A stretch of 64,000 bases of DNA, taken from Mobula hypostoma. Its lineage: Eukaryota. Below, in pieces: positions 1 to 64,000 of this stretch (positions are counted from its first letter, which is position 1; the number at the start of each line of letters is the position of its first letter). Where the stretch lies: positions 66,466,001-66,530,000 of the forward strand of contig NC_086097.1 in assembly GCF_963921235.1 (NCBI RefSeq). The letters are read 5' to 3'. Below the pieces are notes generated by a model that was given only the letters and a program-made list of their open reading frames with translations, was not told the origin of the DNA and ran no database searches. A program made the position numbers and the translations under genes.

Positions 1-39
1 ACAGCGTTCCTCTGGGCCATGGTGCACCCACAAAAATAT

Positions 40-2096
40 ATCACACACGGCACATAAAATTTTATCACAAATAAGTAATAAAACATAATTCAAAGTGCTT
101 ATTGTGTGCAGCACAGGTAAACAGTAAACAGCTCCCTGTCCTAGTGATGAGACCTTGGAGCTGGAAAGATGGTTATTAGCGGTTACCCAGTTTGGCAGTC
201 CAAGCCCTGATGCTTCTGTACCTCCTATCTGATGGTAGTGGGTCAAAGAGATTACGGGATGGGTGGTAGGGATACTCAACAATGCTTCAGGCATTCGTAT
301 ACTATGTTTCCAGTAAATGTCACAAATAGTCGGGAGGGAAACCCAGTCGTCCTTTCGCCAGTTTTTACTATCCTCTATAGGGTCTTGCAGATGGTGTCTT
401 GCAGCTTCTGTACCACACAATGATGTAGCCAGACAGGACACTTTCAATGGTGATCCTGTGGAAAGTTGTTAGAACAGGGCAGGGACCCTTGGATGCCTAA
501 ATCTCCTCAGAAAGTATAGACGGGGCAAGTGTAGATGGAGCTGTGCTCATTGACTATTGAAGAGGTGTTGTGGGTCTAGTTTAGATTGTCCATTGTGTGC
601 AGTCCAAGGAACTTTGTGCTGTTCACTCTCACCACAGCAAAGCCATTGATGTGCAAAGGGGAGTGGTTGTCCTGCATCTTCCTGAGGTTCACAATCATTT
701 CTTTTGTCTTGTCCATGCTGAGTCTCAGGTTGTTGTTCTCACTCCAGTTGAAAAGCCTCTCTACCTCCTCTCTGTATGCTGACTCAACATTATTGTTGAT
801 GAGGCCAACTACTGTTGTATCATCAACAAACTCGATGATGTGGTTTGAGCTGGATCTGACAGTACAGTTGCGAGTCCGCATCATGAACATCAGTGGGTTG
901 AGCACACAGCCCTGGGGGCACCAGAGCTCAGAGTAATGGAGCTTGAGATGTTGCTGCCAACTTGGATTGACTGGGGTCATTCCATCAAGAAGTCAAAGAT
1001 CTAGTTACAGAGAGAGGTGTTGAGTCCCAATGAGCAAGTTTACCCTGCAGCTCCTGGGGAATGACCATGATGAACGCCGAGCTGAAGTTGATGAACACCA
1101 ACCTGGCATCATTTTCTAGGGGAGACAGGATGGAATGAAGGGCCAATGCTATGGCATCATCAGTGCACCATTTGAGTGATAGGTGAACTGGAAAGGGTCC
1201 AATGTAGCTGGAAGGTGGGATTTTATACAATTCATTACCAGCTACACAAAGCACTTCATGATCGTTAAGGTCAGTTCCACTGGGCGGTTATCATTTAGGC
1301 CAGTTTCCATTGCATGCTTGGGCACCGGAATGATAGTGGCTGCTTTGAAGCCTGCAGGGACAGTGGACTGTTGCAATGAGATATTAAATGTGTCCATTAA
1401 GACCTCTGTTAGCTGGGCTGCACAATTCCACAGCACGCAGTCTGGTATGTTGTCTGGCCTCATAGCTTTGCATGCGCTAACCCTGGCTAGGATCTTACCC
1501 ATCTGGGCCATGGCCTGACAGAGTGCCTCAGGGGGAGAGGAGGCTTTCCTTGATGTCACATCATTCATTGCATCAAACCATGCACAGAAGGCATTTAGCC
1601 TATCAGGAAGCAAGGTGTTGCTGTCATTGGCACTTAGGGTGGATTTGTAATCTGTTATGGGTTATAGTTTGTCTATCCGGTGTCACAAACCCTAATGTGT
1701 GTGAATTTTCTGTGAGTACTCTTGCTTTGCCTTCTTGATGGGATATTGCTGATCTTAGAGTCATCCTATTTCCCAATCTGAAGGCAGCATCCCATTCCCT
1801 GAGCAGTGCATACAATCTGCAGTCAGCCATGTTTTCTTATTTGCCCTGAAGCATAGTGTTTAATCATGGTAACACCCTCAGTGTATTTTCCTAGGTAGCC
1901 AGTCATCAATCCCACATATTCATCAATGTTGACATGATGATTATATGTTGCTGCCTCTCAGAATATGCTGCAGCTGGTGCTTTCAAAACAGTCCTGCAAC
2001 ATTGAGGTGGTACCTTCTGGCCAGGTCTTAATTCCCTGTAAACTGGTTTGAGTCATTTAATTAGTGATCTGTATGCAGGGATTAGCAAAATGGATA
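40..2096 (-). mobile_element. Degenerate Rex1/Babar-type LINE (RT fragments); boundaries approximate
   Basis: ORFs 1242..1613 ([24 protein letters not shown]), 985..1254 and 576..980 (FVDDTTVVGLI) are frameshifted RT pieces. Confidence 0.8.
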
Positions 2097-3843
2097 TGTC
2101 AGAATCAGAATAAGAATCAGGTTTATTTATCACTGCCATGTGATGTGAAATTTGTTAACTTAGCAGCAGCAGTTCAATGCAATACATAATAAAGAAGACA
2201 AAAATAATAATAAATAACTAAATCAATTTACAGTGTACATATATTGAATAGATTAAAATCGTGCAAAAAAACAGAAATACTGTATATTAAAAAAAAGTGA
2301 GGTAGTGGCCAAAGATTCAATATCCATTTTGGAATTGGATGGCAGAGGGGAAGAAGCTGTTCCTGAATTGCTGAATATGTGCCTTCAGGCTTCTGTACCT
2401 CCTACCTGATGGTAACAGTGAGAAAAGGGCATGCCCTGGATGCTGGAGGTCCTTAATAATGGACGCTGCCTTTTTGAGACACTGCTCCCTGAAGATGTCC
2501 TGGGTACTTTGTAGGCTAGTACCCAAGATGGAGCCGACTAAATTTACAACCCTCTGCAGCTCTTTTCAGTCCTGTGCAGTGGTTCCCTCCCCCCCCCCCC
2601 ATGATGCAGCCTGTCAGAATGCTCTTTACATCTATAGAGGGTTTTGAGTGTATTTGTTGACATACCAAATCTCTTCAAACTCCTAATGAAGTATAGCCGC
2701 TGTCTTGCTTTCTTTATAACTGTATCAATATGTTGGGACCAGGTTAGATCCTCAGAGATCTTGACACCGAGGAACTTGAAACTGCTCACTCTCTCCACTT
2801 CTGATCCCTCTGTGAGGATTGGTATGTGTTCCTTCGTCTTACCGTTCTGGAAGTCCACAATCAGCATTTTCATCTTACTGACGTTGAGTGCCAGATTGTG
2901 GCTGCAACACCATTCCACTCGTTGGCATATCTCATTCCTGCATGCCCTCTCGTCACCACCTGAGATTCTACCAACAATGGTTGTATCATCAGCAAATTTA
3001 TAGATGGTATTTGAGCTATGTCTAGCCACACAGTCATGGGTATAGAGAGAGTAGAGCAGTGGGCTAAGCACACACCCCTGAGGTGCACCACTGTTGATCG
3101 TCAGTGAGGAGGAGATGTTATCACCAATCCCCACAGATTGTGGCCTTCCCCTTAAAAAGTCGAGGATCCAATTGCGGAGGAAGGTACAGAGGCCCAGGTT
3201 CTGCAACTTCTCAATCAGGATTGTGGGAATGATGGTATTAAATACTAAGCTATAGTCGATGAACAGCATCCTGACATAGGTGTTTGTGTTTTCCAGGTGG
3301 TCTAAAGCTATGTGGAGAGCCACTGAGATTGCGTCCGACATTGACCTATTGTGGTGATAGGCAAATTGCAATGGGTCCAGGCCCCTTGCTGAGGCAGGAG
3401 TTCAGTCTAGTCATGACCAACCTCTCAAAGCATTTCATCACTGTAGATGTGAGTGCTACCAGGTGATAGTCAATAAGGCAGCTCACATTATTCTTCTTCG
3501 GCACTGGTATAATTGTTGCCTTTTTGAAGCAAGTGGGAACTTCCACCCATAGCAGTGAGAGGTTGAAAATGTCCTGGAATACTCCCGCCAGTTGATTGGC
3601 AGAGGTTCAGAGCCTTACCAGGAACTCCATCGGGACCTTCCGCCTTGCAAGGGTTCACTCTCTTTAAAGACAGCCTCAGATTCTCCAGGAAGCGTTGATG
3701 GCGTGAGGCTAGTCTTTGGCTTCACTCCATTATCGTTACTTTTTTTTTGACCTATGATCACCCTTATTTAATTTACTTTTACCTACATTAAAAGATTCAT
3801 ATTATAGAATTATTCTTGAGCTTTGATTTTGAACTTTGAAGAA

Positions 3844-4698
3844 ATGAGTAAAGAAACAGGTACAAGACCTAAAGCTCGAGATCCTAAATATGGGAAAGAC
3901 TCTGATGGTAACGGGAAAAAGAAAGGTGAACTCAAGCAAACAGAATTAACTTATGAGACAATGTTGAATCTGTTAAGTGAAAAATTTGAGGAACAACGCC
4001 AAAGTTTTAAAGAAGAGATAAAGTTAATTACGGATTCTTTTAAATCGCTTGACCACGAAGTTATACAGCAACAAAGCAGAATTGCAGAATTGGAGGAGGA
4101 AGCTCGGAAGAGAGATCAGAAAATAGAGAGTTTGGAACAAAAAGTGTCTTTGACGTCTAAACAATTGGAGAGTTTTAAATCTAAGATCATTGATCTTGAA
4201 AATCGATCTAGAAGACAGAAATTACGTATAATTGGTCTCCCCGAGGATGTCGAGGATGGGGACCCTTTAATATTCTTTTCTCAACTTTTAAAGGATGCTT
4301 TTAGCTCTGAATTCCTGAATGATCCTCCACTGCTCAACCGTGCTTATTGTACTTTGCATCAGAAACCAGATTCTCAATTTAAACCGAGACCAGTTATTAT
4401 CCGGTTTCATTATATTCATGTTAAAGAACATCTCATTCGAATTGCCCGTCGGCAGGGTATGATTAAATTTCAAGATTATCATTTCCGTTTGGTTGAAGAT
4501 TTCAGTGCAGAAGTGATGAAGGCGCCACTAGCTTTCAAACCTCTGATGTCGGAATGTCAGCAAAATGGTCTCAAACCAGCTTTATTGTATCCTGCACGTT
4601 TAAGAATTTCCCCTCCGAACAACCCACAATGTTTCTTTAATACTACAAGTGCTGCTCAAAGTTTTCTGGATGAACATCATCCAACTGCTATGGACTAA
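3844..4698 (+). CDS. L1 ORF1p (coiled coil plus RRM/CTD, transposase_22-like)
   Basis: Uninterrupted ORF with DLENRSRR..LRIIGLPE, PRPVIIRF, EDFS and LLYPARL motifs. Confidence 0.88.
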   Translation: MSKETGTRPKARDPKYGKDSDGNGKKKGELKQTELTYETMLNLLSEKFEEQRQSFKEEIKLITDSFKSLDHEVIQQQSRIAELEEEARKRDQKIESLEQKVSLTSKQLESFKSKIIDLENRSRRQKLRIIGLPEDVEDGDPLIFFSQLLKDAFSSEFLNDPPLLNRAYCTLHQKPDSQFKPRPVIIRFHYIHVKEHLIRIARRQGMIKFQDYHFRLVEDFSAEVMKAPLAFKPLMSECQQNGLKPALLYPARLRISPPNNPQCFFNTTSAAQSFLDEHHPTAMD

Positions 4699-7535
4699 TT
4701 AATGTACGGCTCTTGCAATACTGGCTTAGATCTTTCGTTTTTCCTTAAAGCTTATAACTTACTTATGAAGATGGACCTTTATAAGTTTAAGATTTCCGGT
4801 TTTGGTTGGTAGTGTAGGTATTCTTCACATTTGACTTAAATTTTCTTTTGTTGACGAATTTGTTCGTTTTTTTTTCTCTCCTTCCCATTTTGTTAATTTT
4901 TAATTTTTTGATTCTGAAACTGATGTTATTGATTTGATGTTAAATTATTATTTTATGGGAGGAATATCAAGTGTTCTTTTTTGTTTTCTATAACCAAGAT
5001 GGCGTTCTGTCTTCTTCCCATAATACCTTTTGCTTTTTTTTAATTGCGCCATTTTTTGGGTTTCTCTTTCCATAAGACATTTTCTTGAAGTGCCATTTTT
5101 TTCCAACTAATTGCTGATGTTTATAAGTGTCTAATAATATGTATTGGCACTTTTTTAAATTTCAGAAACTACAATATGAAGATGTTTTATTTTATTGTGT
5201 GTATTAAACCTTTGTCTTCCTCTTTCATTGTTATAGTGTAGTGTTTTCTTTGGATTTCGGGTGTTTTTTTTTTCAACATATACCTTCGGAGCTGCCTTCT
5301 GGAGAAATGGGGATAGATTTAGTATTAGTTTACTTTCTGGCCCTTTCTTGGCTTAGTTCTGGGTTTTCATGGGAGGTGGGTGGGGGACTTTTACTAATAG
5401 TTTTTTCAAATGGGCTAACTTAAAACTACAAAAATGTCTACAGTGTCATAACTTCTGGTTCCTTTCTAAATTTTTGTTCCTCTTCGAGTTCATGAGTTTA
5501 CATTGTGGTTAACTCTTTTCATACCAAAGGGTTGTCCCTAAGGAAACATGGCTCAGATGATTAATTTTGTTTCTTGGAATACAAACGGGTTAAACCATCC
5601 GATTAAACAAAAAAAGATTTTTAAAGTATTTCAAAGACTGAATGCTCATATTATTTTTGCACAAGAAACTCGTGAGGAAAGAGGATAATCAGCGTTTTTT
5701 TTTTAGGTTTTGGAAAGAATAGCAGTATCACTCAAATTCTAAAGCTGAAGTGAAGGAGTTTCAATTTTCATAGATTCCTCAATTGCATTTGTACATCAGG
5801 ATTCTTTTTCCGATCCAAATGATAGATTTTTGTTAATTACTGGTTTACTTTTTAACAAAAAAGTTGTTATGGTCAATGTTTATGCTCCAAATGTGGATTA
5901 TCCTGAATTTTTTAAGCAATTATTTACCTCTTTTCCTAATTTAAATGATTACATGTTGATATTGGGTGGTGATTTTAATTGTTGTTTAATTCATTCGATG
6001 GATAGATCTATATCCAGTCAGGCATTACTAAATAAGTCGGCTACTCTTATCAACTCTTTTGTGATTGATTCTGGAATTTCAGAAATTTGGAGATTTCTAT
6101 ACCCTAAGGATAAAGAGTTTTCATTTTTCTCACATATACATCATACTTATTCTAGAATTGACGACTTTTTTATTGACTCTCTAATTCCATCTGTGGTTGA
6201 CTGTAACTATGACATCATTGCCATTTCTGATCATGCACCATTGAAACTCTCTATCAAGTTAGTGGATATATCTCCTAATTCTAGACTATGGTATTTTAAT
6301 TCCAATTTGCTTCAAGATTTGGATTTTGTTAAATTTATCAAGGAACAGATTGACTTCTTCTTTTCAACTAATGCTATGGAAGAAATTTCCAGTGGGGTAT
6401 TATGGGACACTTTTAAAGCGTATATCCGTGGACAGATCATCTCCTATTCTGCTGGATTGAAAAAACGTATTAAGAATGAAATACTTGTGATAATTGACAA
6501 GATTAAAGAAATTGATAAGAAATATGCCACTGCTCCTAGTGAGGAGCTTTATAAACAGAGAGTCGAACTTCAAATGGAGCATAGTTTACTGTTAACATCT
6601 TCAATTGAAAATCAATTAATGAAAACAAGAAGCGATTTTTATATACATAGTGATAAATCAGGTAAATTGTTAGCTAATCAATTAAAAACTGCTTTGGTTA
6701 AACGTCAAATTATCAAGATTCGTAAACATGATGACACTTTGACAGTTGATCATGATGAGATAAGCAAATCTTTTCAAGAATTCTATACATCTCTATATCA
6801 GTCAGAATTTCCTCATGATCCCAACGAAATGCATAACTTCTTAAGGAAATTGAACTTTCCGAAATTAACACCTGAAGGACGATTAAAGTTAGAAACACCT
6901 ATTATGGATGAAGAAATAAAGGGTGTTATTTCTTCAATGAACTCTGGCAAAGCACCTGGTCCAGATGGTTATACAGTTGAATTCTTCAAGTCCTTTTCTT
7001 CTATTCTTTCTCCTTGGTTGTGTAGAGTTTTTAAAGATGCGATTAGAATAGGTAAATTACCACAATCATTTTATGGAGCTATTTCTCTAATTTTTTTTAA
7101 AAAAAGGATCCTACTGAATGTGCATCATATAGACCGATATCCTTATTGAATGTAGATTCTAAGATATTTTCTAAAATACTAGCATTTAGGTTAGAGAAGG
7201 CTCTGCCTCAAATTATCTCTGTGGATCAAACTAGATTTATTAAAAATCATTATTCATCCTTTAATATTAGGAAATTAATGAATATTGTTTATACTCCTTC
7301 ACTTAGAACTCCAGAATGTGTCATTTCATTGGATGCTGAGAAAGCTTTTGATAGAGTTGAATGGCCATATTTATTCAGTACGCTTGAGAAGTTTAATTTC
7401 AGTCCAATATTTATTTCTTGGAATAAATTGATATATCATACCCCTGTAGCTTCGGTTTTTACTAATAATCAAAGATCTCTCTTTTTTCAATTATTTCGTG
7501 GTACTAGGCAGGGTTGTCCTCTTAGTCCATGATTA

Positions 7536-9000
7536 TAGAATATAGAACATAGAATAGTACAGCACAGTACAGGCCCTTCAGCCCACAATGTTATGCCAAA
7601 CCTCAAAGCCTGCCTCCCATATAAGCCCCCACCTTAAATTCCTCCATATACCTGTCTAGTAGTCTCTTAAACTTCACTAGTGTATCTGCCTCCGCCACTG
7701 ACTCAGGCAGTGCATTCCACGCACCAACCACTCTCTGAGTAAAGAACCTTCCTCTAATATCACCCTTGAACTTCCCACCCCTTACTTTAAAGCCATGTCC
7801 TCTTGTATTGAGCAGTGGTGCCCTGGAAAGGAGGCATTGGCTATCCAATCTATCTATTCCTCTTATTATCTTGTACACCTCTATCATGTCTCCTCTCATC
7901 CTCCTTCTCTCCAAAGAGTAAAGCCCTAGCTCTCTTAATCTCTGATCATAATGCATACTCTCTAAACCAGGCAGCATCCTGGTAAATCTCCTCTGTACCC
8001 TTTCCAATGCTTCCACATCCTTCCTATAGTGAGGCGACCAGAACTGGACACAGTACTCCAAGTGTGGCCTAACCAGAGTTTTATAGAGCTGCATCATTAC
8101 CTCGTGACTCTTAAACTCTATCCCTCGACTTATGAAAGCTAACACCCCATAAGCTTTCTTAACTACCCTATCCACCTGTGAGGCAACTTTCAGGGATCTG
8201 TGGACATGTACCCCCAAATCCCTCTGCTCCTCCACACTACCAAGTATCCTGCCATTTACTTTGTACTCTGCCTTGGAGTTTGTCCTTCCAAAGTGTACCA
8301 CCTCACACTTCTCCTGGTTGAACTCAATCTGCCACTTCTCAGCCCACTTCTGCATCCTATCAAAGTCTCTCTGCAATCTTTGACAATCCTCTACACTATC
8401 TACAACACCACCAACCTTTGTGTCGTCTGCAAACTTGCCAACCCACCCTTCTACCCCCACATCTAGGTCGTTAATAAAAATCATGAAAAGTAGAGGTCCC
8501 AGAACAGATCCTTGTGGGACACCACTAGTCACAATCCTCCAATCTGAATGTACTCCCTCCACCACGACCCTCTGCCTTCTGCAGGCAAGCCAATTCTGAA
8601 TCCACCTGGCCAAACCTCTCTGGATCCCATGCCTTCTGACTTTCTGAATAAGCCTACCGTGTGGAACCTTGTCAAATGCCTTACCAAAATCCATATAGAT
8701 CACATCCACTGCACTACCCTCATCTATATGCATGGTCACCTCCTCAAAGAACTCTATCAGGCTTGTTAGACATGATCTGCCCTTCACAAATCCATGCTGA
8801 CTGTCCCTGATCAGACCATGATTCTCTAAATGCCCACAGATCCTATCTCTAAGAATCTTTTCCAGCAGCTTTCCCACCGCAGATGTAAGGCTCACTGGTC
8901 TATAATTACCCGGACTATCCCTGCTACCTTTTTTGAACAAGGGGACAACATTTGCCTCCCTCCAATCCTCCGGTACCATTCCCGTGGACAACGAGGACAT
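7536..9000 (-). mobile_element. 5'-truncated CR1 LINE with an uninterrupted 465-aa RT frame, inserted in the L1 RT region
   Basis: ORF 7603..9000 (SGVPQGSVLGP, FADDTK); TTCTAT-type tail; splits L1 GCPLSP from LLFDIALEPLA. Confidence 0.93.
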
Positions 9001-11319
9001 CTATTATTATTTGATATTGCTCTTGAACCTTTAGCAATTGCTATTCGAGATTCACCAAATATTTTTGGTATCACTCATGGGAATGAGATACATAAGTTAT
9101 CATTATATGCTGATTGATTATTATATATTTCTAATCCAGAGAAATCCATTCCTGCAGCTCTATCCTTGTTGGCTCAGTTTAGTAAATTTTCTGGTTACAA
9201 ACTGAACCTTAATAAGAGTGAACTTTTTCCGTTAAATATGTAGGTTCCAAGTTATGAACGTTTACCATTCAGATTAGTTACCGATTACTTACTTAGGGGT
9301 CAAAATTACTAGGAAGCACAAGGATTTATTTAAGACTAATTTTTCACCTTTAATGGATCAGATTAAATGTTTGTTTACTAAATGGTCACCAATATCTTTG
9401 TCATTAATTGGCCGGATCAATGCTGTCAAGATGATTGTTTTACCTAAATTTTTATATTTACTTCAAGCGTTGCCAATTTTTATTACGAAATTCTTTTTTG
9501 ATAATGTTGACTCTAAAATTTCTTCATACATATGGCAGAATAAAAATCCTAGATTTGGTAAAAGATACTTACAGAAGTCCAAAAAGGAGGGTGGTTTGGC
9601 ATTGCTCAACTTTAAATTTTACTATTGGGCAATTAATATTCAATATTTAAAAATTTGGACATGGAACTTGGATACAATTTCTAGTTCACATTGGGTAAAT
9701 CTTGGATGTAAATCTGTATAAGGGTTTTTATTGGGTTCTATTTTAGGGACTTCACTTCCCTTTGCTCTTTCAAAATTTGATAAACAAATGAATAAACCAA
9801 TAGTTAAATATACTCTTCGAATATGGTTTCAATTTCAAAAGTTTTTTGGGTTGAATCAATTTGTTATAGTAAGCCCTATTATATCTAATTTTTTTTCAAC
9901 CCTCTATTACGGACCAAGCCTATCTGGTCTGGAAAGCAAAAAGTATAATATGATTTTGTGATCTATTTTTGGATAATTGTTTCATATCTTTTGAACAATT
10001 ATCTAATAAATATAATTTACCTAGATCCCACTTCTTTAGATATTTACAGATTAGAAACTTTTTAAATACTGTTCTTACTAGTTTTCCGAATCTATATCCA
10101 ATGGATATCATGGAAAAAATTTTAGATTTAAATCCATCTCAGAAAGGTTTAATAGCAGTTATTTATAATATGATTATGAAAATAAATCCAGATGTATCTA
10201 ATAAAATTAAGAACGATTGGGAAAGGGAACTTAACCTCACTTTACCTACAAAGAAATGGGAAAACATTTTTCAATTAGTTAACTCTTCCTCTATATGTGC
10301 TGAACATGCATTGATACATTTTAAAGTAGTACACAGGGCTCATATGTCCAAGGATAAATTAGCTCGTTATTACTCTCTTATAAATCCTATATGTGACAGA
10401 TATCATTCTGAGACAGCTTCCTTAACTCATACGTTTTGGTCATGTTGAAGAAATATTGGAAAGATATCTTTGATATTATTTCAACTGTTCTGGATATTGA
10501 TTTACAACCTCGCCCCATTACTACAATTTTTGGTTTACCAATGATAGAACAAAGTCATTTGACCTCTTCATCTTGTCGGATGATTGCATTTGTTACATTA
10601 ATGGCTAGAAGATCCATTGTATTGAATTGGAAAGAGATTAATCCTCCCACTACCTTTCAATGGTTCTCTCAAACTATGTCATGTTTAAACTTAGAAAAAA
10701 TTAGAAGTGTCATTTATGATCCTTCTATTAAATTTGAAGAGACTTGGAGGCCATTTATTCAATACTTTCATATGATGTAATTTGACCCTCTCCAATTCTA
10801 TTCTGCTACTTTTAAATATATGGCGAGAGGAGTGGAGTTAATGACACTATTGGTTTGATCTGATGTAACATAACAGCCCATTTCTTTTTCTTTTTTTAGT
10901 TTAGTTGATTAGTTTGATTTAGATTAGGGTTTTTTTTCTCTTTCTTATTGGGGTATATATTTTTTTCTTTTTCCATGATATTTTTGTATTTTTTTTCCTA
11001 CATATTATTATATTTGTACTCTGTAAGATTTTGGGAGGTTAATATATGTGTGTTAACAGTTTTTATATTTATATATACTAATTATTAACAATGTAATCCC
11101 AATAGCTTTGCATCAATTCTTTGTAATGTTTCAGAATTTGTTATTAATAAAAAGATTGAAAAAGATAAAGATAAAGATAAAGACAGCCTAACATTGGCCT
11201 CTGAGACAGAGATCACAGGGTCATCAGGTGCAGCAGGGATCTTCACAGCTGTAGTTATATTCTCCCTATGTGGACTGAATATCTGAGGTGAGGGCAGGGG
11301 GCAGCCTTGTAGGCTCCAC

Positions 11320-12190
11320 AGACATTGGTACCCTCAGTCTTAATCAACACGCTCCAAAACCTGGACATCTGTACCTCCTTCTGCAACTAGATCTTTGACT
11401 TTCTCATTGGGAGGCTACAGTCTATGTGGATCAGAAATAACATCTGACGATCAACACTGGCACACCTCAAGGATGTGTGCTTAGCCCACTGTTCTACTCT
11501 CTCTACATCCACCACTATGTGGCAAGGCACAGCTCAAAAATCATCTATAAATTTGCCAATGACCACAACTACTGTTGGCAGAATTTCAGATTGTGACAAG
11601 GAGGCAGACAGGAGCGAAATTAATCAGCATTGTGATGCAACAACAATCTTGCACTCAACATCAGTAAGACAAAGGAATTATGGACCTCTGGAAGGGGACA
11701 TTGACGGAACACACACTAGTCCTTATAGAAGGATTAGCAGTGGAAAGGGTGAGCAGTTTCAAGTTCCTGGGTGTCAACATCTCAGAGGTGCTATCCTAGA
11801 GCTAGCATATTGAAGCAATTACAAAGAAGGCATAGCAGAAGCTATATTTCATTAGGAGTTTGACAAGAATTGGTATGTCAATGAAGACAATCGCAAATTT
11901 CTACAGATATACCGTGGAGAGAATTCTAACTAGTTGCATGGCCATCTGATATGGATGGGCCACTGCACAGAATTGGAAAAAGCTGCAGAAAGTTGGAAAC
12001 TCAGCCAGTTTGATCATGGGTTCTGGTCTCCCCAGCATCCTGGACACCTTCAAAAAGCAATGCCTCAAAAAGGTGTCATCCTTCATTCAGGAACCCCACC
12101 ACTCAGAACATGCCTTCTTCTCAAGAATGAGGTACAGGAGGCTGAAGACACACACTCAACATTTCAGGAACGTCCACTCAAAAGGAGATT
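11320..12190 (+). mobile_element. Degenerate Rex1/Babar RT 3' fragment
   Basis: Clear nucleotide similarity to the reverse complement of 2320-3250 (e.g. gtgagcagtttcaagttcctgggtgtcaacatctc). Confidence 0.75.
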
Positions 12191-12856
12191 AGGCCTTCTA
12201 TCTGAATGGCTGAGTCTGGAGTGATTTTCTGGAGCAATGTTTCTGTCAGAAACATGGTTCAAATGCAGATGCAGGTAATTTTCTCGTGAATGGATGTTAG
12301 CAAGCAGAATCGTCAGGAGTGCAGGCCTGCAGGGATCCACATTAAGTTTTGCTCGAATACCAGCATAGTATCTGAAGATGTTTAAGGTAGAGGCAAGTGC
12401 ACTCTTGATAAACAAGTGGATGAAATGAGACCAGTGGCAGCTGGAGATGCAGAGTTGAGAGTGCAATGAAATCATCCACAATCTGATTTATTTAATGGTG
12501 CAGCAAGTTCAAGGTACCAATTGTCTTATCCCTACTTCTAATGTGAATATCTGCATCCTATGCAGAGAATGCCATGCATTGTAGATGCGATGATGTCCCC
12601 ATTAACAAATTGGAAAGAGTTCTTGTCAACCTTTGCAAAAAAATGAACATAAAATGTCATTCCTGTAAGGCCTGAATGAAATACAATGCATCTTTATGAA
12701 TTCTCTGCATATTGAATTCTGTCTCTCCATTCAGTTTTGATTAGTGATTAATGTGGTATTTTCTGTGCAGAAAGGAACACTGCTTTCTTCTGATCCAATA
12801 TTTCCAGTAAACATTTTGTTTAATATTTATTAATGCATATTTACTTTTCACTGCAG

Positions 12857-12970
12857 GTATATCACTTGGCAATTACTGACCTGACTACAGCAATAAACAT
12901 TAATGAGACCTGCATCTTGGGTTACTTTAACAGAGCTGTTTGTTATCAGCAAGCAAATGATCTTCAAAAG
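12857..12970 (+). CDS. TTC6: TPR-repeat protein TTC6-like, internal exon (phase 0-0): VYHLAITDLTTAININETCILGYFNRAVCYQQANDLQK
   Basis: Acceptor ttttcactgcag| and donor AAG|gtaaat; 114 nt open; TPR consensus (YFNRAVCY); in frame with the next five exons. Confidence 0.85.
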
Positions 12971-13514
12971 GTAAATATAGAAAAGACAAACAGAACTTCA
13001 TGAGGCTGAGTGAAATACAAATTTAAACTCTGAACTACAATCTATATTTATCAAAGGTTCCAAGTGTCCTGCATTGTTTCTCCTATTAAAAACTAAAAAT
13101 TAATATTGTTAAGAGACAAGTTTTTGCAAAAAGTTCTGATATAATTGACAGTAGCCTTTTTCTGCCCTTCTGTATATTGCAATGCATTTCTGTTGATGTC
13201 AGCAATTTCCCATACTTCCCAAAAGGGCTTAGTTGCATAAACCTAACGATTAATTTGAGAACACCAGAGCTAAACTTGATCTCATCTTTCCTCAGTATAC
13301 AAATGAGCATGCTTTTCTCATAGGAGTAACTGGATTGTTATTAAAAATATTGGAGACATGCCTGGTCACTTCCTTGCTTGGGCTCTACTGTACCCTCAGC
13401 TGAGAATGTAGTAATATTCAAAAGATTTTTTTTAGTGGAGTTTGATAATGATTATTTAGCATTGTACAAAGCTGCATCTAATTATTTCATGCTAATCCTG
13501 ATGCTATTCAAAGT

Positions 13515-13704
13515 TCACATTTCAAATTAAATTTATTATCAAATTACATACATATCACCATATACAACCCTGGGATTCATTTTCTTGTGGGCATACTCAA
13601 TAGAACTATAGAAAAGAACCATAATAGAATCAAAGAAAGACCACATTTACTTGTGTACTCAACCAGTGTGCAATAGGCAACAAAACTGTGCAAATATAAA
13701 AAGA

Positions 13705-13746
<42 letters not shown>

Positions 13747-14870
13747 AATAAATAAATAAGCAATGGACATTGAGAACATGAGATGAAAAGTCCTTGAAAG
13801 TGAGTCCATTGATTATGGGAACATTTCAATGATAGGACAAATGAAGCTGAGTGAAGTTATTCACTTTGGTTCAAGAGCCTGATGGTTGATGGGTAGTAAC
13901 TGTTCCTGAACTTGGTGGTGTGATTCTTGAGGTTCATGTACCTTCTTCCTGATGGTACCAATGAGAAAAGAGCAGGGCCTCAGTGGCAGGGATTCCTGAA
14001 GATGGATGCTGCTTTCCTGTAACAGTTTGTATTGTACTCAGTGGTGGGGAGGGCGTAACCCATAATGGACTGGGCTGTATCCACTACTTTTTAAAGGATT
14101 TTCCATTCAAGGGCATTGCTGTTTCCATACCAGGCTGTGATGCAGCCAATCAATATACTCTCCACTACACATCTATAGAAGTTTGTCAAAGTTTTAGATG
14201 TCATGCCGAATTTCCGCAAACTCCCAAGGATGTAGAGCCACTGCCATTCTTTCTTGGTAATTGCACATACGTGCTGGGTTTAGGACAGATTATCTAAAAC
14301 AGTGACACCAAGGAACTTAAAGTTGCTGAATTCTCCACCTCTAATTCTCCGATGAGGAATGACTCATGGACCTCTGGTTTCCTTCTCCTAAAGTCAATAA
14401 TTAGCTCCTTGGCCTTGCTGACATTGAGTAAGAGGTTGTTGTTATGGTACCACTTAGTCATATTTTCAACCCCTCCTACGTATATGCTGTTTCATCACCT
14501 CCTTTGATTCAGCCTATGACAGTGGCGTCATTAGCAAACTTGAATATGGCATTGAAGTGAGTAGAGCGAAGGGTAAGCACACAGCCTTGTGGTGCACCTG
14601 TGCTGATGGACAGCGTGGAGGGGTTGTTACTAATCCAAACTGACTGGAGTTTGCAAGTGAAGAAATCGTGGATCCAGTTGCATAAGGAGGTATTGAGGCC
14701 AAGGTTTAGGAACCCATTGATTAGTTCCTGGGGTGGGGTGGGGGGGGGGGAGGTGATGGTATTGAATGCTAAGCTGTAGTCAATAAAGAGCATCCTGATG
14801 TATGCATCTTTGCTATCCAGATGTTCCAGGGTTGAGTGAAGAGCCAATAAGATGGCATCTGCTGTGGACT
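13515..14870 (-). mobile_element. Degenerate Rex1/Babar 3' portion
   Basis: ORF 14509..14847 ([22 protein letters not shown]); family-typical 3' UTR. Confidence 0.8.
13705..13758. repeat. (AAT)n/(AAAT)n microsatellite
   Basis: Directly visible. Confidence 0.9.
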
Positions 14871-15668
14871 ATGTGGACTAATCCCTCAGATTTAGATTTA
14901 AAAATCTAGATATTTCATTGCACAACTGTTTGTCCAGGCTCTAATTGGCTTACTAATTGACAAAATGGCTGACAAAAAGATCGTACATTAAACGCTGAAT
15001 GTATGCACGTACAGTAAATGCCAAAAACAAAATACCATAATGTGCCCATCAAACACTTTACTAATGTAAATAATGATTAAGAGGAATTGCTAAACAAATA
15101 AGTGATCTAAACTTAACTGAATGTGAAGTTGAGAAGAATGGAAGTATTACTACTGCTATTATATTTAAAATGTGCATACCTCTCCAGTGGTAAGACAAAC
15201 CTTCTAACGTGATCCGCCAATTCAATTGTCCACACAAGATCTCATCCTGTTATCACCCTTTATGGGGCTATCACTTATGAAAGGCATTGCTATTTTTATA
15301 TCGGATTTCACTTCTATTCTGGATTGCTGGTGAGTTGTCTGCTTTCTACTAATTCAATATTATCAATGTGCTAGGCTCCACCATTAAGTCAAGGATAGAT
15401 TTCAACACCTTCCAATAGAAATGGACAGAGGAAACCATTCTGTGGAGATTAGAATATATACCAGAGGAAGAATGGTTTGAATGGGGTATTTAACTTCCTT
15501 GTAGATCGTTAGAGAATGTTTAGGATATTTTATTGCAATAATAGACAAAAACATTGATTTGTTTGAGTGCAAACAACAGGAATTCTGCAGATGCTGGAAT
15601 TTCAAGCAACACACATCAAAGTTGCTGGTGAACGCAGCAGGCCAAGCAGCATCTATAGGAAGAGGCGC

Positions 15669-15704
15669 AGTCGACGTTTCAGGCCGAGACCCTTCGTCAG
15701 GACT
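15669..15704 (-). ncRNA. Minimal type I hammerhead ribozyme motif (Penelope pLTR)
   Basis: Reverse complement reads AGTC-CTGACGA-AGGgtctcggCCT-GAAAC-GTC-GACT. Confidence 0.75.
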
Positions 15705-17197
15705 AACTGAAGGAAGAGTGAGTAAGGGATTTGAAAGCTGGAGGGGGAGGGGGAGATGCAAAATGATAGGAGAAGACAGGAGGGGGAGGGATAGAGCCGA
15801 GAGCTGGACAGGTGATAGGCAAAAGGGGATACGAGAGGATCATGGGACAGGAGGTCCGGGAAGAAAGACGGGGGGGGGGTGACCCAGAGGATGGGCAAGA
15901 GGTATATTCAGAGGGACAGAGGGAGAAAAAGGAGAGTGAGAGAAAGAATGTGTGCATAAAAAAGAGTAACAGATGGGGTACGAGGGGGAGGTGGGGCCTA
16001 GCGGAAGTTAGAGAAGTCAATGTTCATGCCATCAGGTTGGAGGCTACCCATACGGAATATAAGGTGTTGTTCCTCCAACCTGAGTGTGGCTTCATCTTTA
16101 CAGTAGAGGAGGCCGTGGATAGACATGTCAGAATGGGAATGGGATGTGGAATTAAAATGTGTTAATGTTTTTTTTAAAGAAAGGGGCTTCCCTTCCTCCA
16201 CTATCAACTCTGCTCTTAAACGCATCTCCCCCATTTCACGTACATCTGCTCTCACTCCATCCTCCCACCACCCCACTAGGAATAGGGTTCCCCTGGTCCT
16301 CACCTACCACCCCACCAGCCTCCGGGTCCAACATATTATTCTCCGTAACTTCCGCCACCTCCAACGGGATCCCACCACTAAGCACATCTTTCCCTCCCCC
16401 CCTCTCTCTGCATTCCGCAGGGATCGCTCCCTACACAACTCCCTTGTCCATTTGTCCCCCCCATCCCTCCCCACTGATCTCCCTCCTGGCACTTATCCGT
16501 GTAAGCGGAACAAGTGCTACACATGCCCTTACACTTCCTCCCTTACCACCATTCAGGGCCCCAAACAGTCCTTCCAGGTGAGGCATCACTTCACCTGTGA
16601 GTCGACTGGGGTGATATACTGCGTCCGGTGCTCCCGATGTGGCCTTTTATATATTGGTGAGACCCGACGCAGACTGGGAGACCGCTTTGCTGAACATCTA
16701 CGCTCTGTCCGCCACAGAAAGCAGGATCTCCCAGTGGCCACACATTTTAATTCCACATCCCATTCCCATTCTGACATGTCTATCCATGGCCTCCTCTACT
16801 GTAAAGATAAAGCCACACTCAGGTTGGAGGAACAACACCTTATATTCTGTATGGGTAGCCTCCAACCTGATGGCATGAACATTGACTTCTCTAACTTCCG
16901 CTAGGCCCCATCTCCCCCTCGTACCCCATCTGTTACTCTTTTTTATGCACACATTCTTTCTCTCACTCTCCTTTTTCTCCCTCTGTCCCTCTGAATATAC
17001 CTCTTGCCCATCCTCTGGGTCACCCCCCCCCCGTCTTTCTTCCCGGACCTCCTGTCCCATGATCCTCTCGTATCCCCTTTTGCCTATCACCTGTCCAGCT
17101 CTCGGCTCTATCCCTCCCCCTCCTGTCTTCTCCTATCATTTTGCATCTCCCCCTCCCCCTCCAGCTTTCAAATCCCTTACTCACTCTTCCTTCAGTT

Positions 17198-17233
17198 AGT
17201 CCTGACGAAGGGTCTCGGCCTGAAACGTCGACT
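17198..17233 (+). ncRNA. Minimal type I hammerhead ribozyme motif (Penelope pLTR)
   Basis: AGTC-CTGACGA-AGGgtctcggCCT-GAAAC-GTC-GACT: CUGANGA and GAAA cores, helix I AGTC/GACT, helix II AGG/CCT, GUC cleavage triplet. Confidence 0.78.
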
Positions 17234-17890
17234 GCGCCTCTTCCTATAGATGCTGCTTGGCCTGCTGCGTTCACCAGCAACTTTGATGTGTGTTATTTGT
17301 TTGAGTGTATGCATTTGAAAAGGCTTAGTGTAGAAAATTTAAATACACTGACAAAAAGTGACAGCACAACAGAAACTATATCCATCCTGAAGGCTTCCAC
17401 AATTACCTTGACCATGCATCATTAAAGTAATCCCCCAGGAAGGGCAGCACTGTCCATTTCACTATTTTAATTTTGTAATTACTTTTGCAGAAATAAAAAA
17501 ACTTAAGTGAGTTATGTTTTGTAACCCCAGAAACCAATTGAAAGAAAAACATGGCAGCCGGGTAACGGTCTACTTAGTTTTTAATTTCCTTTTTTTTAGT
17601 GAGGCACTCACATATGACTTATGCCATTCACACACTTCATGTAGTTGTAGGAGTTCACTCTGGGACTGCAGAAAGTGGTTCTGACAGTTCTGGATGCCTT
17701 TTTTCTCCAACAATTAACTCTGCTCTTCTCAACTGATCGATTTGCCATATCCAGATGACATTAAATGCAATCTCCACTGTGTAGGAGGGTGGTCCAGTTT
17801 TGTCCTTAATCCTTCCAAGTACAGTGAAACCCCATTTTACGTGCCCTGATTTAATGCGAATTCGGATATAACGCGATGAGTCGTTGGACT

Positions 17891-17974
17891 CCATGTCTCT
17901 TTTTTCCGCTAGTCCTGGCGAAGGGTCTCGACCAGATGCTGTCTGGCCTGCTGCGTTCCACCAGCATTTTGTGT
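17891..17974 (+). mobile_element. 84-bp Penelope pLTR 3' fragment with broken hammerhead
   Basis: agtcctggcgaagggtctcgacc..gatgctg.ctggcctgctgcgttccaccagcattttgtgtg; 13-bp TSD gagtc(g/a)ttggact at 17878-17890 and 17975-17987. Confidence 0.75.
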
Positions 17975-18804
17975 GAGTCATTGGACTTTTTTTTTGCTCA
18001 AAATGGAACAAACTGCTAGAAAAAGAAACTCTTTTTCTGTGAAAGATAAGCTTCATGCACTTGACACGATCAAGACTAAAAGTCAAACTCAAGTTGCACG
18101 AGACCTTGGGATACCGGCGGGAATTAATTCGTAGAATTGTAGACGACTCAACAACGCTTGAAGCCTATCTGGAAAGCCTGAACGTGAAGGAAGTTTGCCA
18201 CTTAGGTGGGAAGGCCTGGGCAGCAGTCAGCTTGTCATGTGTAGAGAAATGCTAGGAGAAGAGCCTGGGACCAGCCTTTTCATCACGCTAATCCACCACG
18301 GAAGATGATGATAACGAGCCAGATTTGTACGGCTTCATAGAGGAAGATGTGCGTGAGACAGAGAAGCTGTCTGAATGGAACAAAGAAGAGCTACACCAGT
18401 GGTACTCTGCTGACGACGAATGCCCAACATCTGAGCACCTGACGGACACCGAGATTGTCCGTAACATAACTATAGCACCGGCGGAGGCAAGTGTACCGGT
18501 TCTCGAGCCACAAGAAGATGATAACGAAGAGCCTTCACCCCCACCCCCAAAAGTGTCTGAAGCCGTTGAACACCTCGAGGCTAGCCTCCGTTGGCTGGAG
18601 ACCCAGGAGGTGGACCACATAAAAAACCTCCAACTCAGAAGCATTCTAGATTTTGCTTGCAGCCAGCGACATGCTACATTTAAGCAAGGAACACTTGATC
18701 ACTTTTTAAAGAAATAAACTGTAAATGATGATTGCTAATATTCTTTTTTTTTGTAATTTATTTTTTATTGAAGTTCATCATCAAACAAACATTTCCATAA
18801 GATG

Positions 18805-19448
18805 GTATGCTGGCATTTATAGCGAGAGGATTCGAGTACAGGAGCAGGGAGGTACTACTGCAGTTGTACAAGGCCTTGGTGAGACCACACCTGGGGTATT
18901 GTGTGCAGTTTTGGTCCCCTAATCTGAGGAAAGACATCTTTGCCATAGAGGGAGTACAAAGAAGGTTCACCAGATTGATTCCTGGGATGGCAGGTCTTTC
19001 ATATGAAGAAAGACTGGATGAACTGGGCTTGTACTTGTTGGAATTTAGAAGATTGAGGGGGGATCTGATTGAAACGTATAAGATCCTAAAGGGATTGGAC
19101 AGGCTAGATGCGGGAAGATTGTTCCCGATGTTGGGGAGGTCCAGAACGAGGGGTCACAGTTTGAGGATAGAGGGGAAGCCTTTTAGGACCGAGATTAGGA
19201 AAAACTTCTTCACACAGAGAGTGGTGAATCTGTGGAATTCTCTGCCACAGCAAACTGTTGAGGCCAGTTCATTGGCTATGTTTAAGAGGGAGTTAGATAT
19301 GGCCCTTGTGGCTACAGGAGTCAGGGGGTATGGAGGGAAGGCTGGGTTCTGAGTTGGATGATCAGTCATGATCATAATAAATGGCGGTGCAGGCTCAAAG
19401 GGCCGAATGGCCTACTCCTGCACCTATTTTCTATGTTTCTATGTTTCT
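18805..19448 (+). mobile_element. 5'-truncated CR1 in the L1 3' UTR
   Basis: ORF 18807..19352 is the CR1 ORF2 C-terminus; (TTTCTATG)n tail; 8-bp TSD ataagatg at 18797-18804 and 19449-19456. Confidence 0.92.
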
Positions 19449-20506
19449 ATAAGATGTATTTCAGATACTGTACATATATGTCATATAGTCATATTTGTCA
19501 CAAATCTCCACATAATGTTTATCTGCGGTATACACCCATAGAAAGGAGAGGAAAGAAAGAACAATCAAAAGAAGAAAACTATGCACATAGTAGAAAGTGA
19601 TCCTTTTTTTTTACAACATATTCAATGACATGTGAGAATAAAATCAGGTCTATGAGGTGTTATGTAGTTAAACCATTTTTCCCAGTATGAATCAAATTGT
19701 TCCAACTTATGATTAATGGATGCTGTTATCTTCTCCATTTTGTAAATGTCCATTGTAATTTCCATCCATACATTTAAAGTTGGGCTCTTACCCTCCTGGT
19801 AAGGGTCTTTTTACCAGCCACCAGCAGTAAATTTATTAAATATTTATCTCTTTTCAACCATTCTTGAGGTATATACCCAAAATATATGGTCTTACACTCT
19901 AAGGGTATTTCACATTTAAAGATGTCTTGTAGGGCATTGTGTATCCCACTCCAATAGTCTTTGATAACGGGGCATTCCCAGAAAATATGATAATAGTTTG
20001 CATTTTTATTTCCACAATTTCTCCAGCAAACAGGGAGGTTACTATCATAATGGGATTTCTGAGAGGGTATTATAAAATATCTTATCAAGTTTTTCCACCC
20101 GAACTCCCACCACTTCTGTGAACTGGTACACTTCCATTGATACCTCCATATTATTGTCCATTCTTCCTCAGGTATTATTATCCCTCTTTCCTTCTCCAAT
20201 TTTGTTTTAATGTATGAAGTCAAATGTGTTTTAAGATTTGACAAACCCTTATACATGCTTGAATTTATTCTACTACTGTTGTCTGAATTATATGCTTTTC
20301 TAAATAGCTCTATCAGACATGTACTTGCCTTAGTTGCATTTTTAACCATCCTATTAACATACTATCGCATCTGTAAATATTGATAAAAGTCTTGTTTTTT
20401 TAAAAAGTGTTTCTCTTTGAGCATTTCAAAACTGAACATTGTTCCTTCTTTCATTATATTGCAAATAGCTGTTATTCCTTTAGCTGTCCAGTCCTTAAAT
20501 CTAGCA

Positions 20507-21658
20507 ACACACATCAAAGTTGCTGGTGAACGCAGCAGGCCAGGCAGCATCTCTAGGAGGAGGTACAGTCGATGTTTCAGGCCGAGTCCCTTCGTCAGAA
20601 CTAACTGAAGGACGAGCTAGTAAGAGATTTGAAAGTGGGAGGGGGAGGGGGAGATCCAAAATGATAGGAGAAGACAGGAGGGGGAGGGGATGGAGCCAAG
20701 AGCTGGACAGGTGACTGGCAAAAGGGATACGAGAGGATCATGGGACAGGAGGCTCGGGGAGAAGGAAAAGCGGGGTGGGAGGAAACCCAGAGGATAGGCA
20801 AGAGGTATAGTGAGAGGGACAGAGGGAGAAAAAGGAGAGTGAGAGAAAGAATGTGTGTATATAAATAACGGATAGGGTACAAGGGGGAGGTGGGGCATTA
20901 GCGGAAGTTAGAGAAGTCGATGTTCATGCCATCAGGTTGGAGGCTACCCAGACGGAATATAAGGTGTTGTTCCTCCAACCTGAGTATGGCTTCATCTTTA
21001 CAGTAGAGGAGGCCGTGGATAGACATGTCAGAATGGGAATGGGATGTGGAATTAAAATGTGTGGCCACTGGGAGATCCTGCTTTCTCTGGCGGACAGAGC
21101 GTAGGTGTTCAGCAAAAGGATCTCCCAGTCTACGGTGGGTCTCGCCAATATATAGAAGGCCACATCGGAAGCACAAATCGCTTTATTTTCACCATCCTGG
21201 CAGACCTATTGTCTCAGCTTGCTCCTGCCCCACCGAACTCCTTTCTGCATACCTCGACATGGTTTTATCCCCCCTTGTTCAATCCCTTCCTACCTATGTG
21301 ACACTTCTCACGCTCTTAAACTTTTCGATGATTTTAAGTTCCCTGGCCCCCACCGCTTTATTTTCACCACTGGGCCTCCTGTCCCATGATCCTCTCACAT
21401 CCCTCTTGCCAATCACCTGTCCAGCTCTTGGCTCCATCCCTCCCCCTCCTGTCTTCTCCTATCATTTTGGATCTCCCCCTCCCCCTCCCACTTTCAAATC
21501 TCTTACTGCTCTTCCTTCAGTTAGTCCTGACGAAGGGTCTTGGCCTGAAACGTCGACTGTACCTCCTCCTAGAGATGCTGCCTGGCCTGCTGCGTTCACC
21601 AGCAACTTTGATGTGTGTTTCTTGAATTTCCAGCATCTGCAGAATTCCTTGTGCTTGC
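20507..21658. mobile_element. Penelope-like element 2: inverted structure inserted in L1 ORF2
   Basis: GIY-YIG piece on - (20898..21176); RT piece PGRPIVSACSCPTE on +; 16-bp TSD gtccttaaatctagca at 20491-20506 and 21659-21674. Confidence 0.9.
21523..21558 (+). ncRNA. Minimal hammerhead motif with intact core; a mutated mirror copy lies at 20567-20602 (-)
   Basis: AGTC-CTGACGA-AGGgtcttggCCT-GAAAC-GTC-GACT. Confidence 0.72.
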
Positions 21659-24600
21659 GTCCTTAAATCTAGCATCCTGTTTGTTCAGTATAAAATCCAA
21701 GTCATATGCACACCATTTAAGAATTGCAGTGTCTCTCTCTAGTTTATATTCTTTTATAATAGTTTTCCATATTTTAAGAGTCCATTTCACCCATGGGTTA
21801 TCAATATTATTTATGTAACTTTGTAGGTTGTTATCAGCCAAAATTGCCTGTATGGGGCTGGAAAGTATCCTCTCCTCAATGTTTTTCCATTGAGTGTCAT
21901 ATGATGGATTGCACCAGCATATCACAGCTCTCAACTGTGCTGCAATATAGTAATCTCTAAGAGAAGGCAGGCCCCATCCCCCCTTTTCCTTGGCTAATTG
22001 CAAAGTTTTGAGACGAACTCTAGGCCTTTTACCTTGCCATATATATCTTGATAGCATCTTGTTCCATTCATTGAATTGATTTTGGTTAATCTCTATTGGT
22101 AGGGTCTGAAAGAGATATAATAGTCTGGGCAGTATGTTCATTTTAATAGATTCAATCCTTGAACTGAGACCAAGAAAAGAAATTAGGTTCCATCTTGTTA
22201 TATCTTCCTTAATTTTTTTATATATAGGCTGATAATTGTATTCTGATAATTTTGCCAAATCTTTTGGCATAATGATGCCCAAATATTTGACAGACTCTGT
22301 TTGCCATGCCCAAGGATCTATTTTCAATTTCTCTTGGTGGGCTATAGTTATGTGAAAGTAGTTGGGTTTTACCTATGTTAATCTCGTATCCTGATAATTG
22401 GCCATATTGTTCAAAAGATTGCATCAATTTAGGTAAAGAGTATGTTGGTTGCCCTAGATAGATCAAAATGTCACCCACATAACAGGTCAATTTATGTTCT
22501 GTCCCTTTAATAGTAATTCCCCTGATATCTTCATTTTGTCTGATGTGTTGAGCTAATGGTTCCAGATATAATGCGAAGAGTAGTGGTGACCATGCACAAC
22601 CCTGTCTCGTGCCCCTTTCTAGGGTAAAACTATTAGATAAATATCTATTGATTTTAATCCTAACAGTAGGATTGTCATATAGTACCTGTATAGTTTTAAT
22701 AATTGTGTCATGTAGACCAAATCTATCTAAAACTCTGTAAAGAAAATTCCAATTAACCGATCAAATGCCTTTTCAGCATCCACGCTTATCACTATTGCTT
22801 CAATTTCATTTTTTTTATATGATCCATAATGTGAAGTGTCCTTCGTATATTGTCTTGTGTTTGGTGGTGTTGTATAAAACCTGTCTAATCATTATGTATC
22901 AGTGTGGGTAGAAGCTCTTCTAATCGTTTGTCTATGATGGATGTAAATAATCCATAATCCACCGTAAGTACAGATATTGGTCTTAATGACCCACATTCCA
23001 TTTTATCCTTGCCTTCTTTCGGTACAGCTGAGATTATCGCCTCCTTCCAGCTGGGTGGCATTTGTGCCTTTCTTAGAGCCCAGTTCAGTGTGGGGAGCAA
23101 AACAGGAATGAACTCATTTCTAAATTCCTTATACCACTCTGCCATATATCCATCTGATCCTGGTGACTTGCTTAATTTAAGCCTACTAATTGCAGTTTTT
23201 AGTTCAGCTTCAGTTATGTCAGCAGTCATCGTTTTATTTTGTTCTTTGCTTAAAGTGGGTAACTCTAAAGAATTCAGGAAGGTGTCAGTCTGGGCTATGC
23301 TTCCCCTTGGAGCTTTGGAATATAGAGTTCTGTAAGACATTTCAAAAGCTTCTTGAATTTCACTTAGCTTGTTTTTTTATATCACTTTTGTTCTTAGATC
23401 TCTAATTCTATGAATTGTATTTTCTGCTTTTTTTTTTCAATTTCCATGCCAGTATTTTCATAGATTTAGATCCACTTTCATAGTGTCTCTGTTTCAGAAA
23501 CATTACATTTTTTTAAATTTCTTGTGTAGCCAAACTGTTAATTTCATTCCTAATTTTTAAAATTACCTACAGTGTATCCTGTACCAAACTCAATTTGTTT
23601 TTTTTTTGAGTTCCTTCAGCTAATTTTGTAATTCCTCTAATGTTTTATTCCTTATTTTTTTCTTATATCAAGATATCGCTATAATTTTCCCTCTTAAGAC
23701 AGCCTTCAGAATGGGAGGTGAAACCTCTCCATTATCATTGAATTCTAAGTAAAGACCAAATTCCTTTTTTAATTTGTTCCTTAAAATAGGAATCATTGAG
23801 TAGACTTGAATTTAGTTTCCAAATAGTATTCTTTGGTTGTAGGTCAAAATCAACAGATAAATATATAAATGCATGGTCACTTACATCTATTGTCCCAATT
23901 CCACAGGTGTTTATTTTGTCTTTATCCTTTCCAAATGTTATGAAATAGTCTATTCCTGTATATACGGAATGGGGGCCAGAATAATGAGTGTAATCCCTTC
24001 TATCGGGGAAAAGATCCCTCCATATATCAATTAGACCAACATCCTCAAAAACAGTGTTAACTTTCTTATGTAAGGACTTTGTTTCATACACTTTTCTATT
24101 GGAAGAGTCTAACTTTGGTTGTAATTGTAAATTTAAGTCTCCCCCACATATCAAGAGACCTTCTGTTTCCGTTATTAGTTATTTTCTGGAAGGAACTAAT
24201 ATCACTTCCTGGGGGTGCGTATATATTCAATAAAGTAACTGGATTTCCATCTATATTCCCCCTTACCAGAATATATCTGCCCTCCTTATCTCCCATTTCG
24301 AATACTTTTTCAAAATTTAGCTTGCTTAAGATGAGAATAGCAACTCTTCTTCATTTTTCTGATTTATATGAGGAGAAAAACAAATTAATGAAGCCCATTC
24401 TCTTTAATTTTCCATGCTCATTATCACTTAAGTGAGTTTCCTGTAAATATACTACATGGGCTTGTTCTTTTTTCATTTTTGATAGAATTTTACTTCATTT
24501 GATTGGACTTAACAGCCCATTGATATTAAAAGAAATGAATTTTACTTTGTCCTTAGCCATGTGTATTTGTCTGTTAGTATATCGTTGAAATTTGCAGAAT

Positions 24601-25059
24601 ATAACTTAATCGATCTACTCCCTGAACAAATAAGAACCAAGAAACACGAATAGTTTAAAAAAGGTAAGGAAGGTGTGATTCCAAGGCTGGGGTCTCTAGA
24701 TGACCCTGTGTTGAACTAGAGGAAACGTCTAGCCTTGGGGGATAGCCCCTCCTACCTGTGAGTTAAGGGCCCCTGCTGCAGTACCTATAAAAGTAAGTGT
24801 CATAAAGTGGTGGCTGGGAATGGACCCAAGTGCAAGACCAGACACTGAAGTACTAGGGACAGGACGAGGATACAGGGTGATGGCAAGGACATGACAGGAA
24901 AACCAGGAAGCTGGAACAGGACTGAACAAGAGAGCTAGGAGCCCGGGCTTGGACTCCGAGCCAGAGACTGGACAAGGACCCAGTACCTGGGGCTTGCCTC
25001 TGGCTCAGACCCCAGAACTAGGCAAGGACGAGGCTAGAGTCTTCAGGCTAGAAGCAAGA

Positions 25060-25280
25060 GGCTAGAGACTTGGCTTGGCTTGGCTAGAGGCTAGAGTCTA
25101 CGGGCTCGAGGCGAGGCTTGGCAGGAGAGGAGACTTGAGGCGAGGCTGGAGGCTTGAGACTTGATGCGAGGTGAGGCTGGAGGCTGGAGACTTGAGGCGA
25201 GGCGGGAGACTTGAGGCGGGGCAAGGCGCGAGGCGGGAGACTTGAGGCTTGGCAGGAGGCAGGAGACTTGAGGTGGGGCT
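25060..25280. repeat. G-rich short tandem repeats (gagacttgaggc-like units) inside the LTR
   Basis: Directly visible recurring units. Confidence 0.8.
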
Positions 25281-25318
25281 TGGCTCCTCCTGGGCAGGGT
25301 GCGGATCACCACCCGACA

Positions 25319-26327
25319 GAGAATTGGCCTCCACTGCCTTCTGAGGCAGCGCGTTCCACACCTCCACAACTCTCTGGGAGAAGTTGTTCCTCCTCAACTC
25401 TGTCCTAAATGACCTACCCCTTATTCTTAAACCATACCTTCTGGTACTGGACTCTCCCAGCATCTGGAACATATTTCCTTCCTCTATCATGTCCAATCCC
25501 TTAATAATCTTATATGTCTCAATCAGATCCCCCCTCAATCTCCTTAATTCCAGCGTGTACAAGCCCAGTCTCTCTAACCTTTCTGCGTAAGACAGTTCGG
25601 ACATCCCAGGAATTAACCTAGTGAACCTACGCTGCACCTCCTCCATAGCCAGGATGTCCTTCCTTAACCCTGGAAACCAAAACTGCACACAATAATCCAG
25701 GTGTGGTCTCACCAGGGCCCTGTACAAATGCAAAAGGATTTCCTTGCTCTTGTACTCAATTCTCTTTGTAATAAAGGCCAACATTCCATTAGCCTTCTTC
25801 ACTGCCTGCTGCACTTGCTCATTCACCTTCAGAGACTGATGAACAAGTACTCCTAGATCTCTTTGTATTTCACCCTTACCTAACTCCACAGCATTCAGAT
25901 AATAATCTGCCTTCCTGTTCTTGCTCCCAAAGTGAATAACCTCACACTTATTCACATTAAACACCATCTGCCAAGTTTCTGCCCACTCACCCAGCCTATC
26001 CAAGTCACCTTGAATTCTCCTAATATCCTCATCACATGTCACACTGCCACCCAGCTTAGTATCATCAGCAAACTTGCTGATGTTATTCACAATGTCTTCC
26101 TCTAAATCATTGACTTAAATCGTAAATAGCTGTGGTCCCAATACCGAGCCCTGTGGCACCCCACTAGTCACCACCTGCCATTCCGAGAAACACCCATTCA
26201 CTGCTGCCCTTTGCTTTCTATCTGCCAACCAGTTTTCTATCCATGTCAATATCCTCCCCCCAATGCCATGAGCTCTGATTTTACCCACCAATCTCCTATG
26301 TGGTACCTTATCAAATGCCTTCTGAAA
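25319..26327 (-). mobile_element. CR1 RT fragment lacking both its 5' part and its 3' tail, inside the LTR
   Basis: ORF 25098..26090 (FADDTKLGG...KAVEANSL then non-CR1 sequence); begins at FQKAFDK. Confidence 0.88.
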
Positions 26328-29300
26328 GGCGAGACAGAACTTCAGGCAAGACTGGAGTTACCGACAAGACAAGGCAAGGCAAGGCAAGGCTTCAGGCGAG
26401 GAAACAGAAGGCAGGGGAAGGAATACAAGGAGTAAGGACAAGAACAATCCAGCGGCCACACCCTGGTCTCTGGAGGTATTTATGCAGCCAGCCCCAACTA
26501 GCATCAGCTGACTCAGTTAGAACTCAACAAGACAGAAACAGGGTAGATAGGAAAACCTGGAGCAAGGGTCGATGGACCGGACTGTGAACTGGAATATGGA
26601 CTTCACGGACCGGACTATGACAGTACGTAAAAAAAAATCTATGTCCATTACACAGAAATGATTTCCCTATGTATTCCTCCCATATATATATTCTCATTTA
26701 GGTGGGGAAAAAGGAATGAATGAATGAATTAAAAAAATTGAGTAATATAAAATCCATATTATAATACCTATTTCTTGAGATAAGTATATCACCGTTTATT
26801 TTTGCTTCCGTTTAGTTTATCAGCACTTTTAAAGTTAGCAAAACCTTATGGCTCTTCTGGAAGAGGTGAGGGCTGTCTTCAGAGAACTCACAGTCTCTTT
26901 CTAATATCCTTCTCTCGTCCTCCTCCCGTCCCCTGCTTTCTCGGTTCTCTTACTATTTCCCAAGCAGTCGGGATAACTGCTCAGCCAACTTTCCCTTAGT
27001 TTGACCACACTAATAGGCAGTCCTCTGTTGTTCATGTCTATAGTTGCCTCTTCCACTGTCTGATATAGCTGTATCTCTCCTCTGTAAAATACTCTCAGTT
27101 TAGCAGGGTATGAGGTTTGGAATTTAATCTTTTCTTGCTTTAATATTCGTTTCGCTCCAGAATATTCCTTCCTTTTCTGTAGGACCGCCGGGGGGTGATC
27201 ATGATCGAAGTATACTAACTTCCCGTTCCAAAACACCCTCTTCTTACCCCAGGCCCTTCGTAGAATCTCCGCCTTGCTCTAGAATCGAAGGAATCTAAGT
27301 ACTATTGAGCGCGGCTTACTTTCTCTGTCTCTGGGAGGCCTCGGGACGAGCGCACAATGCACCCTCTCAATTTCAATCCCCATAGTCAGAGGAATCTCCC
27401 GCGCTTCCTGCAGCAACTTTTCTACAAACTCCATCATCGACAGTCCCTCCGCTCCTTCTGGCACATTATAAATCCTGATATTTTTCCGTCGCGATCTTCC
27501 CTCCTGTTCAAGCAATTTACTTTCCTATTGATTTAATGGTTTTATCGCCTTACTTTTGCACGCGATCTTCCACCTTCTCAATTTGAGTCTCTGCCACCGC
27601 TATTTTCTGATTGATGTTGGCGAGCTCTGACTTGATACCATTGAGTTGCTGTTTTATATCTTTTTGGACTTCCCTTATCTCTTCCAAAATCTTTATCATA
27701 TTTGCTGCTTCGCCTAAACGAGGCCTAGTGTCAGCTTCACCACCACGTGCACGTGTAGAAGAGCCGCTCGCTGCACCTTTCTCTTCCGTTGGCTCTGCAG
27801 TGATGATTTTTTTATCTCCGTTCTTTTTCCCCATTCTTGCTCCCCTTATCAATTCAGATATTTTCGAAAGATCTTATATTTGATGGATTAATGGGGCAAA
27901 GCATGCATTTTTCCGGAGGAGCTGTTGATTTAGGTGGTTGATTCTGGACGATGATGTCACCGGAACCCATCGATTGCTGATATTCTTGAATGTTTTTATT
28001 TGTTGTTTTGTGTATTAAAAAGCTTTACTAAAATTAATTTGTGTTTTAATTTCTACAGTAACAACAACCCTGATTTAGCACGATCCCGCTTTTTTCATGA
28101 TGACATTTTATGGACCCAAACGATCGCGTTATAACGGGATTTCACTGTATCCACTTTTGATCATCTCTGTAGTCCCTCACCAAGAGTGCTTGCACAGGAG
28201 TGAAACATCGAATCTCTTTGTTTGAGGAGTCCTGAATTTGTCTCAGTTGCTTGTCCTGCATAACTCCTTTTGAGATTGGGTTTGGGGATATCTAAGCTTG
28301 AGTGCAAGGAAGGACCCAGGAACAGAATAGCTGATGAGTTATTGGTTGTGGAGTGTGCTGTACAGTGATATGCAAGGAGGAAATTGGCAAGCTTCTGATT
28401 CAGTGTTAGTGTATTTTGTTCTGCTGACGTTGCTCACCGTACATTCTTTAGACTCTGGACAAACCTCTCCACCAAGCCATTTGTAGCTGGGTGGTACAGT
28501 GTAGATGTAATATGTCTTATCCCCTTCATTTTCAGAAATGATTGAAACTGTTCCACAACAAATTATCGTCCATTGTCACTGACTAAGTGCTCTGGAACAC
28601 CAGTCCTTGAGAAGAGGCTTAAGACATATAAACAGTATTGGAAGCTGTGGGGAACACTTCTGGCCACTTAGTAACTGCATCAAGTTCTACCATGAAATTT
28701 GTGCCATGAATGGTTTGGCAAAATCCACATGAATCCACTGCCAGGGCAATGCAGGCCACTCCCTGGGGTAGAGAGGCACTGCTTTTGGCATCTTCTGAAT
28801 ATGTTAGCATCCCAAACAGTGCATGGCAAGCTGCTCTATCTGTTGATCTATCCCAGTCCACAAGGCAGCTTCAAGCCAATGCTTTCATTTTGATGACACC
28901 TAGATGACATGTAGCTCCTCCAATATTTCAGCTCTGTTTGGATGATATAACAACTCTCAATCCCCACATAAAGAAACGCCCATCAAGGGCAAGTTCACCC
29001 CAGCACTGGTAAAAATAGAGGAAATGGAATTTCTGCTGCATATTCCAGCCACTTTGGGTTACTGTGTAGACCAGGGACAGTGTGGGGTCTTTTCTAGTTT
29101 CCCTTTGGATTATCTCTGCCATAATAGGGAGACTTTTGATTTGTATTAGGGAGTATACTTCAAGAAGGTCGTCTTCTTTTGTAATTGTTTCAAATATTTC
29201 CTTTTCCAAAGGTAAATAAAACAATCCATCAGCATTTCCATGATTAGTTGTCCTCTTGAATTCGATCTTGTGATTGTGTTGTCCACAATCTGGAGAACTG

Positions 29301-31983
29301 CTGCTGCTGTCAGTAGTAGACACTTCTGTGGATTGAAAATGGACACTAGTGGTTGATAGTCAGTAATGAGGGTAAATTTTCTTCCATACAAGTACTGGTT
29401 GAAACATTTTACACCCCAAACCAGACTCAAGGCCTCTCTGTCAATCTGTGTGCAATTTTTCTAGTTGGGGTTGGGAATGTGATGAAAGAGTTTGAGTGTT
29501 GGAAGTGATGGTTCACTTCCATCACATAACATGTGACATGGCTGCACTTATACCATAACTGTGACACATCCTTTGACCTTAGGGTATCCACACACTTATG
29601 GAATGCTGTGACCACAGTAAGTGATGCTTGATCAAAAGAATTCACACTTTTTGTATTATCTCTGAGTCCATAATCTTTTTTCTTTTAACAGTGTTTTGAG
29701 ATGTTCGAGATGTTTCTTGTCATCTTCATGGGTAGCAATGATGTCATCCAGGTAATACTGAGTGCCTGGGCAGCCTTGCAGCACCTTGTCCACAGCTTTT
29801 CCAGAGTGTAGGTGTACATGATACTCCAAAAAATAAGCCCATTATAGTGATAAAGCCCTTTGTGAGTGTTTATGGTGAGAAACACTTTGGACTTTTCCTT
29901 CATCTCCCTCTGTAGGTAGGCTTCAGCTAAGCCCACTTTGCTGAAGTGTTTCCCTCCAGAAAGGTTTCCAAAAATATCCTCAATCCTAGGCAGAGGGTAT
30001 TATTCTACTTTCAGTACTCGGTTGATGGTGACCTTAAAATCACTTCAGATCCTGAAAGACCCATTCTTCTTGGCTACTGGGTCCTCTGGTGTTACCCATG
30101 GGCTCCACTCAACCTTGGAAAGAATTCATTCAGCCTCCATGCAATCTAGCTCACTGGCTACTTTATCATGCAAGGTATAAGGAATTGGATGGGCTTTGTA
30201 AAACTTGGGTGTGGCATTTTTACATAACACTATGTTACCCTCGATGTGTTTCAGTTTTCCAATGCCATACTTGAGCATTACAACTGTGTTATCCAGTACC
30301 TTTTTTAATTCACTGTCAGTTGACTCTATTGCAGGGGATGTGGCATGCAAATGTTGAATGGATCTCCCATCAAGATGTAGGTGTCTCAGCTAATCCCGGC
30401 CCCACAATGCTATTTTTACCACATACGTGCCGAATATGGCTTGTAGGTTATTGTATTTCACTGTTACAAATGTCATTCCCACAAGAGTTATCTTTTCTCC
30501 AGTATAAGTTCTTAGCAGGAGATCTTCAGTATCTTTGAAATGCTGTGCAATGACCGAAACAGCCGAGCCAGTGTCTAATTCCATTTTAATTAATTTGCCT
30601 TTCACTTCTGATGTAAACCATATTGCTTGTCTCTTATTAGTCTTCTTATTGTAAATCTCAAGGCTAGCCAGTCCTTTGTCACTCTCATCATTGTCAGAGC
30701 AGCAGCATGCAGATTAATGCTCTCTTTGAAGCTCCAATGTGACTGTTTTATTTTTTCTCTTCCTTGTGCAGTCCATTTATTTTTTGTCTGCCCGACAGGC
30801 CCTTTTATGTGTCCTATTTTGTTGCATTTTCTGCAAGTTTTGCCTTTAAACCTGCATTGGTCTGGTGTATGTGAGCCCCTGCCACAACGGTAACACAATT
30901 TGTTTGGCCAGACAGGCTACTGTTTAGATGTTACAATTTGTTTACGCACTATCATTCCTGACTACAATTCTATCACATCTCTTGCTGTTGTTTCCATTGA
31001 TACAGCGATTTCAAATGTTCTTTTAAATGTGAGTTGTGCTTCAGTTAGGAACCATTTTTGAATGCTTTCTTGTAAATTCCACAAACTAAACGATCTTCCA
31101 GTGCATCATTAAACCTATCACTGATCTAACTATGATCAGACAATTTCTTCAATTCAGCCATATAAGCTGAAATAGACACCCCTTTGTTTTGATTCCATTT
31201 ATGAAACCTGAAACATTCTGCAATCAACAATAGTTTCAGTTCTGAATGTTCCTGCATTACATTGACGATATCAGCAAACTCCTTTTGGCTGATTTGGTTG
31301 GAGAAGTTAAACTTCTAAGCAAACTTCATGTTTTTCTACCTGGTGTACTCAGCAACACTGGCATTCATTTTTCATTAGCTAATTTATTTGCTTCAAAATA
31401 CTGCACAATTTGTTGAGTATACATCATGTAGTTATATGTTGTGCATTCCAATGTGTCTATCTTTTAGATGTTGCCAGCTATTTCTACCTTTTAAACATTT
31501 ATTGTTATCACCCAGGATTCACTGTTTATGAACCCATGAATTTTGTACATTTTATGCTTTTTTTAAAACACAAACTCTTTTGAAGAAAAAAAACATACTG
31601 CATTTTTTTGTTTTGAACTCTAATGTCTCTCCCTCCTTTCAAAGAAAGGTAGTTGGCTTGGTTTCATTTTAAGACTTTCACATTGCCAGCTTTATGTTTT
31701 TTAACTCCAGAAATGAATCAAAACAAAACCATGGGAACCGGTAAATCGGTCCACTTTATTTTTACTTTGCTTTTCTTGTATTTTTCCTGTAATGAATTAT
31801 GTAAACAAAGAAGAATGCTTAATCAAATAACATATTTACAATGTATCTCCAGTATTGCTGAAATATTAAATACACTACATGAATATTCATTGATAGGTAT
31901 AATTGAAGTACTCACAGACTATTCAAAAATGCCTATAATTCGTATCCATGTTTTCATCGCAAACATGTACTCTAAATAATGTA

Positions 31984-33140
31984 AGCAACACACACAAAAT
32001 GCTGGTGGAACGCAGCAGACCAGGCAGCATCTATAAGAAGAAGTACAGTCAACATTTCGGGTTGAGACCCTTCGTCAGGACTAACGGAAAAAAGAGATAG
32101 TAAGAGATTTGGGAGGGGGAGGGAGAGACCCGAAATGATAGGAGAAGACAGGAGGGGGAGGGATGAAGCCAAGAGCTGGGAAGTTGATTGGCAAAAGGGA
32201 TACAAGGCTGGAGAAGGGGGAGTATCATGGGACGGAAGGCCTTGAAAGAAAGAAAGGGGGAGGGGAGCACCAGAGGAAGATGGAGAACAGGCAAGGAGTT
32301 ATTGTGAGAGGGAAAGAGAGAAAAAAATTATTTAAAAAAATAAATTAGGGATGGGGTAAGAAGGGGAAGAGGGGCATTAACGGAAGTTAGAGAAATCAAT
32401 GTTCATGCCATCAGGTTGGAGGCTACCCAGACGGAATATGAGGTGTTGTTCCTCCAACCTGAGTGTGGCTTCATCTCGACCATAGAGGAGGCCATAGATT
32501 AACATATCGGAATGGGAATGGGACTTGGAATTAAAATGTATGGACACTGGGAGATCCTGCTTCCTCTGGCAGACACATTTACTGTCCTCTACTGTTGAGA
32601 TGAAGCCACACTCAGGTTGGAGGAACAACACCTTATATTCCGTCTGGGTAGCCTCCAACCTGATGGCAGGAACATTGATTTCTCTAACTTCCGTTAATGC
32701 CCCTCCTCCCCTTCTTACCCCATCCCTAATTTTTTATTTTTTTTTAATTTTTTTTTTCTCTCTTTCCCTCTCACAATAACTCTTTGCCTGTTCTCCATCT
32801 TCCTCTGGTGCTCCCCTCCCCCTTTCTTTCTTCCAAGGCCTTCCGTCCCATGGTACTCCCCCTTCTCCAGCCACGTATCGCTTTTGCCAATTAACTTCCC
32901 AGCTCTTGGCTTCATCCCTCCCCCTCCGGTCTTCTCCGATCATTTTTGGTCTCCCCCTACCCCTCCCACTTTCAAATCTCTTACTATCTCTTTTTTCCGT
33001 TAGTCCTGACGAAGGGTCTCGACCCGAAATGTCGACTGTACTTCTTCCGATAGATGCTGCCTGGCCTGCTGTGTTCACCAGCATTTTGTGTGTGTTGCTT
33101 GAATTTCCAGCATCTGCCTATTTTCTCATGTTTGTATCTG
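31984..33140. mobile_element. Penelope-like element 3: palindromic (about 500-bp arms), second pLTR subfamily; hammerhead motifs at 32047-32082 (-) and 33002-33037 (+)
   Basis: Inverted arms encode EATLRLEEQHLIFRLGSLQPDG; 11-bp TSD taaataatgta at 31973-31983 and 33141-33151. Confidence 0.88.
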
Positions 33141-33163
33141 TAAATAATGTACTTTTTTTTTAG

Positions 33164-33283
33164 GCACTAAAAGACTATGGAATAGTCCAGCTTCTTGGGA
33201 GCAGAAAGAAATTGAATTTGAAAGTATTAATTAATCGTGGTCTCCTATATTTGAGAATGGAAGATTACTACAATGCATCACAG
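33164..33283 (+). CDS. TTC6: TTC6-like internal exon (0-0): ALKDYGIVQLLGSRKKLNLKVLINRGLLYLRMEDYYNASQ
   Basis: Acceptor ttttttttttag| and donor CAG|gtcagt; 120 nt; ALKDYGIV and NRGL.Y match TTC6 as I recall it. Confidence 0.88.
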
Positions 33284-33419
33284 GTCAGTACACCAAAGAA
33301 AAGAGAAAAGTATTGTAAAATTTTGGGTATTAAATAAAAGATTTGGTAGAATGGCTTCAATGATAAGTGTTTGTAGAACAAAGGAGGTTGAGAAGAGATA
33401 TTATCGAGTATCATAGAGT

Positions 33420-36090
33420 TAAATCCAGACTGGTGTGCTCTATCATTATGGGGAACATAAGATCACTGGCAAATAAAATGGAGGAACTAGCAATAAGCAT
33501 GAGGACACAGAATGAATATCGGGAGTGCAGTGTTATGCGTTTCACCAAGACATGGTTACACGAGCAAATCCTGGATTTCAACACTACTGTGAATGGATTT
33601 TCAATGCTACGAGCGGTCAGAGTTAATCTACTGTAAGTTTAAGAGAAGGGGAGGTGGGCTTGCTGTGCTTGTGAACAACAGGTGGTGTAATCCCGGTCAC
33701 ATTTCTGTGAAAGAATGAATCTACAGTCCAGACATTGAACTGCTTGCTGTGAGTTTGTGTCCGCTTTGTCTACTGCATGAGTTCAGCCACACCATATTGT
33801 TCGTTGTCTACATTTCCCCTTCCCACCACAGTGCTGATGCTGTGTATGACGTCATACACGCTACTATCACGAGACCCCAGACTCAACACTCCAATGCGTT
33901 CATTGCAGTATCAGGAGTCTTCAACCATGTTTCTCTCTCGACAACCCTACCCACCTTACCTTCAGTTAGTTTGTCAAGTGTCATATAAGAGAAAATAAAA
34001 CATTGGATCTCTTGTATGCAAATGTTAAAGATGCACACAGCTCCACATCTCTCCCCTCACTGGAAGGTCAGATCACAACATGGTTCACTTTATGTCCTTG
34101 TACTGCAACAGCTGGTTATCACCAAGACAGTACAGAAATGGTCTCCAGAGGCCATCAAGGCCTTGAAGGGCTTCTTTGAGGTTACTGACTGGAATGTCTT
34201 TGTGAACCATATGGGAGGACATTAACGGACTTACTGACTGCATCACAGGCTACATCAACTTCCATGTGGACACTGTAATACCATCAAGGACTGTTCGCTG
34301 CTTCCCTAACAAACCATGTGTCAGCAATCATCTGAAGGCTCTTCTTAACCACAAAAAGAGAGCCTTTAGATTAGGAGACAGGGAGGAATTGAAACATGTG
34401 CAGAGGGAGCTAAAGGAGATCAATCAGAATCAGGTTTATTACCACTAGCGTGTGATGTGAAATTTGTTAACTCAGCAGCAGCAGTTCAATGCAACACATA
34501 ATATAGAAGAAAAAAATAAATAAGTAAATCTTATTCAGTATACTTTATACAGTATACATATATTGAATAGATTAAAAGTCATCCAAAAAAGAGAAATACT
34601 AAATATTTTTTAAAAAGTGAGGTAGTGTCCAAGGGTTCAATGTCCATTTAGGAATTGGATGGCAGAGGGGAAGAAGCTGTTCCTGAATCGCTGAGTGTGT
34701 GCCTTCAGGCTTCTGTACCTCCTACCTGATGGTAACAGTGAGAAAAGGGCATGCCCTGGGTGCTGGAGATCCTTAATAATGGACACTGCCTTTCTGAGAC
34801 ACCGCTCCTCGAAGATGTCCTGGGTACTTTGTAGGCTAGTACCCAAGATGGAGCAGACTAAATTTACAACCCTCTGCAGCTTCTTTCGGTCCTGTGCTGT
34901 AGCCGCCCCCACCACCACCCCACCCCTCCATATCAAGGTCACTAAAGAGGAATACAGGGGAGAACTGTAGAACAAACCTGGGCAGAGTAGCACTAGGGAG
35001 GTGTGGAGAAGCTTGAAGAACATCACTGGCTTCAATCAACCTAGTTGTAGAGCCTCAGAATGCAACCATGAATGGGCTAATGAGCTAAACTAAGTCTTAA
35101 ATAGGTTTGACAATTGCCCTCCTGTTCACACCACCCTCAGCACATCAGTCCAGGTGCTGAGGCACCCAATGCTCCCTTAGCACCAATGCCTCCCTGCCTT
35201 CCTCCTCCGTTCAACACACGGATGAACAACGTAGGCTACCACTGTCTACATCCCCTCCTTGCCCAGCGCCTACCATCCATACCTCCACATACCAACTGCT
35301 ATCATCCCGAGTTCCCCCAACTCCCCCCCGCAAGCCTCCACCTTCCACCAACTCCCCAATCATCATCATCGATTCACCTTCACTACTGAGCAGGTGAGAA
35401 GGGCTCTGGGGAAACTCGGACCCAGCAAAGCATTGGGACTGGATGGTGTGAACCCCAAGGTGCTGAAGGAGTGTGGTGAGCAGCTGTGTGGAGTTCTCCA
35501 GTGCATTTTCAACCTGAGCGTCAGCCTGGGATGGGTCCCGACTGTGTGGAAAACATCGTGTGGTCCCAGTACCCAAGAAGGGCCAACCAAAAGTCTGGAA
35601 TAACTACCGTCCAGTGGCCCTGACCTCACACATTATGAAGACCCTAGAGAGGCTGGTCCTGGTTCACCTCTGACAGCTGGTCAGATCAGCCCTCGATCCC
35701 CTGCAGTTTTCCTACAGTCAACTGGACACACTGGAGGCTGTGGTAGAACAAAGGGTCCTATGGAAAATCCTGGCAATTCTGGACAATGTTCCTCTCACTC
35801 TGCATGCCACCTTGGCTGAGCAGAGGAACACTTTAGTAATAGACTAAGACAACTGTACTGCTCCAAAGAACGCTGTATGAGGTCATTCTTATTTATCCTT
35901 GGCCATTAGGCGCTATAATGAGTCAACCTATAGCCAGGGAAGCGATGACCCCCTTCTTTTAGACTGTTTGAGGTAATTTATTTTTTTATTCTTTCTTACT
36001 TCTCTTCTAATATTTGTCTGTCTGTGTACTTGTAATGTTACTGGGACACTGTAATCTCCTTTGGGATCAATAAAGTATCTATCTCTCTAT
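33420..36090 (+). mobile_element. Degenerate Rex1/Babar LINE (APE endonuclease to RT, internally deleted)
   Basis: IIMGNIRSLANKMEEL..RECSVM.FT.TWL; FT.EQVRRAL..L.PSKA.G.DGV; ends ggatcaataaagtatctatc. Confidence 0.82.
34423..34930 (-). mobile_element. 5'-truncated Rex1/Babar copy of the same family as 2101-3676, nested in the previous element
   Basis: Near-identical to 2110-2600; AGAATC tail; short atcaa repeat at both flanks. Confidence 0.85.
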
Positions 36091-37001
36091 CTTAATGTCA
36101 GTTTGTACATTTAAGGGGGAAATAGATTGTGAATGGTATGAATGCTGGGCACTAAGTCAATCTGGGAAATTTAACATGGAGAAGTAAGTTCCAAAGAGGT
36201 TGAACATAGCATGATATTTCAGCTGAAAACTTGCATTGCAGAATGAGCCTTGTCCATAACTATTTCAGAACAGTAACAATACAAGCAGCAATCCAAAAGT
36301 TGGTAAATTTGCCAGCCACATCTCGGCAACTAAATTGGGCAAATACAATTTAGCTAATTGCTGCTGCATGAGGGATTCCCTCTTAAAAGCAAAAGTATGG
36401 ACACTGAGTGCAATCAAACAGCACTCATTCATCAAGGTACTTCTAACATGTAATTCTAGCTTTATTAGAACCACTTGACTCCACCTCATTTGTGTATCTC
36501 AAGGATAAAATAATTGAATTCAAGAAGCAAGGGGGGAAGAATTATCTCTTTTTATTTAACCATGTATTTATTCAATCTTTTCCTAATTTTAAAGTTTTGG
36601 AATAACAATTTTAACAGTACATTAACCTTTCAAATAGTTTCTGAATCTCTTAAGTGTTTGTAATCTTCATCTCTTTGAGAGTTTTGACAACAGGTAAACA
36701 CTGCAAACACTCAGCAAGTCAGCCAGCATCTGTGAAAAGAGACAATGAGATAAAATTTCAGGTCAAAGACCATTTTCAATTAACCATCTTTACACTGATG
36801 TTGCCTAATATGCATTGCTTTTATCACTTTAGATTTCCAATATCTGCAGGTATTTGGGATCCCTTTTACGGTAAGTGCAGCCTTAAGGACAAACAATTAG
36901 CATTCAGTGAACAATCTGGGAAATTAAATAATCTGAAACTGAATTATTAACCCATCTTCCCATAAGATTATTTATTTGACTGAAGATATTTTTATTTATA
37001 G

Positions 37002-37075
37002 GATTTTAAAGCAGCAATTGTAGAAGACCCTAAAAATCCTTTCATTCATCATGCAGTGGCAATCTGCTATCATAA
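37002..37075 (+). CDS. TTC6: TTC6-like internal exon (0-2): DFKAAIVEDPKNPFIHHAVAICYH(K)
   Basis: Acceptor tttttatttatag| and donor AA|gtaagt; 74 nt; the phase-2 end matches the next exon. Confidence 0.85.
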
Positions 37076-37289
37076 GTAAGTTGCAATAAGTGTTACTGTA
37101 AGCAGCTGCTTATGCAATCTTCTTGAGGTTTCTATAGAAACCTTTGAAAGTTCTATTTTCAGTTTGCAAACAGATGAGAAATATCTTACTGTATAAAGTT
37201 GTAATATTAAACAATTGAAAATTTCTCCTGGAATTGGGAGAGGATAAATGAAGCTCCAATAATATTTCTTCCCAATGGTTCAGCATCTA

Positions 37290-40200
37290 CAGTGGTGCTC
37301 GAAAGTGTGTGAACTCTATAGAATTTTCTCTATTTCTGCATAGTTATGACCTAAAATGTGATCAGTTCTTCACACGTCCTAAAATTAGAAAAAGAGAACC
37401 CCATTAAATAAATGACACCAAAAGCATTATACTTGTTCATTTAAACGCAAACAACAGGAATTCTGCAGATGCTGGAAATTCAAGCAACACACATCAAAGT
37501 TGCTGGTGAATGCAGCAGGCCAGGCAGCATCTGTAGGAAGAGGTGCAGTCGACGTTTCAGGCCGAGACCCTTCGTCAGGACTAACTGAAGGAAGAGTGAG
37601 TAAGGGATTTGAAAGTTGGAGGGGGAGGGGGAGGGGGAGATCCAAAATGATAGGAGAAGACAGGAGGGGGAGGGATAGAGCCAAGAGCCGGACAGGTGAT
37701 AGGCAACAGGGGATACGAGAGGATCATGGGACAGGAGGTCCAGGAAGAAAGACAAGGTGGGGGGGGGACCCAGAGGATGGGCAAGAGGTATATTCAGAGG
37801 GACAGAGGGAGAAAAAGGAGAGTGAGAGAAAGAATGTGTGCATAAAAATAAGTAACAGATGGGGTACGAGGGGGAGGTGGGGCCTTAGCAGAAGTTAGAG
37901 AAGTCGATGTTCATGCCATCAGGTTGGAGGCTACCCAGACGGAATATAAGGTGTTGTTCCTTCAACCTGAGTGTGGCTTCATCTTTACAGTAGAGGAGGC
38001 CGTGGATAGACATGTCAGAATGGGAATGGGATGTGGAATTAAAATGTGTGGCCACTGGGAGATCCTGCTTTCTCTGGCGGACAGAGCATAGATATTCAGC
38101 AAAGCGGTCTCCCAGTCTGCGTCGGGTCTCGCCAATATATAAAAGGCCATATCGAGAGCACCGGACGCAGTATATCACCCCAGTCGACTCACAGGTGAAG
38201 TGTTGCCTCACCTGGAAGGACTGTTTGGGGCCCTGAATGGTGGTAAGGGAGGAAGTGTAAGGGCATGTGTAGCACTTGTTCCGCTTACACGGATAAGTGC
38301 CAGGAGGGAGATCAGTGGGGAGGGATGGGGGGGACGAATGGACAAGGGAGTTGCGTAGGGAGCGATCCCTGCGGAATGCAGAGAGAGGGGGGAGGGAAAG
38401 ATGTGCTTAGTGGTGGGATCCCGTTGGAGGTGGCGGAAGTTACGGAGAATATGTTGGACCAGGAGGCTGGTGGGGTGGTGGGTGAGGACCAGGGGAACCC
38501 TATTCCTAGTGGGGTGGCAGGAGGATGGAGAGAGAGCAGATGTACGTGAAATGGGGGAGATGCGTTTAAGAGCAGAGTTGATAGTGGAGGAAGGGAAGCC
38601 CCTTTCTTTAAAAAAGGAAGACATCTCCCTCGTCCTAGAATGAAAAGCCTCATCCTGAGAGGACGAGGGAGATGTCTTCCTTTTTTAAAGAAAGGGGCTT
38701 CCCTTCCTCCACTATCAGCATCTGCTCTCAGGATGAGGCTTTTCATTCTAGGACGAGGGAGATGTCTTCCTTTTTTAAAGAAAGGGGCTTCCCTTCCTCC
38801 ACTATCAACTCTGCTCTTAAACGCATCTCCCCCATTTGACGTACATCTGCTCTCACTCCATCCTCCCGCCACCCCACTAGGAATAGGGTTCCCCTGGTCC
38901 TCACCTACCACCCCACCAGCCTCTGGGTCCAACATATTATTCTCCGTAACTTCTGCCACCTCCAACGGGATCCCACCACTAAGCACATCTTTCCCTCCCC
39001 CCCTCTCTCTGCATTCCACAGGGATCGCTCCCTACGCAACTCCCTTGTCCATTCGTCCCCCCCATCCCTCCCCACTGATCTCCCTCCTGGCACTTATCCG
39101 TGTAAGCGGAACAAGTGCTACACATGCCCTTACACTTCCTCCCTTACCACCATTCAGGGCCCCAAATAGTCCTTCCAGGTGAGGCAACACTTCACCTGTG
39201 AGTCGACTGGGGTGATATACTGCGTCCGGTGCTCCCGATGTGGCCTTTTATATATTGGCGAGACCCGACACAGACTGGAAGACCGCTTTGCTGAACATCT
39301 ACGCTCTGTCCGCCAGAGAAAGCAGGATCTCCCAGTGGCCACACATTTTAATTCCACATCCCATTCCCATTCTGACATGTCTATCCACGGCCTCCTCTAC
39401 CGTAAAGATGAAGCCACACTCAGGTTGGAGGAACAACACCTTATATTCCGTCTGGGTAGCCTCCAACCTGATGGCATGAACATCGACTTCTCTAACTTCT
39501 GCTAAGGCCCCACCTCCCCCTCGTACCCCATCTGTTACTTATTTTTATGCACACATTCTTTCTCTCACTCTCCTTTTTCTCCCTCTGTCCCTCTGAATAT
39601 ACCTCTTGCCCATCCTCTGGGTTCCCCCCCCCTTGTCTTTCTTCCCGGACCTCCTGTCCCATGATCCTCTCGTATCCCCTTTTGCCTATCACCTGTCCAG
39701 CTCTTGGCTCTATCCCTCCCCCTCCCCCTCCCCCTCCAACTTTCAAATCCCTTACTCACTCTTCCTTCAGTTAGTCCTGACGAAGGGTCTCGGTCTGAAA
39801 CGTCAATTGCACCTCTTCCTACAGATGCTGCCTGGCCTGCTGTGTTCACCAGCAACTTTGATGTGTGATACTTGTTCATTTATTTATTGAGAAAAATAAT
39901 CCAATATTATATGTATTTGTTGGAAAAAGTATGTCTTGTTGGAAAAAAATGTGAGTCTTTGCTTTCAGTAACTAGTGTGACCCCCTTGTAATAGCAATAA
40001 TTTCAGCCAAACATTTCTGGGAAATGTTGATCAGTTTTGCACATTGGCTTGGAGGAACTTTAAGCCATTCCTCCTTACAGAACTGCTTCAACTCTGGGAT
40101 GTTGATGTGTCTCCTTGCATGAAATGTTTGCTTCAATTCCTTCTGCAACATTTCTATAGGATTAAGGTCAGGACTTTTACTTGGCCATTCCAAAACACAA

Positions 40201-41262
40201 ATTTTCTTCCTTTTAAACCATTCTGTTGTTTATTTACTCTTGTCTTTTGGATCATTGTCTTATTGCATTATCCAACTTCTATTAAGCTTCAGGTGATGGA
40301 TTGCTACCCTGATATTCTCCTGTAAAACATTTTGTTACAATATTGAGTTTATTGTTCCCTCAATGATTGCAAGCTCTTCAGGCCCTGAAACAGCAAAGCA
40401 GCCCCAAACCATGATGCTTCTTCCACCATGCTTCACAGTTGGGGTAAGGTTTTGGTGTTGGTGTGCAGTGTCCTTTTTCCTCCAAACATAACAATGTGCA
40501 TTTCTACAAAAAAAAACAAATTGTGTCTCAACTGACCACAGAACATTGTCCCAGAAGTACTGTAGAACATTCAGGTGATGTTTTGCAAACTTGAGATGTG
40601 TAGCAATTTTTATTTTGGAGAGCAGTGATATCCTCCATTCCTTTTCAATGTTTTTCTTATAGTGAACACATGAACAGAGACTTAAGCAAGTTCTAGAGAT
40701 TTCTGCAGGCCTTTTGCTGTTACCCTTGTGTTCTTTTTCACCACTTTCAGCATTGCATGTTGTGCTCTTGCTGTGATCTTTGCAGGACGCCCACTCCTAG
40801 GGAGAGTAGCAACAGTACTGAGTTTACTGCATTTGTAGACAATTTCTCTTACTGTGGATTGGTGAACACTCAGGTCTTAAGAAATGTTTTGTCACTTTTT
40901 TCCAGCTTCATGCATCCCCACACTTGAGAAGAGCAGGCTCTGCCAGTCACTTGACTTTATGTGTCTTTTTTATAGGGCATACCTCTAATCTCATCTCATT
41001 GGTTGGAACACCTGACTCCAAATAACTTTTGTGGAAGGCATTACGCCAGAGGTTCACATACTTTTTCCAACAAATACATGTGATGTTGAATCATTTTCCT
41101 CAATAAATAAATGAAGAAATATTATGTTTTTTTGTTATTTATTTAATTGGGTTCTCTTTATCTGGTTTTAGGACTAGTGTGAAGATCTGATCACCTTTTA
41201 GGTCATATTTATGCAGAAGAGGAGAAAATTCTACAGGGTTCACAAACTTTCTAGCACCACTA
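37290..41262 (-). mobile_element. Tc1/mariner DNA transposon with degenerate transposase, long TIRs and TA TSD
   Basis: TA|cagtggtgctcgaaagt... and ...actttctagcaccacta|TA; ORF 39972..40193 MEWPSKSPDLNPIE; left TIR interrupted by Penelope element 4. Confidence 0.9.
37444..39867. mobile_element. Penelope-like element 4: 2.4-kb palindrome (arms 37488-38661 and 38725-39867, 63-bp spacer); hammerhead motifs at 37547-37582 (-, intact) and 39773-39808 (+, mutated)
   Basis: Mirror GIY-YIG ORFs 37885..38211 (-) and 39179..39505 (+); 15-bp TSD atacttgttcattta at 37429-37443 and 39868-39882. Confidence 0.92.
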
Positions 41263-41475
41263 TAGCATATCAGGTAATATTTGCTGTGCTCCCTTCCCAT
41301 TTCGTTGGATTCACGGTTCCCACATTCCTTTTAAATTTATCCAGTTCACTGCAACTTTTTTATGTTATAATAAAAATCAATTATGATTTTCTGGACTATT
41401 GTTTCCAATATTAACTTCAACTATCTTTCTTACAACCTAAATAGTGGTTTAATAAAAAAAAAAGAGAACTAGATC

Positions 41476-44400
41476 CATAGAACCATAGAACCATAGAAAC
41501 TACAGCACAGAAACAGGCCCTTTGGCCCTTCTCGGCTGTGCCGAACCATTTTCTGCCTAGTCCCACTGACCTGCACACGGACCATATCCCTCCATACACC
41601 TCCCATCCATGTATCTGTCCAATTTATTCTTAAATGTTAAAAAAGAACCCGCATTTACCACCTCATCTGGCAGCTCATTCCATACTCTCACTACTCTCTG
41701 TGTGAAGAAGCCCCCCCTAATGTTCCCTTTAAACTTTTCCCCCCTCACCCTTAACCCATGTCCTCTGGTTTTTTTCTCCCCTTGCCTCAGTGGAAAAAGC
41801 CTGCTTGCATTCACTCTATCTATACCCATCATAATTTTATACACCTCTATCAAATCTCCCCTCATTCTTCTACGCTCCAGGGAATAAAGTCCTAACCTAT
41901 TCAACCTTTCTCTGTAACTGAGTTTCTCAAGTCCCGGCAACATCCTTGTAAACCTTCTCTGCACTCTTTCAACCTTATTTATATCCTTCCTGTAATTTGG
42001 TGACTAAAACTGAACACAATACTCCAGATTCGGCCTCACCAATGCCTTATACAACCTAATCATAACATTCCAGCTCTTATACTCAATACTTTGATTAATA
42101 AAGGCCAATGTACCAAAAGCTCTCTTTACGACCCTATATACCTGTGACAACACTTTTAGGGAATTTTGTATCTGTATTCCCAGATCCCTCTGATCCACTG
42201 CACTCCTCAGTGCCTTACCATTAACCCTGTATGTTCTATGTTGGTTTGTCCTTCCAACGTGCAATACCTCACACTTGTCAGTACTAAACTCCATCTGCCA
42301 TTTTTCAGCCCATTTTTCCAGCTGGTCCAAGTCCCTCTGCAGGCTCTGAAAACCTTCCTCACTGTCTACTACACCTCCAATCTTTGTATCATCAGCAAAC
42401 TTGCTGATCCAATTTACCACATTATCATCCAGATCATTGATATAGATGACAAATAACAATGGACCCAGCACTGATCCCTGTGGCACACCACTAGTCACAG
42501 GCCTCCACTCAGAGAAGCAAATCTCTACCACCACTCTCTGGCTTCTTCCATCGAGCCAATGTCTAATCCAATTTGCCACCTCTCCATGTATACGTAGTGA
42601 CTGAATTTTCCTAACTAACCTCCCATGCGGGACCTTGTCAAAGGCCTTACTGAAGTCCATGTAGACAATATCCACTGCCTTCCCTTCACCCACTTTCCTG
42701 GTAACCTCCTCAAAAAACTCCAACAGATTGGTCAAACATGACCTACCACGCACAAAGCCATGTTGACTCCCCCTAATAAGCCCCTGTCTATCCAAATGCT
42801 TGTAGATTCTGTCTCTTAGTACTCCCTCCAGTAACTTACCTACTACTGACGTTAAACTCACCGGCCTATAATTTCCCGGATTACTTTTCGATCTTTTTTT
42901 AAACAACGGAACAACATGAGCCACTCTCCAGTCCTCCGGCACTTCACCCGTAGACAGTGACATTTTAAATATTTCTGCCAGGGCCCCCACAATTTCAACA
43001 CTAGTCTCCTTCAAGGTCCGAAGGAACACTCTGTCAGGTCCCGGGGATTTATCCACTTTAATTTTCCTCAAGACAGCAAGCACCTCCTCCTTTTCAATCT
43101 GTACAGTTTCCATGGTCTCACTACTTGATTCCCTCAATTCCATAGATTTCATGCCAGCTTCCTTAGTAAATACAGATGCAAAAAACCTATTTAAGATCTC
43201 CCCCATTTCCTTTGGTTCCGCACAAAGCCGACCACTCTGATCTTCAAGAGGACCAATTTATCCCTTACAATCCTTTTGCTCTTAATATACTTGTAAAAGC
43301 TCTTTGGATTATCCTTCACTTTGACCGCCAAGGCAACCTCATGTCTTCTTTTAGCCCTCCTGATTTCGTTCTTAAGTATTTTCTTGCACTTCTTATACTC
43401 CTCAAGCACCTGATTTACCCCTTGTTTCCTATACATTTCATACAACTCCCTCTTCTTCTTTATCAGAGTTACAATATCCCTTGAGAACCAAGGTTCCTTA
43501 TTCCTATTCAATTTGCCTTTAATCCTGACAGGAACATACAAACTCTGCACTCTCAAAATTTCCCCTTTGAAGGCTTGCCACCTACCAATCACATCTTTGC
43601 CAGAGAACAACCTGTCCCAATCCACGCTTTTTAGATCCTTTCTCATTTCTTCAAATTTGGCCTTCTTCCAGTTCAGAACCTCAACCCTAGGACCAGATCT
43701 ATCCTTGTCCATGATCAAATTGAAACTAATGGTGTTATGATCACTGGAACCAAAGTGCTCCCCTACACAGACTTCTGTCACTTGCCCTAATTCGTTACCT
43801 AACAGGAGATCCAATATTGCATCCCCTCTAGTTGGTCCCTCTATATATTGATTTAGAAAACTTTCCTGAACACATTTTACAAACTCTAAACCATCTAGAC
43901 CCCTAACAGTATGGGAGTCCCAATCAATGTATGGAAAATTAAAATCCCCTACCACCACAACTTTATGTTTCCTGCAGTTGCCTGCTATCTCTCTGCAGAT
44001 TTGCTCTTCCAAGTCTCGTTGACTATTGGGTGGTCTGTAATACAATCCCACTAATGTGGCCATACCTTTCCTGTTTCTCAGCTCCACCCATAAGGACTCA
44101 GTAGACAAGCCCTCTAATCTGTCCTGCCTGAGCACTGCTGTAGTATTTTCCCTAACAAGCAATGCTACTCCCCCACCTTTCATTCCTCTGCCTCGATCAC
44201 ATCTGAAACATCGGAACCCTGGAATATTAAGCTGCCAGTCCTGCCCCTCCTGTAGCCAAGTTTCACTAATTGCTACAACATCATAATTCCACGTGTCAAT
44301 CCACGCCCTCAACTCATCCGCCTTCCCCACAATACTCCTAGCATTGAAATATATACACCTCAGAAGATTTTTACCACCACTCACAACCTTTCCATCAGCG

Positions 44401-45170
44401 GATTTGCTTAAACTTTCAACATCATTTATTTTCACCCCAGCCACACTGTCAGCTCTGGCACTCTGGTTCCCATCCCCCTGCAAATCTAGTTTAAAGCCTC
44501 TCCAATAGCACTAACAAACCTCCCTGAAAGGATATTGGTCCCCCTGTGGTTCAAGTGTAACCCGTCTCTCTTGTACAGGTCCCACCTGCCCCAGAAGAGG
44601 TCCCAATGATGCTGAAATCTGAAACCCTGCCCCCTACACCAGTTCCTCAGCCACTTGTTCCTCCTCCAGAGCATCCTATTCCTACCCTCACTGGCACCTA
44701 GCACAGATAGCAATCCTGAGATTACCACCCTTGAGGTCCTGCTTTTCAACTTCCTACCAAGCTCTCTATACTCACTGTCCAGGACCTCTTCACTCTTCCT
44801 TGCTATGTCATTGGTACCGATGTGCACCACGACATCTGGCTGGTCACCCTCCCACTTCAGAATGTCATGCAATCGATCAGAGACATCCTTGACCCTGGCA
44901 CCTGGGAGGCAACAAACCATCCTGGATTCTCTGTCACAACCACAGAACCTTCTATCTGCACCTTTAACTATCGAGTCCCCTATCACTACCGCTCTCCTCT
45001 TTCTCCCCCCCTCCCTTCTGCACTGCAGAGCCAGACTCAGTGCCAGAGATCTGGCTACTGCAGCTAGTCCCAGGTAAGTCATCCCTCCCAACAGTATCCA
45101 ATGCGGTATACTTGTTGTTGAGGGGAATGGCCACAGGGGAACCCTGCTCTGCCTGCCCTTTCCTCTTGGT
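41476..45170 (-). mobile_element. Near full-length CR1 LINE: SGNH/GDSL-esterase ORF1 portion plus APE-RT ORF2 with one frameshift and one stop
   Basis: 44486..45187 (VIGDSIV, HIGTND, DGLHL); 43191..44483 APE; 42004..43206 and 41557..41964 RT; (CATAGAAC)n tail. Confidence 0.93.
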
Positions 45171-45683
45171 AGGATTTTGTGCAGCAAGAACCTGAAAAAG
45201 AAAGAGATGAATGTTGTTCTACTCTATCCTTAGAATCCTTCTGACTCTAGTTTTTTTTTATCCATAACTTTTAAACCAGTTTTCATTTTTTGTATCGCAG
45301 TTTCATATTTTAATGTATTTTAAAGGGGAAAATCTTTGGCTCCCATTCAAGGCATTTTGTAACCAACAAATCACAGAATTATTGTGGATTGGTCCTCGAG
45401 AAATCCAGAATCAGTGACAGATTTTCAAAGAACTTTCCAGACATAAAACCACCTTAATCAAATCAATGTGTGTGAAAATAGGCAGTCCTACTAGGACATA
45501 GCATAACAAACTGAAGGTAGAAAAGTTTAACAGAATTGCTTTTCTGCAGATGTAAGGAATAAAGTTCTACAGCATATTACTTCTATTTAAACAGCCAATT
45601 TCTAGCAATTATCATACTTTTAAATAGTGATAAAATAAGCCACATTGCAAAAGAGTGAGCAATTTATATGTAATGTGTTTGAG

Positions 45684-45894
45684 ACTCCATTATTTAGAAG
45701 ACGCTGTAAACTATTTCAACCAAGCTGTGAATTTGGATCCATTTTTTGTGGATGCATATTATGGACGTGGAAATGTATATATGGATTCTGGTCATCCAGC
45801 TGGAATAAAGCAAGCACAGAAAGATTTTGTTCGAGCACTTCATTTAAATCCTAAATGTGTGAAAGCCAGACTCAATCTGGGATACAATTTACAG
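45684..45894 (+). CDS. TTC6: TTC6-like internal exon (2-0): LHYLEDAVNYFNQAVNLDPFFVDAYYGRGNVYMDSGHPAGIKQAQKDFVRALHLNPKCVKARLNLGYNLQ
   Basis: Lies within ORF 45655..45954; donor CAG|gtatgg; the only nearby phase-compatible acceptor is gtgtttgag|; KQAQKDF..ALH.NP and GYNLQ are TTC6-like. Confidence 0.9.
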
Positions 45895-46909
45895 GTATGG
45901 ATTACTTTTGGAGACTTATTGCAAAAGAAAATTACTATTTATGTAGAATTTTAACTTTTGCTAAAATATGAACAAAATTATCATTTTTCTTTTGTTTTAA
46001 ATTATTGCTTAGAAATGATCTTGCATTGTGTGATATTAGGTGTAAAATAAGCTTTGTTTTCCAGAGCAGAATATGATAATGTTATTCTTTCTCATTCATA
46101 CCACCGTGGTAATTCTCGCAGGCACTTCCCTTTGTAAATCTCACCAGCATAAATTACTATTTTCTTATAGGATATGCAGATGACATCATTTTCTCATGCT
46201 TGTTTGGAACACTACAGTAAGAAACTGGGTCAAGTTCTTTGAAAATGCATTTGCTGTTAGTCAGTCGCAGGAGAACTGGGTTGACAAAATGCTCTTTACT
46301 AAAGCAGCTGCATGATTTAAGGGGCCACTCAAATATTTTTTTTAAATCAGACCTGTGTTATCTATTGTAGAAGAGTCAGCGCTGAAAATTGTTCCTACTG
46401 ACCACAATAGCTTAGGGTAGGGACACCACGATTTCATTCTAGAAACTTCCATACAAACAGAATATTTTGTTTGGGTGTGCGGCAGAAGCTAGATCTGCAG
46501 GTGGCAGAGGCAGTGCAGATGTAAGTGAGAATACTAAAGACTTATGCCAAGGAGGAACTATTGCTGCTGACGTTGTTCCAGGAACAACACTATGTCTTTG
46601 AGAAGTTGGGATCAATGGTAACTATTTTGTCAATTCTGATGCACAAAACTCCAGTCATCTGTTCATGCCTGGATCTCTTACATGGCCATCAAGTTCACAC
46701 TTATTCTCTGTCCTAGCATCAAAATAATTCTATCAGTGATGGTTTATATGTAGCATTTCTCAGTTTGCTGCTCACTACAGCATCAGGATGGTTATAAATG
46801 GTTTCCATTCAAGGAAGAGGGAACATCAAGCCAAATAGGCTCATAAACAATAGGAATTATTCAATAAGATCCTAACAAATCAGATCTTAGCTTCAGCCCA
46901 TTTTCTACA

Positions 46910-47310
46910 TAATGTTAGATTTCTGGACTAGAGGGGAATCAATCCCAGCTTTGAATATATTCAATGGCACAAACTTCAAAACTTTCTATGACAGATTCTC
47001 CCTGTTTTCATCTTCAATGGTTGATCCTATATTTTGTAGGTAAGTCCTTGGTTTTAGATTTCCCTACGAGGTGTAGTGTCCTCTCAGCAACTATCCTGTC
47101 AAGAAAATCTCAGAATCTCACTTATCTTAATAAGATCATTTCGCCTCTCATTCTTCTAATCTCCAATGAAAACATGATCAACCTTTTCTCATAAGGGAAT
47201 CATTTAATCTCGGGCATAACCTAGTGAACTATTTCTGAATTGCCTCTAATGCAAGAATATTCCTCCCTAAATGAAGAGACCAAAACTGCGGGTGGTGCTC
47301 CAGTGTGGAA
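46910..47310 (-). mobile_element. Old CR1 3' remnant
   Basis: Degenerate match to CR1 RT C-terminus (gagaccaaaactgc..tgctccag, cctagtgaac). Confidence 0.55.
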
Positions 47311-48999
47311 GACTTCTCAGCTTTTAAACTCTTATACCCTTTACTTGAAACATTAGCCTTTTTTCTTTCTCCACATACTGTAGGCAGCATGAGCTGGCAA
47401 GCACCTTCTGTAATATCTGCCTTTGCTTCTGATTTATAACCTCTACAGATTTGCTTTGTTTGTCAAATGCTTTGGAATTTAGTAGTACTCAACTGCAGTG
47501 TTATGAGCAAACAGGACTCGGCAAACAGAAAGAAGGGAGAGCACTTTTGGACAGTTCATCTTGCCTCACTTATTTCAGGGGGCAGCTCTGCCCTGAAGGC
47601 TAAATCTTGAGGGGCAAATGCTCTCTTGTCTTTTACTGACTTCTTGTTAGTGTTACTGCCACTGCAGCTGAATATCATAAAAATGAAAAATGCAGCTTCA
47701 CCACATGCCTGAAAATTTTTTTTTTATTAAAAAGATTCTAAAATTTTAAAATAAAGGCAGTAAATGCTGAAAATACTAATCAGGTCAAGTTGCATCTGAA
47801 CAAAGAGAAACAGATTTAATGTTTCAGGTCAAAGACCTTTAGTTTACTCTAGATCCTTCATAGCTATCATCTGCTTTCATTAAGGAACCACTAAAATTTT
47901 GTTCAACTGTGATTGTTAAATAGCTCTATCTTGTTAAATGTCTCTTCTCTTGTTTTCAGAATCAAAAAATTGAAAATAAGATGGATTATGATATTTCTTA
48001 ATTTAATTCTGCTCTAACTTTAATGATTTATGTTTGTGCCATTAATTTGGTATGATCTATATTGGCTACAACAATTGGATCAATTAGATGTCTTTTGCCT
48101 TTGGAACCTGTGATTTATTTTGTTTTGCAAGCCTCAGAGGCCAAAAATCTAATAAACTGTACATCATACAGACAAAATGCAAGTACTACCATTTGTTCAT
48201 CAAGGCTCCATTCAAAAACAAAATCAACCATCACTATAGGTCATATCTGCAATATAGGTGCATCCCTGCTACTGGAATTTTTCAGCATTATCAAATGACA
48301 AAGGCTAGCTAAAGATGCAGCATTTATGTGGAGCCATTAAACTGTACAGGAAAGGAATTTATTTTGTATAAAGAGGCGAGTGGGATATGTAGGACTAGAG
48401 AAACTGCACAATAATGCCTCACCTTTGAGAATTAGTAACCTGCAGGACAAACTGTGGATTGCATTGTACTGCTGTGCTAAGTTAACAAATATCATGACAT
48501 ATGTTGGTGATATTAAACCTGATTCTGATACTGCATTGGTTCCCATCTATGAACACAAATCTGCATTGGTTTTAGTTTAATCCATCAATGTCTGTGTCGG
48601 AAATGAGCACCCCTGACTGTAACTTCATTTTTTAGTCAGTTCTTCAGAGCCAGGGCAAAGGTTATTTAACAAGCTTGTGCTGAAAGTATTAGGAGAAAAA
48701 GCTATGGAAATCAATAGTACATTTCCCTTCCAATGTACACAGTGGACATGTATATCACATTATTCCTTTCAAAACTAGAACTACATCCAGAGGAACAGAA
48801 ATTTGTCTTAATATCTAAATTCTGGGTTTCTTTTAAGGTTCTTTGATTGTTTAACAATTTCCAATTGAAAGATTAAAACTGCATCAAGATTAGCACTGAA
48901 CAATGCACGAATCTGTTACTCATGAGGATTCACTAATCGTGATGTTTTCATAAAACCTTTGTAGTACACATAACATCAACCTAATGTTTGGATGATTTA

Positions 49000-49370
49000 A
49001 GCACTGGGCCTGATTGAAAAGGTCAGGGTTTCAGGTCCAGAGGTGAGGTGAGGGCTGGTTCTGCCCAGTTCTCGCTGCTCTACAACATTTACTCAGCTCC
49101 ACGCTGAACTGAGGCTGTGGCCTGCTCCAGCTGCGGTGATGCCTGGCTTTGCATTTTTCGTAAAACTTCACTTCTGAAACTATTTGCTTACTTTTATTGT
49201 TTGCATGATTTTTTTTTCTCTCTCTGTGCTTTGGGTGGTTGACGGTCTGTTTTTTTAAATGGGATCTTTTGAGGTTTCTTTCTTTTGTGGCTGCCTGTAA
49301 GGAGACAAATCTCATGGTTGTATAATGTATACATACTTTGATAATAAATGTAATTTGAACTTTGAACTAT
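49000..49370 (+). mobile_element. LINE 3' UTR remnant (Rex1-like)
   Basis: Ends tactttgataataaatgtaatttgaactttgaact. Confidence 0.5.
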
Positions 49371-50447
49371 GTTTTCAATTGTTGTTTACACCACTGTATT
49401 CCCATTAAACTTGATTTCCAGCTCAGATTTACTTTGTGGCAGTGTATCCCCATCCTCTGTTCATTCCATTATGGAAGGAATAGTTATCCATGAAGGACAC
49501 CCACAATGGGCCATCATCTGATTAACATACCATCAGGGAAGCTTTGTAGCAGGCTATGGTGTATTGACCAAGAATCAGTGGTAGTATTAAACATGCTGGC
49601 AAGTAGAACAACACTTCCATCCTTTAGAATACCAGTTTAACACTCTGAAGACTGGACAGACAATTAACTACATATCTAGGTCAGCCAATATTGTGGACCA
49701 AAGGGCCTCTACTGTGCTGTACTATTCTATGTTCTATAACTCAGAGCTCAGACCAAGAGCCTTCAACTCCCTGCCAATGGACCAAAATCCTACTAACTGC
49801 TTGACTGCTCTGCAATGGCAGCTGTGTTCTAAAAGTTGTTAGTCTTCTGTAAGAATAGCATGGTGATTTTGGAGTAAAAGCTACTGTCTCCCAGCTCCAG
49901 ATATGATCAATTCTGTCTGTGTGGAGTTTGAATGTTCTCCTCATAACTCTGTGGGGACTTTGCCAGTCCTTGTTCTCACCCTTTCAACCATCCACAATTT
50001 TTGCAATGCTGTTTAGTTTTATACACAGACTAGGAAGTAGTTGTAGAGGGAGAAGCACAGTTCACATTTCAACTGAAATTTGAAATAGATTTTAAAAAGC
50101 AGAGAAAATGGAAGCGGAGAGGACAAAATGAACAAGAAGATCTATGATGAATGGAAAACAGAAGAGATTAAGCGATAGAAAAAATGACAGTACAAGATGA
50201 AAGCAGTCACTTAATTAGCATTGTTCTGTCCAATGCAGAAGAAACTAGATAATGAATAGTGTCTGACTTATTTGATCACATATCAATCACTTTTACCATT
50301 AATCATTCTTTCACTTGGAAAGACTGTTTGTGGCTCAAGTGTAGGAAGAGATCTATAGTTCCTTGGGAAGGTGCTATGAAAATGCAGGAGAGTGGTGGAA
50401 TTGAAGGAGTGAACAAGAGCATCCTAAAGAAATTCCAAGTGTGGAAG

Positions 50448-50765
50448 GTTCAAGATTCAAGGTTGTTTAATGTCATTTCTAGTATAGAAGTGTAAAGAAG
50501 AATGAAATAATTGTTACTCCAGCTCTGTGCAGCACAAAAAAAAACACAATAAGACAAAGAACACAATAAAAATAAAAAAGTAGATATAAATACATAATAT
50601 AGTTTATATACTAGATTGATTGTATGTACTAGAGACAGGAGTGTCTGTACATAAGGCGACTAACAGGAAATGATAAAGTAGTGGTGGTTGGGGTGTGGAG
50701 GGGTGGGTTAGTAGGTGGAGGTGTTGATCAGCCTTACAGCTTGGGGAAAGTAACTGTTTTTGATT
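50448..50765 (-). mobile_element. Rex1/Babar 3' end remnant
   Basis: (gattcaa)-type tail and cttacagcttggggaaagtaactgttttt, comparable to the other Rex1 ends in the window. Confidence 0.6.
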
Positions 50766-51002
50766 CTGTCAATACAAAATAAATGAGAAGTTGCTTTGGA
50801 AGCCACAATTGCTCTTAAAGAGTTGTACAGTTAGTATATGGTGGGGTAAGTGAAGCGATTGTTGATTTGGATGCTATGAAGGGCTTAAGTGTGTGCGTGT
50901 GCATGTATATATACTGAAAAATCAGCCTAATGTGTATAAAAGAATGTGTAATGTAAGATAAACTCAAACACTGCCTTTGTCTATCAATCAGTTACATTAG
51001 AA

Positions 51003-54000
51003 CTAGACAACCGGGTGACCCGTTGGGGCACCCTTTGAGAGAAGGGTAGTGCAGTCTGATGTGACCAGAATGAACATTAAATTTTCCTGAATGCTATTGC
51101 TATCGCTTTGCTTTGAAAATTAAAGAAGATAAACTCAGTTTATTAAAGAAGAAAGATGCGTAGCAAGACAAATATAGCTGCTCCTCGTTTAACGAAGGAC
51201 ACTTTTGATGACAGCATTTCTGGTTCATCTACCACCAAGAATACTCTAACGTTTTCATTTCTTTTTCCCTGGCTTAAAGCCACATACAGCTGACCATGCT
51301 GGAATACCGGTTTCTCCAGATAAATCAACATATTTTCCATGGTGTGGCCTTGCGCCTTACATATAGTCATAGCAAAACATGACTGTATCGGGAACTGGCT
51401 CCGCTGAAGAGGGACATCTTCCCCTTCTGATAAACAGAGTAATTCTTGGGATTATGACAATGTCATTTTTGAATGCACCAATGCTTATCTTGGCTACAAT
51501 AAGATTGTCGTGCAGTTCTTCCACCATCATTCGTGTTCCATTGCAAAGCCTTGGTGGATCCAAATTTCTCATTGAAATGATGTGAGATCCCCTCACAATT
51601 CCAGTTTATGTGGTGGTAATCCAGAGAGTTTGACCGAATCAAGGAATTCTGTTAGAAAATGAGTGGTGGTAGCTCCTTCACTTACGGCGTTGAAGGAACA
51701 TTATTCTTTCATGAATCCAGGGAAGCGTCTAATGCATGTGAAGTTTATTTTTGCATCATTTCATTGAGAGGAACCAAGGTAGAATTCCTCGAGAACAGTT
51801 TTTCGAATGTAGGGTAGATGAAATCAATACATTCTTCCATAGTTTTTGCTGGCAGAATCATATCTTCAGATAATTGGATTTCATCATTTTCATTTTTCTC
51901 AATCTTGTCTTCTCCAACATCCAATAAGAACTCAGAATATCGTCCTTCTCCCTCACTCAATCGCATGTTTCCAATTGAAACTTGATGAAGCTTCTCCATA
52001 AGTAGGATTTTTTTATGCATGAATTCTCCACATCAGCATCATATCCTCGTTTCACAACTGCTAGAAGCTGACGGAAATTGCCACAGCAAGTGGTTAAAAT
52101 ACCCCCGAAGGCCTCATTCTTGCCGCATACATCACAAAGAGTCTGGTCCACAGCTTTGAAGCTCTGCCTCCTAATCATGGAGCACTCATCCCAGACAATA
52201 AGCCTCGCATTTTGGAGTAAATTTGCAGTATTGGTGTATATATCGATGTTACAAAGGGCATCTTCATTGACTTTGAGGGGTATCTTGAATCTTGAATGCG
52301 CTGTCCTACCACCAGGCATCAATGTTGCAGCAATACCAGATGATGCTACAGCAATAGCAACACCTCCATCTCCCCTAACTTTAGCAAGGATCAAGTTGAT
52401 GATAAATGTCTTGCCCGCTCCTCCTGGTGCATCAATGAAAATCATTGAAGAGAGATTCCTTTCCAAGCAGTCGCACACATATTCATATACTTCTCTTTGC
52501 TCATTATTCAATAGGGGCTCCTTCTGTGAAACAAATCCCTGCTGTTCATCTGTGTTGTATTGCAGTTCACACAAAGATTCCAGATTGCCAGCACTTTGAG
52601 TAAGTGTACCGTTTCTTGGTGTCGGCAAGTTATATTCTTCAAGTGTTTTGCCCAAACTCACAAGTTTCTCTTGGAAATACAGATGAGCTTGTCCGTGATG
52701 CCTGTCATCAATCATGATATTAGGATTATTTATAGTTCTGCTCTCCATTTGTAAGAAATCTTCAGACATTGCATTCTTGAACCGGTTCCATAATTGCTGT
52801 GGATTGTTGATTTCAGTGTTTGTTAGCAAGACGACAAACAAATCTCTCATTGCTCTGGGCATTCTTGTTCTCTCTGCTTCTTCCATAGTTTGCTGCCAAT
52901 GATTGCCAGCTTGCAACAATCCTGTCTCTCTACAGATGTCTTTGAATGATGGAAGGATATCTCCATCATGTGTTTTCAATGATTCAAAAGATACTGGCCC
53001 CCTTTATGTGATGAAGTAGTCTCAAATACTAGAGGTCACCACTTCATGGAGAAACAGTATACACTTGACCCAGAACATTTGCTTCAAAAATCCCGGAGTA
53101 CTCTTCCACTCTCACGTTGAATTCCATCATTCTGTACTATCCCCATTCTCAATTCTATGCTGTCTTGAGGATCCATGAAGTAAATTTGAAGGAATTGGGC
53201 TCGCTATTTGGGGTCTGGCATTAAATGTCCAATGTAATGATGGATTTAGCCTTGAATAATCACAGAAGGATTCCATCCATTCCTCATTGGAAGGACTTCT
53301 TTGGCACCAAAGGATGTCATTTGGAAGAGGCAATTGTATTGTCTCATGTTCTTCCTGAACTCGTTTGCAATAGGTTCATCATTGCTGTATAAACTGAGTT
53401 CATTGGGTAGAGGTTGCAAATTGCCTATCCTGACCTTCCCCTCATACAGCAGAAATTTGCGGTTTCTCCAGTGAACAAGGCGGCACAACAGTGAGGGCAT
53501 ACTCTGGTCATCGTACCAACATCAGCAGAAATGATACGGTGTGCAAGTCATGCATTTTGCCTTGCTTTTTCTCTGTCGAGGTATTGTCGTTGAAAGCGGG
53601 CATTGTCGTCTCCAGCAACTCTGTAATAATTACTCTTTGCCGCATATTTGAGTTGATCTTTCCTTTTCTCCTCTGTCTCTTCCTCTCCTTCTTCTGTGCC
53701 TGTTTTTGTCATTCTGGAGATGCCTTTCATCCCCCCCCCCCCGTCTCTTCATCTCTTCTGCCATTTATTCTTTGTCTCTGATCCTGGAGATGTGCATTTC
53801 TCAGCTCCTTTGTCTCTTCCTCTCTCCTCCTTCTATGCCAGTTGTTGTCATTCTGGAAGCATGCAGCCCTTTCATCTTTCGTCTCTTCATCTCTTCTACC
53901 ATTTGTTCTTTCTCTCTGATCCTGGAGTCATGCGGCCCTGGGCTGATCCAATTCTTGTTCTCTCCTCCTTCTGTGCCTATTGTTGTCATTTTGGAGACGT

Positions 54001-54789
54001 GCATGCTCCCCCTCCTCTGTCTCTTCTTCTCACATCTTTTTTGTTCTGACTCTTTGATTGTGGAGTCGTGTGGCCTTGGCCTCATCCGATTCTTCTTCTC
54101 TCCCTCTCCTTGCTGCTTCCCGACAATGTTTGGCGTAATCTTTTGACCATAATGTCCCCCTTCTCTTTCCACGTGGCATAATTAGGCTGACCATATTTTT
54201 TTTCCCTTAATGCTGGATAGAAGATACGAAGCTGTAACACTAAAGCCTCCAGGATGCTGATTTATCATGATGATGTGGTTGGGGCTCTCCTAAATGGACG
54301 TGATATAGTCACTACTGTCCTTTTATTTCAGCAAAGGGTTTGATGGGTGTTTTGAAGTACTCCATTACAATAAGATTTAATTATCTCTTATTGATGGGTC
54401 GCAGTTTGATCTGTCCCAATCCTGCACATGCTGATGGTGATTAGCAGAATGTGACCACTCGAAATAGAGCTGCCCTGCCCTTTTGCTGCGGTTGGTGTCG
54501 CTGCTGTGAGCATCGTGAGGCGCTGCTGAGGCTGGCCGCGTGCATGTGTCGTGTCGCGTCGCAGTTTCCATGAAAGCTGGAATTGGGTGTGGAAAGCAGG
54601 GCCTGTCGACGAGTGAGCAGTTTTATATGAATATAATCCTGACCTTATAACCCTGACCTTTCCATGCATTCTGTAAGTTAGTGCATTTTAAGTCCACTTA
54701 GTCCAAAAAAGTGCCGCTTTAATGCACCGTTTGTACTAATTTGAGGGCCCAAACAGATAAACAGAATGAGAATTTTAGTAATGTATAGA
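51003..54789 (-). mobile_element. Helitron with canonical termini, Pif1-type helicase remnants and Rep domain apparently deleted
   Basis: On -: A|TCTATAC... 5' end, GGGTGcCCCaacGGGtCACCC hairpin (51013-51033), ...CTAG|T 3' end; ORF 51957..52979 (IDAPGGAGKT, ASSGIAATL..GRTAHSRFKIP, WDECSM); RNL..PRLCNGTR; HGQLYVALS. Confidence 0.92.
53690..54090. repeat. Degenerate tandem repeats in the Helitron N-terminal region (K/E/R-rich on -)
   Basis: Recurring units such as ctccttct.tgcc..ttgtcatt.tggaga and tctctgatcctggag. Confidence 0.65.
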
Positions 54790-55188
54790 TAGACATAGAA
54801 ATTATTCATCTTTACTCTGCAATTGTTCTTGAAATTTTAAAACTACAAAATTTGAAACAGAAGAATCATTATCTTGATGCATTTAAAAGTGTAAAAATGC
54901 TACATCATAGGAACTGTCAACATGTGATGAAATCATAGAAGAATGCACTTTCTGAACCACACATATATTCCTAATTTTTTCAACTGAAAACAAGAATTGG
55001 TGTAGTACTTACAAGTGTCATATTTAGAAATGACATTTTTCAGCTATTTCTGGTGATAAATGAGATTTTAAATACCCGTACTCAAAAAAAATCTGATTAG
55101 CTTATATTAAATGCCACAAATTGAAAATAAATTATCTTCTTTAAGTAGATGTCTACCTTAAATGAAACCATTATTTTCTCCTTTTTAG

Positions 55189-55341
55189 GTACTAGGTAAA
55201 TTTCAGAAAGCCTGGAATCACTTTGCAATTGCAATTGATATAGACCCAAAATTTCAGGATGCATATGAAGGTCGAGCAGTAATCAGCCTTCAAATGAACA
55301 ATACATCTGGAGCATTACAGGACATCAATGCTGCGTTGAAG
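55189..55341 (+). CDS. TTC6: TTC6-like internal exon (0-0): VLGKFQKAWNHFAIAIDIDPKFQDAYEGRAVISLQMNNTSGALQDINAALK
   Basis: Acceptor ttttctcctttttag| and donor AAG|gtatac; 153 nt; GKFQKAWNHF.IAID.DP and AYEGRAV are TTC6 hallmarks as I recall them. Confidence 0.92.
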
Positions 55342-56314
55342 GTATACATAATTATGCCTATATCTTAAGGCATCAAGCAACAGAATAAGATACTTCAAAA
55401 TGCATATTAATGCATGGACTCTAGTGTTAGTTAACAGAATTGTTCTAAAATCCAGAATTATTTGGTGGGGCCATTAACACCATTTTCACATGGTGCTAAT
55501 AGAGCTTTTGAAAACTCCAGTCTACTGGGATTTTGAAGGTCTTTAATAATCAAATGCATGAGGTATTGATAACATTTTTAGAGTACCACATATAATACCT
55601 CTAGAATTTTGACAAAGTAAATTATTAAAGTCAGGAGAAATCATTCAGTGAAGTATCACTCAGGAAAATGTCTGCTAAAGGAAGTAAACCAGCTAATTTA
55701 AAACATTTGGTCACTAAGGGCTGAAAAGACATGCAAACAAGAACTCTGTAGTCCAGAGAAAAACATTTTGGAAACAGAAAGGCAGCAGTTTTGCCCTCTT
55801 TGAAGGAGGAAAAAGGACCTACACAAATATTGACAAAATAAGGCATTCAACAGTGTCCAAAGGTGGCAGGTTCAGACAATGGTGAAATGTGGGTATATTA
55901 TCCTAAGGCAAAAATTCCAGTGCTGTAATTGGAAGTTGAGAAAATGGTGAAAATTGGTGATGCAATGATAAGAATTTTCCCTTCTCTCAAGCAGCCATTG
56001 GTGTTGTGTTGAAGATTCATTGACTTTAAACTGATAACAGAGAAAGAAAAGAAAGTGACTAAACTGATAACACAAGGTTTTGCTTCTGGGTAGAAGTTAA
56101 ACATACCCTCAATTTTTTTCCTCCATGTAAAGTTGTAATAATTTCATTTGTTAGGAAATTCTCTGGTTACAGAAAGGCAATATTATTAGACTAATACACT
56201 GAAAAAATTCAAAACCTGCCATTGAAGTTTTTGAATTTAAATTAAGTTTATAAAAAGAATGTAGAAATATAAATCAACTACCAGTAATAGTGACTCTGAA
56301 GATGGCAATAATAT

Positions 56315-56584
56315 CGTCCTTCTCCCTCACTCAATCGCATGTTTCTCTTCAGTTGAAACTTGGTGAAGCTTCTCCATGAGTAGGATTTTTTAATGCATGA
56401 ATTCTCCACATCAGCATCATTTCCACGTTTCACAACTGCTAGAAGCTGACGGAAATCGCCACAGCAAATGGTTAAAATACCCCCGAAGGCCTCATTCTTG
56501 CCGCATACATCACGAAGAGTCTGGTCCACAGCTTCGAAGCTGTCCCTCCTAATCATGGGGCAGTCATCCCACACAATAAGCCTC
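56315..56584 (-). mobile_element. Isolated internal Helitron helicase fragment flanked by a 17-bp direct repeat
   Basis: Highly similar to 51941-52206; flanks gaagat(g/a)gcaataatat at 56298-56314 and 56585-56601. Confidence 0.88.
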
Positions 56585-57039
56585 GAAGATAGCAATAATA
56601 TGTCCGATATTTCCATGAAGTTCTTTGAGGACAGAAAGCAGCTCCTCTTATCTAGTCAGCCCACACGAATATCATCCAACATGCTTGTAGCAGATTCCTT
56701 TAATACCTTTCTCAACTGGCTCATCAAGACACACGATCATTTCAAAAGAATGCCTAATACTATCTTCAGAAAAATAAATGATATTTAGCAGTGATGTTAA
56801 TATAATGGGGAAAATAAATTAAGCTTAGCAATTAAAGAAAAATGCGATAACAAACTATTACAACAGTCCCATTGTGATTTATTCAAAGGTCTTGCTTTTG
56901 ATAGTTGGTGCATCTGAAAAAAAGCAACAGATTATAATAAACATCATTTTATAAATATTGCATAAGACTAAGAAATAGTAGATCATTTAGTTCCTTTTGC
57001 CTTTAGTTTAGTTAATGTGGACTAAACAATTTCACATGA

Positions 57040-57930
57040 TTCTCTTAATATCTAACAATCAATTTCTCTTTCTCTCTCGAGTATACTCAATAACTGATCT
57101 TCCACAACCCTTTTCAGTAGAAAATTTGAGAGATTCATTAGCCTTTGGTTGAAAAATTTCTATTTATTTCTGTCCTGAATGGCCAACCTCTTATCTTCAA
57201 GGGTTCAAAGGTTCATTTATTATTAAAGTATACTACTCTGAAATTCTTCAATTCTCTGGGTAGCCATGAAACCGAGAAAGAAAGGAAAGGAAAGATAGCA
57301 CGATTGTCAACCATCAAATCCCACCTGCCCGCAAAAAATGAACAAAAACGGAGCAGGCACATTAATGCCCAAATCTCTCCTCCCACACAAAAACTGAACA
57401 AATCAGATCAGGCATATCGAACCCGGCCCCCCCCCCACACAAAAAAAATGTATCAGGTGTATTGACCTCCAAATCCCCCTCCCTGCACAAAAATACCCTT
57501 TTCACCAATTAAAGCTCCCATTGTTCACCAATTAAAGCGATGAGGGAGATTGAAGCATTGAAGCGAATGCAAAGGGTAAGCACCAGCCACCGGTTTTTTG
57601 ATCAGTTGCTCTGTACCCGAGAGGGGAGACCCTGCTGCTGCACCCAGAGAGGGTGTCCAGGGTTTTTTATGCATTTTGGATGAGGACTTTGGAGAATAGA
57701 CTCTACTTTTCATTCTTATCATTTTTTATATTCTGTGTTTTTTTCTTTTGAGACTGTGACTCCTTGTTCTAGACATCCTGGCAGATTGAGACAAAATTAC
57801 TGAACCTACTCTATAAAGCTCTTCAGGTATTTTATACTTTTCAATGAAATTACCTCTTATTCATCAGAGTCTATCTGAATAGATCCAACCTGCTTAACCT
57901 CTCTTCAAACATTCAAACCTGTCATTCTAG
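57040..57930 (-). mobile_element. Old CR1 remnant interrupted by a LINE 3' end (about 57200-57700)
   Basis: gagattcatta.cctttggttgaaaaatttc...tctgtcctgaatggccaacctcttat resumes as tttgagactgtgactccttgttctagac. Confidence 0.5.
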
Positions 57931-59111
57931 GAATTAATGTTCAATGGGAATGGTAAGCACTGGTTTTGCTGCTAAGCGTATTTTGACAAATCTTGAGTCC
58001 AGTAACAGCACTGAATCTGTCAGATGGATATAACAATTGCTGCTTCTCTTTGAAAAGGGTTAGCAATGAAAATTATTTTCAGTTCTAACAGAAAGTAAAC
58101 CATTTTACAATTAACTTGATTAATGTCATTGTCTAAATATGACCATTGCTAAACCAGATGTATTGCTCATCTCCAATAATGATCAAAAGGTAATGCAGAA
58201 CTGCCTTACCGTACTTTTACAGACCATGTGAATATATTGCCACAGTGCAAAGCAGTTTTGACACAACTCATTACCCTTTTGCATTTTCAGAAGGCAGTTA
58301 AGAATGGATCTTTTGGTCTCAGTTGATTTGCTTCCTTGAATATTTTAATAAAATGAATGGAATCAGGATCACAATTTCAGTTTCACTTAATTAAGTATAT
58401 AAATGTTTACATTGCTGTAATAGGTTTTTCACTCAAGTCTCAGATTGCTCATAAAAGTTTCTGTGTGCGTACATTTAACTTACAACTTTTAACCTGTAGA
58501 AACATTTTAGATTCTTGCCTGTTTAATCAAGATAGTATTTTCCCCTTTATTCATAAAATAATTCCAGCATCTTGTAATTCATTGCACTTTATCTTCATAT
58601 TTAATATATTCCAATGTGTGATTGTATCTCAATGCATTTTAAATGGTCAGTGTGTTGTAGAAAAGTTAAAAACAACTTTTTAAACTTTTAAAATAAAAAA
58701 AGCAAACTTACTCAACAAATTCTGTAGGTACTTGATAGTTGGCAATGATAATGGTGGGTCCACAGGCCTGCTTCATGGAGCTTTATCATCCTTTAACTCT
58801 TTGACTGCACTGTTCACTTGTCATGACAGTATCCTGGAGATTTCCTCCTTCCTCTGCCTCATATTTCAATGCAGAACTTTAAAGCATTCCAGTTTTATCC
58901 TCTGAACAATTGTAGCAAAGTTTTACTATTGCCTTGGCTTAGATATGTTTACTCATTGTCGACTATAAATATTGGAGTTACCAGGCCTGTTGGTTTCATA
59001 AGGCTAATTTCATCTCCATTCCAGAATTATTATTTACTTTATAATGCATACATTATTATCGCTAAGTAAATTACCTCATAAATAAATAGAGTTTATCAAT
59101 TAATTTTTCAG

Positions 59112-59282
59112 ATCTACAACTCTGCGAAGTTGCTTACAAATCGTGGTGTGATTAGCCAGTTTATGGGAGATCTATCCAATGCTATGAGTGACTATAAGAG
59201 AGCAATAGCTCTCAATCCAAGCTATTCACTGGCTTATTTTAATGCAGCCAATCTTTATCTCTACAACAGTCAATTTCAACAG
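59112..59282 (+). CDS. TTC6: TTC6-like internal exon (0-0): IYNSAKLLTNRGVISQFMGDLSNAMSDYKRAIALNPSYSLAYFNAANLYLYNSQFQQ
   Basis: Acceptor atttttcag| and donor CAG|gtatga; 171 nt; LTNRGVI..FMG and LNP.YSLAYFNA. No stop is reached, so the gene continues beyond the window. Confidence 0.92.
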
Positions 59283-60823
59283 GTATGAAATTGTATCAGA
59301 AGTATTTTAAACCTTAAGTACATTATATCCATATTGCCATTAATGATTAACTTCAGATCATTCTGCCACTTCTCATGTAGTCATACTCATTACCTTGAAT
59401 TCATGCTGACTGATAGTAGTTCCCTGCAGAACTACTGGAAAACAGCTGTTCATGCTTCAGCACCTCTCAAGCTCATGGGCTTGCAATATTGAAGACAAAG
59501 TCCAAGATGTGCTGGTGCTCAGATGCCTATGCATCTGACAAGCTTATGTTATCATTAGACTCATCATTAAATCCACTGCAGAGTAATATCCCTGATAGAA
59601 GCTTAATATATTTCACATTGGTACTTCTGCTTTACACCAGAGATAACTGGCATAAGAATGTAAAAGAGTGGATAAGTGCTTTTAATATTTATGGTTTAAA
59701 CTAATTGATATTTTATACCAGATTATTTTTAAAATATTTTTTAATGTTGTAATTCTATTTAAATAGCTTTAAACATGTCTTCTGCCCGTAAGTATGTCAG
59801 TGGATGGGGATGGAATGTTGTGGTCAGCCTGTCCAGCTCTCCACATCCAGAACAGATTCGGGCACCAGAATCCTAAACAATTATTTTGAAATGGAGTCTT
59901 AAAATTGCTGCACCTTTAATAATTCATACTTTATTCCTGTATCAGAAAGCAAATTAAAAAGCATGTTATTACAACATAGTTTTTTATCTCTCAATCCTTC
60001 TGAGGCATAAATAGCTTTTCTGACTCTTAATATACACAAAGGTAAACAAAAGCTTAACCGCTGTGCACTGGACAGCTATTTTTCAGAAAATAACATGTAA
60101 TCAATGAAATCTTGTTTTCCCGTTGCTTATTTGTAGGTCCTTCATTTACTGATTTATGTTTTAAGGGTCTCATTTATATGAAACATACAATTAAATTTTA
60201 ATTTCACTTACAAAATGATATTTCTGTAAGGTCTTCACTCAATTCTGAAACAAACTCCCAAAAAGTACGAGGGTTCCAATTGAATATGAACTTATCTAGC
60301 TTGGACTTGAATTCTAGTGAAATTGTCAATCAACCACATCGTAAAGGAAATAGAGGCTGAAATTTTCCTATTAATTTAGTTAAATATAATTTTTGTTTCC
60401 GTGGTGACAGCCATGTTAAACAGTAGATATTTTTTCTAGTATTTAGACTGTTTTTCCTATCCAAAATGTTGCATTATTTCAAATTATATTGTAAATAGAG
60501 ATGCATTATTAGCCTGGATTGTACATGCAAAACATGCCATCTCCCTTTGGACTCCAGCAGAAAAGCCAAATCCTGCTGAAATTAGCTACCATCTACACCT
60601 GAGTTTATGAGTCATAGATCATCTGCCAGGTTAGACCTAGCCCATGATCTGTTGGCCCATTGATTTCAAAGGGATCTGTTTCCAAAGGACAGATGGGAAG
60701 AAAGAGAAAATTCACTTTAAAATATTAGTTTTTAATTATAAAAAATTCAGACATTAAAGTTTTAGCTAGTTAATATTTTTCATTTCTTTACTTGAGTTTT
60801 TATAGGTTTTAATGATTTCTCAC

Positions 60824-60829
60824 TTTATT
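60824..60829 (-). terminator. Candidate polyadenylation signal AATAAA of the antisense gene (ATTAAA also at 60843-60848)
   Basis: Plus strand reads tttatt about 80 nt past the stop codon; AT-rich context lowers specificity. Confidence 0.5.
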
Positions 60830-60909
60830 TCAGTAATGAACTTTTAATAGCAAGCATGAAAGAGCATTCTCAACTACAGTTTGTATTTCATATCTCAACC
60901 TTGGTGCAT

Positions 60910-60996
60910 TTACTCGGCTTCTATAACTAGTTCATATTTGCTGGCTTCTTCAATGTTGTTTAATTGGCGAATTGTCCATTCCTTTATCCGAGTTTG
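60910..60996 (-). CDS. Nested antisense gene, terminal coding exon: QTRIKEWTIRQLNNIEEASKYELVIEAE* (Sororin/CCDC201-like C-terminal motif)
   Basis: Strong acceptor tatttttttgctgtttttctacag| in phase 0 with the upstream donor; 28 codons plus TAA; W-x7-IEEA-x2-YELVIE pattern. Confidence 0.78.
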   Translation of the reverse strand, partial: QTRIKEWTIRQLNNIEEASKYELVIEAE

Positions 60997-61324
60997 CTGT
61001 AGAAAAACAGCAAAAAAATACGGATGATTGTAGATCAGTTCCATTCTTTTTATTTAAAGTAGTCTTTGCAATAGAATTGATCACCGGCTTGTACTAGTTT
61101 ATTTCAGTATTGGTTTGAATAACTCTTACATGCATCATTTTGGCCATTCAAAATATTTTCACTAACTTTGTTAAATTCTTTCACTGCTTAAGTTTGAAGC
61201 CAGAGCCAAATTGTCAGAATCACGCAAAACTGAAGTAAAAATGAACACAGTTCTCAAAACCAAATCTAGATGCATGCTATTTTTAGAAATCTCCAGATTT
61301 TGGATTTACCATCACAAAACATAC

Positions 61325-61957
61325 CTGCTCTATAGGCAATCTTTTTGCCCTTTTGTTTTTCCTTTTGATCATGGATTTCTCAAGAAAACTTGAATTAAAA
61401 TTAATGGAAGATTTGTGAGAATATGACTTGGATCTGCTTTTACGGGCAGCTTCAGTCTTTCCACTGAAATGCTTGAGAGATCTGGATGGTGTTGAATCAT
61501 TTTCTATAGTGGCTTTATTAGTAGTAGTCTCTTCCATACTGGATTGACAATTCTTTTCATTGTCTGATGTGGGGGTTGGAACACTTTCTTCAAATATTAT
61601 TGACAGCATTGTTCCTCTAAAAGTTGTAGACTTACTTGACATACTTGCACTCCATTGGCTAGCTCCTGGTTTACAATCAGTGTCAATTATTGTGCTGGGC
61701 TGAGATTTCTCAAGATTTAGAGGCAACTTTTCCTCAAAGTATTCAGAATTTAACTGTACAAAATTAGGTACAGGAGAAGTTGTTGATATTGCAGAGTTGG
61801 GTAAAATTGAATCATAAAATATGTCCTGCAATTCATGGTCATGTTCTATCCTGGAAAGATCAATACTTTCTTCCAACTTCTCAGTCTTTTCAAAGTATGG
61901 TTCTTCAGGAGTGCTATATTTCTCAGAGAATGTGCATCCAGCTCTCAATCTTGCCAT
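61325..61957 (-). CDS. Nested antisense gene, first coding exon (211 codons, S/T/E-rich and probably disordered, basic end) of a Sororin-domain / CCDC201-like protein
   Basis: Non-transposon 224-aa ORF 61283..61957; ATG in strong context aaatATGG; internal donor GAGCAG|gtatgt at 61325/61324 (phase 0); upstream acceptor tgtttgttttattctctccttaaccaataaag| opens the exon at 61988. Confidence 0.75.
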
Positions 61958-62129
61958 ATTTAAAGGTCAATTTTTTTCTCAGTCATACCTTTATTGGTTA
62001 AGGAGAGAATAAAACAAACATAGCGTAAAACGAACTTAAATTATGCTTTTCTTCCAAATAACTTTTTCATGGGATGATTTGGCATGTTAGTAACTAATGG
62101 AAAGAATTGTGAAATCCATCATAATACTC

Positions 62130-62395
62130 ACTAAATGCAAGAGGAACTCAGCAAATCAGGCAGCATCTATGTAAAGCAATAAATGGTAGAAGTTTTGGGC
62201 CATGATCCTTCATCGGGACTGGAAAAGAAGGGGGAAGAAGCCAGAATAAGAAGGTGGGGGAGGGGGGAAGGAATACAAGATGGGAGATGATAGGTGAAGC
62301 TAGATGAGGGAGAAGTGAGTGGGTAGGGAAGGGGAATGATGTAAGAAGCTTGGGAGGTGCTTGGTGGAAGAGGTAAAGGGCTGAAGAAGAAGAAA
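62130..62395 (-). mobile_element. Old Penelope pLTR remnant of a third subfamily with degenerate hammerhead, upstream of the antisense coding exon
   Basis: ggaactcagca..tcaggcagcatcta; reverse complement agtcccgatgaaggatcatggcccaaaac; purine-rich arm. Confidence 0.7.
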
Positions 62396-64000
62396 CGCCC
62401 CATACACCGTCTAGGTAGTGTGACGAAAGACCAAGTATCATCATCTTATTTTTGTTATCTCCATTTCAACTGAGATTTGGCAGCAGCCTCCACCTTAGTA
62501 ATATGTAATGCATTTCAACAATGCCTACAGCCCCTCTGCACATTGAGCATTACTTTAATCATCTTGCGCCAATTATCTTCTTATTACCTACTTGCATTTG
62601 CAGGCCAGTGGAAGATGATTGGATATTCTGAAGCTACCGGTCATTCTCTCAGCCTATTATTATTCATCTACTTTTAATTTTCCCTTTCATTTTCTATTTT
62701 TGTCCTTGCTTTTCTTTTTTCCCCTCATCTTCTCTTTCTTCTTCAGCTTTGGTTCTTTTTGTAGAATGTATAGGCCTACATCTGAAACATGTGCTCTTCA
62801 AAAGTCACCATTATTCAGTTACAGTTTTACCCATGTTTGGTTTCAACTTTCTCGTAGTTTATTCCCTTCTCATTTCACCGATTAGCCCACCTCCAATTTA
62901 AGACACATATCATTACAAAAGTTCCAGTTGCAAAAATAGTAAAGCCACTTAAACCTCTAAGTGGAATCCCCAAATATAAATGTTCTTTAATTTATCATAT
63001 TCAACCTACCAGTTATCCATGATAATCCCCTTAGTCTATGGTGATACACAGTGCTGCTCTTCATTAAGTGATTATCACCAGATGTTCACTGGTCTTTTGC
63101 ATCAATACCATTAAGTCCTAAGATCACTTTCCTTTATGAATAATCTTCCGCCTTTCTACATTATTCTTCCACCTGTACAACTTGTAAAAATTCATACCCA
63201 TCTCTATTTCAATAGCATAGCATAAATTACTGCTTGAGCAGAAAGACCCATTCAGCTCAGTTTTCCAACACTTTCACTCAGATGTTGCTCTGTGAGGATC
63301 CATAGTTTTCCAATTCCATTCATTAATGAAGGTTCTCTATCACTATTTGAGAATGGTGAAGTTCCTTCTTGTATCAAACTAGAATAAAATTAGCACCTAT
63401 TACTTCACATAAATATTTTTTTTATATAAAGTGGGACCCTTGTATTCAATTGTATCTTAAGGCCTAACTCTACTTATTATCTTTCACATGGCAGTAGTCT
63501 CTTGTACTAACCAGTTGTCATTTTCTGGCATCATATATTTCTTATCTTTAATTAATTTTTGTTCAAATAGTGAAACAATATGCTTTGTATGCTACCAAAG
63601 GTACCTTTACAGCAATTATTCAAATTCTTTTTCTCTTTTTTGCACCTATGGTCTGAGAGCACAAAACATGGAAATTTTTTTTCACTATAACTTATTTTAG
63701 GTAGTGCCCAATTATTAACTGCAAATTGAGAAAAATATAATGCTGTATATACATTATGGCAGTGGTTTGTTTCACAACTATTTGTAAGGCTTATAGCAAG
63801 TTTTTCTAAAAGAAACCAATAAAATAGATATGAAAAATTATTATATAAATTAACTACTTATTTTTCAAATACTCCAACTTAGTTAAACATACTAAACCAT
63901 ATCTTAAACATACATTTTAAGATGCTTTCAAATATTAATATACTTAATAATGGAAGTTATATTAGTTTATTCTTAATCTCAGAATTATGATATCACTAAA

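Follow-up and report, generated by a model that had tools for sequence, protein, structure and literature searches.

Human CCDC201 is a protein of 187 aa whose most conserved part, the last 25 residues after Arg162, lies in the final exon according to the sections cited here (Oddsson et al. 2024, PMC11387189). The mouse name of CCDC201 is Omc1/Gm11985, and its product has been tied to oocyte cohesin (Iisaka et al. 2026, PMC13754574). As excerpted here, that paper reports that OMC1/CCDC201 is required for the maintenance of cohesion in oocytes, by a mechanism that the paper itself calls undetermined. OMC1 colocalises with REC8 cohesin, chromosomal REC8 falls upon OMC1 loss, and the tail-less form R151X provides neither chromosome localisation nor rescue (PMC13754574). 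The protein is said to be conserved across vertebrates, where the legend lists mouse, human, bird and alligator only (PMC13754574). How non-renewable REC8 cohesin is held on oocyte chromosomes for years is an open question behind age-related aneuploidy, and it is relevant, too, to one of the causes of primary ovarian insufficiency in humans.

For Sororin a structural mode of action has been described. In the portions cited of a 2026 study, the last 30 residues of the protein lock the RAD21-SMC3 gate (PMC12976308). The CTR is bound to RAD21-SMC3 and is required for cohesion and also suffices for it, with W233, F241, A243, E245, F247 and E252 as the contact residues in human Sororin (PMC12976308). 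The term 'Sororin domain' denotes a C-terminal arrangement in which a basic stretch and a polar linker lead to a conserved motif of helical form at the extreme end (PMC11148194). The available text of the OMC1 paper (PMC13754574) contains 0 occurrences of the word Sororin, and our literature search found no paper naming both Sororin and CCDC201, and just two naming CCDC201 together with cohesin. The likeness between the tails described below connects the role of OMC1 in cohesion maintenance (PMC13754574) with the gate lock of Sororin (PMC12976308) and provides a specific test of mechanism.

The locus studied here lies in a 64,000-nucleotide stretch of DNA from the ray Mobula hypostoma (the window), the positions of which are used throughout. 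The initial annotation had proposed an antisense gene in which an open reading frame carries the donor CAG/gtatgt, followed by a 328-nt intron, an in-phase acceptor and a last exon of 28 codons. All of these elements are present, as is the AATAAA expected about 80 nt after the stop, which reads from 60829 to 60824. The gene has the following features:

61325..61957, minus strand: coding exon 1, 211 codons, from the ATG to the donor CAG/gtatgt
61340..61366, minus strand: basic patch KRKNKRAKR, residues 198-206, just upstream of the splice site
60997..61324, minus strand: intron of 328 nt, gt..ag, phase 0, 6 codons upstream of the conserved Trp
60913..60996, minus strand: coding exon 2, 28 codons, QTRIKEWTIRQLNNIEEASKYELVIEAE, the Sororin-CTR-like tail
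60990-60988 (Arg), 60978-60976 (Trp), 60954-60952 (Ile), 60936-60934 (Tyr) and 60921-60919 (Glu), minus strand: key codons of exon 2
60910..60912, minus strand: stop codon TAA
60824..60829, minus strand: polyadenylation signal AATAAA, 80 nt beyond the stop

From stop to stop the open reading frame covers 61283..61966 on the minus strand. It starts with the ATG at 61957, and an in-frame TGA lies 3 codons upstream of this start. The 3' end of the intron reads ttttctacag and forms an acceptor in phase 0. Translation of the spliced product confirmed the claimed length of 239 aa (211 codons from exon 1 and 28 from exon 2), the tail as well as a KYSTPEE motif close to the N-terminus. The splice goes beyond what chance would produce: three batoid proteins of 239-251 aa span the junction unbroken. 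In agreement with this, a contig from a related ray (run X1) follows exon 1 to 61325 and continues with 19 letters, 17 of which equal the start of exon 2. The two-exon gene is thus confirmed as real and spliced as predicted.

The product of exon 1 is a mostly disordered body, for which the AF2 model has a pLDDT <50 over most of its length. The sole confident helix of the model comprises residues 209-231, i.e. W-9 to W+13 relative to the conserved Trp. Orthologues can be aligned across the full length of exon 1. Between the X1 relative and the ray, 8 of the 9 changed codons in this exon are nonsynonymous.

The gene belongs to a family that comprises batoids, sharks and a chimaera, in which seven annotated cartilaginous-fish proteins span the junction directly. 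The initial annotation had considered the gene to be unannotated, which for the relatives is false; by itself the ray gene is an ordinary orthologue. A HMMER search with a batoid profile against 1.84 billion representatives returned five matches at E<=0.001, all of them family members (four named cartilaginous-fish proteins and an unnamed 171-aa fragment), and neither a tetrapod CCDC201 nor a Sororin at this threshold. The 50-residue tail of one member (P0004), run against a word index, gave three candidates, all batoid. With the batoid profile, the search of PDB sequences produced just two chance matches to a giant-virus protein, at E 0.3 and E 0.49. Conservation is concentrated at the C-terminus: 17 of the 42 invariant columns in the family alignment fall within the last 32 residues, and half of the columns of exon 2 (14/28) are invariant among six cartilaginous-fish tails. 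The batoid motifs RSKSYS and TFRG, tried as counterparts of the Sororin YSR and FGF motifs, were dropped because they are unconserved in sharks.

Two lines of evidence lend indirect support to the earlier assignment of the gene to a CCDC201-like family. The whale-shark orthologue (P0012) is labelled "CCDC201-like" by NCBI, and a language-model atlas of proteins places the family next to a CCDC201 cluster, the nearest named one, at 0.94 (214/256 features in common) and next to the CDCA5 cluster at 0.91. The two atlas matches are not independent, because the CCDC201 cluster is mixed and contains Sororin_C in 15% and Sororin_middle in 13% of its members. When the atlas was searched with the tail alone, no usable feature match was found, and the structure matches were meaningless single helices. 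The geometry of the tail follows that printed for human CCDC201. An invariant Arg, the third of the 28 codons in the last exon, precedes 25 further residues in the window protein and in 6/7 members (26 in Narcine), and this segment is the most conserved part of the protein. Since the searches brought up no tetrapod CCDC201, the proposed orthology to the human and mouse genes is based on the NCBI name, the atlas score and this tail geometry.

To compare the tail with Sororin, a profile of the family (7 members) was aligned by hhalign with a profile of Sororins from sharks and rays (10 sequences). At full length the two profiles matched with a probability of 80.7% (P 1.3e-5), with tail aligned to tail. 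Restricting the comparison to the 45-column tails raised the probability to 93.5% (P 2.2e-7, score 33.5). Shuffling of columns provided scores with a mean of 8.4, a standard deviation of 1.9 and a maximum of 17.4, such that 0 of 583 shuffles reached the observed score, in a control that is lenient because it destroys the helical periodicity. The reciprocal searches were complete in both directions: an HMM of the family tail matched 10/10 Sororins (15.7-20.5 bits), and an HMM of the Sororin tail matched 7/7 family members (9.0-15.9 bits). For the retrieval of sequences, three family tails were combined with the ray Sororin tail into one alignment, whose E-values were excluded from the evidence. 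Against the shark and ray Sororins, the profile test that had been suggested for the last ~45 aa was positive.

The aligned region includes the basic patch of the window protein, which hhalign placed on the lysine/arginine patch of the shark and ray Sororins. Exon 2 aligns without gaps to the last exon of the ray's own Sororin, where W, EEA, L and E are identical. Beyond the tail hhalign gained only columns of zero confidence, such that the likeness is confined to ~40-50 residues. At a threshold as loose as E<=10, Pfam Sororin_C (PF25220, cut-off 27.4 bits) recognised 0/7 members and neither exon of the window gene. Likewise, Sororin_middle (PF09666) was found in 0/7 members and neither window exon, and the FGF Pds5-binding motif and the KEN box are absent from the window protein and its orthologues. 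Since Sororin_C is unmatched, the protein falls outside the Sororin-domain proteins as delimited by the curated threshold. Of the earlier designation as such a protein, the likeness of the tail in the profile comparisons stood and the formal domain assignment did not. The layout of a 'Sororin domain' is nevertheless present in the family tail, as seen by hhalign, the shuffles, the reciprocal HMMs and the AF2 helix.

Residue by residue, the gapless register with the human CTR pairs W233 with W, F241 with I and E252 with E, all invariant in the family. At the remaining contact positions A243 corresponds to E (as also in the ray Sororin), E245 to S, T or K, and F247 to H or Y. Two residues follow the family Glu that matches E252, which in Sororin is the last residue. 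The spacing that the initial annotation had given for human Sororin agrees with the printed W233, F241, F247 and E252 (PMC12976308).

We then considered the genomic setting. The gene lies antisense between plus-strand exons of a host gene with TPR repeats:

45634-45951 and 55189-55365, plus strand: further host TPR exons
59082..59285, plus strand: host TPR-repeat exon, matched by Pfam TPR_1 (39.5 bits) and by further TPR models
C1:66559078-66559437, plus strand: next host TPR exon, downstream of the window on the same contig

A FOXA-type gene is located 0.42 Mb from the window gene (C1, 66.05 Mb), in the manner of human FOXA1, which adjoins TTC6, the host proposed in the initial annotation. 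Human CCDC201 at 7p12.3 has IGFBP1 and IGFBP3 in its vicinity. No gene with an IGFBP domain was found near the ray locus; the nearest match, at 83.17 Mb of C1, is 16.6 Mb off. The window is rich in transposons. The reading frame had been described as the only long non-transposon one, and a scan of the other long reading frames agreed with this in part: 9/15 carry transposon-type Pfam domains and 6/15 have none of these.

True Sororin is a separate gene in the ray genome, as the initial annotation had suggested checking. A genome-wide search with PF25220 gave a sole match of 50 bits at C82:2339949-2340017, and besides this gene there is a single locus of the CCDC201-like kind. The ray Sororin gene has a phase-0 intron at the aligned place equal to that of the window gene. 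Moreover, the two genes have similar surroundings. On C82, Sororin at 2.34 Mb is accompanied by DPF (4.57 Mb), FOXA (6.06 Mb), PCNX (11.5 Mb) and PYG (15.5 Mb). On C1, the window gene at 66.53 Mb is accompanied by PCNX (37.7 and 86.9 Mb), PYG (51.4 Mb), FOXA (66.05 Mb) and DPF (100.2 Mb). With 4/4 marker families in common, the window gene and Sororin sit in paralogous chromosome segments. The previously suggested link between the Sororin and CCDC201 families is supported by the profile test, the reciprocal HMMs, the common intron position and these segments. We read the window gene as a CCDC201/OMC1 orthologue and an ancient duplicate of Sororin.

This reading has to be weighed against three others. 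The Sororin-like tail of a CCDC201-like gene could have arisen by convergence or chance, in which case the two tails would not descend from a shared ancestor and might bind at different sites. The short extent of the likeness, the unmatched Sororin_C model, the 2/6 Sororin contact positions that differ and the leniency of the shuffles would all be in agreement with such an origin. Against it stand the equal position and phase of the intron in both genes and the paralogous segments with their four marker families, as well as the reciprocal matches on every member and a gapless alignment that is anchored at the exon start and at the protein end. We therefore regard convergence as unlikely. The gene could alternatively be a cartilaginous-fish paralogue of Sororin rather than the orthologue of tetrapod CCDC201/OMC1, such that the label would reflect the Sororin-type tail only. 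That sequence searches never retrieved a tetrapod CCDC201, and that the locus in a TPR gene near FOXA is without the IGFBP pair of human 7p12.3, would fit a paralogue. The atlas ranks the CCDC201 cluster above CDCA5, however, and the ray genome holds only one such locus besides Sororin. The small last exon, with its Arg and the 25 residues behind it, equals what is printed for human CCDC201 (PMC11387189), and conservation of OMC1 across vertebrates is stated in the cited part of the source, although mouse, human, bird and alligator are the only ones in the legend (PMC13754574). On this evidence a mere Sororin paralogue appears quite unlikely.

That the reading frame is not a working gene at all, i.e. 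a decaying pseudogene, a transposon-derived frame or an annotation artefact, is highly improbable. Such an origin could be suspected from the abundance of transposons in the window, from the mostly nonsynonymous changes in exon 1 between close relatives and from the fact that the stretch occurs in none of the runs recorded as RNA. However, the frame is unbroken and both splice sites are preserved, batoids, sharks and the chimaera have one and the same architecture, the tail concentrates the invariant columns, a related ray provides a spliced contig and the locus is single-copy in the ray genome.

We thus return to the reading of the gene as a probable ray copy of CCDC201/OMC1 with a Sororin-CTR-like tail, which we propose to dock on the SMC3-kleisin junction of oocyte REC8 cohesin. 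The proposal builds on directly supported features, namely the model of the gene with its splice, its conservation, the tail-Sororin similarity, the intron position and the paralogous setting. The working part of the protein would be the last ~40 residues, made up of the basic patch, a linker that contains Pro, and an amphipathic helix whose end is acidic. Docked at the SMC3-kleisin junction of REC8 cohesin, the meiotic form, this tail would prevent release in oocytes. The idea follows from an analogy with the Sororin CTR, a region that sits on the SMC3-RAD21 junction and keeps the DNA exit gate of cohesin shut. By this analogy we infer that the tail would bind SMC3-REC8 and lock the gate, and the ray gene is presumably expressed in oocytes. 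The suggestion of a germline cohesin regulator in the initial annotation agrees with the published role of CCDC201/OMC1 in cohesion (PMC13754574) and hence is not new.

A wider and more tentative proposal, which we hold to be plausible without leaning towards it, is that CCDC201/OMC1 is a whole-genome-duplication paralogue of Sororin. It would have kept only the C-terminal gate-locking helix, and with this helix it would keep the SMC3-REC8 exit gate closed for years in long-lived oocytes. If this is true, the human early-menopause variant Arg162Ter and mouse R151X would remove exactly the SMC3-REC8 lock, and the ray gene, in a block paralogous to that of Sororin, would keep the ancestral arrangement.

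Compared with human CCDC201, the ray gene likewise encodes a small protein with its most conserved tail in a small last exon, and the ray tail Arg with the 25 residues following it corresponds to Arg162 as given in the cited part of the human study (PMC11387189). Unlike human CCDC201 at 7p12.3, the ray gene resides inside a TPR gene with a FOXA gene nearby. From Sororin the family differs in that it is without Sororin_middle, the FGF motif and the KEN box, carries a non-acidic residue at the E245 position and has a tail that stays under the Pfam thresholds. It resembles Sororin in the succession of a basic patch, a Pro linker and a helix at the extreme C-terminus that has W, then a hydrophobic residue (+8), an aromatic residue or His (+14) and Glu (+19). 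As in Sororin, the protein is otherwise disordered and the modelled helix resembles the K227-E245 helix, while in both genes a phase-0 intron lies exactly six codons upstream of the Trp.

A further comparison is offered by the cohesin protectors of other lineages. Dalmatian in Drosophila, Sor1 in fission yeast, AtSORORIN in plants and the meiotic SWI1/DYAD are described, in the passages cited, as lineage- or meiosis-specific WAPL antagonists beside or replacing canonical Sororin (PMC11148194, PMC6465247). They differ from the ray gene in that SWI1 is without sequence likeness to Sororin and that, as far as these sources describe them, none is a vertebrate oocyte protein (PMC11148194, PMC6465247). 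The part that the protectors of Sororin type have in common is, according to the same passages, a short C-terminal motif alone (PMC11148194, PMC6465247).

Re-derivation of the minus-strand gene from the sequence reproduced every coordinate, and the tail, proposed in the initial annotation:

61957 to 61325, minus strand: exon 1, from the ATG, 211 codons, donor CAG/gtatgt after 61325
61324..60997, minus strand: intron of 328 nt with a pyrimidine-rich tract and cag at its 3' end
60996..60913, minus strand: exon 2, 28 codons, phase 0
60912..60910, minus strand: stop codon TAA
60829..60824, minus strand: AATAAA

The ATG is preceded by a TGA three codons away, and the predicted product has 239 aa (211 + 28). 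In sequencing run X1 from a close ray relative, putatively an RNA run, a 159-nt contig maps to 61325..61464 and carries 19 extra letters. Reverse-complemented, these agree with the initial 19 bases of exon 2 at 17 positions, and their translation, QTRIQE, is the same as in Hemitrygon. The contig is a spliced junction of the gene. The gene is thus real, and the ray genome contains a single locus of it.

Searching with a word index and exon 1 as query, we obtained two annotated proteins of 239 aa each, one of Hemitrygon akajei with 84% identity and one of Pristis pectinata with 68%, to which the tail as query added a protein of Narcine bancroftii. All three traverse the predicted junction as ...LP.EQ/Q.RI.EW.... 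With the profile of these three batoids, a full HMMER scan covering 1.84 billion representatives (E<=0.001) yielded five proteins, two being query batoids. The other three were a 171-aa fragment reading into the intron, Chiloscyllium plagiosum LOC122553687 and Callorhinchus milii XP_007891555. Since a final search also provided a Rhincodon typus member, the family covers batoids, sharks and a chimaera. The term "unannotated" does not hold for these relatives, in which the gene is already entered as 'uncharacterized' or 'CCDC201-like'. In the gene call of the 171-aa fragment (P0007), which comes from another batoid, exon 1 continues into the intron as does the ORF in the window (61283-61324). 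The first intron codons of the window and the P0007 batoid are alike (VCFVMVN vs VKPCFVMIN), such that the intron start is conserved between species.

The seven full-length members share 42 invariant columns, 17 of which fall into the last 32 residues; over six tails, 14 of 28 columns do not vary. The protein body evolves fast: exon 1 in the window differs from that in the X1 relative at 9 codons, nonsynonymously at 8 of them. AlphaFold2 on the seven-sequence alignment (mean pLDDT 49) gave only one confident helix, residues 209-231 of the Hemitrygon protein (block means 94 and 87), followed by a predicted extended acidic end.

The initial annotation had likened the tail to that of Sororin (CDCA5) and asked whether a separate orthologue exists elsewhere. 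The true Sororin gene of the ray is present on another contig, C82:

C82:2337696-2337866: Sororin_middle match
C82:2339949-2340017: Sororin_C match, 50 bits

Its penultimate exon ends with ...KEKKKKRRVVEIE/gtgagt and its last exon reads cag/KSVLDEWAAQMNASFEEAERFDLVVE up to the stop. MAFFT aligned this last exon with that of the family without gaps, exon start on exon start, with W, E-E-A, L and E invariant. Common to Sororin and the window gene are a phase-0 intron exactly six codons ahead of the Trp and a basic patch immediately ahead of that intron; shark Sororins have a Pro four codons ahead of it. Comparing the seven family members with ten cartilaginous-fish Sororins at full length by hhalign, a single match was found, tail on tail (51 columns, probability 80.7%, P 1.3e-5), and nothing aligned outside the tail. 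For 45-column tails the probability was 93.5% (P 2.2e-7) at a score of 33.5, which was reached in 0 of 583 column shuffles of the Sororin tail (mean 8.4, sd 1.9, maximum 17.4); the reversed Sororin tail scored 13.0. The tail HMMs matched reciprocally, with 15.7-20.5 bits for 10/10 Sororins and 9.0-15.9 bits for 7/7 family members (E-values per comparison 2e-8 to 7e-5). The proposed likeness of the tails is borne out by these data. The label "Sororin-domain" was not supported by Pfam, as neither Sororin_C nor Sororin_middle matched any of the seven members or either window exon even at E<=10. Scanning the whole ray genome with PF25220 gave no match beyond Sororin itself, and neither an FGF motif nor a KEN box was found in the family.

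Two batoid stretches, RSKSYSHK at 61400-61430 (residues about 175-185) and TTFRGTMLSIIFEES at residues 100-125, faintly resemble the PDS5-binding Sororin motifs RRSYSR and SFFGFERLL. We rejected them as Sororin motifs, being unconserved in the sharks and the chimaera and left unaligned by hhalign.

A study on human Sororin names six contact residues, their partners on RAD21 (Y3, K50) and SMC3 (L1031, K1034, K1038, R1099), and a loss of binding for the W233A/E252K and F241A/F247A mutants (PMC12976308). At four of these positions the family retains the residue or has a conservative replacement.

Family residues at the contact positions of human Sororin
W233: W, invariant
F241: I, invariant
A243: E, same as ray Sororin
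E245: S, T or K
F247: H or Y
E252: E, invariant, then two more residues

Judged from the alignment, the two differing positions may reflect a different kleisin partner.

The surroundings of the gene contain exons of a TPR gene and transposable elements:

59082-59285 and C1:66559078-66559437 (contig of the window), plus strand: TPR exons flanking the gene
45634-45951 and 55189-55365: further TPR exons
51957-53003, minus strand: PIF1-like helicase ORF, 189 bits to Pfam PIF1
56278-56655, minus strand: PIF1-like helicase ORF, resembling the former by eye
15703-16023 (minus strand) and 16879-17199 (plus strand): example of a mirror-image ORF pair
16107-16904: GIY-YIG-domain ORF, flanked by mirror-image ORFs
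20898-21666, 32377-33163 and 37416-39890: further Penelope-like copies

Both PIF1-like ORFs probably stem from a fragmented Helitron-type element within the same intron region. The stretch 15402-17425, in which mirror-image ORFs on opposite strands have identical translations, represents a Penelope-like element duplicated in inverted orientation. Several LINE-type elements (2544-9000 and 41557-45223) bear reverse transcriptase, endonuclease, an L1 ORF1-like domain and a GDSL-esterase ORF1. As to the description of the gene's ORF as the only long non-transposon ORF, transposon-type Pfam domains were found in 9 of 15 other long ORFs scanned and in none of the remaining 6.

With plus-strand TPR exons on either side, the gene is nested antisense in an intron of the TPR gene. 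At C1:66.05 Mb, 0.42 Mb away from the window, we located a gene encoding Forkhead and HNF_C domains. In human, FOXA1 abuts TTC6, which makes the earlier assignment of the host gene as TTC6 plausible. No IGFBP-domain match was found within 16 Mb of the gene, so that the locus is unlike human 7p12.3. A second FOXA-type gene, not expected beforehand, lies on C82 at 3.7 Mb from Sororin. Based on the human 11q13/14q paralogy we predicted PYG, DPF and PCNX genes to be common to both contigs, and all three were confirmed:

C82: Sororin 2.34 Mb, DPF 4.57, FOXA 6.06, PCNX 11.5, PYG 15.5
C1: PCNX 37.7 Mb, PYG 51.4, FOXA 66.05, window gene 66.53, PCNX 86.9, DPF 100.2

As 4/4 marker families (FOXA-type, glycogen phosphorylase, DPF1-3, pecanex) are common to C82 (0-16 Mb) and C1 (37-100 Mb), Sororin and the window gene reside in mutually duplicate blocks. 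This points to their descent from a common ancestor by whole-genome duplication, on evidence that is independent of sequence similarity and of the common intron. A further contig, C22, bears part of a third set (FOXA 83.5 Mb, PYG 92.5 Mb).

In a protein language-model atlas the family's own cluster ranked first, a 112-member 'putative CCDC201' chordate cluster second (0.94; 214/256 features shared) and the CDCA5 cluster third (0.91); the tail by itself gave no result. The second cluster is mixed, with Sororin_C on 15% and Sororin_middle on 13% of its members, which weakens it as an argument for CCDC201 membership. The three-batoid profile returned no tetrapod CCDC201 among the 1.84 billion representatives at E<=0.001. 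The gene nevertheless very probably belongs to the CCDC201/OMC1 family, and would be an orthologue of this known, recently characterised group.

Mouse CCDC201, OMC1, is located from pachytene to metaphase I on the axes of REC8 cohesin. When it is lost, there is less chromosomal REC8 and more aneuploidy with age. The R151X form, the equivalent of human R162X, fails both to bind chromosomes and to rescue; the authors leave the mechanism open, with a WAPL-like release pathway as a possibility only (PMC13754574). Sororin's last 30 residues are both necessary and sufficient for cohesion and directly bind the closed RAD21-SMC3 interface (PMC12976308). We propose that the family tail may be the same module as the C-terminal tail of Sororin. 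Its docking site on REC8 cohesin would be formed by the SMC3 neck and the N-terminal domain of the kleisin, and from there it would keep the exit gate shut, a step to which we give about even chances. Loss of FGF and KEN would free the protein from Pds5 competition and cell-cycle destruction, as would suit a protein acting through a very long arrest.

Within open-access and bioRxiv text, no paper was found for 'sororin' together with 'CCDC201', while 'CCDC201' together with 'cohesin' led to the OMC1 paper (PMC13754574) and a review. Among the matches listed, none tied a vertebrate Sororin-like gene to CCDC201 by its title or abstract start. The family-level link thus appears not to have been in print, though the mixed atlas cluster means that automated resources already brush against it. 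Overall, the observation in the initial annotation was confirmed and its interpretation, with these caveats, supported. How OMC1 keeps REC8 cohesin on chromosomes becomes testable residue by residue, which makes the specialist value high, though lessened by the existing annotation of the gene in relatives and by the already published cohesin role of CCDC201/OMC1.

In its architecture the family is like human CCDC201, which speaks for its membership. In the 187-aa human protein, Arg162 is encoded by the final exon, and conservation is highest in the last 25 residues (PMC11387189). In the family, the third codon of the last exon encodes an invariant Arg, which is likewise followed by a conserved tail, of exactly 25 residues in the window gene and in 6/7 members.
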